DNA from: a virus
Virus record (IMG/VR): IMGVR_UViG_3300020159_002453
Location: 1 to 64,000 of that record
Direction: 5' to 3' (one strand)
DNA: 64,000 bases
Shown here: piece by piece, positions 1 to 64,000 of the stretch
How the letters are laid out: each line of letters begins with the position of its first letter
Position numbering within the stretch: position 1 is the stretch's first letter
Translations under genes and position numbers: made by a program
Notes under the pieces: model-generated
What the model was told of the DNA's origin: nothing
What the model saw: the letters and a program-made list of their open reading frames with translations, nothing else
Database searches by the model: none

Positions 1-1372
1 CATCAAAATGAGAATTTGTATCTGCAAGAATTGCTCCATTCTTTTTAAGGAAGAATTGAGTTGGACCATTCGCCGTGCTTCGATTCGTTAATTGAACGGA
101 AAATGTGATGCTATAAACACCCTGATTTGTAAATGTTACTCGACTTCCAGAAACCACAGAAACCGCATTACTATCGGTATCGTAGCTATTCAGTGTTACA
201 GCTTGAGGAGTATTAAGAGCTACTGCCGTTTGATTTGTGGTATCCCAGAATGAACCCCAATAACCAATTGCGCCACCTGTGCCGGTTGCACCAGAATAGC
301 CTGATATACCGGAGTAACCAGAAACACCTGTACCAGAGTAGCCTGAAATACCGCTATAACCAGATATACCAGAGTAACCGGAATAACCGGAAGTACTGTC
401 TCCGGAATACCCAGAAGTACCAATACCACTATAACCGGATGTACCTGAATACCCTGATACACCGCTGTATCCACTTACACCAGAGCCACTATAACCCGAA
501 AGACCCGAATAGCCAGAAATACCCGAGTAGCCTGATATACCAGAATAACCGGAAGTACCAATACCACTATAACCGGATGTACCTGAATACCCTGATACAC
601 CGCTATACCCACTTACACCAGAGCCACTATAACCTGAAAGACCGGAATAACCAGAGATGCCCGAGTAACCTGATATACCGGAATAACCAGAAGTGCTGTC
701 ACCAGAATAACCGGAAGTACCAATACCACTATAACCGGATGTACCTGAATAACCGCTCTCTCCACTATAACCACTCACTCCAGAGCCGCTATACCCGCTA
801 ATACCAGAATATCCGGATATACCACTGTAGCCAGATGTGCCACTATAACCTGAATAACTGCTATAACCGCTAATACCTGAAAAACCGGAAGTGCTGTTAC
901 CGGAATAACCAGAAACCCCACTATAACCGCTATATCCACTAGTACCAATACCACTATAACCGCTAATACCAGAATAACCTGATGCTGCAGATGCGCCCGC
1001 TGAACCAGAATAACCTGAGTAACCAGATGTTCCAGAATACCCTGAATAACCACTTGATCCCGCAGCTCCAGAGTAACCAGAAATACCTACACCAGAATAA
1101 CCGGAAATACCTGATCCGGAATAACCAGAAATACCACTATAACCGGAAGTGCTTTGACCTGAATAGCCTGATACACCTTTACCGGAATAACCCGACTTAC
1201 CTGATATGCCTATTTGACCTTGCTCCCCGGAATAACCAGAAATACCGGAGTAACCGGAAGAGCCTGGGTTATCTCCACTGTAACCGGAAAAACCAGATGA
1301 ACCGCTATACCCGCTAGTCTTAGACTGCGAGTTTAAATCTAACATATTTTCGTTTACTTTTAAAATAGCCAT
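1..1372 (-). CDS. Collagen-like (Gly-X-Ser repeat) fibre protein with a BclA-CTD/C1q-like domain; runs off the window start
   Basis: Manual translation from ATG at 1372: MAILKVNENMLDLNSQSKTSGYSGSSGFSGYSGDNPG... with long SGY/SGI/SGF triplets, then GYWGSFWDTTNQ...GVYSITFSVQL...FLKKNG. No stop before the window edge, so absent from the ORF track. Confidence 0.8.
   Translation of the reverse strand, partial: MAILKVNENMLDLNSQSKTSGYSGSSGFSGYSGDNPGSSGYSGISGYSGEQGQIGISGKSGYSGKGVSGYSGQSTSGYSGISGYSGSGISGYSGVGISGYSGAAGSSGYSGYSGTSGYSGYSGSAGASAASGYSGISGYSGIGTSGYSGYSGVSGYSGNSTSGFSGISGYSSYSGYSGTSGYSGISGYSGISGYSGSGVSGYSGESGYSGTSGYSGIGTSGYSGDSTSGYSGISGYSGISGYSGLSGYSGSGVSGYSGVSGYSGTSGYSGIGTSGYSGISGYSGISGYSGLSGYSGSGVSGYSGVSGYSGTSGYSGIGTSGYSGDSTSGYSGYSGISGYSGISGYSGTGVSGYSGISGYSGATGTGGAIGYWGSFWDTTNQTAVALNTPQAVTLNSYDTDSNAVSVVSGSRVTFTNQGVYSITFSVQLTNRSTANGPTQFFLKKNGAILADTNSHFD
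290..1318 (-). repeat. 9-bp-period collagen-coding repeats with larger near-identical blocks starting at ~411, ~549 and ~711
   Basis: Block 'cc(a/g)gaagtaccaataccactataaccggatgtacctgaata' recurs at spacings of 138 and 162 bp, both in frame. Confidence 0.85.
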
Positions 1373-1373
1373 A

Positions 1374-2369
1374 TTAGTAGCGTTTAACAATTACAATTAC
1401 ACCGTTAACTGGAGGTGGCTCACTGAACACGATATTTTGATTGATAGTGCTAATTGTATAGCTATCATTTGGAGTTTGTACCACACCTTCTATAGTTACT
1501 TGATAGTCCCAGGCTGCAGACGAGGTAAGATTGCTTAAAGCATAGGTCGTTGTAGACCCATCTCCAATAAATGTCCAATAAGCTGGTAAAGTGGTTGTCA
1601 TTGAGGTTGAATTAGTTATAGCTACTGCTTCAATTGTACTAGCAATTAAGTATTCTTCAGGAACACTATAACTACTAGCCGAATAAAGTGCATCCGGTAT
1701 ACCAGATGCTATAGCTGTATAAGTACTTACAGCCACCGATGGGTCTCTATCAAAGTAGTTACTGGTGTCGTACACTTCTTCAATTTGAATATTAAAGTCC
1801 TGAGTAATTGTGTTGAGGTACGGTAAGGATTGTAAAATGTCTGGACTCGTTACAATAAAGCTTGTGGTGATTATACCGTCTGGAGTGGTCTTGCGAGTAA
1901 ACGCATTTAACAAGTAAGAATAAAATATTCTTTCTAAAGAAGTGGAAGTACCAGTAAGATTATTCTTTAGCTTACTATAATATATATCATTACGCTTGTT
2001 AGCAAGGTATACGGTAATATCTTTTAACCGGCGGGCATATCCTACAATAACAGATTGTAAGCTAGAGGGATCATCTACGTCTACATTTTCAAAAAGCTGC
2101 TTTTCAGCATTTGTACGAGCAGTAATACCTAAGGTCTTTAAAAAGGTCTTGTAATATTGCTTCACGTAATCAGCTGATACAACATTAGCTACGTTTCTGT
2201 TAATATACCAATTTTTTAAATACGCATTATACTGGTTAAACAAATCGTTAGGAGAGATATTAGTGTTACGGGCTTTCCAGTCTTGGAAGCTATATGGAGC
2301 ATTATAATCCTCCCCGGTATTAGTACCAGTAGGGGTAGAGAGTGTACTGAGTGTGTTAAATACAGCCAT
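1374..2369 (-). CDS. Virion structural protein (baseplate/fibre associated)
   Basis: C-terminal FIGDGSTTTYAL...VTIEGVVQTP...IVFSEPP beta-sandwich module typical of T4-like fibre/baseplate proteins; lies in baseplate cluster; TAAATA upstream. Confidence 0.55.
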   Translation of the reverse strand: MAVFNTLSTLSTPTGTNTGEDYNAPYSFQDWKARNTNISPNDLFNQYNAYLKNWYINRNVANVVSADYVKQYYKTFLKTLGITARTNAEKQLFENVDVDDPSSLQSVIVGYARRLKDITVYLANKRNDIYYSKLKNNLTGTSTSLERIFYSYLLNAFTRKTTPDGIITTSFIVTSPDILQSLPYLNTITQDFNIQIEEVYDTSNYFDRDPSVAVSTYTAIASGIPDALYSASSYSVPEEYLIASTIEAVAITNSTSMTTTLPAYWTFIGDGSTTTYALSNLTSSAAWDYQVTIEGVVQTPNDSYTISTINQNIVFSEPPPVNGVIVIVKRY

Positions 2370-2373
2370 ATTA

Positions 2374-5300
2374 TTATTTAATTAACCCTAATCCTTTGTG
2401 GATGTAGTAATTGTATATAGTTTCGAGAGTACCACCATCTTTAACCCATTCTGCATGGGCTGAAGCGTTTTCAGACAAGGTAGTATACGGATCATCCCAG
2501 TTTATTAAGCCTTCACTTTGGGTGTTATCTACAGTGTCATTATAAACAAAGAATCTATAATAATTTGCGACAGGCGTGTTTAAACCCCAACCAAAAAACG
2601 CACTTAATGGGTATACTGTAATTGGATAAGTAGCGTATTGAATATTAGCAGGGAAAAGGCTTTGTAAATTGCGGGCTGAAATGCTACTGTAAGAAGTAAT
2701 AGCAGGTACCTCTAATAACTCGTAAACTTGAGGAGTAAACACATCGCTAACTACTATTTTTTGACCAGCTGAAACTATGGCTGTTGCTATGTTGTAACCG
2801 CTTAACTGGGCACCAAGATTTACATGTTGGGTATTGTTACTAAAATTACGTGCAAATTGAGAACGCGCACCCCACACTGTACTTTGCTGGGTAGAATAGG
2901 TATCTACAATACGGCTCAATGTAGGTGGTATATCATAGTCAAAATTGTCTAATTCAACCCCTAGAGCTTGAGCTAGAGAGTAAAACTGAGATACATTAGC
3001 CTTAGATATGTCTACGGTGTTAGGTACAAAGTTTGCAATCTTTTCAAATACTACACCACCAAATGTATCTTCAGTGGTAGCGCTTACCCCGGCAACTGCA
3101 GGTAAATAGGTATCAAAAAATACTTCGTTTTGATTGATGGTGGGCTGTAGAGCGTATTCTTTTAACTGCGCACCATAATCAAATGCAGCTCCAAACTTAC
3201 GAGCAAAATAAACACTGTCAAAATCTACTACGTTAAACGAATCACTTGTACCGCTAATTAGCTTTAAGTTAAAAGAAGAGGTAGCCGGAGAAATAGTTAA
3301 AGGATTGAACCCGGTTGTAGTACTTGGTAATAAATCTAACAATATTACCATGAGTGCGGTTGTAGTTGCAGATAGTAATAAAGTACCGGTGGTATAAGGA
3401 GTAAATGTACCGATATAATAACCACCGGTGTTTCTGTTTAAAGAATCGGTCTTATTGATAGTGTATCTTAATATATTTGCAGAAGTCGGGGTGGTGCTAG
3501 TGTTAAATATTGCACTAACACCAGAAACTGATGTGCCTGACACCGCTACAATAGTATATGTATTAGGAGAGTATACTGGGTAGTTTAATAAAATTTTATT
3601 CGAAAGAAACTCACCAGTTCCAGATAAGACTTTACTATTAACAGTGGTTACAAATCTACTTTCAACCCCTGGCCAATAAGTTTCATTAAACGCAACTTCC
3701 CCGTTAAGAGTAACATTAAGATGGTCTGCAGATAGACTTTCCACGTAAAAATAGGAAGAAAGGCTCACTATTGTGTTTGAGTAAGACGGTGCGGTAACAT
3801 CGTATTCATACTCTTGTGGGTTAGGTAAATTAATTGTGTTTAAGTTTACCCAAATAGTAGTAGGTGTTGCAGATACTGTAGCAGCTGTATTATTATATAC
3901 CATTGATGGCATGTCATCAATATAGTATACTTGGAAGCTACCGGAAAGACCTACTAAAGTACCGGTATCAGAAAGTACCCCTGAAGAAAGAATTCTGATC
4001 TCTGTACTACTTACCGGGGTATAGCCAAACTCAGTAATAATAGCGCCGTCATCAAGCGGGGTTGCAGATACAGTGGTAAATCTCCAGCGGGGTCTTAAGT
4101 TTGCTAACTGACTATCCGGTACTTCAGTCCATGGCTGAGATAAAGAGTTATCTGCATAAAAATTAAAGTTAACACTTTCGTTATCCTTAATGGTTGTGTA
4201 GTAGTTTACTGTAAGAGGTATTGGACCACCGGTAACTGTACCAGTTTTACAAGATTGAAAACCATGAAAACATGCACCATTAGATACCTTAGTAGGGGTA
4301 AGGTCCGACCAGTTAGTGTAGTCCCAGGTAAGCTCGTCTTTTACAAAATTTACAGCAGTAACAGTGGTTGAAAACGTTCTTCTATAAGGAGGTACTGTAT
4401 CAGCTGAAAGAGAATTGTAAAGTACTAATTTTACTTCATAAACCCCTGGCCAGTTATAAACATGAGAAGGGGTAAACTCGTTTTCTGTAGATGTATTGTC
4501 CCCCCAATACCATACTATATTGTAAAACTTTGATATAAGAGAATCAGTGATGTATGGAACTCTATCAATACTACATTCTATAGGGGTTGCAAAAGTATAT
4601 ACCCCGGTAACAGGAACATTAACTATAATACCTTTTATATCTTTTGGCATAACCCAATTAGGTTGTCCAATAGGGGTAGAGACCGATACTGACGGGGTTG
4701 GTGGTGGTGGGGTCGTGGATGGTGTTGTAGTTGGAGTCGGGGGTGGTGGGGTCGTGGATGGTGTTGTAGTTGGAGTCGGGGGTGGTGTAGACGTAGACGG
4801 ACTCGGGGTTGGAGTCGGGGGCGGTGTAGACGTAGACGGACTCGGGGTTATTGAAGCTCCAGGAGCCCCAGACGTAGACGGGGTAACTGACGGGGTTGGA
4901 GGTGGGGTAGACGTAGACGGGGTAACTGAAGGGGTTGGAGACGGGGTAAACACCGCGCTAATCGCGCAGTCACCAGCAACAATTATATAAGTGCTTGCAT
5001 TAGTAGATGACGTAACTTCAGATGGAGGTGAGCCATTATCAAAAACCCACTCACTAAATATATACCCAGCCGTGGGTTGAGCTACTAGAGTATATGTACC
5101 AGCAGGCTTACTAATAGGATCTCCTTGGGTATCTGACCCATCAAGGTAAACATCTCCGAAACCGCTACTATAAGCTAGTATGCTATAATATGGTATAGAA
5201 GTAGATGGCGTTACGGAAGGTATAGGGGTAGACGTAGACGGGGTAACTGAAGGGGTTGGAGGTGGGGGGATGTAGGTAAGTACCGCGTAAATAGTTGCGT

Positions 5301-6624
5301 TACCTGCAATAGAATTAAAAGTGCCCGGATTAGCGTATATATCAGGTATATTGCCGGTACTATCTAGCCAATAACTAAAAGTGTAATTAGCATCAGGGGT
5401 TACAGATATAGTTATATTAGTACCAGTAACATAAGTACCGCTTCCTGTAGTAGTACCATGGAGCCCTGGGCTTGTCTGTACACTTAGAGTGTAATTAGGT
5501 AAGCCAGAAGGAGCAGGAGAAACTGAGGGGGAAGGTGGTATAGCTATTAGTACAGCGTATATGGTATGATCATACCCGGGCATGTAAGTTGTCCCTGGGT
5601 TGTTGTATATATTAATAACCCCACCCGAGCTATCTTCCCAGCGTACAAAAGCCCATCCAGACCCTGGAGCCACAGAAATTTGTAAAGCAGTTCCTTCAAA
5701 ATATGAACCAGATCCGCCGGTGGTGCCAGCCCCATTTTGTAATGCAACTGTTAGCGTATAACGAACTGGAGACGGGGCAGGTGTTGGAGACGGTGGGGGT
5801 ACTGGGTTTATATTAACAGTTTGAGTAATGTACCCTGAATTTTGCCCTCTAGTATCTTCAGACCACGCTCTAAAATACACAACCGAATTTGGTGGGTTAT
5901 TTGCGGCAAAGGGATTACTTGAAGTTCCAGTATACCCATCCCCACCACCAGCATAAGCGAATGGTATCCAGGTAGAGTTATCGTAAGAGTAATCTATACT
6001 AACAGCGTCGAGGTAGCCGCCCTCAGATGCACCGGTGGCGGTAATTGTAAAGGTTTCTCCAGATTCAACAGTGCCGGGGGTAGTTGACCAAGAAATAGTA
6101 GGAGCTGCTGCAATATTAACAGTCTGAAAAATAAAAGAGGAACTTAGACCGAACGTATCTGTTGCCCAAGCCCTATAATATACCTGAGCTGTCGAGGGGT
6201 TACTTGCAGAGTCGTCGTTATTAGAATTACTCGTGTTACCGTCTCCTGGTCCCACATACGCAAAAGGAGCCCAGTTAGTATTGTCAAATGACTTATCTAT
6301 ATTAACAGTTGCAAGATGGCCGCCTAGAGAACTACCGACCGCGGCGATATTATAAAATTCTCCAGTATTAACCGTGCCCGGTTCACTTGCCCAAGTTATA
6401 TCCGGCGCGGTTGGGTAGCAAGTATCATCATATATAAAAGTTGTATCCCCGGTGTTAGATATACCATCTACTGGAGCTCCATAAGCATCATTATTACAAA
6501 TACAGCAATAACCAACACTTGTACCGAGAATCAATTCATTCTCGTGTAGGGTACCATCACAATCAGTGTATGTCACATACGCTTGATTATTACTATTAAA
6601 TACTTTGTAGCTTGTGCAGCTCAT
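2374..6624 (-). CDS. Large baseplate-associated adhesin-like protein (2 Ig/FN3-like repeats, 3 InlB B-repeat-like units, Pro/Thr/Ser linker, PKD domain)
   Basis: Duplicated ITW..PGTV..GE...YxRAWxxD unit; YTLTV...G.G.Y..G....I...P..G..F..W repeats; WYWGD...PSHVY..PGVYEVKL PKD motif; immediately downstream of gp6. Confidence 0.65.
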   Translation of the reverse strand: MSCTSYKVFNSNNQAYVTYTDCDGTLHENELILGTSVGYCCICNNDAYGAPVDGISNTGDTTFIYDDTCYPTAPDITWASEPGTVNTGEFYNIAAVGSSLGGHLATVNIDKSFDNTNWAPFAYVGPGDGNTSNSNNDDSASNPSTAQVYYRAWATDTFGLSSSFIFQTVNIAAAPTISWSTTPGTVESGETFTITATGASEGGYLDAVSIDYSYDNSTWIPFAYAGGGDGYTGTSSNPFAANNPPNSVVYFRAWSEDTRGQNSGYITQTVNINPVPPPSPTPAPSPVRYTLTVALQNGAGTTGGSGSYFEGTALQISVAPGSGWAFVRWEDSSGGVINIYNNPGTTYMPGYDHTIYAVLIAIPPSPSVSPAPSGLPNYTLSVQTSPGLHGTTTGSGTYVTGTNITISVTPDANYTFSYWLDSTGNIPDIYANPGTFNSIAGNATIYAVLTYIPPPPTPSVTPSTSTPIPSVTPSTSIPYYSILAYSSGFGDVYLDGSDTQGDPISKPAGTYTLVAQPTAGYIFSEWVFDNGSPPSEVTSSTNASTYIIVAGDCAISAVFTPSPTPSVTPSTSTPPPTPSVTPSTSGAPGASITPSPSTSTPPPTPTPSPSTSTPPPTPTTTPSTTPPPPTPTTTPSTTPPPPTPSVSVSTPIGQPNWVMPKDIKGIIVNVPVTGVYTFATPIECSIDRVPYITDSLISKFYNIVWYWGDNTSTENEFTPSHVYNWPGVYEVKLVLYNSLSADTVPPYRRTFSTTVTAVNFVKDELTWDYTNWSDLTPTKVSNGACFHGFQSCKTGTVTGGPIPLTVNYYTTIKDNESVNFNFYADNSLSQPWTEVPDSQLANLRPRWRFTTVSATPLDDGAIITEFGYTPVSSTEIRILSSGVLSDTGTLVGLSGSFQVYYIDDMPSMVYNNTAATVSATPTTIWVNLNTINLPNPQEYEYDVTAPSYSNTIVSLSSYFYVESLSADHLNVTLNGEVAFNETYWPGVESRFVTTVNSKVLSGTGEFLSNKILLNYPVYSPNTYTIVAVSGTSVSGVSAIFNTSTTPTSANILRYTINKTDSLNRNTGGYYIGTFTPYTTGTLLLSATTTALMVILLDLLPSTTTGFNPLTISPATSSFNLKLISGTSDSFNVVDFDSVYFARKFGAAFDYGAQLKEYALQPTINQNEVFFDTYLPAVAGVSATTEDTFGGVVFEKIANFVPNTVDISKANVSQFYSLAQALGVELDNFDYDIPPTLSRIVDTYSTQQSTVWGARSQFARNFSNNTQHVNLGAQLSGYNIATAIVSAGQKIVVSDVFTPQVYELLEVPAITSYSSISARNLQSLFPANIQYATYPITVYPLSAFFGWGLNTPVANYYRFFVYNDTVDNTQSEGLINWDDPYTTLSENASAHAEWVKDGGTLETIYNYYIHKGLGLIK
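4681..4950 (-). repeat. Tandem repeats encoding TPSVTPSTSTPPP / TPTTTPSTTPPPP mucin-like linker
   Basis: Repeated 'gacgtagacggggtaactga' and 'ggtggtggggtcgtggatggtgttgtagttggagtcgg' units; a further copy at ~5200-5270. Confidence 0.9.
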
Positions 6625-6626
6625 AA

Positions 6627-8453
6627 TTAGAAGTTAACGATAGAGGTATTTTGGGTTACCTCTAATTCTACTGTGACTCTTGTCATTAATTCGTTAATAT
6701 CGTCTAGATAAATAGTTTGAAAAGATTTGACTGTAAAGTTCTTAGTGGTTGAAACTATATCGTTTAACGGGTAAGAAGGGTTGTAAACAATTAAAGAAAC
6801 ACCATTTACAGAGTCTCCTGTATTGGTTGTGGTTACTTGTTTTACTCCGTCTAGAGCTAAGATACTACCGGTAATATCAGTTATACTAACTGAAAAGCCT
6901 AGTGTTATATTGACTGGGTTAAAATATGTTTCGAATATGGATTGTACCCGGTCTTTAATTACGCTTAATGGTATTTTAGAGTCTCTCTGTAGAGTAACTA
7001 CCAAACGAGAATCAGCAATGTCAGCTAAGTTAACAGCATCTTTACCGAGACCCACAGTAACAGCTTTGTATACTGGATCCATGATTACTACTTCTGAAGT
7101 TAGGGTCTTTTTATCGTTAACCGTAGAAATAATTAACTGCTTTTGAGCCGGGGTTAAATAATTTACGTAGTTATTGGTAATAAGTTTTGTAGCTTTAGGT
7201 AGTACATAAACATATACATTATTAAAGTTACACGCATCTGCAAATGCCATTTGGTTATATAACACTCTGTAATCTTGACCTGGGTTAGTTAGACCAATAT
7301 CGTAAAGATACTTTAAATGCTCGGTTACATAAGAGTTGTTGCTTAAAGCTTTAACATCGTTTATAATGTTTGCAAAGTTGTTCTTAATATAAGATTCGTA
7401 ATCGGAAGTGGTTACCACTCTAAACTGAGATTTAAATGATGCTGGCGCATTTTTACGGATATTTGCTACGGTTTCTGCTTCTGTGTAGGTAGTAGAAATG
7501 TTAGAGTTAGCAAATTGTAGGTTTAATATGTTAACATCGTTAAGTAGTGTTAAATCACTACTAATAACATCAGGCTTAATAAGATTAAACTGACCGGTAG
7601 TATAAATTACTGCTGGCTGACCATTAAGCGCACCAGCCCCGACTTGCCCGTCGGTGCCTACTGATTGTAGATAATAAACCGCTACAATATCTCCGACAGC
7701 TAACTGTACACCGTTAATACTATCCCCAAATTTAATTTCGTAATTTTTATTACTGTTTAAACGTATTTCATATGTGGTGGCGGTAGCGTCTTCAAGGTAA
7801 AGAGACTCTGCACGAGACCATTTAACCCACTTGCCGGTAGCAATACTCTTTACATAAACATCTATATTAAAATGGTCAACAATAACATCAGTACCGGGTA
7901 TTAGAAAAACAATTTCATTTGCCTCCCCTCTAGCAGTGTAAAGTGGATACTCTATATAGGTACCTTGATATAAAAGATATTGATTACCGACTGATGTTAG
8001 ACTTTCAGTGCCTGAAACAGTTTTAGTAAAAGTTGCGTCACTGTTAAAGGAATAAGTCGCGTTACCCACTCTAATAAAAGAGTAACGAGGTATAGTGTAA
8101 GTGCCGATGCCGAGATTAGTAGTTGCTGATACAGTAAACGAAAGAGTAGAAGTTTGATTGCCTATAGGGGAGTAATTTACAATGCTTACTATACGGTTCA
8201 TATTCTCATATAACTGAGATTCACTAAACATCGTTTCAGTCGATGTTTGATTCATATAATACATTAAGGTATGAAACGAATACGCAATAATATTGTTAAT
8301 TGCTGTAATGTTTGAACCCTCAAAATTTTGGTCTGTAAACAAGCCACTCTCGTTTAAACGAGTAGTAATAAAATTCTTTAAAGAAAGTGCGTCAAACGCA
8401 ACATATTCATTTGTTGCTATATTAAGGTTAGTGTTGTCTGAAGATGTGTTCAT
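6627..8453 (-). CDS. Baseplate wedge subunit, T4 gp6-like
   Basis: FTDQNFEGSNIT, YEIKFGD, ET..IRKNAP..F.SQFRVVTTSDY motifs; follows gp25. Confidence 0.9.
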   Translation of the reverse strand: MNTSSDNTNLNIATNEYVAFDALSLKNFITTRLNESGLFTDQNFEGSNITAINNIIAYSFHTLMYYMNQTSTETMFSESQLYENMNRIVSIVNYSPIGNQTSTLSFTVSATTNLGIGTYTIPRYSFIRVGNATYSFNSDATFTKTVSGTESLTSVGNQYLLYQGTYIEYPLYTARGEANEIVFLIPGTDVIVDHFNIDVYVKSIATGKWVKWSRAESLYLEDATATTYEIRLNSNKNYEIKFGDSINGVQLAVGDIVAVYYLQSVGTDGQVGAGALNGQPAVIYTTGQFNLIKPDVISSDLTLLNDVNILNLQFANSNISTTYTEAETVANIRKNAPASFKSQFRVVTTSDYESYIKNNFANIINDVKALSNNSYVTEHLKYLYDIGLTNPGQDYRVLYNQMAFADACNFNNVYVYVLPKATKLITNNYVNYLTPAQKQLIISTVNDKKTLTSEVVIMDPVYKAVTVGLGKDAVNLADIADSRLVVTLQRDSKIPLSVIKDRVQSIFETYFNPVNITLGFSVSITDITGSILALDGVKQVTTTNTGDSVNGVSLIVYNPSYPLNDIVSTTKNFTVKSFQTIYLDDINELMTRVTVELEVTQNTSIVNF

Positions 8454-8455
8454 CT

Positions 8456-8896
8456 TTATTTAAGAAGGGTAAATCCTGTTTTAGTTAATGTGCCGGGTAT
8501 ATTTAATTGGGAGTTCAATGAGGGTATCAGGATACTTAATGTAATAGTAAAGGTTTGCAGGTCTGAGTCGACGTTTATATTAATATTCCTAACTGATACT
8601 CTTGGTTCAAAGGTGGAAAGGTTGTTCATTATACTCTGACCTATCATACGCGCAGTTGTATCCGTGGCTGGTAAAAACACATATTGTAGTAAATTTAAGC
8701 CATATTCGGGATTTAATAAATTCTGACCAGGAGACGTATTAAATAGATTTACTATAGAGTTAGCAATTGCACTCTCGTCGAAATCAGTTTTAATATCCCG
8801 CTCAACTGGATTGCTAAAGTCTAAATGCAAATCTACAAAGCTGTGCTTTGTGGTAGACTCGATTTTTTGGAGACCTTTAAAGTTTAAGCTGGGCAT
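8456..8896 (-). CDS. Baseplate wedge subunit, T4 gp25-like
   Basis: AIANSIVNLFNTSPG...PEYG..L...F...FEPRV motif. Confidence 0.9.
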   Translation of the reverse strand: MPSLNFKGLQKIESTTKHSFVDLHLDFSNPVERDIKTDFDESAIANSIVNLFNTSPGQNLLNPEYGLNLLQYVFLPATDTTARMIGQSIMNNLSTFEPRVSVRNININVDSDLQTFTITLSILIPSLNSQLNIPGTLTKTGFTLLK

Positions 8897-8900
8897 ATTA

Positions 8901-8934
8901 ATTACTTAGGGATAAGTAATGAAAACCATAAGTA
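8901..8934. promoter_or_regulatory. Back-to-back late promoters (TAAGTA on each strand) for gp25 and the 8949 gene
   Basis: attactta(8901-8908) and taagtaat(8913-8920) form an inverted repeat; second TAAGTA at 8929-8934. Confidence 0.6.
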
Positions 8935-8948
8935 ATGGTATAACTTTT

Positions 8949-10163
8949 ATGAAGAACGGTAAATTTATTAAGCTTTACGAAACCATCTATGATCGCTTTA
9001 AGCAAGGTCATGGATTACTAGAAGGGGATGTAGTTAAACTTAAAGATGGATACAAGACGAGTGAGCAATACAAAGCGCTTCCAACATCTATACAAGTACG
9101 TCTTGAAGATTCAGAAAAATCTGGTTATAACTTAAGAGTGGGTAGACTCCACACCCCAAACGCCCAATACGGTTCAATGGGACATGTTGCATTACCAGCA
9201 ACCCATGCAGACCTCTATCAAGAGCGTGCGCCCGGGGCTTTCGGTAATCTAGTTACTATTCCTATTGGTCTTTTAGAGCCAATCGATACCGGTGTTAATT
9301 TGCCCCCAGTATCTAAAAAGAATAAGCGTTCTGGTAAAGAAGCTCCTTATCAAAAGCCTTCTAAGAAAGGTAAAAACAAAGATGCAGTAACCGACGAACA
9401 AACAGATGTTGGGGAAAAGCAAAATTACGCTAAAAAGGGAGATTACGAATTAGCTACTAAAAACAAGAAACCGTCCGTAGGTGCTAATAGTTATGATGAC
9501 TCCAAGCCCTCTACAAATTACAAGCCACTTGCTAAAAACGGCAAAAAGCCAAAGACTTTAAAAGAGTCTATGGAAAATATTGAGAATGTATACATGAGCA
9601 TTCTTAATGAAGATGTAGATAACGAAGCTGAAGCTGAAGTTAATGAGAACCCTGGTTTAAATCGTGGACCACGGGCAGTAATTAACGGCAAGGAAGTTAA
9701 TTTAAAATCTTTAGAATTAGACGGCGTCGATATGAGCGATTTTCCAGACTTCGTTGATGCCTATGTAGTTTCAGGTTCTTTTAAAGATGGTACAGTAATG
9801 AACGACGATGAAATCGACGAATTGAACCTTGATTATCCTGAAGTTGTCCAAGAATTAGTTCATGATAATTTACACGAAGCTGATGCTGATGTTATTGAAG
9901 ACACCGGGGATACTACCGGTACAACTTCTGAAGTAACACATAACCCTGAAGAAATGGAGCAAACTTCAGCATATGAAGCTAAAAACTATATGGGTGAAAG
10001 AGAGTTTCAAACGTATGCCGGTTGGAAACGCGCTTGCAAAATGGTTAAACCTGACGCAACGTTTACCGGGGATAGAGATATAGATAGCTGCGAAGTCGGA
10101 GAATGGGATGGGGCGGTAGGTAGTATCTTTAATAAACCCACTAAAGCTGACTTAACGCAATAA
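8949..10163 (+). CDS. Multi-domain hypothetical protein, probable internal head protein (alternative start 8919)
   Basis: N-terminus KFIKLYE; Lys-rich and acidic linkers; several L/V-x-E sites; late promoter. Confidence 0.5.
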   Translation: MKNGKFIKLYETIYDRFKQGHGLLEGDVVKLKDGYKTSEQYKALPTSIQVRLEDSEKSGYNLRVGRLHTPNAQYGSMGHVALPATHADLYQERAPGAFGNLVTIPIGLLEPIDTGVNLPPVSKKNKRSGKEAPYQKPSKKGKNKDAVTDEQTDVGEKQNYAKKGDYELATKNKKPSVGANSYDDSKPSTNYKPLAKNGKKPKTLKESMENIENVYMSILNEDVDNEAEAEVNENPGLNRGPRAVINGKEVNLKSLELDGVDMSDFPDFVDAYVVSGSFKDGTVMNDDEIDELNLDYPEVVQELVHDNLHEADADVIEDTGDTTGTTSEVTHNPEEMEQTSAYEAKNYMGEREFQTYAGWKRACKMVKPDATFTGDRDIDSCEVGEWDGAVGSIFNKPTKADLTQ

Positions 10164-11082
10164 GGCAGCTAAAAAAGTTTATTTCTTGATCTATAACTAA
10201 AGCACTTCTATATAAGAATTCAGAGACTTGCAGTAATGCAAGTCTTTTTTTGTTATCGGGTAATCCGCTCTTGTATATAGCATTAAACAAGTCCCTCATT
10301 AGTTTTGGGTAGTCGTTACCAAAGGTCTGTTCGTTTTCTATTACTAGCTTACGTAGAGTCATAAGATCCTCTTTGTCCATTGTTTTATCCAGGATCTCCT
10401 GTGCAAAACTCTCGTTGTTAATAACATCTTTAAGGCAAAGCTTGTTCTCGATAACACTACGCTGAATGTAATTAATAATTCTCCGCAAATCCGGGTAGTG
10501 ATACCGAATAACTTCTTTAACGAGTTCTACTTGATCGGCTTCAACATTAACACTCTCTTGTTGTAGAATATAAACTATTCGCTTAGCATATTCCCTAATA
10601 GGAGGAGTAAAATCAGTGAAAACTTGACAACGAGATTGAATGGGCTGAATAATACGATGTAAATAGTTACCAGTGAGAATAAAACGGGTATTACCGGCAT
10701 ACTCTTCCATAACATTACGCAGCGCTCTCTGACCCGCGTCAGTAAAGTTGTCAAACTCGTCCAGAAAAATAACCTTAAGCTTTCCATCCAGGCTCTTAGT
10801 TTGTGCAAAAGTAAGAATCGAGGTACGAACTTCATCGATACCGTTCTTCTCGCTCGCGTTAATGTACAAGTATTGTGCATCTAAAATTTCATTTATAATA
10901 ACCTTAGCTAAGGTAGTCTTGCCTGTACCGGCATTACCTACCAATAGCATATTAGGTATTTCTTGCTTACGTTTACACTCTTCTACGAATGTACGTAGAG
11001 TTTCAGAAAGAACCATATCGGCCAGTTTAGTTGGCCGATATGCTTCAACCCAAATATTTTTAAGCTGATCGTTAATTGACAT
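10141..11082 (-). CDS. Sliding clamp loader large subunit, T4 gp44 / RFC-like
   Basis: WVEAYRP, Walker A GNAGTGKTT, INAS, LDEFD, SRC motif. Confidence 0.95.
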   Translation of the reverse strand: MSINDQLKNIWVEAYRPTKLADMVLSETLRTFVEECKRKQEIPNMLLVGNAGTGKTTLAKVIINEILDAQYLYINASEKNGIDEVRTSILTFAQTKSLDGKLKVIFLDEFDNFTDAGQRALRNVMEEYAGNTRFILTGNYLHRIIQPIQSRCQVFTDFTPPIREYAKRIVYILQQESVNVEADQVELVKEVIRYHYPDLRRIINYIQRSVIENKLCLKDVINNESFAQEILDKTMDKEDLMTLRKLVIENEQTFGNDYPKLMRDLFNAIYKSGLPDNKKRLALLQVSEFLYRSALVIDQEINFFSCLIALSQL

Positions 11083-11531
11083 TATTTTTTATCAGACGAG
11101 CCAAAACCTTTTTCACCACGAGCAGATTCAACTGCTTGGTCAGTCCATTCAATATCTGCTTGAATAAGCGGGTAAATAATAAGTTGTGCAATTTTATCGC
11201 CAGGTGCAAACGACTGGTCGACATCGCTAAAGTTATAAAGCTTAATACCCATGTCTCCACGGTAAGGGTTATCAATAATACCGAAGTGAGGGAAGATATG
11301 CTTCTTAAAGCCTACACCAGAGCGACCTTCAACCCGGATCCAATAGCCTGGTGTAATATAACCAAGTTTAAGGCCGACTGGAACCACACCGTACTTTCTA
11401 GCTGGAATAGTTACAGTTTCGACAGAAGTAAGATCAAGCCCGGAATCTCCTACATATGGATCGGCATGATTAAACTTAGGTAATACAGCAAGATCGTGGG
11501 TCTTAACAAATTTAATAGTTACTGGGAACAT
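11082..11531 (-). CDS. dut: Trimeric dUTPase
   Basis: SGLDL, GRSG, GIID..YRG, IAQL, RGEKGFGSS motifs. Confidence 0.95.
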   Translation of the reverse strand: MFPVTIKFVKTHDLAVLPKFNHADPYVGDSGLDLTSVETVTIPARKYGVVPVGLKLGYITPGYWIRVEGRSGVGFKKHIFPHFGIIDNPYRGDMGIKLYNFSDVDQSFAPGDKIAQLIIYPLIQADIEWTDQAVESARGEKGFGSSDKK

Positions 11532-11541
11532 AGTTGTTATA

Positions 11542-11697
11542 TTAACCTCTCAGCAAAGTTTGTCCACCGAAATTACCACTATTTTCGTTAACGCCAATAG
11601 CTTTGTTAGCTTGAAGCCAGGCAATAAGTTGTGCGACTTTATCAGCGGCAACAATAAAGGTGCCGTGTCCTTGTACAGTTACAATTACTTCTTTCAT
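11542..11697 (-). CDS. Small hypothetical protein (51 aa), below ORF-track cutoff
   Basis: Manual translation MKEVIVTVQGHGTFIVAADKVAQLIAWLQANKAIGVNENSGNFGGQTLLRG; fills the gap upstream of dut. Confidence 0.6.
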   Translation of the reverse strand: MKEVIVTVQGHGTFIVAADKVAQLIAWLQANKAIGVNENSGNFGGQTLLRG

Positions 11698-11755
11698 AGT
11701 GTTATTATAATATACCCCTTACTTGATAACTCTACTGTTTTTATAAGTATTTTAT

Positions 11756-12346
11756 GTGAACGTACCTCCAGTATCCGGCAGCACAACAAATAATGCTAAT
11801 ATTATTGACCAAATCGACAGTTTTATTGCCGGTTTAAATCCACCCGCAGGTACTACGGTAGCAACATCGGTAGTTACTAAGACATTAACTGGTACTCCCA
11901 CTCCTTCAGCAGCTCCTACAGTTCCACCCAAAACTAACGAGGAAATGGAAGCATTTGTATTAAAGCATTCAGCTGATCTAGTAGAAAACAGTGTTAAGAG
12001 TATAATGGAGCTTCAGAAATTAACTGTAGCTACCGGGGACCCTGATATGATGGCCGGATTAGCAAGTTTAATAGCAGCAAGTACCGGGGCAATCGAAACA
12101 GTTAATAAACTGCACATGCTTAACAAAAAAGCTGAGATTAATAAAGAGATTAAAAAGATTGAACTCGAAGGTAAAAAGGAATTACAGCAGCTTAAAAACG
12201 AAGGTAATTCAATGCTACCGGGTAGTCAAACTAATATACTCATTGCTACTAGAGAAGAAATTATTGCCGAGTTAACTGGTAAAGCTAAGACTAAAGCAGT
12301 CACAACAACATCTTCTACTGACGTTATTGAATTGTCGGCTGTTTAA
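11756..12346 (+). CDS. Probable small terminase subunit, T4 gp16-like
   Basis: Helical core (IMELQKLTVATGDPDMMAGLASLI...VNKLH) and C-terminal QTNILIATREEII resemble the gp16 pattern; TAAGTA at 11744-11749. Confidence 0.5.
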   Translation: MNVPPVSGSTTNNANIIDQIDSFIAGLNPPAGTTVATSVVTKTLTGTPTPSAAPTVPPKTNEEMEAFVLKHSADLVENSVKSIMELQKLTVATGDPDMMAGLASLIAASTGAIETVNKLHMLNKKAEINKEIKKIELEGKKELQQLKNEGNSMLPGSQTNILIATREEIIAELTGKAKTKAVTTTSSTDVIELSAV

Positions 12347-13268
12347 CACACGCTTTTTTGATAGTGTTAGCGTAATTAGACCATATAACTATGGCAAACA
12401 TTACTCCCATTACAGTCATTATAGCCCACATCGGGACCATTGCTGCTGTATAAGCTAAAGCAAATGCAGAAATAGATACTATACCCATAGTAATACTTTT
12501 TAATAAACCGGCTAGTATTAAAAACACTACCCCTACAGCTACTAATGCTTTAATAATGTAGCCAAGCATTTCAGCTTTTTGAGCTTCCCGCGCTATTGTT
12601 ACTCTATCATCGGCGGCTTTTCTAATAGCTTCTAGCTCGATAGCTTTATCTGCTTCTAGCTTTTCAATATTTTGTTTATTAGCTGTTCTTATAGCGTCTT
12701 TTTCTTTTTCTTTTAATAAAATTAAAGACTCAGCAGCATCTAATGCGGCTTTTTGTTTGATTGCAAGATCGATATTAGCTTTATATTTTATATAGAGTTC
12801 ATCGATAGTTTTAGTTTTTTCTTGATCGAGTTCTTCTCTAATTTTTTCTTTTTCTACTTCAGTTAATACATCAGCACGCATCATTATTTCTTTTGAGCGT
12901 AAATGAGCAATCGTAGTATTAATATCTATTTTTTTCTTTTCTTGAGTTATTTGATATACCCCGTAGTTGAGTAGGCTAATTATATGAAAATTTTCATTAT
13001 CTTTTTTGGTTCTATCGTCGTATGCTTTTTGAAGATCTTCTCTAAACTTAGCATATTCGAGCTCCATTTTTTTACGAGCCTCTTCAACCTTTTTGTCTGC
13101 CTCAGTGGCCTTATTAATAGCTTCTTTTTGATTGGCTGCGTTAACGGTTTCAGCTGCAGCTCTACCAGTACTAGTTAGTCCCTTCCACTGATCGGGCATC
13201 TTAAGGTTAGGGTACAAGGCACACCCGGCTAATAAAAAAACTGTAAGTAATATGGCTAGATAGCGCAT
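12324..13268 (-). CDS. Lipoprotein with long coiled coil and C-terminal transmembrane helices (unimolecular spanin-like architecture)
   Basis: Signal MRYLAILLTVFLLAG|C lipobox, ~200 aa K/E-rich helical region, 2-3 hydrophobic C-terminal segments; late promoter at 13274-13279. Confidence 0.55.
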   Translation of the reverse strand: MRYLAILLTVFLLAGCALYPNLKMPDQWKGLTSTGRAAAETVNAANQKEAINKATEADKKVEEARKKMELEYAKFREDLQKAYDDRTKKDNENFHIISLLNYGVYQITQEKKKIDINTTIAHLRSKEIMMRADVLTEVEKEKIREELDQEKTKTIDELYIKYKANIDLAIKQKAALDAAESLILLKEKEKDAIRTANKQNIEKLEADKAIELEAIRKAADDRVTIAREAQKAEMLGYIIKALVAVGVVFLILAGLLKSITMGIVSISAFALAYTAAMVPMWAIMTVMGVMFAIVIWSNYANTIKKACVKQPTIQ

Positions 13269-13293
13269 ACTATTACTTACAGTTTATTATGTG

Positions 13294-14349
13294 TTATAGC
13301 TTAAAATCTCCAAAAGCATTCTCGTCCAATACGTTATCTACCCCTTTAACGTAAGACGAAATTTCAGTTTCTTGAGGTGCGACTTGTACTTTTTTACTAT
13401 CGTAAAAGCTATCTAGCCAGCCACCAAGCGGGTTAGACTTAGTATCGTATAGTTTTTTAAGCCCTAACGAGTTAAGACGGTTATTAGCAAGGTACTCTAC
13501 GTATTGCTTAAGAGAGTCTGGGGTAAGTCCCACTAGACTGCCTTTACTAAAGAGATAGTCTACCCACTCTTTTTCAGCATCTACTGCAGCTCGGTAGAAT
13601 TCATAGATCTTTTCTTCACTCTTCTTATAGGTTGACTGAAAGCCTTCATCAGGGTTATCTCTAAGGTATTTGATGACGTTTTGAGTAATAGCTACGTGAA
13701 GGTTTTCATCTCGAGAGATTAAGTTAATAATCTTAGCATTTCCTTCCATTTTACCTCTATAGCCGAAATAAAACGAGCAAGCAAACGATACATAAAAGGT
13801 AAGCCCCTCCATGATTTGAGTAGCAATAAGCGCCTCTAAGATTTGTTCTTTAGGGTCTTTGGTATTACTCATTAAAGCATCGTATTTGCTAGTTAAAAAA
13901 TTAGCACGCTTTACAATCTCTTCATCTTCAAGGATAGAATCAAAGAACTTAGTTGCATCTGGGTAAACGTTCTGAAGAATGTAGGTATATGAGTTACTAT
14001 GAATAGTCTCAAAAAACGACCACACATTCATACAGATCTCAAGTTCAGGATTACTAACATGATGCATCATTTGATGAATCGAGCGGGAAAGCATTGAGTC
14101 GCCCATTGTCTGAAACTTAAGATTGCTATCAAATACAAAACGCTCTTCGTCAGACAGTTTCTTATAGTCAGAAGCGTCTTTGGTAAGGTTAACTTCTTGA
14201 GGGCGCCAGAAAAAGTTAAGCTGTTGATCGTAAAGATCGTAAAGCTTAGGATACTTTAAACGGTCATAGCGTTGTATAGCTAGATCTTTACCGAGGAAGA
14301 GCGGCTGCTTAGTCGAGTCGACGTTAATTTTATTAAGAACTGTTTTCAT
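13294..14349 (-). CDS. nrdB: Class Ia ribonucleotide reductase beta subunit
   Basis: FFWRPQEV, ETIHSNSY, EGLTFYVSF, RDENLH, VAPQETEISSY. Confidence 0.97.
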   Translation of the reverse strand: MKTVLNKINVDSTKQPLFLGKDLAIQRYDRLKYPKLYDLYDQQLNFFWRPQEVNLTKDASDYKKLSDEERFVFDSNLKFQTMGDSMLSRSIHQMMHHVSNPELEICMNVWSFFETIHSNSYTYILQNVYPDATKFFDSILEDEEIVKRANFLTSKYDALMSNTKDPKEQILEALIATQIMEGLTFYVSFACSFYFGYRGKMEGNAKIINLISRDENLHVAITQNVIKYLRDNPDEGFQSTYKKSEEKIYEFYRAAVDAEKEWVDYLFSKGSLVGLTPDSLKQYVEYLANNRLNSLGLKKLYDTKSNPLGGWLDSFYDSKKVQVAPQETEISSYVKGVDNVLDENAFGDFKL

Positions 14350-14352
14350 TTA

Positions 14353-16719
14353 TTATAAAGTACATGCACCGCCCGCACAACCGGAATCATCCATTGGGGT
14401 TTCTTTTTCTTGTGAATCCACTAAATCTGCCTTAGCAATATAATTACCAGGTAATTTAGTTGCTTGCATAGCGGTCGATTTGTTATTGTTTAGAGCGGTC
14501 TGTGTGTCTCCGTCGTAGGTGTTGGTATAGTATAAAGTCTTGAGACCGTATTTGTAAGCGGTAAGTATATCCATAATGAGGTCATTTTGCGACACTTTTC
14601 TGTTTGGATACTTGTTTACGTTGTAATAAAGGTTAGCTGAAATACTCATATCAACGAATTTCTGTAATGCAGCGACTACCTTAAGGTAGCCTTCATTACT
14701 TGGCATTTCAAAAGCTAGTGTGTAGTTTTCTCCGTATTTTTCAACCCCGGGTACGACTGAAGGTACAATACCAGCTTTAGAACGCTTAGAAGTAATAAGC
14801 GAACGAGGCGGCTCAATACCGTTAGTGGAGGATTGAATAACAGCAGAAGATTCACAAGGCATTAGAGCAGTTAGAGTACTATTACGAATACCAGTCTTTG
14901 TAATCTTCTCTCTTAGTGCTTCCCAGTCTTGATGCAACTTCTCGGTAACAAACTCGTCGATCTCTTTCTTGTAGGTATCGATAGGTAGAACCCCTTTACT
15001 AAACTTAGTAAGAGAGTACTTGTCACAAGGGCCCTTTTCTTGTGCAAGATCTGCTGAAGCACTTAGCAAGTAATAACTAACTGACTCCATTAGACGAGCT
15101 GCAAGATTAGGTGCTTTCTTGTCCCAGTATTTTACTCCTTCTCGTGCAAATACTGCTGCAAGATTAGTAATACCGATACCGAGACTGCGACGCTTCTTAG
15201 CAAAGTTAGCAGCGGCAGGGGCAAAGTAATTTTGATGATCAATAAGTTCATCAAGCATACGAACGATTACGTCGCATGTTTGTTCCATGTCGTTATTGTC
15301 TTTAATCTCGAGTAAGTTAACTGCTGCAAGAATACAAACACCAATTTCTCCGTTTGCGTCTTCGATATTATAAATGGGCTTGAGGGGGTGCGTCACTTCT
15401 ACACACAAGTTAGTAGTATCTACTTGCTCAAGCCAGGTACCATGACTGTTAACATGGTCGGCGTTAAACACATACATACGACCGGTTTCAAAACGCTCTT
15501 TAGAGAAGAGCATAAACAAATCTCTAGCGCTAATAGTCTTCTTAGTCTTAATGTTAAGATTCTTCTCGGCTTTCTCATATAGTTCTTTAAAGCCGGGCAT
15601 ACCGAAAGCGTTCCATAGTTCAGGTACTTCGTGATACGAGAATAAAGTTACGTTTTGATTCTTTAAAAAACGCTCATAAAACAAACCATCGAACGCAATA
15701 CAATAATCTAGTTTACGTACCCGGTTATCGTCAGTACCTGCATTGTTCTTAAGAACTAAAATGTCTTCGATGTCTTTATGAAAAAAAGCTACGTTAGCTG
15801 TAGCACTACCCCCACGAATACCGTTTTGATGGCAGCTCTTTACGGCTGATTCGAACATTTTGAGATACGGAACCGGGCCGGTATGCACGACAGTACCGTT
15901 TTGTACAGGGCTGTTAACAGCCCGTATACGAGAAAAATTAATGCCAATACCATAACGATTGGCAGTAGCAAAACCAATAGCATCATTACTCGCAAAAATC
16001 GATCTGAGTGTGTCATCTACAGTGATGAGCATGCACGAAGCATAACTCTTAAGTGTTGTACGCACCCCGGCCATAAGCGGTGTCGGTAGATTAATCTTAT
16101 GTTTGCTAAATGCATTGTAAGCTTTTTTAATATAATCTAAACGACGCTCTTTGTAATTTTTAAAGAGGGTCATCGCAATAAGCATGTATGCAAATTGCGG
16201 GGTCTCGAATATAGTCTTACTTACACGGTCTTGTACTAAATACTTCTCACAAAGTTGCTTAATACCGGCATAAGCAAAGTCAAAGTCTCTATTATGATCA
16301 ATAAAGTCGTTTAGCTTATCAAACTCTTTCTTGTCATACCAGTTTAGGATATCTGAATCATAAACTTTATTGTCTTCAATATTAACCTTTACAAAATCAT
16401 AAAGCCTGGGTGCCCCTTTGCCGCCCCACACCTCTTTACGCAATTGGTAGTTAAGTAAACGAGATGCAACTTCTTGATATTGAGGGGTTTGTTCAGAAAT
16501 CAAACCAGCAGCAGCTTCAATAAGCGTGTTGTGAATATCTTTAGAGGTAATCCCGTCAAAGAATTGAAGGTGAGCATTCATAGCGACTTGCTCAAAGGAA
16601 ATACCTTTGATGTCGGTACAGGCCCATTGAAGTATTTTGTTAATTTTATCAGCAGAGAATTTCTCTCTCTTACCTGAGCGTTTAACAATAGTAATTTCTT
16701 TCGACATAGGAGACGTCAT
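14353..16719 (-). CDS. nrdA: Class Ia ribonucleotide reductase alpha subunit with ATP cone
   Basis: IVKRSG ATP cone, PTP, TNLCVE, STNGIEP, LKTLYY, C-terminal GCAGGACTL. Confidence 0.97.
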   Translation of the reverse strand: MTSPMSKEITIVKRSGKREKFSADKINKILQWACTDIKGISFEQVAMNAHLQFFDGITSKDIHNTLIEAAAGLISEQTPQYQEVASRLLNYQLRKEVWGGKGAPRLYDFVKVNIEDNKVYDSDILNWYDKKEFDKLNDFIDHNRDFDFAYAGIKQLCEKYLVQDRVSKTIFETPQFAYMLIAMTLFKNYKERRLDYIKKAYNAFSKHKINLPTPLMAGVRTTLKSYASCMLITVDDTLRSIFASNDAIGFATANRYGIGINFSRIRAVNSPVQNGTVVHTGPVPYLKMFESAVKSCHQNGIRGGSATANVAFFHKDIEDILVLKNNAGTDDNRVRKLDYCIAFDGLFYERFLKNQNVTLFSYHEVPELWNAFGMPGFKELYEKAEKNLNIKTKKTISARDLFMLFSKERFETGRMYVFNADHVNSHGTWLEQVDTTNLCVEVTHPLKPIYNIEDANGEIGVCILAAVNLLEIKDNNDMEQTCDVIVRMLDELIDHQNYFAPAAANFAKKRRSLGIGITNLAAVFAREGVKYWDKKAPNLAARLMESVSYYLLSASADLAQEKGPCDKYSLTKFSKGVLPIDTYKKEIDEFVTEKLHQDWEALREKITKTGIRNSTLTALMPCESSAVIQSSTNGIEPPRSLITSKRSKAGIVPSVVPGVEKYGENYTLAFEMPSNEGYLKVVAALQKFVDMSISANLYYNVNKYPNRKVSQNDLIMDILTAYKYGLKTLYYTNTYDGDTQTALNNNKSTAMQATKLPGNYIAKADLVDSQEKETPMDDSGCAGGACTL

Positions 16720-16775
16720 GATAGTGGGGTTCTGAAAAAGTTCTAGCTCTTTCAGAGGAATATTATTTACTCAGC

Positions 16776-17534
16776 TTATACTTTTTTGTTGTACAACTCG
16801 AGCTTCTTAACTATGTATCTAACTATTTCACTTCGAACAATGTCTTCTTCGGTCAAATAAAATACATGAATTCCCTTGTTGGTGCTCTCTTCGTCGTTAA
16901 AAACGTTACACATTTTTTCAAAACCAGATTTGCCATTAATATCTGATTGCATTGGGTCCCCGCATATAAACAGTTTGCTAAAATGACCAACACGAGTGAG
17001 TAAGGTAGTGAGCTCTTTAAAGGTACTGTTTTGAGCTTCATCCATAATAATACCCTTAGCATTCCAACTTAAACCACGAAGATAACCAGTTGGCTTAGCG
17101 GCAATACGCTTCTCTTTTTGAAGTGTGTTTATATCGGATGTATCCAGCATTTCTTCAAGCTTTTCTAGTAATGGCTCAAGATATGGAGACAGTTTTTCGT
17201 TCGCGTCTCCTGGAAGAAATCCCATTTTGTTATCACTACTTTCAACAATACTTCGAATATATATTAAATCACTTACTTTTTTAAGATTCATTAGCTCAAG
17301 TACAGCTAAAACCGAGAGAAAGCTCTTACTACTGCCTGATGGACCGGATAAAAATACTACCTTAGTATTGTTATCTAAAGCAAGTTTTAAAAACTCTTTT
17401 TGCTTGTTTGTTAAATCCGGTCTTTGTCGAATAATTATTTGTCGAGTCAATTTCTCATTTTGGTGCACTATAAGACTTTTGTCTTTAGCAGGCAAATGGC
17501 TGTTCTGTTTAGAGGCCTTCTTTTTTTTGCTCAT
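16776..17534 (-). CDS. phoH: PhoH-family ATPase
   Basis: GPSGSSKS, MGFLPG, YLRG, MDEAQN, GDPMQSD, DIVRS. Confidence 0.93.
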   Translation of the reverse strand: MSKKKKASKQNSHLPAKDKSLIVHQNEKLTRQIIIRQRPDLTNKQKEFLKLALDNNTKVVFLSGPSGSSKSFLSVLAVLELMNLKKVSDLIYIRSIVESSDNKMGFLPGDANEKLSPYLEPLLEKLEEMLDTSDINTLQKEKRIAAKPTGYLRGLSWNAKGIIMDEAQNSTFKELTTLLTRVGHFSKLFICGDPMQSDINGKSGFEKMCNVFNDEESTNKGIHVFYLTEEDIVRSEIVRYIVKKLELYNKKV

Positions 17535-17570
17535 CTGCTTAATACTTATACAAAAGACTAAATATTATAT

Positions 17571-17876
17571 ATGCTATTCGAAAATTTTAATACAAGAGTG
17601 AACGAGCTCTTAAAAGAATTTACCGAAACTTTTCCTGTAGAAGAGCAAAGCGGACGCTGCACTAAAGTTACCGGTCAAATGTCTTCTACCCGTAAAGATA
17701 AAAAGTATATGCGCTGTACCCGAGTGAACGGTAAATTAAAACGGGTACACTACGGCGATCCTAACTTACGCATTAAGAAATCTAACCCATCTAAACGTAA
17801 GTCATTTAGAGCGCGCCATAAATGCTCTACTGCAAAGCCAGGCACCGCTAAATATTTTAGCTGTAAGAACTGGTAA
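17571..17876 (+). CDS. Basic hypothetical protein of T4-like phages, probable internal head protein
   Basis: VHYGDPNLRIKKSNPSKRKSFRARHKC...KYFSCKNW domain; N-terminal F...LLKE; TAAATA at 17559-17564. Confidence 0.65.
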   Translation: MLFENFNTRVNELLKEFTETFPVEEQSGRCTKVTGQMSSTRKDKKYMRCTRVNGKLKRVHYGDPNLRIKKSNPSKRKSFRARHKCSTAKPGTAKYFSCKNW

Positions 17877-18560
17877 TTACTGCTTAAAGTAACGGTCATG
17901 TATTATCATATGACCTCTTTGAGCTAAATTGAGACCTACTTCTCCAAAAGAGCCTTGGCCTTTATGATAGGCCGGAAATGTAGTTATGTATCTATTGTTT
18001 TCTTTATCTCTGATCCGTTCTCCGACTGCTTGTAATTTGTAACCGGCGTTAACAGTCTTAAAACAAAAGTCTATATCTTCTCCATAACCTGGACTAAAGA
18101 TTTCATCTAGATAGTTAAATTTCTCTAATATACTCTTTTGTAGACCCACACAAAAGAATGGGAAATATAGTTTACCACCTGCATACATGTCAGCAGCGCA
18201 GGTAACTGACACTTGAGAGTCTTCTCTCAATGGGCTAATAAGCTGGTTTACCCATTCATGCCTTGGGGCATAAGTTAAAAACGTCACATCGGTGTTTAAC
18301 AGTACAATATACGGGGTAGAAGCATGCTTTAATCCTATATTAGCTGCTTTAGTAAAACCAAGTGCATCTTTATACCAAATAAAGTTTATATTCTTATGAT
18401 CTAAACTTAAGAGATATTCAGCACTCTCTTTATCACTACCATTGCACACCACCAACACGTTTATAGAATCCATATGAGTTGTATCAATAATAGATTGTAT
18501 ACACTCTTTTAATAAGCTTACAGGCTTGTAAGCCGGTATTACTATAGTAACGTCATTCAT
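17877..18560 (-). CDS. Glycosyltransferase family 2 (ORF open to 18647; likely start 18560)
   Basis: TIVIPAY, GFTKAANIG, LLNTD, GYGEDIDFC. Confidence 0.88.
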   Translation of the reverse strand: MNDVTIVIPAYKPVSLLKECIQSIIDTTHMDSINVLVVCNGSDKESAEYLLSLDHKNINFIWYKDALGFTKAANIGLKHASTPYIVLLNTDVTFLTYAPRHEWVNQLISPLREDSQVSVTCAADMYAGGKLYFPFFCVGLQKSILEKFNYLDEIFSPGYGEDIDFCFKTVNAGYKLQAVGERIRDKENNRYITTFPAYHKGQGSFGEVGLNLAQRGHMIIHDRYFKQ

Positions 18561-18628
18561 GTAGTTAATTACAATAGGGTTACAAATATACAATAAGAGT
18601 AAAGATAAAGCCTGTTTTATACTTGTTC

Positions 18629-20125
18629 TTAGTATTCTGCGGTCCAATCAAATAGCATGTGACCGGAGTCGAATACTCTGTAGTGCTTATTATTGTACAT
18701 ATTCTGTACTTCAGTTAATTTAGAGTCAAAATGTTTTAATTTTTTATTTAAAACGGATTTACGAAAGTTAAACCGATGATGTCTTTCTTTATAGCTTGGA
18801 CCTAAACAGTACCAATAATTAGGCACGGTGTTTTTTACAAATTTAAAGCCTATTTTTTTGTATACATCCCCTTGGGACCACCTTAAATCGCAGTAACTGT
18901 ATACCCGAGTTGGTTTTTGCAATTCAATAAAACCTTTAAATAATTTACCGGCCGCCCCTAAAATATAAAAACTATTAATTGAAGCAAATCTACTAAGCTC
19001 CCAACCGGCATCCATATTAACATAACCTAAAACTCGGCGCGGTCTAGCAAAAGTCATAACCGATACAAGTCTATTCTTCCAAAATAAGCCTAGATTAATC
19101 TGAGATTTATCCGCGCCCTGTATATGATATTTATTAAGAAATTTATTCTTAATAACGTTATCTATTTTTTTAACCACACACACTCGCGCGCCAATTTTAT
19201 ATTTAACTTTTTGCAAGATATTTCTTAAACGAAAGAAAACAATATCCAGAGATTTATCGATTTCATCAGTAAAAATTTGCAGTAGTCTTATTTCTTGTTT
19301 GTTACAATCCTCGAGTTTATTGTATATATTTTGTGCTTCACTATGCCAATATAAACCATTAATTTCAATACCTATTTTTTGTTCCGGTAAATAAATATCT
19401 AATTCTTTTTTATTATTTAGTACAGCTCTCGTATTTTTTTCATAAGGCGTATTGAGTCTACATAAGCAGTCTCTTATTATTTTTTCATAATTTGATGTCT
19501 TTGTATGACAATCCCAACACAGAGACTGAAAACGAAGCCTAGTGGTTTCGTCCTTGTTATTGTATCTAGGGGAAATCGAAACGTGATTAATCTTACAGTT
19601 ATCACACTTAGGTACTGCTTTTAAATCTCTTTTAATTATATGTATTTTTTCTTCCCCTGTTAATTGCTCAGAATTAATTTCAGTGTTACTATTAATGTAT
19701 AGACTTAATCTTGCGTTCCATTTTTCACTTTTTGTAATATTTTTACATGTTGGGCGAGCTTTAATTTCTTGTACTACATCAAAATCCGATAACGATAATA
19801 TATCTATTTTTTCTGGCCAATTGCCAGTTATTTGACTACTGCCTTGACATTTTTTTGAGCAAAACTTCTGTAATCTATTTGCCCCTTTAGCCAAATTTAC
19901 TATCTGTTTATTACATACTATACATTGTGGTATATTTTTAATATCATTACGAATATAATACAAATACGTCTGTATAGTTGTTTCTTCATTAAATAAATTG
20001 TTATTTTTTGTATATTGTAATATCTTTTTAGAGAAAAAAGAATCCTTCTTTAGACCACGAAAATGGTCAACTGATTTAATATATTCTTTAAATTCGCTAT
20101 CGGACATAGTCTCTACTGGTTTCAT
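18629..20125 (-). CDS. Hef-like free-standing endonuclease with Zn-finger repeats and GNAT-like C-terminal domain
   Basis: ELDIYLP..IGIEINGLYWHS nuclease motif; CxxC pairs; C-terminal FLNKYHIQG...WELSRF...SYCDLRWS. Confidence 0.7.
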   Translation of the reverse strand: MKPVETMSDSEFKEYIKSVDHFRGLKKDSFFSKKILQYTKNNNLFNEETTIQTYLYYIRNDIKNIPQCIVCNKQIVNLAKGANRLQKFCSKKCQGSSQITGNWPEKIDILSLSDFDVVQEIKARPTCKNITKSEKWNARLSLYINSNTEINSEQLTGEEKIHIIKRDLKAVPKCDNCKINHVSISPRYNNKDETTRLRFQSLCWDCHTKTSNYEKIIRDCLCRLNTPYEKNTRAVLNNKKELDIYLPEQKIGIEINGLYWHSEAQNIYNKLEDCNKQEIRLLQIFTDEIDKSLDIVFFRLRNILQKVKYKIGARVCVVKKIDNVIKNKFLNKYHIQGADKSQINLGLFWKNRLVSVMTFARPRRVLGYVNMDAGWELSRFASINSFYILGAAGKLFKGFIELQKPTRVYSYCDLRWSQGDVYKKIGFKFVKNTVPNYWYCLGPSYKERHHRFNFRKSVLNKKLKHFDSKLTEVQNMYNNKHYRVFDSGHMLFDWTAEY

Positions 20126-20174
20126 ATAATATAATTATACCATATCTAGTCAATATCAATATTAGTACAATAAG

Positions 20175-20200
20175 AAACCTCACTATTTCTAGTGAGGTTT
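20175..20200 (-). terminator. Intrinsic terminator after major capsid gene
   Basis: aaacctcacta / tagtgaggttt 11-bp stem followed by T-rich sequence on the minus strand. Confidence 0.75.
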
Positions 20201-20240
20201 GTAAAAATAATAACGTTAATTAACGTTAATATTGAATTAA

Positions 20241-21689
20241 TTAAAGAAACACAGACTGTGTTCCTGGTACGAAGCTTGTGCCAAGACCAGTCACGATAAT
20301 GAGATGGTAGTAGAGATTTGCGCCGAAAATATGATCAATTACACCATAACGGGTCATTAAACCAACTCTTGGAGCGAAATCGTTAGGACCAACGGTGCGT
20401 TGTACCAATACTGGGATGTATGGGCAGTAAACGATACCGGTGTCATAGTACTCTGTACCCTTATAGCCAAGAAGAGCATATTCAAGAGCGGTACCACGGG
20501 TACCTACTTGATATTGAGCTTCGGTGCGGGTATCACGGTAAACGTTGAAACGGCCACCAACGGTACCAACTTTAGCGATACCTACTGGTTGTGTGTTGAC
20601 GTTACCTTGTACGGAGAACCATTGGAATTCTGGGAGCATTTCTAACATTGCGCAAACACGTGGGGTTGCGACGATGAAGTTTGCTGCACCACGACGATTA
20701 CGGATAGCAACGCGGTTAGCTTCAACGATAATCTTGGCGTAGAAGTCACGATTACGTTCACCTAACCAACGGCCGTCAGCTGATACTGGAGACCAGACTG
20801 AGTAACCTTGACCGAAGCCAGCATTGATTGCTACTTGGCACATACGGATTACCATTTCGCGGTCGATTTCAGCTTGGATTTCGTAACTCATCGCATTGGT
20901 GAGTTCGTTGTCGATGTCGATACCGTTCATGTTCTTGAGATCTTGCTCAAGTTCAACGGACCAACGAGCTGCTAAACGACGTGTACCAGCTTCAACAGCT
21001 GTCTTTTCGAAAGCAACAACCATTTGCGGGATGTTACTTGAAAGCTCGAAGTTAGCTAAGAGATTTGCAACACCTTGGTCATTACCAACGATATTGAAAG
21101 CTTCAGAGCCTGTGATTGCTGTTGCGCCACCAGATAACCAACTTGCGGAAGTACCGGTAAAGCGGGTATTCATGTAATTCCAGCCTACTTCGGTACCGTC
21201 TGTTGGTACTGTCCAACCTTGTGGGCTGTTAGAAGCTGCGCCGTAAGCGCCGTCTGGACTTGTTGCGCCGAGTGGGTCTGCTTCGTATTTGTAACGAAGA
21301 GCAAACGCAAGACCTACTGGACCACTCATTGGTTGAACGCCAACGATTTCGTTGGTGATCAATTCTGGGAAGGTACGGCGGATCATTGGAATAAGGATCT
21401 TCGGTAAGCGGGCATCACCAGAAGCGTAGAAGTCGCTAGATGGTTTACCGCCGAAGCCCATGGATGCAGCAGAACCGAAAGAGCCGCCCGCGCCAGCTGT
21501 GTTGCTAGCTTCTCTTAAGCACCATTGTTCTTGATTTTCAAGAAGAATAGCGGTGTTTAAGCGAGTGTGGTCGTCTTTGATTGCTGGGGTTGCTTCATCA
21601 GCATGGTCGAGCAATGGGGCCCACTTTTTAAGAAGGCTTGATGCACGATCTTGATTGATGTAAGATTGTGATGGTTTTACTGATTTCAT
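20241..21689 (-). CDS. Major capsid protein, T4 gp23-like
   Basis: LLENQ, GVQPMSGPVGLAFALR, WSVELEQDL, EIQAEIDRE, YCPYIP, MTRYG. Confidence 0.98.
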   Translation of the reverse strand: MKSVKPSQSYINQDRASSLLKKWAPLLDHADEATPAIKDDHTRLNTAILLENQEQWCLREASNTAGAGGSFGSAASMGFGGKPSSDFYASGDARLPKILIPMIRRTFPELITNEIVGVQPMSGPVGLAFALRYKYEADPLGATSPDGAYGAASNSPQGWTVPTDGTEVGWNYMNTRFTGTSASWLSGGATAITGSEAFNIVGNDQGVANLLANFELSSNIPQMVVAFEKTAVEAGTRRLAARWSVELEQDLKNMNGIDIDNELTNAMSYEIQAEIDREMVIRMCQVAINAGFGQGYSVWSPVSADGRWLGERNRDFYAKIIVEANRVAIRNRRGAANFIVATPRVCAMLEMLPEFQWFSVQGNVNTQPVGIAKVGTVGGRFNVYRDTRTEAQYQVGTRGTALEYALLGYKGTEYYDTGIVYCPYIPVLVQRTVGPNDFAPRVGLMTRYGVIDHIFGANLYYHLIIVTGLGTSFVPGTQSVFL

Positions 21690-21756
21690 ATTGTAATAAT
21701 ATTTGTTTTAACTGACATACCTCAAGTTCTTGACAGAACTTCAACGATTAGAAATA

Positions 21757-21793
21757 TACTTATAAAAAAAGCCCCCTGTTTTAGGGGGCTTTT
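21757..21793 (-). terminator. Terminator after gp22 overlapping the gp23 late promoter (TATAAGTA, 21757-21764)
   Basis: aaaagccccct / agggggctttt stem; its minus-strand T-run abuts TATAAGTA. Confidence 0.8.
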
Positions 21794-21812
21794 GTAAAAT
21801 AATCCGGATTGC

Positions 21813-22763
21813 TTAGTAAGCTTTCTTAGTAAGCTCTGTTACGTAAGCATTTGCTACGAAAGAAGCTCCGTCATTATCATCTGCAGTTGAGAATGACTTA
21901 GATTCGTTAAGGGTTTCAACTGGAGCTGAAACATCTACCCCACGGGTCTTTGGCTTAGCGGATTCTTTAAGAGTGATGTTTTCATCTTCTTCTTTTTTGT
22001 CATACATCTCAGAGACGTAATTGAAGTTTTCTTTAATAGCTTCCATTTTCTTTTCAGAAAGAACACGGAGCATATAGTTTTTCTTAGCAGATGGAAAGTT
22101 TTCTAACTTCTTTTCTAAGAAAAGTTGTTTTTCAGCATTTGCGGCTCTTTCAGTAACAACTTGAAGTTGTTTTTCGAGTTGCTTTGAACGTACGACTGCT
22201 TCGTCAATTTGTTGCTTACCATCGATAAGTGCTTCTTTAACGCTTTCGTTTACAAACTCGTCACTAAGACCCACTAAACGCTTAACTTCGTTAACAATCT
22301 TACGGGAACGAGCATTTTCAGTAGCTTCTTGAATTTGTTGAGCAGGAATTGCTTTGTCGATATAAAGGTCGATATAGTTTGAAAGCTGTTCAACTAATGT
22401 ATTCTTAAAGTTACTAGCTTCTTGTTGAAGGGCATTTTCGTAAACATTAATAAGGTTACCAAGCTTTTCAGATTGGCCCTCATCAAGTACAGTAAGGGCA
22501 TGTTGAAACTTAGCAGAGTGTGTTTCGTCAATACGAGCAACGATCTTATCGAGCTTTTCGGTATGATCAGCGTCGATAGCTTCTAATACTTGCTCAAGTT
22601 TGGTTGCGTATTCTTCGTCTTGTTTAACAAGAGCAGCTTCAACTGCGAGCTGAACTTTTTCCTCAGCTTTATTTTGAATTGCTTCGGAGATAACTTTAAG
22701 GGTTTCTTCAGAAAGAAAGTCTTTAGTAGCTTCTTTCAAGAGAGTATTAATGTCTTTGCTCAT
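21813..22763 (-). CDS. Prohead core scaffolding protein, T4 gp22-like
   Basis: Acidic coiled coil between gp21 and gp23; LVEQLSNYIDLY; TATAAATA at 22773-22780. Confidence 0.85.
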   Translation of the reverse strand: MSKDINTLLKEATKDFLSEETLKVISEAIQNKAEEKVQLAVEAALVKQDEEYATKLEQVLEAIDADHTEKLDKIVARIDETHSAKFQHALTVLDEGQSEKLGNLINVYENALQQEASNFKNTLVEQLSNYIDLYIDKAIPAQQIQEATENARSRKIVNEVKRLVGLSDEFVNESVKEALIDGKQQIDEAVVRSKQLEKQLQVVTERAANAEKQLFLEKKLENFPSAKKNYMLRVLSEKKMEAIKENFNYVSEMYDKKEEDENITLKESAKPKTRGVDVSAPVETLNESKSFSTADDNDGASFVANAYVTELTKKAY

Positions 22764-22846
22764 ATGATAATGTATTTATATTTATTGTTCTAAGGGTCAA
22801 AATCCCAGTTAATCTTAAATTAAATCCTAAATTGGATAAAATGGGG

Positions 22847-22996
22847 TTATTTCTTAGCAGTTAATTTTTGTTGCGCAACGCGAATACGGTGCTTAAGCTT
22901 TTCATTAACAATTTCAGCTAATGAGGAATCAGCTTTTTTAAAATTGTTACTACCAACATTGTTAATAAAATTGATGATGTGGTTCTTTTCTTTCAT
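22847..22996 (-). CDS. Small prohead core protein, gp67-like (49 aa)
   Basis: Manual translation MKEKNHIINFINNVGSNNFKKADSSLAEIVNEKLKHRIRVAQQKLTAKK; sits in head operon. Confidence 0.55.
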   Translation of the reverse strand: MKEKNHIINFINNVGSNNFKKADSSLAEIVNEKLKHRIRVAQQKLTAKK

Positions 22997-22997
22997 A

Positions 22998-23657
22998 TTA
23001 TTTAAGGTTGTTAATAAAGCGAATAATTTGCTCTCTTAAATAGAGATCTACGTCTTTACGTGGTAGCTTTGAAAGCTTACCTTCAAATTGGTCATATACT
23101 TCTTCAAAGCGGCCATCTTGCTTAACAATAAAGCTCTTTGATTCGAGAATACCGTTAACAAATGCGCCGGGAGCTGAAGGATCAGCTACACAGTCAATAG
23201 TGATAAGCTTCATGTTCTCAACATGGTTAACACCTTCTTTGTTTTCTAATTGACCTAAAGCTCTTGAAGACATGCCCATTTTTACACCGTCTTGTATAAG
23301 TGTACGCATAATCTCTCCCATTGGGGTACGTAAAATTTTGCTTTTGCCTTTAACCATGTTGCCTTCCATTCTTAATTCTGTGATTAAGTGGCAAGCACGT
23401 TCACTATTAACCGTAGCACTTTGTGGGTGCTCTAACTCTCCTAAAGCCCGGTTTTTAGAAACGAACTCTTCATTGTAACGAGCTACCTCTTGGGCCATCT
23501 CGTTTCTGCTATAAATACGGTTGTTGCGATTTTTTTCTTCTGCAACCATGTACACCCCTGATACATACATATTTGCAGGCTTATCTTTGTTTCCTTCTTC
23601 AATTAAGAAATCAAGACCTTCCGTGATCGGCGTTTGCGTGATAAGCTTGAGCAGCAT
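22998..23657 (-). CDS. Prohead protease, T4 gp21-like
   Basis: KNRNNRIY, RALGELEHP, GMSSRALG, DCVADPSAP. Confidence 0.96.
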   Translation of the reverse strand: MLLKLITQTPITEGLDFLIEEGNKDKPANMYVSGVYMVAEEKNRNNRIYSRNEMAQEVARYNEEFVSKNRALGELEHPQSATVNSERACHLITELRMEGNMVKGKSKILRTPMGEIMRTLIQDGVKMGMSSRALGQLENKEGVNHVENMKLITIDCVADPSAPGAFVNGILESKSFIVKQDGRFEEVYDQFEGKLSKLPRKDVDLYLREQIIRFINNLK

Positions 23658-23719
23658 AATGTTTAATATTATTTAGGCGATCCCTTGCTTTTTCCCTGTT
23701 ATTTTGTAATATAACTGTA

Positions 23720-24781
23720 GTGAAACCAAAATATAGTATAATTATACCCACCTACAACCATCTAGAGGATTTTTTGGCTCCATGCCTACAAAGCATTATT
23801 AAGTATACCGATCTTAATACTGCCGAGGTGATTGTCGTAGCAAACGGTTGTGTGGATAGCACTCACAAATATGTAGAAGAACTTAGCTTAACATATCCTA
23901 GTATTAAGCTTATAGCTGAAGAAAAGGGGTTAGGTTACACCAAAGCTACTAACTTAGGTATTAAAGCTGCCCAAGGAGATTATTTAATATTACTCAATAA
24001 TGATACTGTGCTGTTAGACCAAAAACGTAATCAATGGATAGATATTATGGAAGAGCCATTTATTGATGATCCTAAGATGGGTATTACCGGGCCACTATTA
24101 CTTGGGGATAAAATTACCCAAGGCACCTTTATTGTATTCTTTTGTGCAATGGTTCCTAAGAAGCTATTTGATGAACTTGGCATACTTGATGAGATCTTTT
24201 CACCGGGTAGTGGAGAAGATATCGATTTCTGTGTACGTGCCGGTAAAGCTGGTTATAAGCACAAGATGGTTCCCGGTGAGCCATTAGAAAAGAAAGACAA
24301 GAAGATATATGCTGGATCGTTCCCTATCTATCACTATGCTGAAGGCACATTTGAACATGAAGAGAGCTACAGTAATGTAACATTTAAGCGTAATAGTTTA
24401 GTGAACCTGAAGCGTTACAATAACAACATTAAGTTGCATTTGACCCCATATGATGATAGTAAGATCTTTCCTACCCATGTAAGGGCGCATAAGGATAGTA
24501 AATGTAGCGATGTCATACTTGAGTGGGATAATATGGATATGGATAGTAATACGGTAAACGAGATTGCATTGTACAACTCTATACAATATGCTATGGATAA
24601 TCTTGATGTTTGCACTAAAGAGTGGTTTAGAGTGTTAAAACCAACCGGTAGAGTCGTAGCTATGATGCCAATGCAGTTTGCTGCAAAAGTTAAACAATCT
24701 CTTATTGATGCTGGTTTTAGATTTAACTGCATTCAAACTCACGATAACAAGAACGCATTTTTACAAGCAACCAAACCATGA
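23720..24781 (+). CDS. GT2 glycosyltransferase with C-terminal degenerate methyltransferase-like region
   Basis: SIIIPTYN, GYTKATNLG, LLNND, EDIDFC; C-terminal EWFRVLKPTG. Confidence 0.85.
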   Translation: MKPKYSIIIPTYNHLEDFLAPCLQSIIKYTDLNTAEVIVVANGCVDSTHKYVEELSLTYPSIKLIAEEKGLGYTKATNLGIKAAQGDYLILLNNDTVLLDQKRNQWIDIMEEPFIDDPKMGITGPLLLGDKITQGTFIVFFCAMVPKKLFDELGILDEIFSPGSGEDIDFCVRAGKAGYKHKMVPGEPLEKKDKKIYAGSFPIYHYAEGTFEHEESYSNVTFKRNSLVNLKRYNNNIKLHLTPYDDSKIFPTHVRAHKDSKCSDVILEWDNMDMDSNTVNEIALYNSIQYAMDNLDVCTKEWFRVLKPTGRVVAMMPMQFAAKVKQSLIDAGFRFNCIQTHDNKNAFLQATKP

Positions 24782-25833
24782 CTACTGATAAAGTAACAGC
24801 TACAGTATCTACAAAAGGTAGATACCATAATACATTTCCTCTAGTACTAACCTCACTAGCCAATCAAACACTCAAGCCTTCTCGTCTTATTATATATGAT
24901 GATAATGATGCCTTAGAAGATTTGAGAGAGAACGAGATTTATAAGAACCTATTTGCTCTATTAAATAGAGTGGGTATTCAATGGGAAGTTACTGTGGGTG
25001 GCCGTAAAGGACAAATACATAACCATCAACGAGCATTAACTGATGTAAAGTCTGAATGGATCTGGCGATTGGATGATGATAATGTAATGGAGACTGATAC
25101 TCTAGAACGTTTATTCAGTCATACCCTCGGAGAAGCTAATAAAGACGTCGGCGCGGTTGGCCCATTGATTCTAGACCCTAAGAACCAAATTGGTCATTCA
25201 ATGGCTTCTAATAAGATGGAAGATATCTTTTTTGGTCTTAACATACAGTGGGTGGATAATGGCTCTAATAAAGTCATTGAAGTAGATCACCTACAGGGCA
25301 GCACTTTTATATTCCGTACAGAAGCTGCTAAACACGGCTATGATCTAAGACTATCTAAAGTCGGTCACCGAGAAGAAACCATTTTTACCCACGAAATTAA
25401 ACGTGCAGGTTGGAGATTACTTGTTGATACGAGTATTAAGACCTGGCATATGCGTTATGGTGCGGGTGGTATTAGAAGTCAAAACAATGTTAAGTTGTTT
25501 GAAAATGATGAAAAGATATTCCATGACTATCTTAGAAAATGGAAGATAGAGCCGACTAAGCTCAAGGTAATACCTTTAGATAGCGGTATTGGAGATCACT
25601 ACGCGTTTAGATCTATATTACCAAGCATTAAAGCTAAATTTAAAGACCATAGACTTGTTATCGGGGCATGTTACCCTGAGGTATTTAAAGATGAAACTGG
25701 TATTGAAATTATTAACCTATCAGAGGCTGCATCTTTTACTGATATAAAGGAACATAATATATATGGTTGGATGGATCGTCGTAACTGGAAGAAGTCTTTA
25801 TCTGAAGCCTATAGAGCAAAATATACCCAATGA
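24778..25833 (+). CDS. GT2-like glycosyltransferase fused to a GT9 N-terminal-like segment
   Basis: SLANQT, IYDD, WRLDDD, HREET; then DSGIGDHYAF..LPSIK. Confidence 0.75.
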   Translation: MTTDKVTATVSTKGRYHNTFPLVLTSLANQTLKPSRLIIYDDNDALEDLRENEIYKNLFALLNRVGIQWEVTVGGRKGQIHNHQRALTDVKSEWIWRLDDDNVMETDTLERLFSHTLGEANKDVGAVGPLILDPKNQIGHSMASNKMEDIFFGLNIQWVDNGSNKVIEVDHLQGSTFIFRTEAAKHGYDLRLSKVGHREETIFTHEIKRAGWRLLVDTSIKTWHMRYGAGGIRSQNNVKLFENDEKIFHDYLRKWKIEPTKLKVIPLDSGIGDHYAFRSILPSIKAKFKDHRLVIGACYPEVFKDETGIEIINLSEAASFTDIKEHNIYGWMDRRNWKKSLSEAYRAKYTQ

Positions 25834-26306
25834 AAAAAACAGTCCTTATAAGCCCGTTTGCCCAGCACTTACGCAACGGTAAACAAAACCCTAAGAACTT
25901 TCCGTATTGGAAAGAATTGGTCGCATTATTAATAAATGCAAACATAGATGTTATTCAAATAGGTTCTAGTAAAGATACCCCTATAGAGGGGGTTACAGAT
26001 TTTAGACGTAATCTCAAGCTTGCAGAAATTAAAGATCTCGTTACCCAATGTGATATTTGGATTTCTGTAGATAGCTTTTTGCAGCATTTAAACCACTTCT
26101 ATAAAGGTAAACCAGGTATTGTTATATTCTCACAATCAGACCCCCGTATCTTTGGATATAACGAGAACAATAACCTATTAAAGAACCGATCATACCTTAG
26201 AGATAAGCAATATTGGCTCTGGGAACAATGCGATTATAATATAGATGCATTTGTTACTGCTGAAGTAGTATTTGATACAGTTCAGAAATCACTAGAGGTA
26301 AAGTAA
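25830..26306 (+). CDS. GT9 (heptosyltransferase-like) C-terminal lobe
   Basis: LISPF, KNFPYWKEL, VIQIG, ISVDSFLQHL. Confidence 0.75.
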   Translation: MKKTVLISPFAQHLRNGKQNPKNFPYWKELVALLINANIDVIQIGSSKDTPIEGVTDFRRNLKLAEIKDLVTQCDIWISVDSFLQHLNHFYKGKPGIVIFSQSDPRIFGYNENNNLLKNRSYLRDKQYWLWEQCDYNIDAFVTAEVVFDTVQKSLEVK

Positions 26307-26318
26307 GTAATAGACAGT

Positions 26319-27206
26319 ATGTCTACGAACACGGTTGCACCTTCAGCATTTCTATCTACCAATCTTAATAGTAGAATTAACAGCTATGATATGCTGGCCG
26401 AGCGCATATTCTTTCAGCTTGGTGCACCTGTAATTAACCTTGAAATAGCATGCGTTGCAACGTATGACATGATTGCATATGCTATTGAAATGTATACTAA
26501 ATTTACTCCGGGCACGGAAGAGTTGTTAGTGTTCGATAGTAAATTATATACCCCGGGTAAAGGTATCAAAGTTGATACTATGATTAACAATACCTTGAAC
26601 CCGGAATTATCTGCAATGGATTCAACATTCCAATCTGGTTGGGATGTAGATTTAGAGTCCTACAGAAAAGTTATCGATGTCACATCCTTTACTGTGGGTA
26701 CTAATAGCGGGGTTAATACTTTGTTTACTATTGAGCAATCATTAGCACAACAAATGCACTTTGCATACTCTTTAGGTAGTAAAGCGTTTGACGTAATAAC
26801 TTGGCACGTATTAAAAGATTGGCTTAAGACTCGTGAAAAGCTATTTGCAATGCAGCCATACTTCCGTTTTGATGGTCGTACCCAAGTATTACGTATCACT
26901 CCTGATCCAGGTATATCTAATGTACAAGGTAGTTCAAAGTACTGGGCAGTATTAAACTGCCGTTTAGAAAGACCAATTAAGGATCTAGTTAAAGAGCGCT
27001 GGGTAATGGAATATGCTAAAGCTCTAGTAAAGATCAATATTGCCAATACTCGTGGTAAATTCGGTTCTACTCAATTATTTGGTAGTGGCACTTTACAATA
27101 CCAAGAGTTAATGACTCAGGGTACCACTGAAAAGAAAGAGCTCGAGGATCAATTGATGAATAGTAGACAAGAAGATCAAGAACCCCCAATATTCTTTTTA
27201 GGCTGA
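26319..27206 (+). CDS. Neck protein, T4 gp13-like
   Basis: LGAPVINLEI, WVMEYAKALVK...RGKF, C-terminal PPIFFLG; TAAGTA at 26304-26309. Confidence 0.88.
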   Translation: MSTNTVAPSAFLSTNLNSRINSYDMLAERIFFQLGAPVINLEIACVATYDMIAYAIEMYTKFTPGTEELLVFDSKLYTPGKGIKVDTMINNTLNPELSAMDSTFQSGWDVDLESYRKVIDVTSFTVGTNSGVNTLFTIEQSLAQQMHFAYSLGSKAFDVITWHVLKDWLKTREKLFAMQPYFRFDGRTQVLRITPDPGISNVQGSSKYWAVLNCRLERPIKDLVKERWVMEYAKALVKINIANTRGKFGSTQLFGSGTLQYQELMTQGTTEKKELEDQLMNSRQEDQEPPIFFLG

Positions 27207-27240
27207 GTTTGTTGTTATCCAACAAGTTTTATACTATATC

Positions 27241-29061
27241 TTAACCTGTTGGTAAAGCACTAGCTGCACTACCGGCTTGTTGCGGTCCTGCTGCTGGAGC
27301 TTCTCCGCCTGCTGCAGGTGCTTCACCTTCTCCGCCTGCTGGTGCTTCACCTTCTGCACCAGCCGCTGGAGCCGCTCCGCCACCGCCACCAGGTGCTGCA
27401 CCAAATGCCGGGGGTGTTCCGCCACCACCACCTGCTGCTCCGCCACCTGCGCCGCCACCAGATGTAATAGCTTGGCGCCAATTTGGACCAGAATTTGTAA
27501 TTTGACCAAGCTCGAAAGTAAATGCTGCGTCTTTCTTCTGCCACTCTCTATTAGCTTTAACTTCTTCATCAGTCCAGCCCATATAACGTTTAAGAGCATA
27601 AGACTTAGAAACTGCTTCAGAAGCAGTTAAATCACTAAAGGATTTAAACTTAAGCTCTTGTATTTGAGCTTCCCGGGCTACGTGGAAGTATACTGGCGGG
27701 TTAAAAGATACATCTAAATCGTGCTCTTTAAGTTTATACTGTTCCCATAAACCCTTTAGTTTAAGGTGAGTAATATAAGTGTCTTTTAAAGAGGAAGCAA
27801 ATTGACGTTGGAATCTAATAATAAGACGAGCAAATTTAAGCTCTTCTCTTAAAATTTCGGTACCATCAGCAAATTTAGCTTCAGGGTCAAGTCTACTTGT
27901 AGGCACTCTTAGGGCCTTATAAAGTTTCTTAACAAAGTAATTAAGGTCATCAAGAGTACCTAGATTTGCACCACCCGGTAAGCTAGTTACATCAGTACCT
28001 TCCCCGCCTGGTCTCTTTGCAAACCAGTAACTATCAAGCATACTTTGTGGGTCGTAAACGTTAACTGTTTTACCTTGATCGGAATCGTAAGTTCTACGAG
28101 ACCAATACGATTGCATTAAACGTTTAATATACGCTTCTGCTTTAGGGGCAGGTAAGTTACCTACATCGACTTTAAATACAAGACGTTCTGGCGCTCTTAC
28201 TAAACGGTACACTACAATACTATCTTCAATTAATGAGAGCTGTTTATACGCTCTACGGGCTACTTCAAGATAAGGTAAACGAAGAGTCTTGTGTTCGTTC
28301 CATACATGGGAGTGGAAATAAGAAACTTGGTGACGATCTAAAGGTATAAGCTCTTGTTTAGCAGCTACTCTATTGTTAGCAGATTGATCGATAATAGGCT
28401 TACGTAACATAAACCCCTTGATAAGCATGTTTTGAATGTTATCGTAAATAGGATTAATAAGTTCAGAAGGAATTTGTACTACACCAATAATACCAGCTTC
28501 TTTTTTCTTTTCGTTAACAACGTTTTCAAAGAAAATTTCAGCATCAATTAACAAAGCTCTAAAGTATTCAAAGCCTTTGTTTTCAATATTAAACAAGTCT
28601 ACTAAATGATTAAAGTTTTTTTGAAGCTCTTTTACGATTACTTCATCTTTACTGCCAGCAACATTTAAAGTAACGTATTTACCTTTGTCATCTTTAACTA
28701 ACATCTCATCACAGATTTCATCTAGGGCATGACTAATTTCTGCATACGAAGCCATGATTCTATAATCTGCTAAACGCTTCGGTTTGTCTGTATCAATTAA
28801 AGCGTAAAGGTAATCATGGTAGCCTTTATTAATAACGATACCATCTAAAGTGGGTGAGGTTATAGGGTCACTATGAGAGGTTGAAACAGCTTGTTTATAA
28901 ACTCTTTCCTTAGCAGACGAGCTTACACTATAAAAGGTCTCAAACTTTGGATTTAATTCCTTTACGTTATCAATAACCTGCGCATTACCAGAGTATGGCA
29001 AGCGATTTACAAAATTATTAAATGCTTTTGTAAAAAAATTAGGTTGTAAGTTATCGGCCAT
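27241..29061 (-). CDS. Portal protein, T4 gp20-like, with Gly/Ala/Pro-rich tail
   Basis: IEDSIVVYRLVRAPERLVFKVDVGNLP, LPGGANLG, LYKALRVP.SRL, REELKF. Confidence 0.97.
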   Translation of the reverse strand: MADNLQPNFFTKAFNNFVNRLPYSGNAQVIDNVKELNPKFETFYSVSSSAKERVYKQAVSTSHSDPITSPTLDGIVINKGYHDYLYALIDTDKPKRLADYRIMASYAEISHALDEICDEMLVKDDKGKYVTLNVAGSKDEVIVKELQKNFNHLVDLFNIENKGFEYFRALLIDAEIFFENVVNEKKKEAGIIGVVQIPSELINPIYDNIQNMLIKGFMLRKPIIDQSANNRVAAKQELIPLDRHQVSYFHSHVWNEHKTLRLPYLEVARRAYKQLSLIEDSIVVYRLVRAPERLVFKVDVGNLPAPKAEAYIKRLMQSYWSRRTYDSDQGKTVNVYDPQSMLDSYWFAKRPGGEGTDVTSLPGGANLGTLDDLNYFVKKLYKALRVPTSRLDPEAKFADGTEILREELKFARLIIRFQRQFASSLKDTYITHLKLKGLWEQYKLKEHDLDVSFNPPVYFHVAREAQIQELKFKSFSDLTASEAVSKSYALKRYMGWTDEEVKANREWQKKDAAFTFELGQITNSGPNWRQAITSGGGAGGGAAGGGGGTPPAFGAAPGGGGGAAPAAGAEGEAPAGGEGEAPAAGGEAPAAGPQQAGSAASALPTG

Positions 29062-29099
29062 TTGTTATATTTACGCTGTTAAGTGATATTACTACTATC

Positions 29100-29798
29100 T
29101 TAAATATTAAACCATTTATTAACTAAGTAGGTTGCATTAGTAGCTACTTCTAATTGGGTTAATGCTCTATTATATACTAAAACCTCGTATACATCTCCTC
29201 TAAAGAAACCGTTAGCAGATTCTAAACCACCTATACCAAAGTATCCTTGTACTTTACTACCTAAAAAAGTACCAGTAGCAGAAGCATTTGTATAAAATGT
29301 TCCGGATGAATTACTATTAGTAGTTACAGTAACTACAGTGGGTATATTTAAAGCCATTGCACTAGTAGATTTGACTGTAGTAGTATCATTATATGTACCC
29401 CAGCCATTAAAATTACCGTCAAACTTATTATCAGTAATCGCTAATATATTTATACCCGCTTTAGCGTGATTATAATACATACTATACAGTCCCATCCAAC
29501 TGTTAGTCCAGCTTGTCCCTGTACGAGTGGCCGCAATCATAACAGACATACTATTAAACTGTAAAAAATCATCCGCATTTTTTTGATGTAAAAAACCATT
29601 AGAGAACCGCATAAGCGGTAAATTGTTTGGACCACCGCTAAGATAAAATGATAACCCGTAACCATCTCCACCCCAGCCTTTAGAATCAATACTATCAGGT
29701 ATATTCGTTACAGTTAAATCTTGACCATTTGTGTAGCCTTGAGATAGTAATACAAGAGAGTCTAAATGATTTACTAATCCGTCTGTTACAAGTGGCAT
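29100..29798 (-). CDS. LamG/concanavalin A-like domain protein (probable virion lectin)
   Basis: VTDGLVNHLD start; F.GDVYEVLVYNRALT...YL..KW end. Confidence 0.7.
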   Translation of the reverse strand: MPLVTDGLVNHLDSLVLLSQGYTNGQDLTVTNIPDSIDSKGWGGDGYGLSFYLSGGPNNLPLMRFSNGFLHQKNADDFLQFNSMSVMIAATRTGTSWTNSWMGLYSMYYNHAKAGINILAITDNKFDGNFNGWGTYNDTTTVKSTSAMALNIPTVVTVTTNSNSSGTFYTNASATGTFLGSKVQGYFGIGGLESANGFFRGDVYEVLVYNRALTQLEVATNATYLVNKWFNI

Positions 29799-29802
29799 AA
29801 GA

Positions 29803-30876
29803 TTATATCACCTCACTTGTTATTGGCTGCGGGGTAAAACCATAACCAGCTTCATTGTATATAATAATATACATCTCCCCTGGAATTTGTACGGTAGGGT
29901 ATATTACAGTGACCTTATTATCAGAACTAATGCTATAATCTAATACCGGGGTTACATTGTATAAAGTAGGGTAATGAGCAGATAAGCTATTGGATAATGC
30001 AAAGGTAGATACTGTAACTGTATTTGTAAACATACCTGGACTACCGCTTACGTAAACAGCGTTAGTATAATTTAGCATTTCTCCAAACACGTCTGCAGTA
30101 CCTGTTAACCCTATTGTAGTGAGTTCCCGAGAGGTAAATACTGGCTGCGGACGAGCCGAAATAGTAAATGATTCAGTTAATTCAGGGTTAGTTAAGTAGT
30201 CGATGTTTTGAAGAGTGGGCGTGCCAGATACAGGGTTAAAGTTAGTATCAATTTTAAATATTCTACCGACTGGGTTAGCGTCGTATTTAAAGATCCATCC
30301 CTTTATAGTGAAGGTTGTGTCACATAGTACCCGAGCAGTCTGATTGGATTGCTGCTCTATAGGATAAGTCATAGCTAAGTTACCGCTCCATAATACCTCA
30401 GAACGAATCTCTACCCCGGGCATTCCTTCTCTAGTCCACGAAATAATAAAATACGGGTCACTGTACGGAACAAAGTTACTTAAAATCTGATCCATATCAG
30501 ATTGAAACTTAGTTAATATAGAAACAGAAACTTCTATATTGATTGGTACTGGCTGTAAATTATGTTCTGAAGAAGAACTGTTATATGCAGCATTACTACC
30601 ACTGTTCCAGTATTGACCGTACAGCTTATTAAAAACTCGAGATTGATCTCTACTAATAGAAGTAATCCAGAACGCTACCGCTGGTAAAGTAATATGTTGT
30701 GCTTTATTAACTAAGTCATGTAACACTCTTTGTTTAGGTGAGTACACATAACGCACACCAAACGTTGCTCCAGCTGTTCTTTCGTTAGTGTACCGTTTTA
30801 CGATAGCACCATCAAAGGCTTGGAGAAATTGTGTTAATAAATCCTTAACTTCCCAATGGTATGTGTATTTCTGCAC
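29803..30876 (-). CDS. Tail sheath stabiliser / tail terminator, T4 gp15-like
   Basis: YSPKQR, TLPA, SRD.SR..NK, PVPINI, DMDQIL, FTIKGW. Confidence 0.85.
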   Translation of the reverse strand: MQKYTYHWEVKDLLTQFLQAFDGAIVKRYTNERTAGATFGVRYVYSPKQRVLHDLVNKAQHITLPAVAFWITSISRDQSRVFNKLYGQYWNSGSNAAYNSSSSEHNLQPVPINIEVSVSILTKFQSDMDQILSNFVPYSDPYFIISWTREGMPGVEIRSEVLWSGNLAMTYPIEQQSNQTARVLCDTTFTIKGWIFKYDANPVGRIFKIDTNFNPVSGTPTLQNIDYLTNPELTESFTISARPQPVFTSRELTTIGLTGTADVFGEMLNYTNAVYVSGSPGMFTNTVTVSTFALSNSLSAHYPTLYNVTPVLDYSISSDNKVTVIYPTVQIPGEMYIIIYNEAGYGFTPQPITSEVI

Positions 30877-30884
30877 CCATATAC

Positions 30885-32492
30885 TTACACGATACGGTCT
30901 AAAAAGTGTTTAGGTAAGATCCTTCTATTATCTACAATAGTCTTAAGAGATAAACCATCTAGAAGATACGTTACACTTTCATCTTCAGCACTACGGGTAC
31001 ATCTACCGCAAGCTTGGATGAGAGCAATAAACATGCGCATTTTGTACCAACTTGGATCCTCATCAAAGAGCTTCTTTACTCTCTTACTTGCTAAAGACGG
31101 ATATGGTAACTTAATAACTATCTGCCACTTGCCAAGATCTCCTTTAAGATCGAGACCCATGGTAAGTGAGGGGCTAACTAATACCGTGTCGTCTTTACGG
31201 ATACTGTGCTCGGTAATAATATTCTCGTTGGTAGTGCCTTCCTCTCTGAACAAATAGCGTTTACCGTTAAGCACCCGTTGGGAGGCTTGAGTAATAGCAA
31301 AAGAGTGGGTATGAATAATACCTTTCTCACTTTGATGGGTATCAGCTAAAGTTTTTGCAATCTTAAGTACCTCGGGTAGATTCTTATCCATTGTTTTATA
31401 GTTAAGCGGAAACTTACTATGACAATAAATCGGGCTCTTCTTAGAGTCAAACGTGGATTCAATCTCTACATATTCAAAGTTCTCAATACCGAGAGTCTTA
31501 GCAAATATATTACGATCAACAATGGTTGCACTCATTAGCACAACCGTATCAGCAAAGTCAAACAAACAGTTACTAAGACGGTCAATCTTTAAAGGGGTGA
31601 ATGTCGCCTTGTCCCCGTCTTTCTCTATGATATACTGAGTTTTATCCCAGTTATCAATAGTGTAGTTAATAGACTCGTAAAGGTCTTTACGGTACTGCTG
31701 CTTAATAAGCTCCATCTTGTTATTCTCGTAACGACTACGACCTGAATACGTATCAATCGCATCCTTTACGCTTGTGGATAGATCGGTAAGCCAACCTAAA
31801 GCTTTAGCTGGTAGCTCGGTCATAAGCTTAGGGGATACAATGTTATTAACAGCTAGTTTACGGTAATCAATTACCGTGGAGAAATTCTTTACAATCTCGT
31901 CTTCAAGTTCAGAACATTCATCTGCAACAATAAATTGACGTCGTTTAAGGTGGTCAGGTAAATTAAAAAACGAAGCGTAATTAAGTACAGTGAAGCGCTC
32001 GGTTAATGCGCTATTACGATCTTCATAATAAGGGCAACGGTGCTCGTCCCAGCACTTCTTTTTCTGTCCGTGTGCAATTACACAAGGTGCATGATCAACC
32101 GTAAAGCTGTCATCTATATCACACTGATAATTTGACTTACCTTTAAATACAGACGATTCATTAAAAAGCTGTTTATACTGATTTTGCAATGCCTTGGTAG
32201 TAGTGAGTGCAAACAAACCATGGGGTTTAAACTTCGCCATTGCTCCTTCATAATCTTCATCGTAAGCATGGTAATTAAAAACAAGATTGCGATACTCAGT
32301 CTCGCACTCATTCGTTACATTAGACAAAGTCTTGCTAATAAAAGACTTACCAGACCCGGTCGGTGCTTGCACAATAATATACTTAACTCCTTTATTGATA
32401 GCATTTTCAATATCTTGGAGGCCTTTAACCTGATGCGGACGAGGGGTATACCCTTCAGGGAAGTATTCGATCAGAGGCTTTTTAAGTACCAT
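30885..32492 (-). CDS. DinG/XPD-family SF2 helicase
   Basis: PRPHQ, QAPTGSGKS, four Cys cluster, DECS, MSAT, GLDLKGD, KLPYP, QACGRCTR. Confidence 0.88.
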   Translation of the reverse strand: MVLKKPLIEYFPEGYTPRPHQVKGLQDIENAINKGVKYIIVQAPTGSGKSFISKTLSNVTNECETEYRNLVFNYHAYDEDYEGAMAKFKPHGLFALTTTKALQNQYKQLFNESSVFKGKSNYQCDIDDSFTVDHAPCVIAHGQKKKCWDEHRCPYYEDRNSALTERFTVLNYASFFNLPDHLKRRQFIVADECSELEDEIVKNFSTVIDYRKLAVNNIVSPKLMTELPAKALGWLTDLSTSVKDAIDTYSGRSRYENNKMELIKQQYRKDLYESINYTIDNWDKTQYIIEKDGDKATFTPLKIDRLSNCLFDFADTVVLMSATIVDRNIFAKTLGIENFEYVEIESTFDSKKSPIYCHSKFPLNYKTMDKNLPEVLKIAKTLADTHQSEKGIIHTHSFAITQASQRVLNGKRYLFREEGTTNENIITEHSIRKDDTVLVSPSLTMGLDLKGDLGKWQIVIKLPYPSLASKRVKKLFDEDPSWYKMRMFIALIQACGRCTRSAEDESVTYLLDGLSLKTIVDNRRILPKHFLDRIV

Positions 32493-32517
32493 TACATAAT
32501 GATAGCTTAAAACCTTA

Positions 32518-32853
32518 TTAGTTCAATGATGAAATCGTAAGAGTTGTATTATAAAACTTGCAATTTTTAACCTTAGTGACAGTTTTGAGATTAAATAGTA
32601 ACTCTTCATCGTGCTCGGCAAGTGTTTCAAAAGTGTAATCAAATACAAGCTTGCTGTTCTCAGCTCTAATTGCGTACGGGAAAGGTATTTCAAATGTCTC
32701 TCTCTTTCTTTCGGTGTGCACAATTAAAGAAATGTAACAACCGGATAACTTAAAGTTAATAAGCTTACCTCTTTTAAAAGGCTTATTTTTAAGAGTGAGT
32801 TGTACGTCTTTCTGGAAATACGCTTTAAGATTCTCGTCAAGTGGGAGTAACAT
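32518..32853 (-). CDS. Hypothetical protein
   Basis: Tightly packed in minus-strand operon. Confidence 0.6.
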   Translation of the reverse strand: MLLPLDENLKAYFQKDVQLTLKNKPFKRGKLINFKLSGCYISLIVHTERKRETFEIPFPYAIRAENSKLVFDYTFETLAEHDEELLFNLKTVTKVKNCKFYNTTLTISSLN

Positions 32854-32854
32854 T

Positions 32855-33238
32855 TTATTTATCCATAAACAACATTTTGTCGGTTGTGGACATCTTACTT
32901 AATACCTCACTGAAATATTTCCAGAACTCGTCAGGCGGTGTGGTGGGTACAACACTAATTACATCAGCTGTATTGGCGGGTACCAATCTATAGTCTTGCA
33001 TAAATATGTCCCATGTAAGGACTAATCCCTTTTGAGCCGGGTTAAAATCTAGACGGCCTGTAGCGGGTCTAAAGTTTAATGCTGTTCTACCTGCAGCACT
33101 ATTTAATAATAACAAATCGTTAGTTGCAAACATACGTCTAAATGCAGGTTCACCTGCAACAGGGCGACGCCGTAGAAACTTAATTTCTACGGCGTTCTTG
33201 GACATTAATGCTGCTAACGATGATTGGGATAATTTCAT
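32855..33238 (-). CDS. Hypothetical protein, possibly SH3/WYL-like fold
   Basis: VEIKF.R...RRM.AT...WD....YR pattern; operon context. Confidence 0.45.
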   Translation of the reverse strand: MKLSQSSLAALMSKNAVEIKFLRRRPVAGEPAFRRMFATNDLLLLNSAAGRTALNFRPATGRLDFNPAQKGLVLTWDIFMQDYRLVPANTADVISVVPTTPPDEFWKYFSEVLSKMSTTDKMLFMDK

Positions 33239-33699
33239 TGCTCTGGCTCTGCGACTCCGAAAATTCTATCTTCGTTTAAGAATACGATATTCTTAAGATT
33301 ATTTATGTTGTTAGCTTTAAGACCAAACGTACTTGGAAAAATAACGTGTTGACCAACTTTAACTTTAGAACGAGGGCCGGCGAGTAATACTTTCGCTACT
33401 CTCCATGCTTGTTGAGCGGTATGAATAGGCATCCAAATACCACCTCTCATAATTTCGGTACCATCTGCACTAACATCAACAAATTGACACATTAAAATGT
33501 CATCAAGCACTTGAGTTAACTTCCAACCAGTAAGATTTAAATCGCTCCCGGTATAATCCTCGAGACGTACCATGCCTTTAGTATTATCAGTATCAATTTG
33601 CTCATTAGCTTGGAGTGCTTGCTCCCGGTCTTTTGCACTAAAGTCCTTAGTTGCGTATTCAATTGCTGCTTGTGCTTTGGCTCTTGGTGAGTTTTTCAT
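33235..33699 (-). CDS. GroES-like co-chaperonin
   Basis: VLDDILM, RGGIWMP, AKVLLAGP, VKVGQHVIF, FLNEDRIFGV. Confidence 0.8.
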   Translation of the reverse strand: MKNSPRAKAQAAIEYATKDFSAKDREQALQANEQIDTDNTKGMVRLEDYTGSDLNLTGWKLTQVLDDILMCQFVDVSADGTEIMRGGIWMPIHTAQQAWRVAKVLLAGPRSKVKVGQHVIFPSTFGLKANNINNLKNIVFLNEDRIFGVAEPEQ

Positions 33700-34072
33700 T
33701 TGGTAATTCTAGGTTAAATTGCTCTATGTAATCATTTACCTCTCTCATCGAGAGTTCAAGTGTGTTAGCTACCTTTCTAACTGTGTCCTTTTGGGTAGTA
33801 TTCTTATCCGTATCTTTCTTCTTCTTAATGTAGTTCAACCGTTTAAACTTGCATGCAGGTATAACTCCATGCAAGTAATTAAACCACATCTCGTTATCTG
33901 CTAACGAAGGCCATACCCTATTACTTGTTTGGTTTAAGAGTGTAGCAACTTCAGGAGAGTACATCGAACACCAGCGCTGTATCATGTACGGCTGGAAATC
34001 TTGACTTTCTTTTATATTAACAGTATCAGGTCCTTTAGTTTTGTAAAGGACCTTATTGAGGTAATCAAACAT
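33659..34072 (-). CDS. Clamp loader small subunit, T4 gp62-like
   Basis: FDYLNKV, PYMIQRWCS, A..LN, YIKK, VA..LELS.RE..DY. Confidence 0.8.
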   Translation of the reverse strand: MFDYLNKVLYKTKGPDTVNIKESQDFQPYMIQRWCSMYSPEVATLLNQTSNRVWPSLADNEMWFNYLHGVIPACKFKRLNYIKKKKDTDKNTTQKDTVRKVANTLELSMREVNDYIEQFNLELPNEKLTKSQSTSSN

Positions 34073-34898
34073 TATAATAATTAGCCCTGTAACCTCGGTG
34101 TTGTTTAATAATCCCGCTTTTTTGTAATTTTTTTACGATAGTTCGCACCATAGTTTCTGTTATATTGTATTGTTCTGTAAAATATTCAATTAGTTGTTTA
34201 ATATTAATACTGGGGTTGTCTTGAAGGTAATTTGTAAAATCATTTTGAAACGAAAAATTAAGCGATACATATCTTCTATCGTTAATACCAAACCAGACAT
34301 GCTTAATACTGTTTGACTTAATTAGCATTTTTATTCTACTTCTATTTACAGACGCTGAAACATTTCTATTTAAAATGTGTGGTATATCTACCGCCTTAAA
34401 CCATTTATTAGTACTTAAATATTCTATAATTTTCTTTTTATCTTCATCAAAAATAGTTCGATAAAAAATATTACGACTTTGCTGTATTTTTTGCTTAGTG
34501 GTAATAGAATGTTCTACTAGTCCTTTCACGCCTTTATTGTGTGGCACCTTACCTTTAAGTTTTATACTTATTTTACGAATGGTGTCAGGGTGTAATTTAC
34601 CGTTCTTACCCCCATCTCTTATATTACAAAATTCCCTATTTACAGTAGCGTTAAAGTAAGTAATCCATTCTATTTCAGCGTTATTAAGGTCGTTAATATT
34701 ATTACACTTTTTTAAAATTATACGTTTCCAGTAACCTCTATACTTTTTAGAATAAAATTTACGTAAAAAAATAGTACCTGAACCAATGTACCCGTCTTCA
34801 ATAGATCCTATGTGCTGTCCAATATACTTTTTGTATTTAATTGCCTCAGGGTGTTTGTTTTCCCATAGATATATGAAACCATAATATTCGTCTGCCAT
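34065..34898 (-). CDS. GIY-YIG (Seg-like) homing endonuclease with NUMOD3-like motif
   Basis: GFIYLW...KYIGQH, YIGSG, NIRDGG, H.DT.RKIS..KG.VPHNKG; TATAAATA at 34904-34911. Confidence 0.88.
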   Translation of the reverse strand: MADEYYGFIYLWENKHPEAIKYKKYIGQHIGSIEDGYIGSGTIFLRKFYSKKYRGYWKRIILKKCNNINDLNNAEIEWITYFNATVNREFCNIRDGGKNGKLHPDTIRKISIKLKGKVPHNKGVKGLVEHSITTKQKIQQSRNIFYRTIFDEDKKKIIEYLSTNKWFKAVDIPHILNRNVSASVNRSRIKMLIKSNSIKHVWFGINDRRYVSLNFSFQNDFTNYLQDNPSINIKQLIEYFTEQYNITETMVRTIVKKLQKSGIIKQHRGYRANYYNV

Positions 34899-34937
34899 AT
34901 TAATATTTATAATATGGCAGACGGTATATTTATTAAT

Positions 34938-35519
34938 TTATAAAGATATTTTGCAGGTCGCAATAAAGATATTATCTACCATGCTATAAAACTGCTCATG
35001 TACTTCGGTCTGAAACTTAGCAGCTTGAGATGGGGTAAGATTAGTACTAAATGCAAAAGCAGGTGCATCTTTACCAGCAGTAATATTGATACCGGTATGT
35101 CCAATAGCGACATTATCCTTCGAGTAAGTAATACTCACTGAGGCTTTACCTTTTTGCTGCACAACACCACCTTGAGCATGCTCGGCATGAACCATAATGT
35201 CATCTCCCTTCATCTCAATAGGTTTGTTAATAATCTTTTGCAAGATGCCTGCAATAGAGGTATTAAATAGGCGTTGGAAGCAAACCGCTCCAAATGGATC
35301 AAGATTTGGAATCTCCCAGCAGAAGTTAATCATTGATTCACTATAAATGTAGTCTTTCTCGATAGAATCTTCTAAGTCGATAAGGTTAAGAGTAACCTCA
35401 ACTGGAGCTACAAAAGATACGATATTACCAATAGGTAAAGTCCGGTCTCGGAAGTACTTATAAGCAAAGCGTTTGTGAATAAAAGCCCCGTCGTATGTTT
35501 TTTGATCGTTAATAATCAT
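34938..35519 (-). CDS. DUF366-like protein (biotin/lipoate ligase-like fold)
   Basis: YDG..I...FAY, IVSF, DLED...IYS..M..F..E.P, QRL, GDDI, K.SVSI, HTGINI. Confidence 0.75.
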   Translation of the reverse strand: MIINDQKTYDGAFIHKRFAYKYFRDRTLPIGNIVSFVAPVEVTLNLIDLEDSIEKDYIYSESMINFCWEIPNLDPFGAVCFQRLFNTSIAGILQKIINKPIEMKGDDIMVHAEHAQGGVVQQKGKASVSITYSKDNVAIGHTGINITAGKDAPAFAFSTNLTPSQAAKFQTEVHEQFYSMVDNIFIATCKISL

Positions 35520-35540
35520 ATGTGTATAATAATGTAAAAA

Positions 35541-36221
35541 TTAATATTCTCCACGGTTGTATTTGTTAATAAACCAGTGTTGACCATCTTCCCATTCTTG
35601 GGTAAAGTTTTTAAGTCCAGGGGAACTATGAATCACATCGATACTAGTAGTACCTAGCTTTAATTTAGCTTTGTTGCAAGCTAGACTAAAATCAATGTCA
35701 TAAAAATGAGCAATACAAGGATTGGTCTCGTCAAAAGTAACACCTGCATCTAAAATAGTCTTAATCTTAAATGCTAAAAACAAACCATCTAGTAAGAGTA
35801 CTCTACCAGGTTTACCGAAGTGGGTCTTGTATGTGCTTCTATTAGCGGTATCAACATGAGTAACAGCGCCACTATGAGATTCCCGGTTGCACATTAAGTG
35901 CCACAAACAGGGTTGACGAATAGTTACATCTCTACCACCAGCAAGACCGACTACATCGTAAGACTCTAATGCTTTAACTAATTTAGAAGTCCAATTTCTA
36001 TCTGTAATAACTATATCATCGTGAGCGAGTACAAGTATACCGTCTTCTTTAGAAAGACGCATTATGGTTTCATTATACCGCTTAGGTAAAGGGGTACTAT
36101 TACCATAATAAGGAACAATAGTGTGATTTTTAATACCAACACTATTAAGTATGTTGTACTCACCCTTACTATGTTCAAGATCGTATTGACCGGAATGCTG
36201 GGAGCAAAACGAAACAAACAT
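35541..36221 (-). CDS. GT2-like (GT-A) glycosyltransferase
   Basis: RYN, LAHDD, VVGLAG, LLDGLFLA, FDE, HFYDIDFSL. Confidence 0.8.
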   Translation of the reverse strand: MFVSFCSQHSGQYDLEHSKGEYNILNSVGIKNHTIVPYYGNSTPLPKRYNETIMRLSKEDGILVLAHDDIVITDRNWTSKLVKALESYDVVGLAGGRDVTIRQPCLWHLMCNRESHSGAVTHVDTANRSTYKTHFGKPGRVLLLDGLFLAFKIKTILDAGVTFDETNPCIAHFYDIDFSLACNKAKLKLGTTSIDVIHSSPGLKNFTQEWEDGQHWFINKYNRGEY

Positions 36222-36222
36222 A

Positions 36223-36486
36223 TTAATCAGTAATTACACTATTACGAGGAAGATTAGGAAAAAGCTCTTTAGTGGCTTCAGCCATTTTGGGGTTATCAAA
36301 AACCCCGCCTTCAAATAAATATATATTATATAGTTTTGAATCTTCACTATTTAAGCGTTTAGCAAGATCAATCATTAATTGATTCTGTTTATCGGTCCAT
36401 TCAGCGCAAATATCTGTAACACTAGAAAACAATAAAGCTTCAACTAGTAGTTGCTTTTCTTCAGACGTAAATTGTATACCCTTCAT
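36223..36486 (-). CDS. Hypothetical protein
   Basis: Operon context. Confidence 0.6.
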   Translation of the reverse strand: MKGIQFTSEEKQLLVEALLFSSVTDICAEWTDKQNQLMIDLAKRLNSEDSKLYNIYLFEGGVFDNPKMAEATKELFPNLPRNSVITD

Positions 36487-36525
36487 ATTTGTGAAGAGTA
36501 TAAGATTTATTTTTAATAAATCTAC

Positions 36526-36858
36526 TTAATTTTTAGTATAATGTATAAAGATAGAGGTAAGACTGGTAATAAAAGCAACAATTATAGCTGATCTATACTG
36601 CCAAGGCATATCTTCTTTATTACTATGTTGTGCTTTGCAAGCTGCAACTTTAGCATGTAAGCTGTCTAGTTCTTGAGTCAAAGTATGTTCTATATTTTCA
36701 ACTTTACCACTTATACTAGCAACCTGTTGTATTAAACTTGGTTGTCCATTACCATCCCGTACCAGTTTACTTAATATGTGTAACTCGTTTTTTACGTTAA
36801 CTATATCCCGATTGATATAATCTATAGCAGAATTTCTATCGGTTGCTGTTTTTGCCAT
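36526..36858 (-). CDS. Coiled-coil protein with one C-terminal TM helix (holin/haemolysin-like)
   Basis: GNGQPSL..V, heptads, terminal AIIVAFITSLTSIFI; TAAGTA at 36865-36870. Confidence 0.45.
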   Translation of the reverse strand: MAKTATDRNSAIDYINRDIVNVKNELHILSKLVRDGNGQPSLIQQVASISGKVENIEHTLTQELDSLHAKVAACKAQHSNKEDMPWQYRSAIIVAFITSLTSIFIHYTKN

Positions 36859-36867
36859 ACCTCATAC

Positions 36868-37521
36868 TTACAATATAAAGTATGGGGATTTGGACTCTAT
36901 TTTTACTGGTAAATCTACTAGCTTGCCATCAGATAAAGTATATACAGTATTTTCCTCTAATAATTTACTACCTTCAAACTCAGTAGAAGAAAAGTCCCCG
37001 GTATCGGTGTTAGCATACAAAGTACACGAGTTACGAGCCAAGTATATTGTGTTGTATACTTCGTCATAAGCCCAAATTGCGAAAGTACCTTCAATTTTAC
37101 TTAAACCTGCAGTTAAACCAAACTTATGTATTAATCGAGGTATAATACAGCTATCAGTAGCCCCGGTAAAATCTTCTTCAAGAAAGTGTTCTTTAGCAAG
37201 TTTTTCAAAATTACTCACAATACCGTTATGAGCTACAATCCAATTTTTATACTGAAACGGGTGATTGTGGGCAGGATTAAATTGTTTTGTTTCTACAGTC
37301 GGTCCCCGAGAATGATATAGAGTATACTGTATAGGGGTTGAATACTCAGGAAACTCCGGCTCATGGTGATTAAATGTACCAAGTGTTTTACTTACCTCTA
37401 TGTAGTTTTGACCCCAACCCCCTACGGTCATTAATCCAGTACTATAACTACCTCGAACCAAATTACTTTGATATAATTTAAACGCTCTCTTAGAATTAGT
37501 AGATCCCGCTATGCCGCACAT
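36868..37521 (-). CDS. Class II (Ntn) glutamine amidotransferase, stand-alone
   Basis: N-terminal MCGIAG, HSR.PT, HPF, AHNGIV, TDS, LARN; directly after queC. Confidence 0.9.
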   Translation of the reverse strand: MCGIAGSTNSKRAFKLYQSNLVRGSYSTGLMTVGGWGQNYIEVSKTLGTFNHHEPEFPEYSTPIQYTLYHSRGPTVETKQFNPAHNHPFQYKNWIVAHNGIVSNFEKLAKEHFLEEDFTGATDSCIIPRLIHKFGLTAGLSKIEGTFAIWAYDEVYNTIYLARNSCTLYANTDTGDFSSTEFEGSKLLEENTVYTLSDGKLVDLPVKIESKSPYFIL

Positions 37522-37524
37522 ATA

Positions 37525-38244
37525 TTAAAGGTATGTAAGTTCTTTGCAGTTATACTTTGACCACGGTATATCTTTGGAGTATCCAATAGGATCAATAGTC
37601 TTATTGTCGATAAAGGCTTTAATACGAGCTGAACACGATACACACTCTCCGCATGCTGGATCGGTACCTTCATAACAGGTGTGAGTTTGTCTAAAGTCTA
37701 CTTGTAGATCAATGCCTTTCTTGACGACAAGGTCTTTAGAATAAGACATAAACGGTGCATTAACCTTAATCGTATTCTTACGATTTAAGTTGTACACATC
37801 GTTAACCTTATTCAGAAAAAGAGACGTACAATCCCAATAACCGGAGAAGTCATCAGTTTGTACAGCACCGTAGTGTAGATCGCTTGCGCCAATGCTTTCA
37901 GCCCATCCAGCTGCGGTCGTAAGTAATAATAGATTTCTAAAGGGTACATAGCTTAAAGGTTGTGCGTTGCCGATATCATCCCGGGCTTTTGGAATAGCAA
38001 GGTTGGTGTTAGTTAGTGCAGACATTGTAGAGATGTCTCTAAAGAAATCCATATTAACAATCTTATGTTCTTTCACTTTGCATACTTTAGCTTGGTACTT
38101 AGCGCATTCAATCTCCCGTACAATGCGTTGACCATAATTAAAGGTAATAGCGTAAATCTCATCGTAATTGAGTTCTTTTGCTACATAATGAAGTAATATA
38201 GAGCTATCCATACCGCCTGATAGGATTACGAGTGCTTTTGACAT
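37525..38244 (-). CDS. queC: 7-cyano-7-deazaguanine synthase
   Basis: SGGMDS, FNYGQR, VPFRN, SGYWDC, CYEG...CGECVSC. Confidence 0.95.
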   Translation of the reverse strand: MSKALVILSGGMDSSILLHYVAKELNYDEIYAITFNYGQRIVREIECAKYQAKVCKVKEHKIVNMDFFRDISTMSALTNTNLAIPKARDDIGNAQPLSYVPFRNLLLLTTAAGWAESIGASDLHYGAVQTDDFSGYWDCTSLFLNKVNDVYNLNRKNTIKVNAPFMSYSKDLVVKKGIDLQVDFRQTHTCYEGTDPACGECVSCSARIKAFIDNKTIDPIGYSKDIPWSKYNCKELTYL

Positions 38245-38303
38245 AAAGGTATTTTAGGGTATAAACGAGAAAACTCAATTAGATTTAATAAATAATAGTA
38301 CAT

Positions 38304-38957
38304 ATGTCTAAGTTTGCAAACACATTTTTTAAATCCCTTAATGAAGAAATCGAGAAAGAAGGCAACGCTTTTACAAAAGGTCTCGCTAAAACTCCAAAGG
38401 GCGGTAAGTTTAAAGTCGGCGACAAAGAGGTTACAGATACCAGCAGTTACGATAATAAGGAAGTGTCTGAAGATAAACAACTACAGTTTAAGCTTAAAAA
38501 TAAAAAACCAAAGCAATTAAAGTTTAAACTTAAAGAAAATCTCGATATGGAAGCTGCCCCAGTTGCTTCATCTCCTGAGAATGCACCTGATGAAGATCCA
38601 GAAGGGTATGCTGCAGCTTACCAAAAGACCCTCGATAAAGGTACCGACCCAAAAGCTTTCGATACTCCAGATAATCCACAATTAGAGGTTGATGCATCTG
38701 GTATTGAAGCTTGCAAAAGATGGATTGAAGAGCTTAAAAAAATGGCAGATTTTGTTAATGGCACCAATACAGACAGTCTTAACTCTCAAATCAATCAACT
38801 CGAATTAAAGAACTCTGTACCCTTCCGTGGTCTAGTTCGTCGTGAAGAAAAACGTATCGTCAAAGTTGCGGAGAATCTTAGCGGTCTAATTCAAGTATTC
38901 CAAGGTGTAATCAACAGCTCTGAAAAGAAAATTAAAGATGCTTCTGCGCCACGTTAA
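38304..38957 (+). CDS. Hypothetical protein, probable internal head protein
   Basis: MSKF...SLNEE N-terminus; LKE site; TAAATA at 38289-38294. Confidence 0.55.
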   Translation: MSKFANTFFKSLNEEIEKEGNAFTKGLAKTPKGGKFKVGDKEVTDTSSYDNKEVSEDKQLQFKLKNKKPKQLKFKLKENLDMEAAPVASSPENAPDEDPEGYAAAYQKTLDKGTDPKAFDTPDNPQLEVDASGIEACKRWIEELKKMADFVNGTNTDSLNSQINQLELKNSVPFRGLVRREEKRIVKVAENLSGLIQVFQGVINSSEKKIKDASAPR

Positions 38958-39627
38958 TTTCGTTTAATTCTTTAATAGCTTTAAACGTCTCGGGAAATAA
39001 TAGCTCGAGACGTTTTTTTATGTCCAGAGCTATGTCTCTGTGTTCTTTTTGGGTTTCAACCGAACAACGAAGATCCAAATAATGAATCCAGCTACGTAGT
39101 GTGCCAGTCATGTAAATAGTGGTGCTAGTATTAAGCGGTAGGATCATTCGCGCACATTCTTTAGCAATACCGTTCTGAATAAGTGTGTCGTATGTACCTT
39201 TAATAAGTTTCTGTAAATTAAATACCGTACTCTTAAGATGGTTTTCAAGCTCTATTGGTTCGTCACCAACTTGGCGATTAGTTTTACCTTGCATACGCCA
39301 TTCAATCTCTTCCAACTCGGTTACTTCAGCATAGCGCTGACTAAACTCTTGAAAAGTAAATGAACGATGGCGTAAAATTTGAGCCGCAATCGCTCTAGAA
39401 GTCTTAATCTCAAACGTACATGATACATGTTCAAAAGGGCTATAATGCTTATGTTTAATGAGATAACGGAGAAGCTTGTGGCCTGTCTCAACGTTCATTT
39501 GATTAGCCGGATTACTGACCCGAGCTATATACACAATAAATTCTTCAGGGCTAAGAGCGCTGTATTCCCGGCCAATACTCGTCGCCACAATTTGAGTGCC
39601 CGTGTAAGCTATTAATTTAGTTTGCAT
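38932..39627 (-). CDS. thyX: Flavin-dependent thymidylate synthase
   Basis: HYSPFE, QILRHRSFTFQEFSQRY, ECARMILP, RSWIHY, QKEH. Confidence 0.96.
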   Translation of the reverse strand: MQTKLIAYTGTQIVATSIGREYSALSPEEFIVYIARVSNPANQMNVETGHKLLRYLIKHKHYSPFEHVSCTFEIKTSRAIAAQILRHRSFTFQEFSQRYAEVTELEEIEWRMQGKTNRQVGDEPIELENHLKSTVFNLQKLIKGTYDTLIQNGIAKECARMILPLNTSTTIYMTGTLRSWIHYLDLRCSVETQKEHRDIALDIKKRLELLFPETFKAIKELNEINVAQKHL

Positions 39628-40639
39628 TTTTAATTTGTGAAAATTGTAAGAGACCTGACATGCCTTTATAAGTGTGTTTAACTATAAACTCCCATCTGAT
39701 CTCGTCTTTATTAAGATGTACACAAAGATCATTTAAGTCTTTAAATTTAATAAGTTCTTTAGGCCAAATAAACACGCTCTCTCCTTTATTAAGAAGTTCT
39801 CTAGTGACGGTATAAGCAGTTTTATCTACCCATTGGTTGTCCAATGTGTATATTACATTATGCATTGGAAACAATGTATTAATACGGTCTAATTGATCTT
39901 GAGTGGGTTGAATACCGGCAAGAGCTACACTATTGCGTAAAAACATCGCATCAATCGGTCCTTCTTGTAAGAATATGTAATCAATATCGTGAGTCACCTT
40001 GTCTATATTAAAAATACCCTTATCTGAGTTACTTTTAGATAGATACTTGGCAATGTCTTCATCAGCCCTATAAAGAGCACGGGATTGATAGAACTCAACC
40101 TTAGCTCCCCCATTAGGGCTATAAAACGGAAACACAACTCTATTCTTATGAGTATAATCGGTTAGACTCAACCACAATGCCTTTGGTTTATTAACGGATG
40201 TATCCAGACGTCTCTTTCTTATAAACTCAAGTGCATCCTTAACCACAGGGGTGTCTTTATAAAACGAGACTTGATTGTTATCAAATAGATTAATACTATC
40301 TTCAGGTAGACTCTTAGGATTAACCTTTTTATAGTGAGAAGTCTGTTTGATAATGTCTTCCACAGTAGAAGTATGCACTTCAGACTCTACCATTATCTCT
40401 CCTAAAGACATCCCGGTCTGATCTTTAATAAAGTCAATGCCGTTCTTACTCGCGTTACAGTTATGGCAATACAAGTGGTCTTCATCTGGCATATAAAAGA
40501 ACCGACGCTTTTTACCAGCACTCTTGCCCTCATGGCAGTACGGGCACTCAGCCCCGTACGTACCTGCATTCTTTTTAAATGTAGGTCGTTTGCAGTATTG
40601 AAAAAATACTTGTATAACTAAGTTTTGAGTTATTGCCAC
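39617..40639 (-). CDS. DNA primase, T4 gp61-like (GTG start inferred; ORF open to 40681)
   Basis: CPYC...CHNC zinc finger, RVVFPF, EGPIDAMF, LDN, KDLND TOPRIM motifs. Confidence 0.92.
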   Translation of the reverse strand: MAITQNLVIQVFFQYCKRPTFKKNAGTYGAECPYCHEGKSAGKKRRFFYMPDEDHLYCHNCNASKNGIDFIKDQTGMSLGEIMVESEVHTSTVEDIIKQTSHYKKVNPKSLPEDSINLFDNNQVSFYKDTPVVKDALEFIRKRRLDTSVNKPKALWLSLTDYTHKNRVVFPFYSPNGGAKVEFYQSRALYRADEDIAKYLSKSNSDKGIFNIDKVTHDIDYIFLQEGPIDAMFLRNSVALAGIQPTQDQLDRINTLFPMHNVIYTLDNQWVDKTAYTVTRELLNKGESVFIWPKELIKFKDLNDLCVHLNKDEIRWEFIVKHTYKGMSGLLQFSQIKNAN

Positions 40640-40658
40640 AGATGAGTAACTATAGTAT

Positions 40659-41114
40659 ATGTGTGCTTCTAAAAATAACAAGTATCTTCAAGGTCTTTAT
40701 AACCCTGTTAATAAAGACAAATACAAAGGAAATACTAACCCTTCGTATCGCTCGTCTTTAGAAAGAAAGTTCTTTTATTTTTTTGATAATAATCCTAATG
40801 TGATTGCGTGGGCGAGTGAATCAATAGTGGTACCGTATTATAACAGCGTTGACAACAAGGTACATAGATATTATGTCGATTTAATAGCAGCCATTAAAGG
40901 AGACAATGGAGAGATACAAAAGTATCTTATTGAATTAAAGCCGCACAGTCAAACACAGCCCCCAATACAGTCCAATAAAAAGAAATCGAGTACAGTTCTT
41001 TATGAGAACTTAATGTACCATCAAAATCAGTGCAAATGGAAAGCCGCAACTGAATATGCGGCTAAACAAGGAATGAAGTTTGTAGTGTTAACTGAAAAGT
41101 ATTTAAACTCTTAG
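40659..41114 (+). CDS. Head completion nuclease, T4 gp4-like
   Basis: QG.Y.P.N..KYKG, YRSSLE, WASE, HRYYVD, IELKP, KW.AA, LTE. Confidence 0.93.
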   Translation: MCASKNNKYLQGLYNPVNKDKYKGNTNPSYRSSLERKFFYFFDNNPNVIAWASESIVVPYYNSVDNKVHRYYVDLIAAIKGDNGEIQKYLIELKPHSQTQPPIQSNKKKSSTVLYENLMYHQNQCKWKAATEYAAKQGMKFVVLTEKYLNS

Positions 41115-41812
41115 TTTCGCTCTACTTGCTCTGGCTCGTCGTCTGTATCATCGTAAGCTTTTTTCTTCATTGTACTTACATAGTGTGAAACGTGCGGGTC
41201 AATCTCAATATCTTCTTCGTCAGAACCTAAATCTCTACCAACTACATCGTCTGTCTTACTTTTACGAGCTAAATACGCATCCCGTTGGGCACGTGGCATC
41301 ATCATAAATTTACGAAGTTTAGCAAATTTACCTGTCTTTTCTGAATCGATATCAGCTACTGAAGGTTCCATTGGAACTGAAATTCCTTCTTCTCCTTTAG
41401 CAATACTAATCATTTTCATCACATCTGTGGGGGTTGTAACGTAACCGGTTTTAATACCGACTGGACCAGAATTGAGAGATTTAAGATGAGCAACAACATC
41501 TTCCGGGGAAGCATCGGGGTTTGTGGCAATAAAGTCGTCAATAGCTGCTTGAGTCTTGGCAACACCCCGTCCAACCGGTCCTGCTACAGATCCATCAGTG
41601 TCAACTGGATCAGCATCCGGTGCAGAACTTCGAGTGGCGGCTGTAGGTGTAGAACCACCCTTTCTTAACATTGCGTAATATTGGGCACCAGTCTTGCCTG
41701 GGTTGGCTGCAAGCCATGCAGCGCGGGCACCTGGTGCACGTCCTTCAACGTCAAGTTGTACAGGCGCTGAAAGAGACTCATTAATTTTGTTAGCTAGCTT
41801 ATCGAAGTTCAT
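41111..41812 (-). CDS. Hypothetical protein, probable internal head protein
   Basis: MNFDKLANKINES N-terminus; low complexity; TAAGTA at 41827-41832. Confidence 0.5.
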   Translation of the reverse strand: MNFDKLANKINESLSAPVQLDVEGRAPGARAAWLAANPGKTGAQYYAMLRKGGSTPTAATRSSAPDADPVDTDGSVAGPVGRGVAKTQAAIDDFIATNPDASPEDVVAHLKSLNSGPVGIKTGYVTTPTDVMKMISIAKGEEGISVPMEPSVADIDSEKTGKFAKLRKFMMMPRAQRDAYLARKSKTDDVVGRDLGSDEEDIEIDPHVSHYVSTMKKKAYDDTDDEPEQVERN

Positions 41813-41838
41813 AAATGTATTATCTATACTTACATAAA

Positions 41839-42519
41839 TTAAGTCAAGTTTTTTCTTAAAAATTCTTGTTGTACGTGATCGGATATGAGTGAGTCGCTTT
41901 CCCCGTAAAACTCTCCTTTATCATTAATATACATACTCAGTAAAGCTAGACGCTCTTGACGACTACCATACAATGGTATAAAAGCCGGGCAATCATCAGT
42001 ATCAAAGAAACGAGAGCCAGTCTTTTCCCATGCTTTATAAATACCTTCAAATAAATGCCCGATTTCTGAACGATATAGCGGGTCAATATCCCTATTGGTC
42101 TTTGCTGTTAAAAGTACGTCGTTTTCAGCGCAAAACGGAATATAAAATATAACCGAGTAGAATTTAATAGAATTACGAACTAAGCTTACTGTTTTATCAA
42201 TAAAAGCTTCATCTACGTTCGAAGTACCTTTGTCAAACAGCCACAACGAATACACCAAGTTATCAATTGGTGTGCGATCGTAAATGATTTTTTTCTTACC
42301 AACACTTTCCATTGCCTCATCTACAAGAAAATTAAGGATAGCCTCTTGAGACTCCTTAGTGCCTTCTTTGTTAATCGGAAGGTTTTTTTCTTTAATTAAA
42401 TCTCTGTAAGACTTATTAGGAGATGAAAACATTGGCCACTTGTCTTTCATATCCTGAATAAGAGTAGACTTACCAACACACTGAGTACCGATAATACCGA
42501 TTTTATTAAGCTTTTCCAT
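41839..42519 (-). CDS. P-loop nucleotide/nucleoside kinase-like protein
   Basis: GTQCVGKST, YDRTPID; downstream of queD-queE. Confidence 0.75.
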   Translation of the reverse strand: MEKLNKIGIIGTQCVGKSTLIQDMKDKWPMFSSPNKSYRDLIKEKNLPINKEGTKESQEAILNFLVDEAMESVGKKKIIYDRTPIDNLVYSLWLFDKGTSNVDEAFIDKTVSLVRNSIKFYSVIFYIPFCAENDVLLTAKTNRDIDPLYRSEIGHLFEGIYKAWEKTGSRFFDTDDCPAFIPLYGSRQERLALLSMYINDKGEFYGESDSLISDHVQQEFLRKNLT

Positions 42520-42746
42520 TATGGTGTAGACTTAGGTTCATCAGTGTCGTTATCAACGTAATCAAGATGAGCATTCTCAGGTGGAAAATACCCAATACCT
42601 TTCATGAAAAGATTAAACTCTTCTAGCAATTCAGATATAGTTATATCCCCAGGCAATTCAACTATAAGTTTCCGTGGAGTGCCGGAGGGACCCGCAAAGA
42701 TATCAGTGTACTCGTTTTCGTAGATTAATGTAATTTTTTGTTTCAT
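42519..42746 (-). CDS. Hypothetical protein
   Basis: Operon context; ELLEEF..FMKGIGY. Confidence 0.6.
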   Translation of the reverse strand: MKQKITLIYENEYTDIFAGPSGTPRKLIVELPGDITISELLEEFNLFMKGIGYFPPENAHLDYVDNDTDEPKSTP

Positions 42747-42754
42747 ATTTTTAA

Positions 42755-43564
42755 TTAAACCTTAAGTGCTCGATCCCAAACTTGTAAATGCATTCTATTA
42801 GAGAATTTAAGGTTATACTTCTTACAGATATCAGCTACAGCAGGACCAATCTTAATAAGTTCATCTCTAGAGCCGCACATTGGCATAATCCAGATTAGCT
42901 CTTCTGGAAGATTAATCTCTGGGTTGTTTACAAACTTTTCATACATTTCATCTAGATCTGATTCCTGTTTAGCAACAAACTTAAAGCATGCTTTGTGCTT
43001 GATAAGGTAACGAATAACTTCTGGTTTAAAACGCTTGTCTTCCGGGTCACCGTTAACAGAAAGCTTAGGAGAAGTGGTATAGGTTACTTCGCAGCCAGTT
43101 GTCAGCCAACCTGGGTCAGGTAAAATAGTACCATTAGTTTCAAAGTCTATATTTAAAGTTGGTCCGAGCGGTTTATCGACAGAAGTGTCAAGTGCCTTGC
43201 TATAATCAACAAAGCCCCAGCGGTCTCTAATAAAGTGCACAAACTCCAAGAGGTTTTTTTGCTGAATAAAGGGCTCTCCGCCGGTAAGCTTGAGAAGGGC
43301 ACCCTCCTTAAGACGACTATGATAATCGTTCTTTTCAAAGTATTGGGCAATCTCTTCGAATGTCATTTTGTTCTTCTTAGACCAAGAAACGTAGCTATCA
43401 CAGCCAAACGGTGCGTCTGGGCTCTTGAATCCAATACAAGTAAGATTGCACATTGACAATCTCATAAACACCGATGGATAACCAATATATTTACCTTCGC
43501 CCTCTAGGGTATAAAATACAAAGTCGTCACTTAAAAAAAGGGTCTTATTTGAATCAATAGTCAT
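42755..43564 (-). CDS. queE: 7-carboxy-7-deazaguanine synthase (radical SAM)
   Basis: FYTLEGEG..IG.PSVFMRL..CNLTC...CDS, TGGEP, ETNG, SPKL, RMH. Confidence 0.92.
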   Translation of the reverse strand: MTIDSNKTLFLSDDFVFYTLEGEGKYIGYPSVFMRLSMCNLTCIGFKSPDAPFGCDSYVSWSKKNKMTFEEIAQYFEKNDYHSRLKEGALLKLTGGEPFIQQKNLLEFVHFIRDRWGFVDYSKALDTSVDKPLGPTLNIDFETNGTILPDPGWLTTGCEVTYTTSPKLSVNGDPEDKRFKPEVIRYLIKHKACFKFVAKQESDLDEMYEKFVNNPEINLPEELIWIMPMCGSRDELIKIGPAVADICKKYNLKFSNRMHLQVWDRALKV

Positions 43565-43618
43565 ATGTTATTATACGCTGTTAAATTAGCTTTTCCAGAC
43601 GTGATCAGGGGAAGTCTT

Positions 43619-44065
43619 TTAAATCCTTTCATAAATTGCACTATTTCCTTCGTGTTCCCACACTTCTACCCTCTGTACCCAGCAACGGCCTTGAGTGATA
43701 TCGTTGATGTACTCATCTGCTGTACTAAAACAATAGTTTGCAAAGCGCTCAATACCTACTCCTTCAGGCATTACCACAAGTTCAATCATCTTACGCTTTT
43801 CAAGTTCCTTAAACATATCAAGATCCGGATCAACACCTGATACTACAGTCTTATGGTCGAACGTCTCTTCAAGGATAGTCTTAAGACCTTTAAGTGCACC
43901 AAAGTCGACTACCCAACTGTTGTTATCAAGTACATTACAAGTAAACCAAAACTTAGCTTGTAAACGGTAGCCGTGAATAAACCGGCAATGACTTTCAGCA
44001 AATGGCTGTCTAAATGCACAAGAACCAAGCGGAATAACTTTAGTGGAAACGTATCTATTGCTCAT
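43619..44065 (-). CDS. queD: 6-carboxytetrahydropterin synthase (phage-type)
   Basis: HC..IHGY, VVDFG, FDHK, VEVWE; adjacent to queE. Confidence 0.85.
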   Translation of the reverse strand: MSNRYVSTKVIPLGSCAFRQPFAESHCRFIHGYRLQAKFWFTCNVLDNNSWVVDFGALKGLKTILEETFDHKTVVSGVDPDLDMFKELEKRKMIELVVMPEGVGIERFANYCFSTADEYINDITQGRCWVQRVEVWEHEGNSAIYERI

Positions 44066-44102
44066 AATGGTATAATACCGTATAAGCTTTTTTTTTCAAC
44101 CG

Positions 44103-44459
44103 CTATTGTGCAAGTTTGTGAACATTTTTATTAATCCAGTCGTGAAGTACATCCTCGTTTATATCCCTTGGGCTACACAACATTGCATTATTTTCATCAA
44201 CGTCGTTGTCAAAAAGATTCTTTTGTAAAGTCCTTTTTTCGTCTATGTTGTCAATACTAAAGTAAATTTTTGCTCTTTTGTCTTTAACTAAAACACTACC
44301 AGCTAATATAGCATGCATACAATCGACTTCTTTGTATGTGCCGAGTTTGTACTCACTTAAAACAGTAATAAATTCTTTTCGGTTTCGATTAGTTTTAAAA
44401 AAAACAAATAATGGAACATCGTCGCTACTATAAATTTTGTTGCGATACTTTATATTCAC
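44103..44459 (-). CDS. Hypothetical protein (late)
   Basis: ORF with TAAGTA at 44468-44473 on minus strand. Confidence 0.55.
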   Translation of the reverse strand: MNIKYRNKIYSSDDVPLFVFFKTNRNRKEFITVLSEYKLGTYKEVDCMHAILAGSVLVKDKRAKIYFSIDNIDEKRTLQKNLFDNDVDENNAMLCSPRDINEDVLHDWINKNVHKLAQ

Positions 44460-44493
44460 TTTTTAATTACTTATTTAGGGGTAAGTAATAATA

Positions 44494-45147
44494 ATGCAAT
44501 CGAAGATAAGAAATACAAAATTAGTAAGTACTAAAGAAGCGATAGACACCCCACCCCCTATTACCTTTAACATACCACCCCCACCCCCTGCACATGCGCA
44601 GCATGTTGATCCGTCGTCTTCGACCGCGGCCCGTGGGAGCTTTAAAAATTTCTATCACAGTAATATATCCTCGTTCAATGCAGATTCTTCTTTTATACAT
44701 AAAGCTGCAAACTACATAAAAAAGAACGAAGGTGTCCGTAACAAACTTTACAAAGACAGCAAGGGGCTATGGACCATAGGGATAGGTCATTTAGTTAAGC
44801 CTGAAGAAATGATATTGTTTAAAGGTAAAACCCTTTCAGATAAACAAGTTGAAGATTTATTTAAAAAGGATGTTGATCAAAAAATGTCTTTAATACGAAA
44901 ACATTTTGGTAGTACCTTTAATAGTTTTCCAGAAGCTGTTAAAATTGCAGTATTAGATGGCTACTTTAGGGGGGATTTATCTGGGTCTCCAAATGCAAGA
45001 AATCTACTTAAAGCTGGTAAATTTAGTTTAGCAGCAAAAGAGTACCTCAACAACAAGGAGTACAGACAAGCTGTATTAACAGGGTCGGGTGTTGCATCGC
45101 GTATGCAACGTAATGCAGAATTGTTTAAATCAGCTGAAAAGTCTTAA
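44494..45147 (+). CDS. Phage lysozyme (GH24-like) with Pro-rich N-terminal extension
   Basis: NEG....YKDSKGLWTIGIGHL (E-x8-D-x5-T catalytic spacing); TAAGTA at 44482-44487. Confidence 0.85.
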   Translation: MQSKIRNTKLVSTKEAIDTPPPITFNIPPPPPAHAQHVDPSSSTAARGSFKNFYHSNISSFNADSSFIHKAANYIKKNEGVRNKLYKDSKGLWTIGIGHLVKPEEMILFKGKTLSDKQVEDLFKKDVDQKMSLIRKHFGSTFNSFPEAVKIAVLDGYFRGDLSGSPNARNLLKAGKFSLAAKEYLNNKEYRQAVLTGSGVASRMQRNAELFKSAEKS

Positions 45148-45470
45148 AGGCCCTCTACGAGATTGCGAATGCGTTCAGCAACTTCATTGGCATTTTCAGT
45201 AGTGACCTGGGTTTCAAAAATTGCTTTGTCAACTTCAGATAATTGATCCGGATTCACAGATAAAGCTTTTAGTGCTAACTCTACTAAGAACTTTTTGCCT
45301 TCTGAACTTAAAACCGGGGCTTCGGCTGGAGCAGGGGGGGCAGGAGGCTCAGCTGGTTCAGGGGCAGTAGCGCCACCATCTTGTGGCATCGCAGCAGGCG
45401 CGGGTATAGCATCCGCCTCTAAAAGAATGTTAGAGTAAATATTGTTTACTAACTTATTAAATTTGCTCAT
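45144..45470 (-). CDS. Hypothetical protein, probable internal head protein
   Basis: MSKFNKLV...ILLEA followed by Pro/Ala linker. Confidence 0.55.
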   Translation of the reverse strand: MSKFNKLVNNIYSNILLEADAIPAPAAMPQDGGATAPEPAEPPAPPAPAEAPVLSSEGKKFLVELALKALSVNPDQLSEVDKAIFETQVTTENANEVAERIRNLVEGL

Positions 45471-45476
45471 TTGAAA

Positions 45477-45812
45477 TTAGTTGGCTGTTGGAGTTCCTGT
45501 ACCAGTACCAGTACCAGTTGTTTGCGCTGGTAGTATACCTTTTTTAAGTTTTTCAATTTCGTTTTGATGATACGCTTGCATAGCTTTAATTACCTGCTGA
45601 TCAGCAGTAGCCTTAGCTTTATTGGCTTTATCTGCCATAGCCTGGGCTTGTAAAGCCTTAGGATCTAATTGTTGCTGTTGACCAGCGACTGGTTGGGTTG
45701 GTTGTGCACCCATTGCAGTAGTTGGGGTTGCGCCAGCCGGTGTCGGAAGGGCTTCTTTGAGAGCCTTTAAGAATTTGCTTTTAGCGTTAACTTTATCGTG
45801 TACTGACTCCAT
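45477..45812 (-). CDS. Hypothetical low-complexity protein, probable internal head protein
   Basis: SKFLKALKEA, Q/T/G-rich; TAAATA at 45820-45825. Confidence 0.5.
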   Translation of the reverse strand: MESVHDKVNAKSKFLKALKEALPTPAGATPTTAMGAQPTQPVAGQQQQLDPKALQAQAMADKANKAKATADQQVIKAMQAYHQNEIEKLKKGILPAQTTGTGTGTGTPTAN

Positions 45813-45856
45813 TTGTGTATATTTACTACGTTACAACAAATTTATAAGGTTAATAG

Positions 45857-45885
45857 TTGATTTATTTAAATCCGAACTATATAAT
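45857..45885 (+). promoter_or_regulatory. Sigma70-type promoter with no downstream plus-strand ORF
   Basis: TTGATT-N17-TATAAT. Confidence 0.65.
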
Positions 45886-46037
45886 ATACAGGGGGGAGAA
45901 AGAAATACTCTATACATATTCCCAGGTGAATAAGTATTGTTGTTTTAAGATTCGGGTGTTTCTTTGTAGCCTTTTTAATAGGTTCGCTTCGCTCACCTAA
46001 TATATTATATATATTATATATCTCGCTGGGGATATAT
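45857..46037. other. Candidate replication origin / structured non-coding element
   Basis: Promoter, G6 run, TAGGT-GA-GCGAAGC-GA-ACCTA hairpin (minus strand, 45979-45999), AT-only tract, second hairpin 46016-46037. Confidence 0.45.
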
Positions 46038-46498
46038 CAAATAGGGAAGGTGAGTTTGATTTGATATTTGTCTAGAAAAGCTTTTACTTTTCGAGCCGTA
46101 AACTTGCTAAAGTCGAAATTAAAGCGGTATTCTTTTATCAAAAGGGTCAGCTCATCACAACACCCACTGGTTTGCTCTAGACAATTAAAATCAAGGGTGT
46201 TTGTATAAACTATTACTGGAAACGTTTTGCGTATTTTTTCGAGTACTTTTAAAAACCGGAAACCTATAGAGGTGTTTGAATTAATATAAAATACAACGTT
46301 TTTACGGTTATCACTATCTTTAAAACAATTAATAAGACGACTCAAAGTATGATACAAGTATAATTTGTCAGCATCTTTGTCTTTAATCTCAAAACCGTAT
46401 ATTTCAACTAAATCGTGAGTGTAGCTTTTTTCAACATCAGCTGCGAACGTTTCAACATCCACCACCGTCAGTCCAAGTGCTATTTTCTGTACTCTCAT
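46037..46498 (-). CDS. Hypothetical protein
   Basis: ORF overlapping the upstream gene end; weak resemblance to an RNase H/PIN N-terminus only. Confidence 0.5.
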   Translation of the reverse strand: MRVQKIALGLTVVDVETFAADVEKSYTHDLVEIYGFEIKDKDADKLYLYHTLSRLINCFKDSDNRKNVVFYINSNTSIGFRFLKVLEKIRKTFPVIVYTNTLDFNCLEQTSGCCDELTLLIKEYRFNFDFSKFTARKVKAFLDKYQIKLTFPI

Positions 46499-46952
46499 TA
46501 TTTTTTATTATAGCTTGTAACTTAGATTGTTCAAATAGTTTCTTTAACAAAGCATCTGGCGCTCTACCGATTCGGCAATTAATAATACCGTTATAAAATC
46601 CGTCTTTTAAGAGTACATCGTTATCGAACTGTTTTTTAGCTTCATAATAAGCGAGCTCAAACTTACTTTCGCAAAGCCACACTATTTCAAACGTAAACTT
46701 GTCTTTACCTATAGCCTGGATATCGGCATTTAACTCATTGGAAGAGGACATATAAGTCTTCCAATCGGTTTCAATGTCAAAATGGCGTTTATTCTTTTTA
46801 CCTTTTAAAGGTTTAAGCTTTTTAACAGACTTCATCTGCTTTTTGCCAATATACTGTTTACCAGACACAGTATTAGTAATAACGTATATAAAACCGTAAG
46901 GTAAATTATTTTCGTCTATTGTAAGCTTAGTTATCCAATGACCTAAATCCAT
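46452..46952 (-). CDS. GIY-YIG endonuclease-family protein
   Basis: YGFIYVITN...KQYIGKK, DWKTY.SS, FEI, YYE, FYNG.I. Confidence 0.85.
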   Translation of the reverse strand: MDLGHWITKLTIDENNLPYGFIYVITNTVSGKQYIGKKQMKSVKKLKPLKGKKNKRHFDIETDWKTYMSSSNELNADIQAIGKDKFTFEIVWLCESKFELAYYEAKKQFDNDVLLKDGFYNGIINCRIGRAPDALLKKLFEQSKLQAIIKNNESTENSTWTDGGGC

Positions 46953-46964
46953 TAACCCTACTTA

Positions 46965-47204
46965 TTACATTCCTGGAAATGTTCTACGGATTACCTTACC
47001 CTTTTTAAAACCGGGCGGTTTAAACTTTGTTTTTTTCTTCTTAGACGTTCCAAACAAATTACGGCTATCACCTGGTGCATAAAAATCTCCACTTTTACCA
47101 ATTTGGTCGGAATGAGCCTGCCCTGGACCAAAAGCTGCTGAGGTAGTATTGGCCCCGCCCATGTCTTCAAGTAGCTGGTAGTATTTTTTATTAAACAATT
47201 TCAC
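46965..47204 (-). CDS. Small basic hypothetical protein, probable internal head protein
   Basis: MKLFNK.Y.QLLED; DFYAPGD.R; basic C-terminus. Confidence 0.55.
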   Translation of the reverse strand: MKLFNKKYYQLLEDMGGANTTSAAFGPGQAHSDQIGKSGDFYAPGDSRNLFGTSKKKKTKFKPPGFKKGKVIRRTFPGM

Positions 47205-47246
47205 GTTGATAATTATATATTATACATTATACTTATCAGGTTAGCT

Positions 47247-47648
47247 ATGGAATTACCCGATATAGACAATATAATGAAAATTTATCAGGCAGAACTACTG
47301 TCTGATCTTAAAGTTGATGAGTTATCCCTGAAGGATAAAGCCATGCTAGTACCTACCCTAAAGCATAAGTGGGTAGCACGTACTATGACTTGGAAGAGTA
47401 AAATTAAAAGACTTAATGATGCTAAAAAGAAAGCTATGAAAGAGTTTGCTGAAAAGCACTCGGTAGCATTGAGTAAATCTCTTATGGAGCAAGCCGCATT
47501 AAGTGACCCTCGTATTGGTCAAATACATGAAACTATAGACCAAATTGAACTCCTTATTGAGTATCTAGAAAAGATTGAAAAATTAACCGGTACATTGACC
47601 TGGGACTGCAAGAACCTTATAGACTTACAACGTCTTGAAACAACCTGA
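47247..47648 (+). CDS. uvsY: Recombination mediator, UvsY-like
   Basis: DLKVDE, P.LKHKW, YLEKI, WD.KN.ID..RL; directly upstream of uvsW. Confidence 0.75.
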   Translation: MELPDIDNIMKIYQAELLSDLKVDELSLKDKAMLVPTLKHKWVARTMTWKSKIKRLNDAKKKAMKEFAEKHSVALSKSLMEQAALSDPRIGQIHETIDQIELLIEYLEKIEKLTGTLTWDCKNLIDLQRLETT

Positions 47649-49099
47649 TGAGAGTAGAGTTTCAATACGAACCTAAAAAGAAAGAAGTAAAGATTGTTTC
47701 TGATTATCTCAGTAACATTAAGGAACGATTCTCTGTAAAGAATCCAGGGGCTAGATTTAACAAATATGCTCGGTTTATGCCTCAGCGTATGTATGCAATT
47801 ACCCCCACCGGTTATTGCGGTATAGGTCTTGTACCAGAAATTATAAAATATCTTAACGGGCTTGATATACCTTTTGAAATTGTATTAAATGCAGAATTTG
47901 AACAGTTAATTAAAGAATTACAATTTAATACCACCGTCACAGATGCATTACAGAGCGGGGTATATCAGTTAAGAGATTATCAACAAGAAGCTATCACTAA
48001 AGCTTTAAGCCGAGGGTACGGTATAATTGAATTGGCTACGGGTGGTGGAAAGACTTTTATTATAGCTAATTTAATTTACACTATAATGCAAATTATAGAT
48101 AAAAAAGAAAGAGTATTAATTGTAGTGCCTGATATCGGCTTGGTTGAACAAACGTATAAAGATTTTGTAAGTTACAATTTTCCGATGGAAAAGGTAACCA
48201 AGTGGTCAGGTAATAACGAAATTAATACCGATGCACAGGTTATTATTGCCAACATGGGCATTTTACAGAGTGAAAAATCTGACTTAAGCTGGTTTAAAGA
48301 AGTAGGCTTGTTAATTATAGATGAGTGTCATAAGCTCCGTAGAGGTAATAAAGTTAATAAGCTAATTGATAAGATACCAACCTTGAGACGGTTCGGCTTT
48401 ACTGGTACTTTACCGGAAAGTGACATTGATATATGGAACATTAATAATTTTATTGGACCGGTAATTTTTAAAAAGACTACTACCGATCTCAGAGAAGCAG
48501 CAGGTGGAGAGTATATTGCAAATGCCCAGGCTTTAGCAATACATGTCGAATACGGGTTTAAACCTGATTATACTGCTGTATCAGCCGCGCAACGATATTT
48601 AACCGAGTTAGATTTTATTCATAACAATAACTTTAGAAGTAAGGTTATTAAAAATATAGTTAACCGTTTAAACAACAACGTACTTATACTTGTTGATCAT
48701 ATTGCACACGGAACTAATATGTACGATTCCCTCAAAGGTATTGAGGGTAAGCAAGTCTACTTCATACAGGGCAGTGTTGAAATTGAAGAGCGTCGTAGTA
48801 TCCAGGCTTTAATGGAAAGAGACAACAATGTTGTATGTATTGCAATAAGTAAGATTTTCTCCACTGGCATTTCTATAAAAAACATACATTATATCGTGTT
48901 TGCAGCTGGAGGTAAATCTAAGATCAAAACGTTACAATCGATTGGTCGTGGTTTACGCACCCACGAAAATAAGGATGTATTAACGATTATTGATATTGTT
49001 GATGAACTAATTTATGGCAGCAAACATTTTGATAAACGTAAAGAATTCTATGACCTTGAAAAAATTAAAATTCAAAATAAAACCATCACCGAAGCTTAA
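47648..49099 (+). CDS. uvsW: DNA helicase UvsW
   Basis: LRDYQ, ATGGGKT, DECH, GFTGTL, FSTGISIKN, QSIGRGLR. Confidence 0.93.
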   Translation: MRVEFQYEPKKKEVKIVSDYLSNIKERFSVKNPGARFNKYARFMPQRMYAITPTGYCGIGLVPEIIKYLNGLDIPFEIVLNAEFEQLIKELQFNTTVTDALQSGVYQLRDYQQEAITKALSRGYGIIELATGGGKTFIIANLIYTIMQIIDKKERVLIVVPDIGLVEQTYKDFVSYNFPMEKVTKWSGNNEINTDAQVIIANMGILQSEKSDLSWFKEVGLLIIDECHKLRRGNKVNKLIDKIPTLRRFGFTGTLPESDIDIWNINNFIGPVIFKKTTTDLREAAGGEYIANAQALAIHVEYGFKPDYTAVSAAQRYLTELDFIHNNNFRSKVIKNIVNRLNNNVLILVDHIAHGTNMYDSLKGIEGKQVYFIQGSVEIEERRSIQALMERDNNVVCIAISKIFSTGISIKNIHYIVFAAGGKSKIKTLQSIGRGLRTHENKDVLTIIDIVDELIYGSKHFDKRKEFYDLEKIKIQNKTITEA

Positions 49100-49565
49100 A
49101 GTAGAAAAAATTAAGCCTGTCAAGGTAAAAAAAGAGCTTAGCCCGTCCGCTAAAGCTAAAAAGATCTATTATGTAAGCCCTAAAGACTTTACAGACGAGC
49201 TGAGAAAGTATTATGAATCAGATATTATTACTAATGAACTCGCATTAATGATTAAAAACATCGCATACGGATTAGCACATGCGTCTAATTTTATTAATTA
49301 CACTTTCAAGGAAGATGCTATTGGGGATTCGTTAATTAATATGTTTAATGCACTTAAGCAAAAGAAATATAACTTTAACAAAGGCAGTAACCCGTTTTCG
49401 TATTTTAACTCTATTTCATTTAACTGCTGGCGTAGCCGTATTAAAAAAGAGAAACGTATGAGAGATACACTTGCAGCGTATCAAGAAGAGGTTTATAGTA
49501 TTGTAGGGCCCGATATTGGAGTCGATAACCCAGTAAATCCAGCCAAGCGTAATGAAAATCTTTAA
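49050..49565 (+). CDS. Late-transcription sigma factor, T4 gp55-like (ORF open from 49014)
   Basis: YYV, IA.GLA..SNFINYTFKED.IGD, NPFSYF..I..N...RIKKEK. Confidence 0.9.
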   Translation: MTLKKLKFKIKPSPKLKVEKIKPVKVKKELSPSAKAKKIYYVSPKDFTDELRKYYESDIITNELALMIKNIAYGLAHASNFINYTFKEDAIGDSLINMFNALKQKKYNFNKGSNPFSYFNSISFNCWRSRIKKEKRMRDTLAAYQEEVYSIVGPDIGVDNPVNPAKRNENL

Positions 49566-50604
49566 CTCAGAAGTCGGTATTTTTTCCGATCCACACTACG
49601 GTGTACATCGCAATAGTCCGATGTGGCACAAAATTGCTCTGGACCACGCTAAGTGGGCAGCTGAGCAATTTAATCTTAAAGGTATCAAAGACATTATTAT
49701 ACCTGGAGATATTTTTCACGACCGTAATGATATCGCGGTTAATACACTCCATATTGTTACCGATATTTTTGATATTCTTAAAAACTTCAACATTATTATT
49801 ACTGTCGGTAATCACGATGCTTTTTACCGGGACAATTCTACCGTCAATTCTGTTTCTATTTTGCGTGGCTGGTCTAATATTACTGTTGTTGATACTCTCA
49901 CTATACTGGAAACCCACGGTAAAAAAATAGCTTTATGCCCTTGGGGGCAAGATATTAACGAGGTACCCTCGTGTGATCTTATTGTGGGTCATTTTGAAAT
50001 TAATAGTTTTAAAATGAACTCGTATAAGGTATGTACGAATGGTCTTAAATCTACTGACCTTACCAGTCGTGCTAAGTTAACTATTTCCGGTCACTTCCAT
50101 CATAAAGAAGAACGCAAATACAAAGATGGTACTATTATGTATGTAGGTTGCCCATACCAGCAAGATTGGGGCGACTATGAAACAACTAAAGGTCTTTATA
50201 TCTTAGATTTAGACACCTTAAAATATGAATTCATTGAAAATAACATATCCCCGCAATACAACAAGATTAGATATTCTGAAATTGCGAACGGTACACTTAA
50301 TGCTGAAAAGTTAAAGAAAATTATACCAGGTAATATTATTAAGCTTTACATTGATAAAAAGCTTGAGCCGGATGCAGTAGATGTACTTGTAAGAAAGCTT
50401 GTGTCAGTTAAACCTGTAGAGTTTACTATTGAGTATGATTTTGTAGATACTGTTAACGTAGATAATGAAGCCGCTAATAAAAAAGACTTCACAGTAAGCG
50501 TAGAAACTTCAATTAATGAATTTATTGATTTATTGGATATTAAGCATAAAGATAAGGTGAAAGAGTATGTTATTGAGTTATATAATAAATCTAATAAAAC
50601 ATGA
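49552..50604 (+). CDS. Recombination nuclease, T4 gp47 / Mre11-like
   Basis: SDPHYG, GDIFHDR, GNHD, GHFE, SGHFH, YVGCPYQ. Confidence 0.95.
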   Translation: MKIFNSEVGIFSDPHYGVHRNSPMWHKIALDHAKWAAEQFNLKGIKDIIIPGDIFHDRNDIAVNTLHIVTDIFDILKNFNIIITVGNHDAFYRDNSTVNSVSILRGWSNITVVDTLTILETHGKKIALCPWGQDINEVPSCDLIVGHFEINSFKMNSYKVCTNGLKSTDLTSRAKLTISGHFHHKEERKYKDGTIMYVGCPYQQDWGDYETTKGLYILDLDTLKYEFIENNISPQYNKIRYSEIANGTLNAEKLKKIIPGNIIKLYIDKKLEPDAVDVLVRKLVSVKPVEFTIEYDFVDTVNVDNEAANKKDFTVSVETSINEFIDLLDIKHKDKVKEYVIELYNKSNKT

Positions 50605-51434
50605 AAATAGGAGTAGCAATTATTGCCTGCGATAGATTGGAATACACCAAAAAGTGTGTTGAAAGTGTTATTGCAAATAAAGGACCAGTCACTGACATAA
50701 TATTAGTCAATGACGGGGTTAAAATACCTGAGGGGGTATTGCCTACTGAAGTAATGGTAATGGAGAATCGCCCCCCTTACCAGTCAGTCGGGGTTGCTAA
50801 GAACAACGCTCTAAGAACTCTTTCAAATTGGAATTGTGACCATATGTTTTTAATTGAAAACGATATTATGGTTAAATCCTCTAATGTGTGGCAGAAGTAT
50901 ATTGATACTGCTAATGCTACCGGTATTACTCATTTAAATTTCGGTTATCACGGGCCTGCTAATCGCACCCCCGACTATACTAAACCTAACCCGCGAACAA
51001 TTGTAGAATACCCTGTAACTGTAAAAACCGCTTTTCAGACAATTGAATCAGTGAAGGTAGCACTGAACATGCATAGTGTTGGTGCTTTTTCTTATTATAG
51101 TCCTTTGTTTGTTAAGACTGTTGGCTTACACGATGAATACTTTAAGAATGCCTGGGAACATGTTGAATTATGTCAAAGAGCTGTTAAGCTTGGAATGCTA
51201 CCGGCATTTTGGTGGTTTCCAGATGTAGAAGGTAGCGATAGCCTGTTACAAGAAGTAGAAGGCTCGATTAAAAACAGTTCTATTACACATACTGAAAAAT
51301 GGATTAACAATATGAGAAAAGGGGCCGCTCATTATAAGAAGCTACATGGTTGGGAACCTATTCACACTCCAGATACCCCACCTAAAGAAGTATTCGATAG
51401 ACTAAAGACGATTTACAGCAAATACAAAAAGTGA
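50601..51434 (+). CDS. GT2 glycosyltransferase
   Basis: GVAII.CDR, VNDG, VGVAKN, FLIEND, VG..DE.F.NAWEH. Confidence 0.85.
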   Translation: MKIGVAIIACDRLEYTKKCVESVIANKGPVTDIILVNDGVKIPEGVLPTEVMVMENRPPYQSVGVAKNNALRTLSNWNCDHMFLIENDIMVKSSNVWQKYIDTANATGITHLNFGYHGPANRTPDYTKPNPRTIVEYPVTVKTAFQTIESVKVALNMHSVGAFSYYSPLFVKTVGLHDEYFKNAWEHVELCQRAVKLGMLPAFWWFPDVEGSDSLLQEVEGSIKNSSITHTEKWINNMRKGAAHYKKLHGWEPIHTPDTPPKEVFDRLKTIYSKYKK

Positions 51435-52246
51435 AAAACCTATATTTAAAAGATAGTTCTTTCGGTCACTGCATTTATAGTAACAACCCTACCCCGGCTG
51501 TAACATTTAGTAAGCATATAAATTGGGTTAGAGATGGTAAAGGTAAACTTGAAGATACTGTATATACTGATATGCACTTACAGGAGTGTGAAGGAGGTAT
51601 CGGTTGGTTGCTTGAACCTCAAGGCATTTACCCACAAGCATATCAATATGTAATGCAGAATGCACATAAGTTTAAAGAGATCTGGACTCATGATGCATCA
51701 ATGCTGTATTTGCCTAATGCTAAGTTAGTGCCTATTGGCGGGTGTTGGATAGAGAAACAAGATTACGGGATACATAAAAAGAGTAAAATGTTTTCTATAA
51801 TTGCTTCATGGAAGCGAGCTTTGCCTGGCCATAAGTTAAGACACACTATTATTAGTCTAGCGGGTAAACATATTGATGCTTACGGGCCTGAGTATATACA
51901 ATTTAAAAAGCACTCAATGAACAAGATTGAAGGTCTAAAAGACTATAGATATCATTTTGTTATTGAGAACTGCAAGAGAGACTTTTATTTTAGCGAAAAG
52001 CTAATTGATAGTCTTATGACTGGTACAATGCCTATATACTGGGGCTGTCCATCTATTGGAAAATACTTTAATACTGACGGTTTTATTATATTTGATACAC
52101 TTGAGGAGTTGAAAGAAAAGCTTAAGCTTTGTACCCCGGAGTATTATGACAGCAAAAAAGAAGCTATTATAGACAACTTCCAGAGAGCACAGAATTATTT
52201 GCTAGCTGAGGATTGGATGGTAGAGAACGGAGTTATTAAACTCTAG
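51431..52246 (+). CDS. GT10-like (alpha-1,3/4-fucosyltransferase-type) glycosyltransferase
   Basis: YRYHFVIEN...YFSEKLID....TMPIYWG motif. Confidence 0.8.
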   Translation: MKNLYLKDSSFGHCIYSNNPTPAVTFSKHINWVRDGKGKLEDTVYTDMHLQECEGGIGWLLEPQGIYPQAYQYVMQNAHKFKEIWTHDASMLYLPNAKLVPIGGCWIEKQDYGIHKKSKMFSIIASWKRALPGHKLRHTIISLAGKHIDAYGPEYIQFKKHSMNKIEGLKDYRYHFVIENCKRDFYFSEKLIDSLMTGTMPIYWGCPSIGKYFNTDGFIIFDTLEELKEKLKLCTPEYYDSKKEAIIDNFQRAQNYLLAEDWMVENGVIKL

Positions 52247-53045
52247 TCCAGCTTTCTGGTATTAAGTCAGCCGTGCTCCAATCTTTATACATTGGACCAA
52301 ACCAATTTTTCGGCGCAATTACTACCTTTTCAGGATTAGTGTTAAACCAAGCTGACCACCAGCTAAAGGTACTGTTTGCTATAATGTTGTTTTTACAGCT
52401 ACTCATTGCATGCATATCAGCAAACGGGTTTTTACTGTTTGAGTACTTAACTTTTTTGTTAACACCAAATGCTTCTTTGCACCATGCAATATCATCTGAA
52501 AACACTAAATAATTTTTACTTGGTACTAACTTAGTAGCATTAAAATAGTATTCCGGAGTCATTAGGGGGTGCCAAGCTTGCTTTTTTACATAATCTCCAC
52601 GTCTTACATGTATAGAGGTAGTCTCTTCTGGATCAATACCAGCTTCAATAAAAATCTCATCCGACAAAGCTACAATAGTTTCTTTAAACTGTAAATGCTC
52701 AAGTATGTACTCTCTATTATGGTTAAAGTACTTTTCACTTTGAAAATAACCAGTTAAATCAGTGTTATCCGATATGTTAAACACATCTTTAGTAAAATGA
52801 AATGCGGGGTCCTGGTATTGATTAGTAACACCATCTGACTCTTCTTTAGTAATGTAAGGAGCCTTTACGTTAAATCCCTGGGACAAGTTGAAATTCATAG
52901 CCTGACAGTAGTTATCATAATGTGTCGGGTTATTAGGGATTTTAACAGTATATCCGTTGTCTTTACCTACGGACAATAGAGTGGAGTACTGAAATAGAGC
53001 ATTACCCACATTACCATTACGACCTAGCAGTTTATATGTAATCAT
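52236..53045 (-). CDS. GT11 (alpha-1,2-fucosyltransferase-type) glycosyltransferase
   Basis: GNVGNALFQY, GYFQSEKYF, SIHVRRGDY, FSDD..WC, IIANSTFSWW, IAPK.WF. Confidence 0.9.
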   Translation of the reverse strand: MITYKLLGRNGNVGNALFQYSTLLSVGKDNGYTVKIPNNPTHYDNYCQAMNFNLSQGFNVKAPYITKEESDGVTNQYQDPAFHFTKDVFNISDNTDLTGYFQSEKYFNHNREYILEHLQFKETIVALSDEIFIEAGIDPEETTSIHVRRGDYVKKQAWHPLMTPEYYFNATKLVPSKNYLVFSDDIAWCKEAFGVNKKVKYSNSKNPFADMHAMSSCKNNIIANSTFSWWSAWFNTNPEKVVIAPKNWFGPMYKDWSTADLIPESWTRV

Positions 53046-53791
53046 TTCCAGTTCCAGCCTTCGACCTCTTTAAGCAGCTGCTCGTTAGATAGTTCTCCTA
53101 TACGATGTAACTCTAAGCGATTGGATTCTAAATGAGGATTGTGATTGTAAGAAGCCTCAAGTCTTACATGATTTAAATGGTAAAGGGGTCCACTAATACG
53201 CGCGAATTCACATCCAAGCTTTTTAAAACGGAAGAATATTTCGTTATCTTCATACCCTAAACCTTTAAAGTTTTCATTAGCCCCTCCACATTTCCAGAAA
53301 GTATTTGTGTCAAAGAATACTGCACCCCCCACTGATCCAGTATGAAAGCAGGTACACTCATTAAGATCTACCATTCCTGTGTTTTTTGCTTTTTTAATAA
53401 GACTATGATACTTTTTAGGTACATCATAAAAATGTCCATCAAACGGGTATACAACCGTAGCTTTACCACTCAAAATTACCTCTGTAGCTTTTTTAATTTG
53501 ATTTGGAGTTAATAAGATATCAGCATCATAGTGGGCTACAACCGGGGTATCAGCAGCTTTTGCAGCTAAGTTTACCCCGCGTTGTCTGTTAAAAAACTCA
53601 TTTGTCTCTTTAAAAATATACTTGCAATTATAACGATCTTTAAGTTTAGGGATAGTATCCTGTTCACATATTACAATATTGGTGTTTAAGTTGCTTTGGA
53701 GGAAATCCATAGTTATGTCCAAGTTGTTTAAACGATCCTGACTATCAACCTTTAAAGCTATCAAAATGGTTAGGTCTTTTAAATCTATCAT
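53042..53791 (-). CDS. GT7-like / GT2 galactosyltransferase-type enzyme
   Basis: R..NL, ICEQ, FNR..GVN, HYDAD, GGANE.F.GLGYED, LYHL.H; TAAGTA at 53801-53806. Confidence 0.8.
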   Translation of the reverse strand: MIDLKDLTILIALKVDSQDRLNNLDITMDFLQSNLNTNIVICEQDTIPKLKDRYNCKYIFKETNEFFNRQRGVNLAAKAADTPVVAHYDADILLTPNQIKKATEVILSGKATVVYPFDGHFYDVPKKYHSLIKKAKNTGMVDLNECTCFHTGSVGGAVFFDTNTFWKCGGANENFKGLGYEDNEIFFRFKKLGCEFARISGPLYHLNHVRLEASYNHNPHLESNRLELHRIGELSNEQLLKEVEGWNWK

Positions 53792-53864
53792 AATAAATTC
53801 TACTTACTTTGATTTTAATTTTTATCTCGTAGATTAAATTGGATACTCATATAGAATTACAATA

Positions 53865-55688
53865 ATGCGTTACATCCATTTTAAGCGGGTTAGTATTGTT
53901 AACTTTTTATCGGTAGGCAAGAAAGCTGTTGAGATTAATTTTAAACCAGGTCTTAACATTATCACAGGTAAAAACTATGATAAGGCAGACCGTGCAAACG
54001 GCGTGGGTAAATCTACTATCGCAGATGCAGTGCATTTTGCTCTTTACGGTAGTACCATTCGAGATGTTAAGAAAGAAAATATTGTTAACGACCAAGCACC
54101 AGACAGTCTGTGTGAAGTAGAGCTAGAGTTTAATTTTGTACTAAACGACCGCACAAGCGAGTGTAAGATTATTCGTACTCTTAATCCTACTAAGTGCTTA
54201 TTTTTTATTAACGGAGAAGATGTAACCCGCTCTGGGGTACCTCAAACAACCGAATTTATTACAGAGACTATTAAGACTTCATCTGAAGTGTTTCAGAATA
54301 GTGTGGTAATGACAATTAATAATACTATACCGTTTATGGCTCAAAAGAAGGTCGAAAAACGCAAATTTATTGAAGGCATTCTTGGGCTAGAAGTCTTTGG
54401 GGATATGTTGCTGTTAGCTCGTTCTCAATTTAACGAATCTAAACGCAATCTTGATATTGAATCCACCAAGCACGATGAGACTGCTCGTTCTTTAATCGAA
54501 GCTACCAAGCAAAGAGATAATTATGAGGTTTCTAAAAAAACTCGTCTTGACTCTCTTTTACAACGTCAAAGCAACAACACACAAGAATTAGCGATTTTAA
54601 ATCAAAAGATCGGTAAACTTGAGTCTGTTGATACAGAAGCTCAAAACAAAATTGAAGAGGATTTAAAGGTACTTAAAGAAGCAGAAAGAGCTCACTCTAA
54701 GAAGACCGATGCTATTGTTAAACTTATTACTGAAGCCCAAGCCCATGTTAAGTTTAACACTGACCGTATTAAAAAGCTCAAAAAGGTTGATAGTAAGTGT
54801 CTGCATTGCGGTAAAGATCTTGCAGAGGCCGCTAACACTCAGTACGAAAAAGATAAAGATGAATGTGGAAAAGAGGTGTTTAAGTATACAGAAGTGCTTA
54901 ATAGAGAAAATCCTCGTTTAGCTGAAGCGCGTAAAAATGTAGAAAAACTAGAAAAGTCTATCCCTGATTTGGAACGCAAATTACACGAGTTTGCACTCCG
55001 CAAAAAGGAAGTAGAAAGTCTTAACTCTCGGGTTCTTCAAATAGAAAGCTGGCAGCAATCTCTTTTGTCTGATATCGAAGAGATTAACAAAGACTCTAAC
55101 AATTTTCAAGAAATTATTGACAAAGTGTTAGAACGTCAAAAGTCAATTAAAGACGGTATTGAAGCATTACAGGTACGTCTCGATATTATCGAGAGTGCAA
55201 AGTTTATTACCTCTGAAGAAGGGGTTAAATCGTTTATTGTTAAGAAGATTATACAAGTACTCAATACAAGACTTGAACATTATTTACGTAGACTGGAAGG
55301 TAATAGTATAGTTAAATTTAATGAGTTTTTTGAAGAAACTATTACCAATGAACGTGGTAAAGAGTGTAGCTATTTTAACTTCTCCGGGGCGGAGCGTAAA
55401 TCTATAGATCTTGCAATGTTATTTACCTTTCAAGATATTCGCCGCGCACAAGCAGATGTTTCTATTAACTTGAGCATGTTTGATGAGTTGTTCGATTCAT
55501 CTTTAGACGATAAAGGTATTGAGTTAGTACTTGATATTCTTAAAGAAAGGGTAGATATGTATAATGAAGCAATTTATATTATTTCTCATCGTAATGAGAG
55601 TAAGAAGTATTGCAGCGGTGGAGAAATTATCTACCTCGAAAAGAAAAACGGTATAACAACCAGAACAACTAATTATGACATTTCCTAA
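53865..55688 (+). CDS. Recombination ATPase, T4 gp46 / Rad50-like
   Basis: NFLS.G, NGVGKST, CLHC hook, FSGAE signature, FDE.FDSSLD, ISH. Confidence 0.96.
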   Translation: MRYIHFKRVSIVNFLSVGKKAVEINFKPGLNIITGKNYDKADRANGVGKSTIADAVHFALYGSTIRDVKKENIVNDQAPDSLCEVELEFNFVLNDRTSECKIIRTLNPTKCLFFINGEDVTRSGVPQTTEFITETIKTSSEVFQNSVVMTINNTIPFMAQKKVEKRKFIEGILGLEVFGDMLLLARSQFNESKRNLDIESTKHDETARSLIEATKQRDNYEVSKKTRLDSLLQRQSNNTQELAILNQKIGKLESVDTEAQNKIEEDLKVLKEAERAHSKKTDAIVKLITEAQAHVKFNTDRIKKLKKVDSKCLHCGKDLAEAANTQYEKDKDECGKEVFKYTEVLNRENPRLAEARKNVEKLEKSIPDLERKLHEFALRKKEVESLNSRVLQIESWQQSLLSDIEEINKDSNNFQEIIDKVLERQKSIKDGIEALQVRLDIIESAKFITSEEGVKSFIVKKIIQVLNTRLEHYLRRLEGNSIVKFNEFFEETITNERGKECSYFNFSGAERKSIDLAMLFTFQDIRRAQADVSINLSMFDELFDSSLDDKGIELVLDILKERVDMYNEAIYIISHRNESKKYCSGGEIIYLEKKNGITTRTTNYDIS

Positions 55689-56862
55689 CAACAACGGCGT
55701 TATTGGCGCCCCACAAGTTCCATTCGGTGCACCTATGGTAGGTAACCCTATGGTGCAATCTGCCCCTGTGCAGGTACCTATCTCTATGAATCCAATGATA
55801 AGTGGGTTAAAAAGAGCAGTTAGCTTTGCAGCTGATCATCAAGGGTGTGGTTTTTGGAGAATGCACTGGCCGGAATCCGTTATTAATGGCCAACAATTGG
55901 GGGTTATTAGTAATAATAATTTTATGCTTTTGCAGGAAAACTTTTATGAAGGTATTGAAAGTATAAGAATCCAGCGTCAAGTTACCCCTACCCAATTAAG
56001 TTTCGTTAAATTTTTAAAGGCAGTCTCAAAAAAGAAAAATAATTTTAAGATTTATTACGAGATTGATGATGTTATTTTTCCTGAAGATATTCCTGTTTAC
56101 AATAAAGCTAGAGAAGCGTTTACTGACCCCTCTATTATTGCTTCTGCAATAGAAATTATGAAATTGTGTGATGGTATTACCACCCCTACCGACTACATGT
56201 CAAAGTATTACGAGGAAAAGACCGGGGTTAAAGGTATAACTCTACCCAATTATATGCCAAAGTTTTGGATGGATCGCTTTTATAATAAAGCTAAAATTGT
56301 AGAAAATTTTGATTTTAATAAACGCCGACCACGAGTTGGTTACATTGGTAGTCCTACCCATTTTAACGTAGGGGAGGTAGCTGGGGCAAAAGACGATTTT
56401 GCTGATATTTCCAACATAATTATTAAGACAGTTAAGAACTTTAAGTGGGTAATTATGGGTGGTTGCCCACGGGAACTTGCACCTTATGTAAGAAGCGGGG
56501 ATATTGAATATTACCCTTGGGTTCGTATTTGGGATTATCCTACTGCTTTTAATAATCTCAATATTAACGTCGCGATTGCACCATTACAGAATAATAGATT
56601 CAATCTAGCTAAAGCGCCCATCAAATATCTTGAAGCAGGCGCGCTTGGTATACCTTGTGTATGTCAAGATCTTGCTCCTTATAATACCAACCCAGTTGCT
56701 CCACTTAGATTTAATACTGCTGATGAAATGATAGAGATTATTAAAAAAGTTACCGGGGATCGTCGATATTACCTCAATGAATCTGATAAAGCACGTAAAG
56801 TTGCTACTGGATACTGGCTTGAAGATCATATTAAGGAATTTACTAATTTGTATTTTGGTTAA
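55675..56862 (+). CDS. GT-B (GT4-like) glycosyltransferase
   Basis: GCGFWR..WP, YEIDD, LPNY, RVGY.GS.TH, IAPLQNN.FN.AK..IKYLE.GALG.P. Confidence 0.8.
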   Translation: MTFPNNNGVIGAPQVPFGAPMVGNPMVQSAPVQVPISMNPMISGLKRAVSFAADHQGCGFWRMHWPESVINGQQLGVISNNNFMLLQENFYEGIESIRIQRQVTPTQLSFVKFLKAVSKKKNNFKIYYEIDDVIFPEDIPVYNKAREAFTDPSIIASAIEIMKLCDGITTPTDYMSKYYEEKTGVKGITLPNYMPKFWMDRFYNKAKIVENFDFNKRRPRVGYIGSPTHFNVGEVAGAKDDFADISNIIIKTVKNFKWVIMGGCPRELAPYVRSGDIEYYPWVRIWDYPTAFNNLNINVAIAPLQNNRFNLAKAPIKYLEAGALGIPCVCQDLAPYNTNPVAPLRFNTADEMIEIIKKVTGDRRYYLNESDKARKVATGYWLEDHIKEFTNLYFG

Positions 56863-56906
56863 TTTTAACCTTGATAAAATTTAGAAACGATACACAATAC
56901 TAGACT

Positions 56907-59471
56907 GTGTATCGTAACATTTATTATAGTTCTAGGGATAGTACTTGCCATCTTTTTAAGTGGGACGAGCATGGCAACCGGGTAATTGAAAGAAGCCCTT
57001 ACTTACCGTACTTTTATATTGAGACTAATGCTGAGACGGCTGATGCACTATCTATCTTTAATACTAAGTTAAAGAAGAAAGTATTTCGTAATAACTACGA
57101 ACGCAATAAGTCTGCTCAAGATGGTGCTATCAAACGGCTCTATCACAATATTCAGGTCGAGCAGCAATTCTTAATTGAGCAATACAAAGACGTTTACGAT
57201 AAGCCTGAATTTTCTAATAATCCGCTTAAAGTATGCTTTCTTGATATCGAAGTGTACTCCCCGGATGAGTTCCCTCAAGCTAAGGATGCTAAGCACCCAA
57301 TTAACTTAATTACCGTTTACGATACGCTTTCGGAAACATTTTACTCGTTTGGTGCTAAGCCCTATACCCCCACTCGTAAGAACGTAGTGTATACTGAGTG
57401 TACAAGTGAGCACGATCTATTAGAAAAGTTCTTAGAGTTTTGGGAGAAAGACTACTACCCTGATATTCTTTCAGGTTGGAATACAGATTTTTTCGATTTT
57501 CCTTACCTCATTAACCGCATTAATAATCTTTTAGGAGAAGATGCTGCAAAACGGCTTTCGCCGGTACAGAGTCTGTGGTGCCGTAAAGGTATTTTTGTTA
57601 AAGGTCAAGAGCTCGATCGTTGGTATATTCACGGTATTTCTGCAATGGATTACATGGAAGTGTATAAGGGCTTTGCACGTGGTTTGCTTGAATCTTACGC
57701 ACTTAACTTTGTCGCACAACATGAGCTTGGAGAAGGTAAGCTAGCTATTAACGCCACTAACTTAGCCGATCTTTCTGAGTCTGACTGGAACAATTTTGTT
57801 GAGTATAATATTCAGGACGTCGATCTACTTGTGAGAATGGAGAAGAAACTCCAGTTCTTTAAGATTATTCGAATGCTTGCTTATAAAGGGTTGACTAGCT
57901 TTGAAGCTGCTCTTGGTAAAGTATCTATTGTTACTGGGTGTGTTGCATTAGAAGCCTATAAGCATGGTATGGTTATACCTACCTTTGTGGAAGGACCTAC
58001 CCGGGAAGCTATTGAGGGTGGATACGTTAGAGACCCTGAAAGAGGTCTTCAAACCTCTATTGTAAGTTATGACGCTAATTCACTATACCCTAATACTATT
58101 ATTACCCTGAATATATCCCCGGAGACAAAGGTCGGTAAGATAGTTGCTAAGGATGATGAGAGTGTTACGTTACGCTTAGCTAATAATAAGGATTTCAAGC
58201 TTACTAACGAGAAGTTTATTCAGTTTGTTCAATCCGAAAAGCTTACGATATCCAAAGCTAACGTACTTTACACACAAAAGAAGAAAGGTGTGGTGCCCTC
58301 GCTTATCGATGGTCTTTATAGTGAGCGGGTTGTTAATAAGAATCAATACGTGGATTTAAAAAAGAAACTCAGTAAGTTAGATATAGCCACTGATGAATAT
58401 CGAATCTGCAAAGCGAACATGGAAAGAGCTGACACTATTCAGCATGTTATCAAGATTTTGCTTAACTCTATATACGGTGTTTTTGCTAATAAGTTTAGTC
58501 CTATTTGCGATAGCGATCATGCTGGTAGTATTACTCTCACGGGTCAAGCTGTTGTTAAGCAGGCTAGTGAAATACTGGATCAATACGCACGAGAAGTCCT
58601 TAGCTACCAGGGTAAGTCCCTCACAATCTACAACGATACTGATAGTACTCATATTACTATACAGCCTCTCCTGGACAAGAAGAATTTAAACATCTTTACA
58701 GACGGTAAAGTTAATAAAGAGGGTCTTAAGTTTATTGATGATGAACTCGGGGTCTATCTCAACGCTAAAATTAAAGAATGGGCTAAGGACAAGTTAAACT
58801 CAATTGACCCGCGGTATTATTTTAAACGGGAATCAATTTGTGATGTTGCAGTTTACCTTGAAAAGAAACGTTACATTATCCACGTTATTAATGATGAAGG
58901 GGCAGATGTAAGCAAGTTTAAATATGTCGGGGTTGAGATTGCCCGTTCTACCACACCTAAGAAAGCTAAAGAGCTTATTAAAAAGGTAATTGAAAGTAGT
59001 TTATTAGTACAAGATCAGATTAAAGCTAATACTATTTATCGAGACGTGTATGATACGTTTAAAAAGCTTTCGATTGATGATATTGCCATTAGAGGTGGGT
59101 TGAGCGATATTGAAAAACATCAAGTACGTGCAGATGGGTTTAAAATTGCTAAAGGCACCCCGAATCATGTCAAAGGCGCTATTTGGTATAATCAATTGCT
59201 TAAGCACCGTAACTTAGAAACAAAATACGAACGCATTACTTCAGGCGGTAAAGTTAAGAAGATTTATATTGCGCCGAACAAGTATAACATCGACACACTT
59301 TGCTTCCCAGTAAGTTTTCCACCAGAATTTAAGGACTTTGAAGTTGATTACGAAGAGATGTTCGATACAATTATTAAACCACCAGTAATTGCAGTTTATA
59401 CCGCTCTCAACTGGCGTTTACCTGAAGTTAACAACCAAGCACAAACCGATCTATTTGACCTATTTACATAA
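56907..59471 (+). CDS. Family B DNA polymerase, T4 gp43-like
   Basis: ExoI DIE, GWN..FFD.PY, YNIQD, DANSLYP, KILLNSIYG, YNDTDS, KKRY. Confidence 0.97.
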   Translation: MYRNIYYSSRDSTCHLFKWDEHGNRVIERSPYLPYFYIETNAETADALSIFNTKLKKKVFRNNYERNKSAQDGAIKRLYHNIQVEQQFLIEQYKDVYDKPEFSNNPLKVCFLDIEVYSPDEFPQAKDAKHPINLITVYDTLSETFYSFGAKPYTPTRKNVVYTECTSEHDLLEKFLEFWEKDYYPDILSGWNTDFFDFPYLINRINNLLGEDAAKRLSPVQSLWCRKGIFVKGQELDRWYIHGISAMDYMEVYKGFARGLLESYALNFVAQHELGEGKLAINATNLADLSESDWNNFVEYNIQDVDLLVRMEKKLQFFKIIRMLAYKGLTSFEAALGKVSIVTGCVALEAYKHGMVIPTFVEGPTREAIEGGYVRDPERGLQTSIVSYDANSLYPNTIITLNISPETKVGKIVAKDDESVTLRLANNKDFKLTNEKFIQFVQSEKLTISKANVLYTQKKKGVVPSLIDGLYSERVVNKNQYVDLKKKLSKLDIATDEYRICKANMERADTIQHVIKILLNSIYGVFANKFSPICDSDHAGSITLTGQAVVKQASEILDQYAREVLSYQGKSLTIYNDTDSTHITIQPLLDKKNLNIFTDGKVNKEGLKFIDDELGVYLNAKIKEWAKDKLNSIDPRYYFKRESICDVAVYLEKKRYIIHVINDEGADVSKFKYVGVEIARSTTPKKAKELIKKVIESSLLVQDQIKANTIYRDVYDTFKKLSIDDIAIRGGLSDIEKHQVRADGFKIAKGTPNHVKGAIWYNQLLKHRNLETKYERITSGGKVKKIYIAPNKYNIDTLCFPVSFPPEFKDFEVDYEEMFDTIIKPPVIAVYTALNWRLPEVNNQAQTDLFDLFT

Positions 59472-60221
59472 ATAGCATTTCCAGCCTCTCCAGTTATTTT
59501 TTTTATATTTACAACTTTTTTTAGCTATTTCTCTCATCGTCCACACCGGCAAGTTATGTTTCTTACAAAATGTTTCAGATTCTCCGATAATATCGTATTT
59601 TTCTCCAGCGGGATCAATAAAAAGCCAATGCTTAGCTCTTGAATTATATTTCCCTTTAACTGAAAGCACCCCCTCTGCAAATAAGCGCTTTCTAGTGAGA
59701 CTTATTTGGCTCCCATTGTTATCGTGCGGAACCATTAATCCTTTTTTTAACTTACTATTTTTTGCGTAATAAAGTACTTTCATACGCTTTGAATGCTGCT
59801 TACGTCGCTCGAAGGTCCAAGCTTTTTTTTGCGCCTCCTGTCTTTTTTGCATAACTTCTAGAGAAGAAGTACGACCACCCTTTTCGATTATATTTGTTAA
59901 TGGACCATTATTTTTAATAACTTGACCTATTTCAGATATTAACTTTGCTTCAAGTGCGATAGATCTATCGTGAGTTAGTCCTTTCTCTACAAACACTATA
60001 TAATCTTTTAAGTTAAATGTTTTTAAGTTATTAAGTACTGTTTGTTTTAACTTATTATTACCCCCGCTACCTTTCCAAATATGTCTATATGCACGACTTC
60101 CGGTACCTTTACCCACATAAAAGGGTTCGTATTTAAACGAAGCTGAATCATAGTTAAAGCTTCCAGGCTTTAAAGGATTAGTATAAACATACACATAAAA
60201 GGTTGATTTAACATAGTTCAT
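59460..60221 (-). CDS. GIY-YIG-like free-standing endonuclease
   Basis: FYVYVY..P...EPFYVGKG.G.R...H, E..LI..IG....GPLTN...GG. Confidence 0.8.
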   Translation of the reverse strand: MNYVKSTFYVYVYTNPLKPGSFNYDSASFKYEPFYVGKGTGSRAYRHIWKGSGGNNKLKQTVLNNLKTFNLKDYIVFVEKGLTHDRSIALEAKLISEIGQVIKNNGPLTNIIEKGGRTSSLEVMQKRQEAQKKAWTFERRKQHSKRMKVLYYAKNSKLKKGLMVPHDNNGSQISLTRKRLFAEGVLSVKGKYNSRAKHWLFIDPAGEKYDIIGESETFCKKHNLPVWTMREIAKKSCKYKKNNWRGWKCYLCK

Positions 60222-60252
60222 ATATATAATTACTAAACTAGTAACTATATTT

Positions 60253-61068
60253 ATGATTAAAATATCTCACGAATCACCTTTAAGCATGCTCGAAATGTCT
60301 CGTACGTATAATGATTATGATTATGCCCTCACACATTTGTTCGAGATTTACCCGCAGTATTATAAGTTTTTTCAAGATAGTCTTGAACAAGGTAGATGCG
60401 TATTATTAGATTGCTCAACATTTGAGCTTGGTACTGCTTTTGATTCGGAACGATACGCATATTGGATTAACAAACTTTTACCCACCGAATACATTATTCC
60501 AGATGTGCTAGAGGATTGTAATGGTACGATTAAATCTGCTATGGACTGGAATTTTAGACTAGATTGGAATAACGTACCTCACACACAGAGTAGAATGATT
60601 GGGGTAGTGCAGGGTAAAAATTACGGGGAGCTGGTTAAATGTTATACCCATATGGATCAAGTAATGAATGTAGATAAGCTCGCTATTTCATTTGACTACT
60701 CTTATTACCGAGAAGTGTTTCCTCATCCTAACAAGTGGGTATCGTTTATGATGGGCCGAGTGATGACTCTTACTCGCTTAATGAACGATGGTGTTATTAA
60801 TAAAGGTAAGCCTCACCATCTTCTTGGTTGCGCACACCCTAGAGAGTTCAGCTTTTATCAAGGACCAGAGTTTAGCTGGATTGACTCTTTGGATACCTCT
60901 TCACCTATAGTGCATGGTATCAAGAAGATCGCATACTCTGATAAGATCGGTATTTGGAATAAAGAGAGTACTAAACTGGTTGATCTACTTGATTCGGTAC
61001 CAGATGCTGCTCAAGAGAAATGTATTGCAGACAACCTTGCTGCTTTCCGTAGCTACGTGAATGGATGA
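60253..61068 (+). CDS. TGT-fold guanine transglycosylase-like protein (DpdA-like, probably DpdA3 type)
   Basis: LLDCS.FE, IPDV, GVVQG, HHLLG, SLDTSS match TGT barrel spacing of the two catalytic Asp; operon with queF. Confidence 0.65.
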   Translation: MIKISHESPLSMLEMSRTYNDYDYALTHLFEIYPQYYKFFQDSLEQGRCVLLDCSTFELGTAFDSERYAYWINKLLPTEYIIPDVLEDCNGTIKSAMDWNFRLDWNNVPHTQSRMIGVVQGKNYGELVKCYTHMDQVMNVDKLAISFDYSYYREVFPHPNKWVSFMMGRVMTLTRLMNDGVINKGKPHHLLGCAHPREFSFYQGPEFSWIDSLDTSSPIVHGIKKIAYSDKIGIWNKESTKLVDLLDSVPDAAQEKCIADNLAAFRSYVNG

Positions 61069-61300
61069 ATTAACTGATATTGAGGCTATTACACATAATG
61101 TGTCAATAGCTTACCCACACTTGCTTCGAGACGGGGTAACTGTAAAGGATTATTACTTTATTGATTGCCAGAAAAATGAAGTACTTCCAGTAACAGAATT
61201 TAAAGCTGTAAAGGATTACATAAAAAGTGCTGAGATCAAAGACTTTGCTATGGTAATTTCTTTTAGTAATAATATAATAGGTTACCGCTTAAATGTATGA
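61061..61300 (+). CDS. Hypothetical protein in deazaguanine operon
   Basis: Overlaps both neighbours in a translationally coupled manner. Confidence 0.6.
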   Translation: MDELTDIEAITHNVSIAYPHLLRDGVTVKDYYFIDCQKNEVLPVTEFKAVKDYIKSAEIKDFAMVISFSNNIIGYRLNV

Positions 61301-61887
61301 AAAGAAGAAGCACATGGGGAGTATTATTTTCGCAATCTGGTTCAGAGATTTTAGAAGTCTCTAAACATCTTAACTGTGTGCCTGATGTTATTGTAACTAA
61401 TAAGCCGGTTGAGGATATACATAAGATTAACCCAGAATTACTTGCAATAGCATTTGAAAAGTTTATCTTTTTACCTAAAAAACCCACTGTGGAAGAGTAT
61501 GTTACTGCTTTAAAGCATACTGGCTTTGTTACACTACACGGATTTTTAAGAGTGTTACCCCCGGAAATTTGTTTCCGGTACAATATTTATAATGGTCATC
61601 CTGGTTTAATAACTAAGTATCCGGAGTTAAAAGGTAAAGACCCTCAAGCTAAGGTGTGGGATTCTAATGTTAATTATAGATACCATGGGCATGTTATACA
61701 TAAAGTAGTTGCTGAAGTGGATGCCGGGGAAGTAACAGCATCAGCATACTTTATGAGTGAAGACATTAAAAAAGAGTTTGGTAGTTTAGATAACTACATT
61801 AAGCACTTACACCGGGTTTCAGTTAGAAATTGGGTAGCCTTTTTGAAGAAAAAAGATATACTCAACGCATCAATTTATGGACAATAA
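61297..61887 (+). CDS. PurN-like formyltransferase (DpdN-like)
   Basis: VLFSQSGS, LHGFLRVL, NGHPGL, G.VIH.V..EVDAG. Confidence 0.82.
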   Translation: MKRRSTWGVLFSQSGSEILEVSKHLNCVPDVIVTNKPVEDIHKINPELLAIAFEKFIFLPKKPTVEEYVTALKHTGFVTLHGFLRVLPPEICFRYNIYNGHPGLITKYPELKGKDPQAKVWDSNVNYRYHGHVIHKVVAEVDAGEVTASAYFMSEDIKKEFGSLDNYIKHLHRVSVRNWVAFLKKKDILNASIYGQ

Positions 61888-62449
61888 CTATAAAGTAGTA
61901 ATTTGTGGAGCACATTCACAAGGAAAAACTACTCTGGTAAATAAGCTAAAAGAAAATGTCGAGCTTACGCACGACTTTAAGTTTTCTTTTAGGACCAATC
62001 TTACTAGAGACTTAAGCAAACTATTGCCTATTAACGAAGCAGGAGATTCTGTTTCGCAGTATTTAATTATGGCTCGCCATCTAGAATTTGCTTTGACTCC
62101 AGGGCGTTGGATTATGGATCGGGGTGCCTTGGATGGAGCTGCTTATAGCCGCTACTTCTATGATGAGAATAAAGTGAGTAAGAACATTATGGATGCAATT
62201 GATGAGGTATATGAACAGTGTGTACCTTATTACAATAAAGTGTTTTACATCGCACCTGAGCTACCTCTAGTAGAAGATGGAGAACGTAGTGTAAATAAAG
62301 AATTCTTTGATGGGGTTGTAAAGCAATTTGATTTTTACACGAGACATTTTAGTGTTAGTAATAAAGTAGTATTTTTAACTGGTTCTGTATCAGAACGTGC
62401 AAATACTGTGATTAACGCAATTAGAACCGATTTCAACAATGAGCTATAA
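61877..62449 (+). CDS. P-loop nucleotide kinase-like protein
   Basis: GAHSQGKTT, MDRGALD, EDGERS; between formyltransferase and queF. Confidence 0.75.
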   Translation: MDNNYKVVICGAHSQGKTTLVNKLKENVELTHDFKFSFRTNLTRDLSKLLPINEAGDSVSQYLIMARHLEFALTPGRWIMDRGALDGAAYSRYFYDENKVSKNIMDAIDEVYEQCVPYYNKVFYIAPELPLVEDGERSVNKEFFDGVVKQFDFYTRHFSVSNKVVFLTGSVSERANTVINAIRTDFNNEL

Positions 62450-63356
62450 TACAAATAATATCGATAAAGTACTCGGACAGAGAGTTGATTCTCCGTCTAC
62501 GTATTCCCCTGACATCCTTGTACGTGAAGAACGTCAACGTAATCGCACGCATCTTGACTTGCAAAATGAATCCCTTCCTTTTGTCGGTTATGATATCTGG
62601 AACGGTTATGAATGTAGTGCAGTAACAGATGCCGGTCTACCAGTGTCTTTTGTTGCTAAAGTAGTTTATGCTGCTACTAACCCATACATTGTAGAGTCTA
62701 AGTCAATGAAGCTTTACTGGAACGGGTTTAACATGCAACCATCCGGTAAGACCCCTAAAGAAGTTCTTAAGAACGTTAAAGCTACTGCCGAAAAAGATCT
62801 TTCTGCATTGCTTGAGACGCCGGTTAAGGTAGAGTTTTACACTCAAAAATTAGAGGGGGATTACTTAAAAGAAAATGAGTGGTTTAATAGTTACGGTGGC
62901 TGGGACGTTCTTGAAGAAATTCCTGAAGCAAAGAAAATGAAATTTACTGTATTTAACGAGACCGCTGATTTGTTAAAGTTAGACGGAAAAGTTGATATAG
63001 GTTGGGTTGAGGAGCGCTATATGAGTACCCTTCTTCGTTCTAACTGCAAAATTACTAAGCAGCCAGACTCTGGGGATATTTTTATCTATTATAAAGGTTC
63101 TAAAGCAGTAACAGAGCGCTCTCTATTAGAGTGGATTGTCTCGTTCCGTAATGAATGTCACTTCCACGAGGAGATAGTTGAGTGTGCGTTCAAACGATTA
63201 TATGATTTAATAACCCCTGATGAGTTACTAGTAACAGCTTTTTATGCACGTCGTGGTGGTTGGGATATCGTACCCACACGTGCTACCCACAAGCATCTTT
63301 TAGATAAAAATCTTATTAACGCTAAAAAACCATACTTTAAGTTCCCTAGACAGTAA
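62439..63356 (+). CDS. queF: NADPH-dependent preQ0 reductase, bimodular type
   Basis: G.DIWNGYE.S, VESKSMKLYWNGF, LLRSNCKITKQPD, FHEE.VE, YARRGG.DI.P.R. Confidence 0.93.
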   Translation: MSYNTNNIDKVLGQRVDSPSTYSPDILVREERQRNRTHLDLQNESLPFVGYDIWNGYECSAVTDAGLPVSFVAKVVYAATNPYIVESKSMKLYWNGFNMQPSGKTPKEVLKNVKATAEKDLSALLETPVKVEFYTQKLEGDYLKENEWFNSYGGWDVLEEIPEAKKMKFTVFNETADLLKLDGKVDIGWVEERYMSTLLRSNCKITKQPDSGDIFIYYKGSKAVTERSLLEWIVSFRNECHFHEEIVECAFKRLYDLITPDELLVTAFYARRGGWDIVPTRATHKHLLDKNLINAKKPYFKFPRQ

Positions 63357-63357
63357 T

Positions 63358-64000
63358 TCAATTTAGATATTCTACAAACCACCCGAAACTACAACCCCGG
63401 GTGGTTTTTTTTTGGTTTTTTAAAATATAACGCATAATACTATATTCAAGTTTATGTTCGTTTACAAATTTTTTAAAAGCACCTTCACAAATATATGTTT
63501 TACCTTTTGGGTCAGTAAATAGATATTTTTTAGCTCCAGGGTTATTGATACCTTGTCTGTTTTTAGAAAGCATATTTTTATATTCAACAGATCGCTTTAT
63601 ACCTGTCATAGTTTTTGATATCTTTTGACGTGTTTCTAAAGAACGAACTTTACCGGCATTGCCTTTAGCAATTGCTTTACGGTATTCTTCCCCAAACCCG
63701 TTATTTTCTAACCCACCACTATTTTTATTAGTTAATGGTCCGTCCCTATTATCCGTTCTACCTATTTTTTTGATAAGTTCGTTTTCCTGTATAAGTGCAT
63801 CTCTTTCAGATAACTCACAATATACTTTTCTACTAACTATACTGTACTCACTATTTTTAATTTTATTTATTTTTGCGATTTTATGTTTATTGTACTTCAT
63901 ATTGCACTCACATGTATGAGCTTTGTGTCTATTACCACAACCTTTACCAACATAAAACGGTTCGTATTCGAATTCAACATCTTTATATTGGTATTTTCCA
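63358..64000 (-). CDS. GIY-YIG-like free-standing endonuclease with NUMOD3; 5' end beyond window
   Basis: Frame continues upstream of 63900 as GKYQYKDVEFEYEPFYVGKGCGNRHKAH; E..LI.KIGR....GPLTN..SGG; RSLETRQKIS. Confidence 0.82.
   Translation of the reverse strand, partial: GKYQYKDVEFEYEPFYVGKGCGNRHKAHTCECNMKYNKHKIAKINKIKNSEYSIVSRKVYCELSERDALIQENELIKKIGRTDNRDGPLTNKNSGGLENNGFGEEYRKAIAKGNAGKVRSLETRQKISKTMTGIKRSVEYKNMLSKNRQGINNPGAKKYLFTDPKGKTYICEGAFKKFVNEHKLEYSIMRYILKNQKKTTRGCSFGWFVEYLN

What the first reader, a model, noticed from the sequence alone, without database searches (positions are those of the whole stretch)
34938..38244. queC-amidotransferase...GT-DUF366 cluster: candidate undescribed deazaguanine hypermodification branch
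Seen: co-oriented queC, stand-alone Ntn amidotransferase, (late membrane gene), small ORF, GT-A glycosyltransferase and DUF366-like protein. Known: Gat-QueC fusions are linked to archaeosine (G+) whereas QueF makes preQ1, so having both is unexpected; DUF366 has a biotin/lipoate-ligase-like fold and unknown function. Inference: DUF366 could ligate an acyl group to the preQ1 amine and the GT could glycosylate the base, giving a base beyond known dPreQ1/fdPreQ1/dG+. Alternatively the amidotransferase just feeds ammonia to QueC.
Basis: partly seen in the sequence, partly recalled or inferred. Interest (0 to 1): 0.78.

Follow-up and report, generated by a model that had tools for sequence, protein, structure and literature searches.

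The report
Phage QueC, glutaminase, DUF366; bystander glycosyltransferase
The six genes are real, but they are the local part of a known kind of phage system that swaps guanine in DNA for a 7-deazaguanine (probably formyl-preQ1). The unstudied DUF366 protein looks like a helper of precursor (preQ0) synthesis also used by bacteria, and the sugar transferase persists in relatives that have no such system, so a new sugar- or acyl-bearing base is unlikely.

Summary
Observation confirmed. Minus-strand genes 38244-34938 encode QueC, a free class-II (Ntn) glutaminase, a tail-anchored 110-aa protein, an 87-aa protein, a GT-A glycosyltransferase (PF13712) and a DUF366 protein.

The contig is a T4-like phage fragment. 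It also carries QueD, QueE, FolE2 and a DpdA3-DpdN-Tmk-QueF block syntenic with Flavobacterium phage immuto (40-51% identity), whose DNA is fully fdPreQ1.

- **Glutaminase:** it accompanies QueC in 30 of 30 related loci and in Vibrio phages nt-1, phi-Grn1 and phi-ST2. The latter two contain dPreQ1/mdPreQ1 and no dG+. It most likely feeds ammonia to QueC.
- **DUF366:** it sits in queD-queC-DUF366-queE operons of bacterial MAGs that lack QueF, and in four further metagenome loci. In phages it appears and disappears with the deazaguanine genes. It therefore belongs to preQ0 synthesis, not to preQ1 decoration.
- **Glycosyltransferase:** collinear relatives with no que genes and no DUF366 keep it. 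It is a frequent neighbour, not a dependent part.

The hypermodification reading is therefore unlikely (about 5-10%). The DUF366-preQ0 link appears unpublished and is testable. This scan has already reported the same operon and the same DUF366 link on other genomes.

The parts
37525..38244 (-). QueC, 7-cyano-7-deazaguanine (preQ0) synthase
   Evidence: PF06508 3.1e-60 and TIGR00364 above its cut-off. The SGGMDS PP-loop and four C-terminal Cys are conserved.
36868..37521 (-). Free-standing class-II (Ntn) glutamine amidotransferase, the likely ammonia donor for QueC
   Evidence: GATase_6/7. N-terminal MCG, R-G, N-G and D are conserved. It is next to QueC in 30/30 related loci and in Vibrio phage nt-1.
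36526..36858 (-). orf110, a coiled-coil protein with a C-terminal membrane anchor; clade-specific, role unknown
   Evidence: Translation. No family hit. Not detected in more distant relatives.
36223..36486 (-). orf87, a small acidic protein; clade-specific, role unknown
   Evidence: Translation. No family hit.
35541..36221 (-). GT-A glycosyltransferase (PF13712); a resident of this locus that does not depend on the deazaguanine genes
   Evidence: Pfam 2e-10. HDD motif. Homologues are kept in collinear phages without que genes or DUF366.
34938..35519 (-). DUF366 protein with a ligase-like fold; inferred accessory of preQ0 synthesis
   Evidence: PF04017 1.9e-21. Profile hit to PDB 2DDZ at 4.5e-24. 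AF2 model and Foldseek. Sits in queD-queC-DUF366-queE operons in cells. Co-varies with que genes in phages.
42755..43564 (-). QueE-like radical SAM (CDG synthase)
   Evidence: Fer4_12 and QueE NCBIfam models below their cut-offs. 23-33% identical to the rSAM next to cellular DUF366.
43619..44065 (-). QueD (PTPS family)
   Evidence: PF01242 2.2e-16.
60253..61068 (+). DpdA3-type DNA guanine transglycosylase
   Evidence: 51% identical over its full length to the immuto DpdA. No PF01702 hit.
61297..61887 (+). DpdN-like formyltransferase
   Evidence: PF00551. 49% identical to the immuto DpdN; the only phage-record hits are the four immuto records.
62439..63356 (+). Bimodular QueF (preQ0 reductase)
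   Evidence: QueF_N + QueF. 40% identical to the immuto QueF.

Best explanation
The block is the preQ0-making corner of a scattered DpdA3-type 7-deazaguanine DNA-modification system of an uncultured T4-like phage. FolE2, QueD and QueE make CDG. QueC converts CDG to preQ0 with ammonia that the adjacent free Ntn glutaminase releases from glutamine, by analogy with asparagine synthetase B (inferred). QueF reduces preQ0 to preQ1, DpdA3 swaps it into DNA, and DpdN formylates it, so the expected base is fdPreQ1 as in phage immuto (inferred from orthology). DUF366 is a ligase-fold accessory of the QueC/QueE stage that archaea, some bacteria and these phages share. My best guess for its chemistry is that it binds or adenylates the carboxylate intermediate CDG, or couples QueE to QueC (inference, low confidence). 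The GT-A glycosyltransferase, orf110 and orf87 are not dependent parts of the system. The GT probably serves another target, such as another DNA base or a virion or host glycan.
For: Pathway genes. DpdA3 is 51%, DpdN 49% and QueF 40% identical to the immuto proteins, in the same DpdA-DpdN-Tmk-QueF order. Immuto DNA is 100% fdPreQ1 (PMC10516641).

Glutaminase: catalytic residues are kept. QueC is never seen without Gat in 30 loci from many lineages. The same QueC-then-Gat pair stands in nt-1, VH7D, phi-Grn1 and phi-ST2. phi-Grn1 and phi-ST2 have dPreQ1/mdPreQ1 and 0 dG+, and the VH7D QueF is functional.

DUF366 in cells: 37 of 401 genomes of one bacterial phylum have it. In all 30 sampled loci long enough to show a flank, it is next to a QueE-like rSAM, and in about two thirds it is next to QueC. 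QueD is adjacent in 4 of the 5 genomes tested, and QueF was not found in 5/5. Where QueC is not adjacent it is elsewhere in the genome, 5/5. Four further divergent metagenome loci all read QueC-DUF366 and/or DUF366-QueE.

DUF366 in phages: among GT-selected loci that contain the g137-gp31-g127 anchor, the counts are DUF366+/que+ 27, DUF366+/que- 2, DUF366-/que+ 1 and DUF366-/que- 8. Divergent DUF366 phages without an adjacent QueC still carry QueD, QueE, FolE or FolE2, DpdA3, DpdN and QueF in the same record. Phages with PolB-QueC-Gat-GT have DUF366 30-40 kb away in the 3 of 3 largest records. Within the clade DUF366 (78-89% identity) and QueC (78-96%) are far more constrained than Gat (45-65%) and GT (51-60%).

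GT: record G408 (87 kb) is collinear through AAA28, UvsY, UvsW, gp47, gp46, PolB, UvsX, gp32, primase and g137-gp31-g127. It holds the GT but no QueC, Gat, QueD, QueE, QueF, DpdA3, DpdN, FolE2 or DUF366. G417 reads primase-orf217-GT-g137-gp31, which is this window's order with QueC, Gat and DUF366 missing.
Against: There is no chemistry: the DNA base of this uncultured phage is unknown. All related phage records are fragments (4-46% complete), so absences are provisional. The GT does neighbour QueC-Gat or DpdA3 in 20 of 26 GT lineages, and at two different genome positions. That is more than a pure bystander would predict and could reflect a shared function in DNA modification. In many phage lineages DUF366 is anchored to g137-gp31 rather than to QueC. 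Phages nt-1 and immuto modify their DNA without DUF366. The bacterial DUF366 genomes are largely one related group, so the operon counts are not independent events. No DUF366 fusion protein was found.
Confidence: 0.68

Rival explanations
1. One reading: DUF366 ligates an acyl group onto the aminomethyl of (d)preQ1 and the GT glycosylates the base, giving an undescribed hypermodified 7-deazaguanine.
For: DUF366 has a biotin/lipoate-ligase-like fold, and such enzymes acylate amines. The GT lies between deazaguanine genes (QueC-Gat or DpdA3 on one side, DUF366 on the other) in many lineages. No paper on a glycosylated deazaguanine was found, so it would be new.
Against: Cellular DUF366 sits between queC and queE in genomes where QueF, and hence preQ1, was not found. 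The GT is kept by collinear phages that lack every que gene and DUF366. A DpdN orthologue already accounts for capping the preQ1 amine. DUF366 lacks the C-terminal domain of BPL/LplA, and no acyl-carrier or acyl-activating partner is nearby.
Confidence: 0.06
2. QueC plus the free glutaminase act as a split Gat-QueC and make the archaeosine base, so the DNA carries dG+ instead of, or alongside, a preQ1 derivative.
For: Fused Gat-QueC of phage 9g gives dG+ (PMC6884629). nt-1, which has the same QueC + Gat pair, contains traces of dG+.
Against: The gene order is QueC then Gat, the reverse of the fusion. The Gat did not hit the Gat-QueC PHROGs (phrog_1550, phrog_10428) that the QueC hit. phi-Grn1 and phi-ST2 have the same pair and 0 dG+. 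The dG+ of nt-1 is attributed to its ArcS. This phage also has QueF and DpdN, which need preQ0/preQ1.
Confidence: 0.1
3. In phages DUF366 has nothing to do with deazaguanine. It is a resident of the gp31 (co-chaperonin) neighbourhood with some other role, and its nearness to QueC here is positional chance.
For: In every phage lineage seen, DUF366 lies directly upstream of g137-gp31-g127, while its upstream neighbours vary: sugar epimerases, GTs, heme oxygenase.
Against: Relatives with the same anchor but no que genes lack DUF366 (8 loci; records G408 and G417). DUF366-bearing records hold que/dpdA genes wherever the coverage allows. Independent queC-DUF366-queE operons exist in cells.
Confidence: 0.08

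Closest known systems
[quoted passage not shown] 2023, PMC10516641)
   Same: The DpdA3-DpdN-Tmk-QueF block is in the same order at 40-51% identity. Both also have a GTP cyclohydrolase, QueD, QueE and QueC, scattered among replication genes.
   Different: Immuto has no free glutaminase, no DUF366 and no PF13712 GT near its QueC. Its QueC is only 24% identical and appears to lack the C-terminal Cys cluster in the pairwise alignment. It uses FolE type I and a family A polymerase, whereas this phage has FolE2 and a T4-like family B replisome.
Gat-QueC of Enterobacteria phage 9g and Crenarchaeota (G+ synthesis; PMC6884629)
   Same: A class-II glutaminase is paired with a QueC-type PP-loop enzyme.
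   Different: Here they are two separate genes in the opposite order, together with QueF and DpdN, and with no evidence for G+.
QueC + adjacent 'hypothetical protein' of Vibrio phages nt-1, VH7D, phi-Grn1 and phi-ST2
   Same: A stand-alone Ntn glutaminase lies immediately downstream of QueC and is followed, after small ORFs, by gp31. It is 26% identical and also starts MCG.
   Different: Those phages use DpdA2 with low modification levels, and have no DUF366 and no GT in the block. As far as I read the two papers, they do not discuss this glutaminase.
PH0223 of Pyrococcus horikoshii (PDB 2DDZ), Pfam DUF366; more distantly biotin- and lipoate-protein ligases
   Same: Same family (profile E 4.5e-24, TM 0.80). 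The catalytic-core fold is that of BPL/LplA (TM 0.5-0.6).
   Different: No function is known for PH0223. DUF366 is a single domain without the BPL/LplA C-terminal domain, and the ligase motifs were not demonstrated here.
T4 beta-glucosyltransferase (positional analogue only)
   Same: In que-less relatives the PF13712 GT lies next to uvsX within the PolB...primase replication block, as b-gt does in T4.
   Different: The family is unrelated: T4 b-gt is known from the literature to have a GT-B fold, while this protein is GT-A. No dCMP hydroxymethylase/ThyA homologue was found in the 80-kb record.

Membership tests
Pfam DUF366 (PF04017) | Full-length match above the curated cut-off | tested here: met
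   76.8 bits against a cut-off of 29.9, residues 2-191.
Pfam DUF366 (PF04017) | Homology and shared fold with the solved member PH0223 (2DDZ) | tested here: met
   Profile E 4.5e-24. AF2 model pLDDT 96, Foldseek TM 0.80.
QueC, preQ0 synthase (TIGR00364 equivalog) | Score above the equivalog cut-off; PP-loop SGGxDS; C-terminal Zn-binding Cys cluster | tested here: met
   174.9 bits against 150.3. SGGMDS and C190/C198/C201/C204 are invariant in the alignment.
Class-II (Ntn) glutamine amidotransferase | N-terminal nucleophile Cys, plus Arg-Gly, Asn-Gly oxyanion hole and Asp | tested here: met
   MCG start; R23-G24, N99-G100 and D123 are conserved across 10 sequences including nt-1. GATase_6 49.1 bits against 27.
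Gat-QueC fusion (G+ synthase) | Glutaminase domain fused N-terminally to QueC in one polypeptide | tested here: not met
   Two ORFs separated by a stop codon, in the order QueC then Gat. The Gat does not hit the fusion PHROGs.
Gat-QueC fusion (G+ synthase) | Product is G+ / dG+ | not testable with these tools
   Needs LC-MS/MS. The nearest characterised phages with the split pair show 0 dG+.
DpdA3-type 7-deazaguanine DNA modification (fdPreQ1 branch) | DpdA3 transglycosylase, DpdN formyltransferase, QueF and a full preQ0 pathway in one genome | tested here: met
DpdA3-type 7-deazaguanine DNA modification (fdPreQ1 branch) | fdPreQ1 replaces G in virion DNA | not testable with these tools
GT-A glycosyltransferase (PF13712) | Match above the cut-off and a DXD-type motif | tested here: met
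   41.2 bits against 27. An invariant HDD. Atlas neighbours are all viral PF13712 clusters.
Biotin/lipoate protein ligase (BPL/LplA) as an enzyme family | Adenylate-binding motifs with the catalytic Lys, and a C-terminal domain | tested here: inconclusive
   Only fold similarity was shown (TM 0.5-0.6, 13-18% identity). DUF366 has its own conserved set (E69, QR, GDD, K..SVS, H.G.N) and no C-terminal domain. No residue-level equivalence was established.

The most novel reading that the evidence does not exclude
DUF366 is an unrecognised fifth enzyme of preQ0 biosynthesis, shared by archaea, some bacteria and T4-like phages. It would be a small ligase-fold protein that activates the carboxylate of CDG with ATP (or hands QueE's product and ammonia to QueC). 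It would be needed by the QueC variants it travels with, and kept by phages to sustain full replacement of G.
Probability: 0.4. Interest if true: 0.72.

Novelty: new variant of a known kind. Interest (0 to 1): 0.5.

Why it matters
7-Deazaguanine DNA modifications are a major phage counter-defence, and preQ0 is the precursor of queuosine and archaeosine in tRNA. The pathway is treated as complete with four enzymes. A conserved, strongly constrained extra protein inside preQ0 operons, which appears and disappears with the system in phages, gives a domain of unknown function a pathway. It also gives a direct experiment: CDG, ADG, preQ0 and ATP binding, and the effect on QueC and QueE.

The obligate QueC + free glutaminase pair suggests that many phage QueCs are glutamine-dependent two-subunit enzymes. 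The published phage surveys I read annotate this gene only as hypothetical.

For annotation, this result warns against reading every glycosyltransferase next to que genes as evidence for a glycosylated deazaguanine.

Tried and rejected
- **Complex prediction** of QueC (alignment A3) with DUF366 (A1) returned 'no answer'. It is not used as evidence either way.
Contexts therefore came from the search for related loci, the genome search and the fetch from genomes.
- **Alignment-based scans of genome contigs** with A1 and A2 failed because no stretch was conserved enough.
- **A search for DUF366 fused to other domains** (376 aa or longer) found none, which is weak evidence.
- **PHROGs and NCBIfam** gave nothing for DUF366, the GT, orf110 or orf87.
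- **Single-sequence PDB searches** of DUF366 and the GT gave nothing.
- **GenBank phage searches:** tblastn of the GT found nothing. DUF366 hit only 'Microcystis phage MaAM05', in a bacterial-looking context.
- **Scan with P0134** gave one spurious locus.
- **Literature:** no paper holds 'DUF366', PF04017 or COG2029. The first DUF366 search only matched DUF3669.
- **DUF366 as a replacement for QueC or QueD** was considered and rejected. All DUF366 genomes tested have both, and so does the phage.
- **An N-terminal extension on bacterial QueC** was considered and rejected. It was an artefact of longest-ORF calling over the upstream queD.
Full report
**What is there**

The window is the first 64 kb of a 79.9-kb IMG/VR virus record, estimated 37% complete. 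It encodes a T4-like replication and recombination set: UvsY, UvsW, gp47/gp46, a family B polymerase, UvsX, gp41, gp32, RNase H and a gp31-like co-chaperonin.

The six ORFs of the finding are real and tightly packed on the minus strand:

| Gene | Coordinates | Evidence |
|---|---|---|
| QueC | 37525-38244 | PF06508; TIGR00364 above its cut-off |
| Free class-II glutaminase | 36868-37521 | starts MCG; catalytic R-G, N-G and D present |
| orf110 | 36526-36858 | tail-anchored coiled-coil protein |
| orf87 | 36223-36486 | no family hit |
| GT-A glycosyltransferase | 35541-36221 | PF13712, HDD motif |
| DUF366 | 34938-35519 | PF04017 |

Eighty close relatives in IMG/VR keep exactly this order. The only difference is a NUMOD3 homing-endonuclease gene (34065-34898), which is an insertion peculiar to this window.

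**The wider system**

QueE and QueD lie 5 kb upstream. FolE2 lies just beyond the window, at contig position 71480-72553. Downstream of the polymerase there is a DpdA3-DpdN-thymidylate kinase-QueF block. [quoted passage not shown]

Immuto DNA has all G replaced by fdPreQ1 (PMC10516641). The phage therefore has every gene of a known DpdA3-type pathway. By orthology the expected base is fdPreQ1. This is an inference, not a measurement.

**The glutaminase**

It is not.

- tblastn shows the same arrangement, QueC followed at once by a stand-alone Ntn glutaminase annotated 'hypothetical protein', in Vibrio phages nt-1, VH7D, ValKK3, phi-Grn1, phi-ST2 and others.
- Cui et al. measured dPreQ1 and mdPreQ1 and zero dG+ in phi-Grn1 and phi-ST2, and showed that the VH7D QueF is a working preQ0 reductase.
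- In 80 loci selected only for a relative of the GT, QueC was never seen without the Gat. Thirty loci had both, and ten more had Gat at a contig edge.
- The Gat does not hit the PHROG families of fused Gat-QueC that the QueC hits, and the gene order is the reverse of the fusion.

The simplest reading is a two-subunit, glutamine-dependent preQ0 synthase. This follows the logic of asparagine synthetase B, where an Ntn glutaminase is joined to a PP-loop synthetase (established knowledge).

**DUF366 in cells**

A full-library phmmer search found only about 200 clusters at 50% identity. One of these is a bacterial group whose titles read Actinomycetota, Candidatus Solincola and Candidatus Geothermincola.

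- In that phylum, 37 of 401 sampled genomes have DUF366.
- In every sampled locus the neighbour on one side is a QueE-like radical SAM protein, itself 23-33% identical to the phage QueE. In about two thirds the neighbour on the other side is QueC.
- QueD precedes QueC, or precedes DUF366 directly. The operon therefore reads queD-queC-DUF366-queE.
- Where QueC is not adjacent it is elsewhere in the genome, 5 of 5.
- QueF was not found in 5 of 5 DUF366 genomes.
- About 77 of the 401 genomes have a full QueC, and 34-35 of the 37 DUF366 genomes are among them.
- Four further, mutually divergent metagenome loci (35-46% identity) also read QueC-DUF366 and/or DUF366-QueE.

DUF366 therefore belongs with the synthesis of preQ0 in organisms that apparently make no preQ1. 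This argues against the proposed acylation of the preQ1 amine.

The tallies include 14 genomes flagged as unpublished: G052, G228, G393, G241, G320, G345, G338, G177, G151, G124, G022, G270, G086 and G092. None of them is DUF366-positive or has a full QueC match, and no specific claim rests on them.

**DUF366 in phages**

More distant DUF366 genes (41-59% identity) all sit directly upstream of the same three genes, g137, the gp31-like gene and g127. Their upstream neighbours vary: GDP-mannose dehydratase or epimerase genes, other GTs, a heme oxygenase. So adjacency to QueC is not general.

Genome-level co-occurrence does hold, however.

- The records of these loci carry QueD, QueE and FolE (G403); FolE2, QueD and QueE (G405); or DpdA3, DpdN, Tmk and QueF (G404).
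- Phages whose QueC-Gat-GT lies behind the polymerase have DUF366 30-40 kb away in the three largest records.
- Conversely, relatives that keep the g137-gp31-g127 anchor but have no que genes lack DUF366.
- Among anchor-bearing loci the counts are 27, 2, 1 and 8 for DUF366+/que+, DUF366+/que-, DUF366-/que+ and DUF366-/que-. Fisher p is 8e-6 by locus and 0.03 at the level of 70%-identity lineages. These loci are related, so the p values overstate independence.
- Within the clade DUF366 (78-89%) is as constrained as QueC (78-96%), while Gat (45-65%) and GT (51-60%) drift.

**The glycosyltransferase**

The PF13712 GT family is widespread in this phage group and occurs in several architectures:

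- QueC-Gat-GT-DUF366
- QueC-GT-Gat-DUF366
- DpdA3-like-GT-DUF366
- PolB-QueC-Gat-GT
- primase-orf217-GT-g137-gp31
- PolB-UvsX-GT-gp41/gp32-primase

The last two have no QueC, Gat or DUF366. None of eleven such records has a QueC.

Record G408 (87 kb) is collinear with this window across all the places where this phage keeps deazaguanine genes, yet it has none of them and no DUF366, while keeping the GT. G417 shows this window's local order with exactly QueC, Gat and DUF366 missing. The GT therefore does not depend on the deazaguanine system.

One caveat should be stated plainly. The GT neighbours QueC-Gat or DpdA3 in 20 of 26 GT lineages and at two genome positions. It may therefore share a theme, such as DNA modification, and regulation with them. 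In the que-less phages it sits beside uvsX, as b-gt does in T4. No hydroxymethylase was found in the available 80 kb. I put the chance that it decorates a deazaguanine at under 10%.

**How DUF366 might work**

The AF2 model is confident (pLDDT 96.3). It matches PH0223 (2DDZ) and then the catalytic cores of lipoate and biotin protein ligases. PH0223 self-associates.

The family has its own conserved polar set, E69, Q-R, G-D-D, K..S.S and H.G.N, and all of these are retained in the phage protein. Enzymes of this fold adenylate carboxylic acids, and the pathway intermediate between QueE and QueC, CDG, is a carboxylic acid.

My working model is that DUF366 binds or adenylates CDG, or bridges QueE, which releases ammonia, to QueC, which consumes it. 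This is inference only. Residue-level equivalence to the ligases was not shown.

**Comparison, novelty and verdict**

The system as a whole is a new member of the DpdA3/fdPreQ1 kind. Two features are variants that I did not find described: the obligate free glutaminase partner of QueC, and DUF366 as a preQ0-pathway protein. No paper holds DUF366, PF04017 or COG2029, and the two phage surveys do not discuss either feature.

The proposed new hypermodified base is unlikely. The same operon and the same DUF366-QueC link have already been reported many times by this scan on other genomes. I tested those leads independently here and they hold, except that I could not find the reported fusion.

Noticed in passing
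window 34065-34898 (-), TATAAATA at 34904-34911: A 277-aa NUMOD3/winged-helix homing-endonuclease-like gene is inserted between DUF366 and g137. It is absent from all 80 close relatives and is preceded by a T4 late-promoter-like TATAAATA.
   Followed up: partly
window 50601-56862: A glycosylation island sits among gp47/gp46: GT2-like, GT10 and GT11 fucosyltransferase-like, GT7C/GT2 and GT1_4 genes. Relatives place homologues, together with GDP-mannose 4,6-dehydratase, an epimerase, WcbI and GT8-like genes, directly upstream of DUF366 (L132:592-9959). This suggests phage-encoded fucose-type glycans with an unknown target.
   Followed up: partly
window 40659-41114 (+); 46452-46952 (-); 59460-60221 (-); L002:358-1065 (-): Several mobile-endonuclease-type genes are present: a TnsA-like N-terminal endonuclease on the opposite strand between primase and orf233 (conserved in relatives), a SegE-like GIY-YIG and two LEM-3-like GIY-YIG genes.
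   Followed up: no
L001:6001-6609 (Vibrio phage nt-1 VPFG_00173): This gene is annotated 'hypothetical protein' but is a class-II glutaminase (MCG start) directly after QueC. The same is true in VH7D, ValKK3, phi-Grn1 and phi-ST2. It is not treated in the two deazaguanine surveys I read.
   Followed up: partly
L003:3557-4438 (immuto QueC): The immuto 'QueC' is only 24% identical to this phage's QueC, and the pairwise alignment shows no counterpart of the C-terminal Cys cluster. The two phages share DpdA3/DpdN/QueF but not the QueC type.
   Followed up: no
L004 (GenBank MW495066.1 'Microcystis phage MaAM05') 1-16540: The only GenBank 'phage' with a DUF366 homologue has it among secF, glyS, mtgA, fabI and fliM genes. 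The record looks like bacterial sequence or a mis-assigned bin.
   Followed up: no
L159, L161, L162, L165-L167, L172, L173, L175, L183: One phage lineage has a distant DpdA3-like gene (24-30% identity) directly upstream of GT-DUF366, sometimes with ThyX. It is a different local combination of deazaguanine genes around the same GT.
   Followed up: no
L128:1157-1789, L130:830-1462: A heme-oxygenase-like gene lies immediately upstream of DUF366 in one phage lineage (cyanophage-style auxiliary gene).
   Followed up: no
L088:5756-6787 and 9465-10079, and the same positions in L086-L121: In the bacterial MAGs the queD-queC-DUF366-queE operon is regularly flanked by a 2-hydroxyglutaryl-CoA dehydratase D-component-like gene and a DUF3786 gene. 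The relevance is unknown.
   Followed up: no
table (bacterial phylum sample): QueCs of DUF366-bearing genomes score lower against TIGR00364 (median 147 bits, many below the 150.3 cut-off) than QueCs of DUF366-less genomes (median 178). This fits a distinct QueC subtype but is confounded by relatedness.
   Followed up: partly

Follow-up and report, generated by a model that had tools for sequence, protein, structure and literature searches.

The window analysed here is a stretch of 64,000 nucleotides (positions 1 to 64,000) of the IMG/VR record IMGVR_UViG_3300020159_002453, which comes from an uncultured T4-like phage; the record itself runs to 79,878 bp (79.9 kb) and is about 37% complete. Between 60253 and 63356 on the plus strand lie five overlapping ORFs coding for DpdA3, a 79-aa protein, DpdN, an AAA_28 kinase, and a two-domain QueF, and the coupled five-gene operon described in the first-pass annotation is borne out, with every ORF in its place and on the same strand:

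60203..60230, plus strand: sigma-70-like promoter match, TTGATT-16-TATAAT, 10/12 matches, 23 nt upstream of the DpdA3 start codon
60253..61068, plus strand: DpdA3-type guanine transglycosylase homologue, 271 aa, minimal TGT-fold TIM barrel
61061..61300, plus strand: 79-aa acidic protein of no known family, 8-nt overlap with the DpdA3 ORF
61297..61887, plus strand: DpdN, PurN-like formyltransferase, ATGA overlap with the 79-aa ORF
61877..62449, plus strand: kinase A, AAA_28 P-loop, 11-nt overlap with the DpdN ORF
62439..63356, plus strand: QueF, two-domain type, 11-nt overlap with the kinase A ORF

The promoter match is the best-scoring one in the region, but sites of this kind are no more numerous than chance would give, and it serves as a positional hint only. 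The operon had been placed just after the DNA polymerase gene; a PolB gene does lie upstream, but a GIY-YIG homing-endonuclease gene (59460-60221, minus strand) separates it from DpdA3, whereas the two directly adjoin in related contigs. When searched for with megablast in 50,697 phage records, the operon had no matches, and it is therefore without a close cultured relative. The DpdA3-DpdN-kinase-QueF set is retained in all 58 evaluable close relatives. The identities originally proposed for these genes, namely, a TGT-fold protein, a PurN-like formyltransferase, a P-loop kinase, and a true QueF with its motifs, are confirmed by profile, fold, and motif evidence.

DpdA3 has no matches in Pfam or NCBIfam and is recovered by PHROG 19058 (E 1e-51). 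In tblastn searches, it aligns with the "DNA guanine transglycosylase" of the Flavobacterium phage immuto_2-6A (51.5% identity, 100% coverage, E 1e-82) and with gp056 of phage CP220 (42% identity, E 6e-47). Its AlphaFold (AF2) model (pLDDT 91.9) matches TGT structures with a Foldseek probability of 1.0, and residues 1-271 of the model superpose on residues 39-360 of the Z. mobilis TGT with a Z of 17.7 and an rmsd of 3.1 A over 227 residues (VIA-align). This homology is visible at the fold level only, because a sequence profile of the DpdA3 family gave chance matches only when searched against the PDB. Forty relatives (31-41% identity) all retain three aspartates, D53, D84, and D214. The DpdA of S. 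Montevideo employs Asp95, Asp130, and Asp256 as general acid/base, base recognition residue, and nucleophile (PMC10164549); these follow each other at spacings of 35 and 126 residues, to be compared with 31 and 130 in DpdA3, in the same order. By order, spacing, and motifs, D53, D84, and D214 thus resemble counterparts of the DpdA active-site aspartates. A residue mapping onto the DpdA1 of phage 9g was dropped: hhalign of the DpdA3 profile with the single 9g sequence gave a 32-column match (ViLDNS against FLDSG) at a probability of 3%, which is too weak for this purpose. The comparison with the DpdA and DpdN families suggested at first pass hence brought out similarity to DpdA3 (immuto_2-6A and CP220) and DpdN, but not more than this faint match to DpdA1. 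TGT and the bacterial DpdA share a structural zinc site, CxCx2Cx22H (PMC10164549), and no CxCxxC motif is found in this DpdA3, in those of immuto_2-6A, CP220, and phiST, or in 40 family members. Its absence was considered as a sign that DpdA3 does not bind nucleic acid and set aside; the 9g DpdA1 likewise lacks the motif, which therefore does not separate DNA-acting from other forms. Net charge and pI (median pI 5.5) were also discarded as indicators of DNA binding, being uninformative without a calibrated control. In heterologous tests in E. coli, DpdA3 produced no DNA modification (PMC10516641). The family comprises 2,720 protein clusters at 90% identity, 3,208 representatives at 50%, and hundreds of viral contigs, and its members are predicted to exchange guanine for a 7-deazaguanine.

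The 79-aa protein matches nothing in Pfam, PHROG, or NCBIfam. An ORF of 76-79 aa is conserved at this position in 50 of the 58 close relatives (39-80% identity, alignment A3); it is missing in the other 8 and absent from loci L009, L011, and L069, as well as from immuto-type loci. It had been proposed as an uncharacterised core step, a role that does not survive its absence from these relatives and from the fdPreQ1-making immuto-type lineage; its distribution marks it as a lineage-specific accessory. The neighboring DpdN scores 28.1 bits against PF00551 (cutoff 26.1) and is 49% identical to the DpdN of immuto_2-6A. Its catalytic triad is intact, with N99, H101, and D141 at the positions of N106, H108, and D144 in E. 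coli PurN (GAR transformylase). DpdN is co-encoded with DpdA3, QueC, QueD, QueE, and QueF, natural DpdA3-DpdN fusions exist (P0253 and P0355), and the predicted role of the protein is formylation of preQ1 at its aminomethyl group. The last ORF combines PF14819 (QueF_N, E 8e-25) with PF14489 (QueF, E 1e-17), scores 213.9 bits against TIGR03138, below the equivalog cutoff of 293, and carries ESKSMKLY at residue 86, a catalytic-type Cys203 within RSNC (residue 200), and FHE. These features identify it as a two-domain, presumptively NADPH-dependent preQ0 reductase making preQ1.

The genes for the earlier steps, queC, queD, and queE, lie 16-23 kb away on the opposite strand, in the company of a GATase gene and a second kinase gene:

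36868..37521, minus strand: class-II glutamine amidotransferase (GATase), PF13522/PF13537, N-terminal MCGIAG
37525..38244, minus strand: QueC (preQ0 synthase), PF06508 E 9e-62, TIGR00364 174.9 bits, above cutoff
41839..42519, minus strand: kinase B, AAA_28 paralogue of kinase A, PF13521 32.5 bits, adjoins QueE
42755..43564, minus strand: QueE (radical-SAM CDG synthase), PHROG 2076 E 3e-40, QueE NCBIfam models match
43619..44065, minus strand: QueD (CPH4 synthase), PF01242 E 2e-16, PHROG 2389

The upstream location of queC, queD, and queE and the presence of a second kinase beside queE had both been recognized at first pass and stand. So does the observation that folE is not seen in the window, which a check of the whole 79,878-bp record extended; FolE is present in related records. 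A 233-aa ORF at 41111-41812 gave ESM Atlas scores of 0.77 to unnamed viral clusters and no lead.

The operon belongs to a known system, because its gene order matches that of immuto_2-6A, whose DNA contains 345,000 fdPreQ1 per 10^6 nt and no dG (Cui et al. 2023, PMC10516641). That system was described in 2023, when DpdA3 and DpdN were named (PMC10516641). By homology, we infer that the present operon is a DpdA3/DpdN/QueF module and that guanine would be fully replaced by 7-(formylamino)methyl-7-deazaguanine (fdPreQ1); the initial prediction of formyl-preQ1 DNA is in this respect well founded. As such, the operon is unremarkable, being a further example, in an uncultured phage, from the very large family with this system. 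What sets a further question is the kinases that accompany it.

Kinase A matches PF13521 (AAA_28) at 49.7 bits and PHROG 2107, and carries a Walker A motif, GAHSQGKT, at residue 11 and DRG at residue 81. Its profile retrieves from the PDB the NadR ribosylnicotinamide kinase (5e-6), dNK (1e-5), and TMPK (2e-4), and NadR, TMPK, and dNK are also the top Foldseek matches, which do not separate nucleoside from NMP kinases. On these matches, kinase A can be placed as a small-molecule kinase of nucleosides or nucleotides, similar to NadR-RNK, dNK, and TMPK. Kinase B is the second AAA_28 match in the record and has orthologues (66-72% identity) in three of five related records. The kinase subfamily is found in exactly 18 of 50,697 phage records, those of the Campylobacter Firehammervirus group and immuto_2-6A, and DpdA3 is adjacent in 18/18; in viral contigs, DpdA3 lies 33-818 bp upstream of the kinase in 68/68 evaluable kinase loci. 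In most loci the kinase gene directly precedes queF, and in three the kinase and DpdA3 occur but QueF and DpdN are both missing. The same place beside DpdA3 is taken by non-orthologous P-loop kinases in phiST (CGPG_00066, AAA_18/AAA_33) and CP220 (gp055, HD+AAA_33). An adjacent kinase is missing in 19 of 63 diverse DpdA3 loci (30%), which counts against an action on nucleotides. Eight of these 19 are DpdN+QueF loci that have an 85-aa DUF3310 protein at the kinase position; a literature search found nothing known of DUF3310 function. Five kinase-less DpdA3 records yielded nothing beyond sub-threshold P-loop matches when searched for AAA_28, and a kinase-less record of 82 kb had no AAA_28 match.

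The proposed pathway would begin with the formation of preQ0 by QueD, QueE, and QueC, with FolE supplied by the host or by the unseen part of the genome. QueF would reduce preQ0 to preQ1, DpdA3, by double displacement of the TGT type, would put the deazaguanine in the place of guanine, and DpdN would formylate the aminomethyl group with a formyl-folate donor. The accompanying kinases suggest, as a matter of gene context, that the base is made on free nucleotides before replication. In the reading we prefer, DpdA3 would thus work on a free deoxyguanosine nucleoside or nucleotide, e.g., dGMP released by the degradation of host DNA or by a (d)GTP hydrolase. Its product would be rephosphorylated towards the dNTP by the pair of dedicated AAA_28 kinases and incorporated by the adjacent phage polymerase, the replacement therefore being pre-replicative. 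No hydroxyl handle is common to dADG, dDG, and fdPreQ1, so that what a kinase could act on in all three would be limited to the sugar-phosphate part. An fdPreQ1 module with nucleotide-level exchange is in our estimate the best explanation, at a probability of about 0.5. Gene context is our only guide to the level of DpdA3 action and to the kinase substrates. We are more tentative, at a shade under even odds, about the general proposition that DpdA3 is the first TGT-fold enzyme to carry out its exchange on free deoxyguanosine nucleosides or nucleotides instead of a polynucleotide and that the complete G replacement in DpdA3 phages is pre-replicative.

Further context comes from enzymes that could clear (d)NTPs. 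PRA-PH/MazG-like hydrolases occur in immuto_2-6A, in phiST, and in 23 of 41 diverse DpdA3 loci, a PF18909 dATP/dGTP diphosphohydrolase in locus L145, and an HD enzyme in the CP220 cluster. The search for a dGTPase elsewhere in the genome, recommended at first pass, found no HD, MazG, PRA-PH, or PF18909 enzyme in the 79.9-kb record. Since this record is a fragment, neither these enzymes nor FolE need be absent from the phage. The pre-replicative route originally put forward therefore stands in part: the linkage of kinase and DpdA3 and the hydrolases of related clusters speak for it, but no dGTPase candidate is seen here and the published statement is the opposite.

The principal alternative is that DpdA3 exchanges guanine in replicated DNA and that DpdN formylates either dPreQ1 within DNA or the free base preQ1, while general upkeep of the nucleotide pool, e.g., recycling of host dNMPs or limiting the drain on GTP/dGTP, would be the sole task of the kinases and (d)NTP hydrolases. 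To our knowledge, polynucleotides are the substrate of all TGT-fold enzymes characterised so far, which counts against a nucleotide-level route, and complete replacement by base exchange on duplex DNA is likewise without a precedent known to us, which counts against the alternative. Exchange on DNA is what Cui et al. propose, in the only published statement on the matter (PMC10516641), and it agrees with the homology of DpdA3 to tRNA- and DNA-acting transglycosylases, with the kinase-less loci, and with the failure to find a dGTPase in the record; the PRTase of 21 of 41 loci would be needed in either model to salvage the released guanine. On the nucleotide side, a modified-dGTP route had earlier been proposed for Campylobacter phages (PMC6884629), the three DpdA3 lineages analysed by others reach 100% replacement, as against 30% or less in other DpdA subfamilies, and DpdA3 left DNA in E. 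coli unmodified (PMC10516641). A general pool kinase is unlikely to be confined to DpdA3 phages, as this subfamily is, which argues against a pool role, and a role in the pathway is favoured by phiST and CP220, where unrelated kinases were brought in next to DpdA3 independently. The partially modifying DpdA1 cluster of 9g also has no annotated kinase or NTP hydrolase. On balance, we regard exchange on replicated DNA as a serious possibility to which we would assign clearly less than even odds.

Two narrower alternatives concern single genes. The AAA_28 kinase might be a ribosylnicotinamide kinase whose NAD(P) salvage provides NADPH for QueF, unrelated to deoxynucleotides; NadR RNK domains are among its top matches by profile and fold, its homologues are annotated "nicotinamide riboside kinase", and its gene sits immediately before queF in most loci. 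Thymidylate and deoxynucleoside kinases match about equally well, however, and no NMN adenylyltransferase partner is seen. Moreover, CP220-type phages have the kinase beside DpdA3 with no QueF in a pathway that stops at CDG/ADG (PMC10516641), in addition to the three loci with neither QueF nor DpdN, and we deem this explanation highly improbable. Scarcely better is the prospect that the final base is not fdPreQ1, or is mixed, with the GATase acting in a Gat-like manner to turn preQ0 into the archaeosine base and dG+ being inserted. The GATase gene follows queC directly at a distance of 3 nt, the pair is conserved in 17 DpdA3 loci, and its nearest phage matches are amidotransferases annotated like that of phage 9g; the protein is probably an ammonia donor for QueC or has a Gat-QueC-like function. 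A glutaminase giving ammonia to QueC is the simpler account of the pair, QueF and the catalytically intact DpdN are both present and conserved, and immuto_2-6A DNA contains fdPreQ1 only (PMC10516641).

Were the exchange on free nucleotides true, it would constitute a new type of reaction for the TGT fold, overturn the current post-replicative model of phage DNA with 100% deazaguanine, and offer an enzymatic route to 7-substituted 7-deaza-dGTPs. The exclusivity of the kinases, their independent recruitment, and the embedded (d)NTP hydrolases bring the level of exchange within reach of a direct test with three proteins and a small set of substrates.

Among known systems, immuto_2-6A is the closest, with the same order of DpdA3, small ORF, DpdN, "thymidylate kinase" (AAA_28), and QueF (33-51% identity), co-encoded QueC, QueD, and QueE, and a location near a DNA polymerase gene. 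However, its polymerase is of family A and downstream, whereas the present phage is T4-like and has a polymerase of family B upstream; its small ORF has 50 aa rather than 79, with no apparent similarity by eye, unaligned. FolE, a PRA-PH/MazG-like hydrolase, and a PRTase stand beside its DpdA3, none of which is seen in the 79.9 kb here; conversely, the present phage has a second kinase paralogue beside QueE, and its queC, queD, and queE are remote and on the other strand. The Campylobacter Firehammervirus CP220 (gp055-gp057) shares the DpdA3 homologue followed by an AAA_28 kinase (30% identity) and complete G replacement (PMC10516641), but its product is dADG, QueF and DpdN are both absent, and its DpdA3 is preceded by a fusion of an HD phosphohydrolase with an AAA_33 kinase. 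The Cellulophaga phage phiST (CGPG_00064-00071) has a distant DpdA3 in a FolE/QueD/QueE cluster adjoining the polymerase. A P-loop kinase-like protein lies immediately upstream of this DpdA3, and a MazG-like pyrophosphatase is also present; phiST differs in that the kinase is of the AAA_18/AAA_33 type, DpdL replaces QueC, QueF, and DpdN, and the product is 7-deazaguanine (dDG). The 9g DpdA1 and bacterial DpdA-DpdB systems, in which insertion is post-replicative and modification partial, likewise combine a TGT-fold transglycosylase with preQ0 genes near replication genes (PMC10164549). Yet no nucleoside/nucleotide kinase or NTP hydrolase is annotated in the 9g cluster, replacement reaches 27% of G or less, and the bacterial DpdA depends on DpdB, a ParB-like ATPase with no relation to the kinases seen here. 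Classical pre-replicative base replacement is represented by T4 hmC and by the S-2L/Z-genome phages (PurZ, MazZ, and DatZ), in which a modified dNMP arises in the pool, a dedicated kinase acts on it, an NTP hydrolase clears the canonical dNTP, and replacement is complete. We know of no precedent for base exchange on a nucleotide by a TGT-fold enzyme. If the preferred reading holds, the DpdA3 phages would share with these classical systems (the Z pathway is summarised in PMC12783734) a dedicated kinase, dNTP clearing, and complete replacement, and would differ from them in that the base would arise by TGT-fold exchange and not by synthesis on the nucleotide.

The genes under study comprise five overlapping ORFs on the forward strand (60253-63356), each running 4-11 nt into the next, together with four reverse-strand genes upstream of them:

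ORF 1, +, 271 aa: DpdA3; PHROG 19058, without match in Pfam or NCBIfam
ORF 2, +, 79 aa: matches no family
ORF 3, +: DpdN, PurN-like formyltransferase (PF00551)
ORF 4, 61877-62449, +: AAA_28 P-loop kinase (kinase A)
ORF 5, +: QueF of the two-domain type, its ESKSMKLY motif and catalytic Cys both present
37525-38244, -: QueC
41839-42519, -: kinase B, a paralogous AAA_28 kinase
42755-43564, -: QueE
43619-44065, -: QueD

The first-pass annotation had described a five-gene operon just after the DNA polymerase, with queC, queD and queE upstream and folE not seen. With the ORFs and upstream genes verified, this description stands with one correction: a GIY-YIG homing endonuclease gene (59460-60221, -) separates the polymerase (PolB) from the operon, the PolB and DpdA3 genes being directly abutting in relatives. 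FolE was found neither in the window nor across the whole 79,878-bp record, and is present in related records. The window makes up the first 64 kb of this IMG/VR virus record, whose estimated completeness of 37% leaves about two thirds of the genome unseen. It derives from a T4-like phage with genes for UvsY, a late sigma factor, a family-B polymerase, and a pair resembling gp46/47.

The operon is one additional member of the already known DpdA3/DpdN/QueF system, in which the names DpdA3 (a transglycosylase subfamily) and DpdN (a formyltransferase) were given by Cui et al. 2023 (PMC10516641). The window DpdA3 shares 42% identity with gp056 of Campylobacter phage CP220, and its AlphaFold model (pLDDT 91.9, built on 36 relatives) matches tRNA-guanine transglycosylases with a Foldseek probability of 1.0, aligning with one over 227 residues (VIA-align Z 17.7, rmsd 3.1 Å). 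Its D53, D84, and D214 are invariant in 40 relatives of only 31-41% identity and resemble, in order and spacing, the catalytic Asp95, Asp130, and Asp256 of bacterial DpdA (PMC10164549). DpdN likewise retains the PurN triad (N99, H101, and D141 versus N106, H108, and D144). The same gene order, namely DpdA3, a small ORF, a formyltransferase, a "thymidylate kinase," and QueF, is seen in Flavobacterium phage immuto_2-6A (immuto), in whose DNA LC-MS found dG to be absent and 345,000 formylated 7-deazaguanines (fdPreQ1) per 10^6 nt (Cui et al. 2023, PMC10516641). The fold, the aspartates, the DpdN triad, and the synteny with and chemistry of immuto thus point to the known system, and fdPreQ1 very probably takes the place of G in the DNA of this phage as well; the formyl-preQ1 product proposed at first pass is well founded on the match to the immuto gene set and chemistry. 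Absence of the zinc motif from DpdA3, relative to TGT and bacterial DpdA, was dropped as an argument because DpdA1 of phage 9g also lacks it. Natural DpdA3-DpdN fusions of 447 aa occur (P0253 and P0355), and another DpdA3 (P0344) carries an unassigned 160-aa C-terminal extension, GNAT-like when read by eye.

The DpdA3 family is large, falling into 2,720 clusters at 90% identity and being represented by 3,208 sequences at 50%, and two separate pattern scans confirmed 561 and 532 stretches of viral contigs encoding a relative. DpdN, the kinase, and QueF are present in all 58 loci of the window's lineage with enough downstream DNA. The 79-aa protein, represented in this lineage by 24 distinct sequences (39-80% identity, with invariant motifs), is encoded by a real, conserved gene of the lineage and is an accessory; its earlier casting as an uncharacterized core step fails, as 8 of the 58 close relatives lack it and so does the immuto-type lineage.

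By profile and fold, kinase A resembles the NadR ribosylnicotinamide kinase, deoxynucleoside kinases, and thymidylate kinases, which marks it as a predicted small-molecule kinase rather than a DNA motor. A tblastn search of 50,697 phage records recovered it in exactly 18 (14 Campylobacter and 4 Flavobacterium), all of which also carry DpdA3, always adjacent. The kinase profile recovered 80 viral contigs, and DpdA3 lies 33-818 bp upstream in all 68 of them that had enough upstream DNA to be evaluated. Kinase B is conserved in three of five related records, and one further locus (L088) also has two AAA_28 kinases. The converse dependence is looser: in a sample of 80 DpdA3 loci chosen for diversity (37-43% identity to the query), the kinase is present in 44 of 63 evaluable loci and missing from 19, and is therefore not obligatory; an 82-kb kinase-less record searched for AAA_28 gave zero matches. 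Eight loci with DpdN and QueF have an 85-aa DUF3310 protein in the kinase's place (e.g., L090 3698-3961 and L114 7309-7563), one representative (P0330) is a DpdA3-DUF3310 fusion, and we found no function for DUF3310 in the literature. Ten QueC-only loci have neither protein. A DpdA3 lineage (L098, L115, L124, L129, L130, L139, L140, L154, L160, and L162) lacks QueF, DpdN, and the AAA_28 kinase; it has QueC, QueD, and QueE, often a PRTase, FolE, and a MazG-like gene, and a 65-aa highly acidic ORF after DpdA3, and its inserted base is not predictable from known examples.

The modification genes share the window with further genes, including mobile endonuclease genes scattered through the replication and modification region:

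63358-64065, -: GIY-YIG gene after QueF, the second besides the PolB-DpdA3 insertion
46452-46952, -: SegE-like GIY-YIG endonuclease
40659-41114, +: TnsA-like endonuclease
41111-41812, -: 233-aa ORF, with kinase B on one side and the TnsA-like gene on the other
36868-37521, -: class-II glutamine amidotransferase whose N terminus reads MCGIAG, encoded 3 nt downstream of queC
34938-35519, -: DUF366 protein (PF04017, E 2e-21)
50601-53791, 55675-56862, and 35541-36221: six glycosyltransferase-like genes among replication/recombination genes

The pairing of QueC with the amidotransferase recurs in 17 DpdA3 loci, and the latter may feed ammonia to QueC or take part in a Gat-QueC-like synthesis of the archaeosine base. 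The DUF366 protein has no counterpart in any locus examined. For the 233-aa ORF, Pfam, PHROGs, and NCBIfam gave no family, and the Atlas search turned up no informative neighbor. The glycosyltransferase-like genes, whose products may act on DNA, the virion, or the host surface, belong to GT2, GT10 and GT11 fucosyltransferase-like, GT2/GT7C, GT1_4/PHROG 7162, and Glyco_tranf_2_5 families.

Established family functions and the immuto chemistry indicate that QueD, QueE, QueC, and QueF convert the precursor to preQ1 and that DpdN carries out the formylation. As for the exchange itself, gene context favors, at about even odds, a reaction at the nucleotide level: dG or dGMP supplied by host DNA breakdown or an HD/MazG-type hydrolase would have its base swapped by DpdA3, the kinases would restore the di- or triphosphate, and the neighboring polymerase would incorporate the modified triphosphate. 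Such an exchange would explain why the kinase is linked exclusively to DpdA3, why unrelated kinases were recruited independently, why (d)NTP hydrolases are embedded in the clusters, and why complete replacement has been observed with DpdA3 alone. We know of no TGT-fold enzyme acting on mononucleotides, and exchange by DpdA3 on replicated DNA is nearly as likely. The pre-replicative route put forward at first pass is plausible but unproven, its support being contextual throughout; a dGTPase, which that annotation advised looking for, did not emerge, with no dGTP-clearing family found in the 79,878 bp of the record. The NadR-like profile of kinase A brings in a role in NAD salvage as a minor rival. 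A different or mixed final base, to which the amidotransferase gene adjoining QueC lends some weight, is likewise a minor alternative next to the immuto match.

What gives this feature its interest is a testable challenge to the published post-replicative model (Cui et al. 2023), not the operon as such; a modified dGTP had been proposed earlier for Campylobacter phages, as cited in Hutinet et al. 2019 (PMC6884629). Of the diverse loci, 41 offered 4 kb of sequence to either side of DpdA3; among these, a MazG/PRA-PH-like gene is present in 23, a PRTase in 21, and a kinase or MazG-like gene in 36; at one locus (L145 5606-6004), a dATP/dGTP diphosphohydrolase gene (PF18909) overlaps the DpdA3 start. 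Among characterized phages, the genes immediately preceding DpdA3 in immuto include a PRA-PH/MazG-like hydrolase and a PRTase, and in CP220 (dADG) DpdA3 lies between an HD+AAA_33 fusion and an AAA_28 kinase. The DpdA1 cluster of phage 9g, which gives partial modification, is devoid of kinase or NTP hydrolase annotation. In Cellulophaga phage phiST (100% dDG), CGPG_00066, labeled a protein of unknown function by Cui et al. 2023 (PMC10516641), lies directly upstream of DpdA3 (L085 10382-10861, -), with a MazG-like pyrophosphatase two genes away; it is P-loop kinase-like (AAA_18, 29.8 bits, and AAA_33; Walker A GEICSGKD) and thus belongs to a different family from the AAA_28 kinase of the window.
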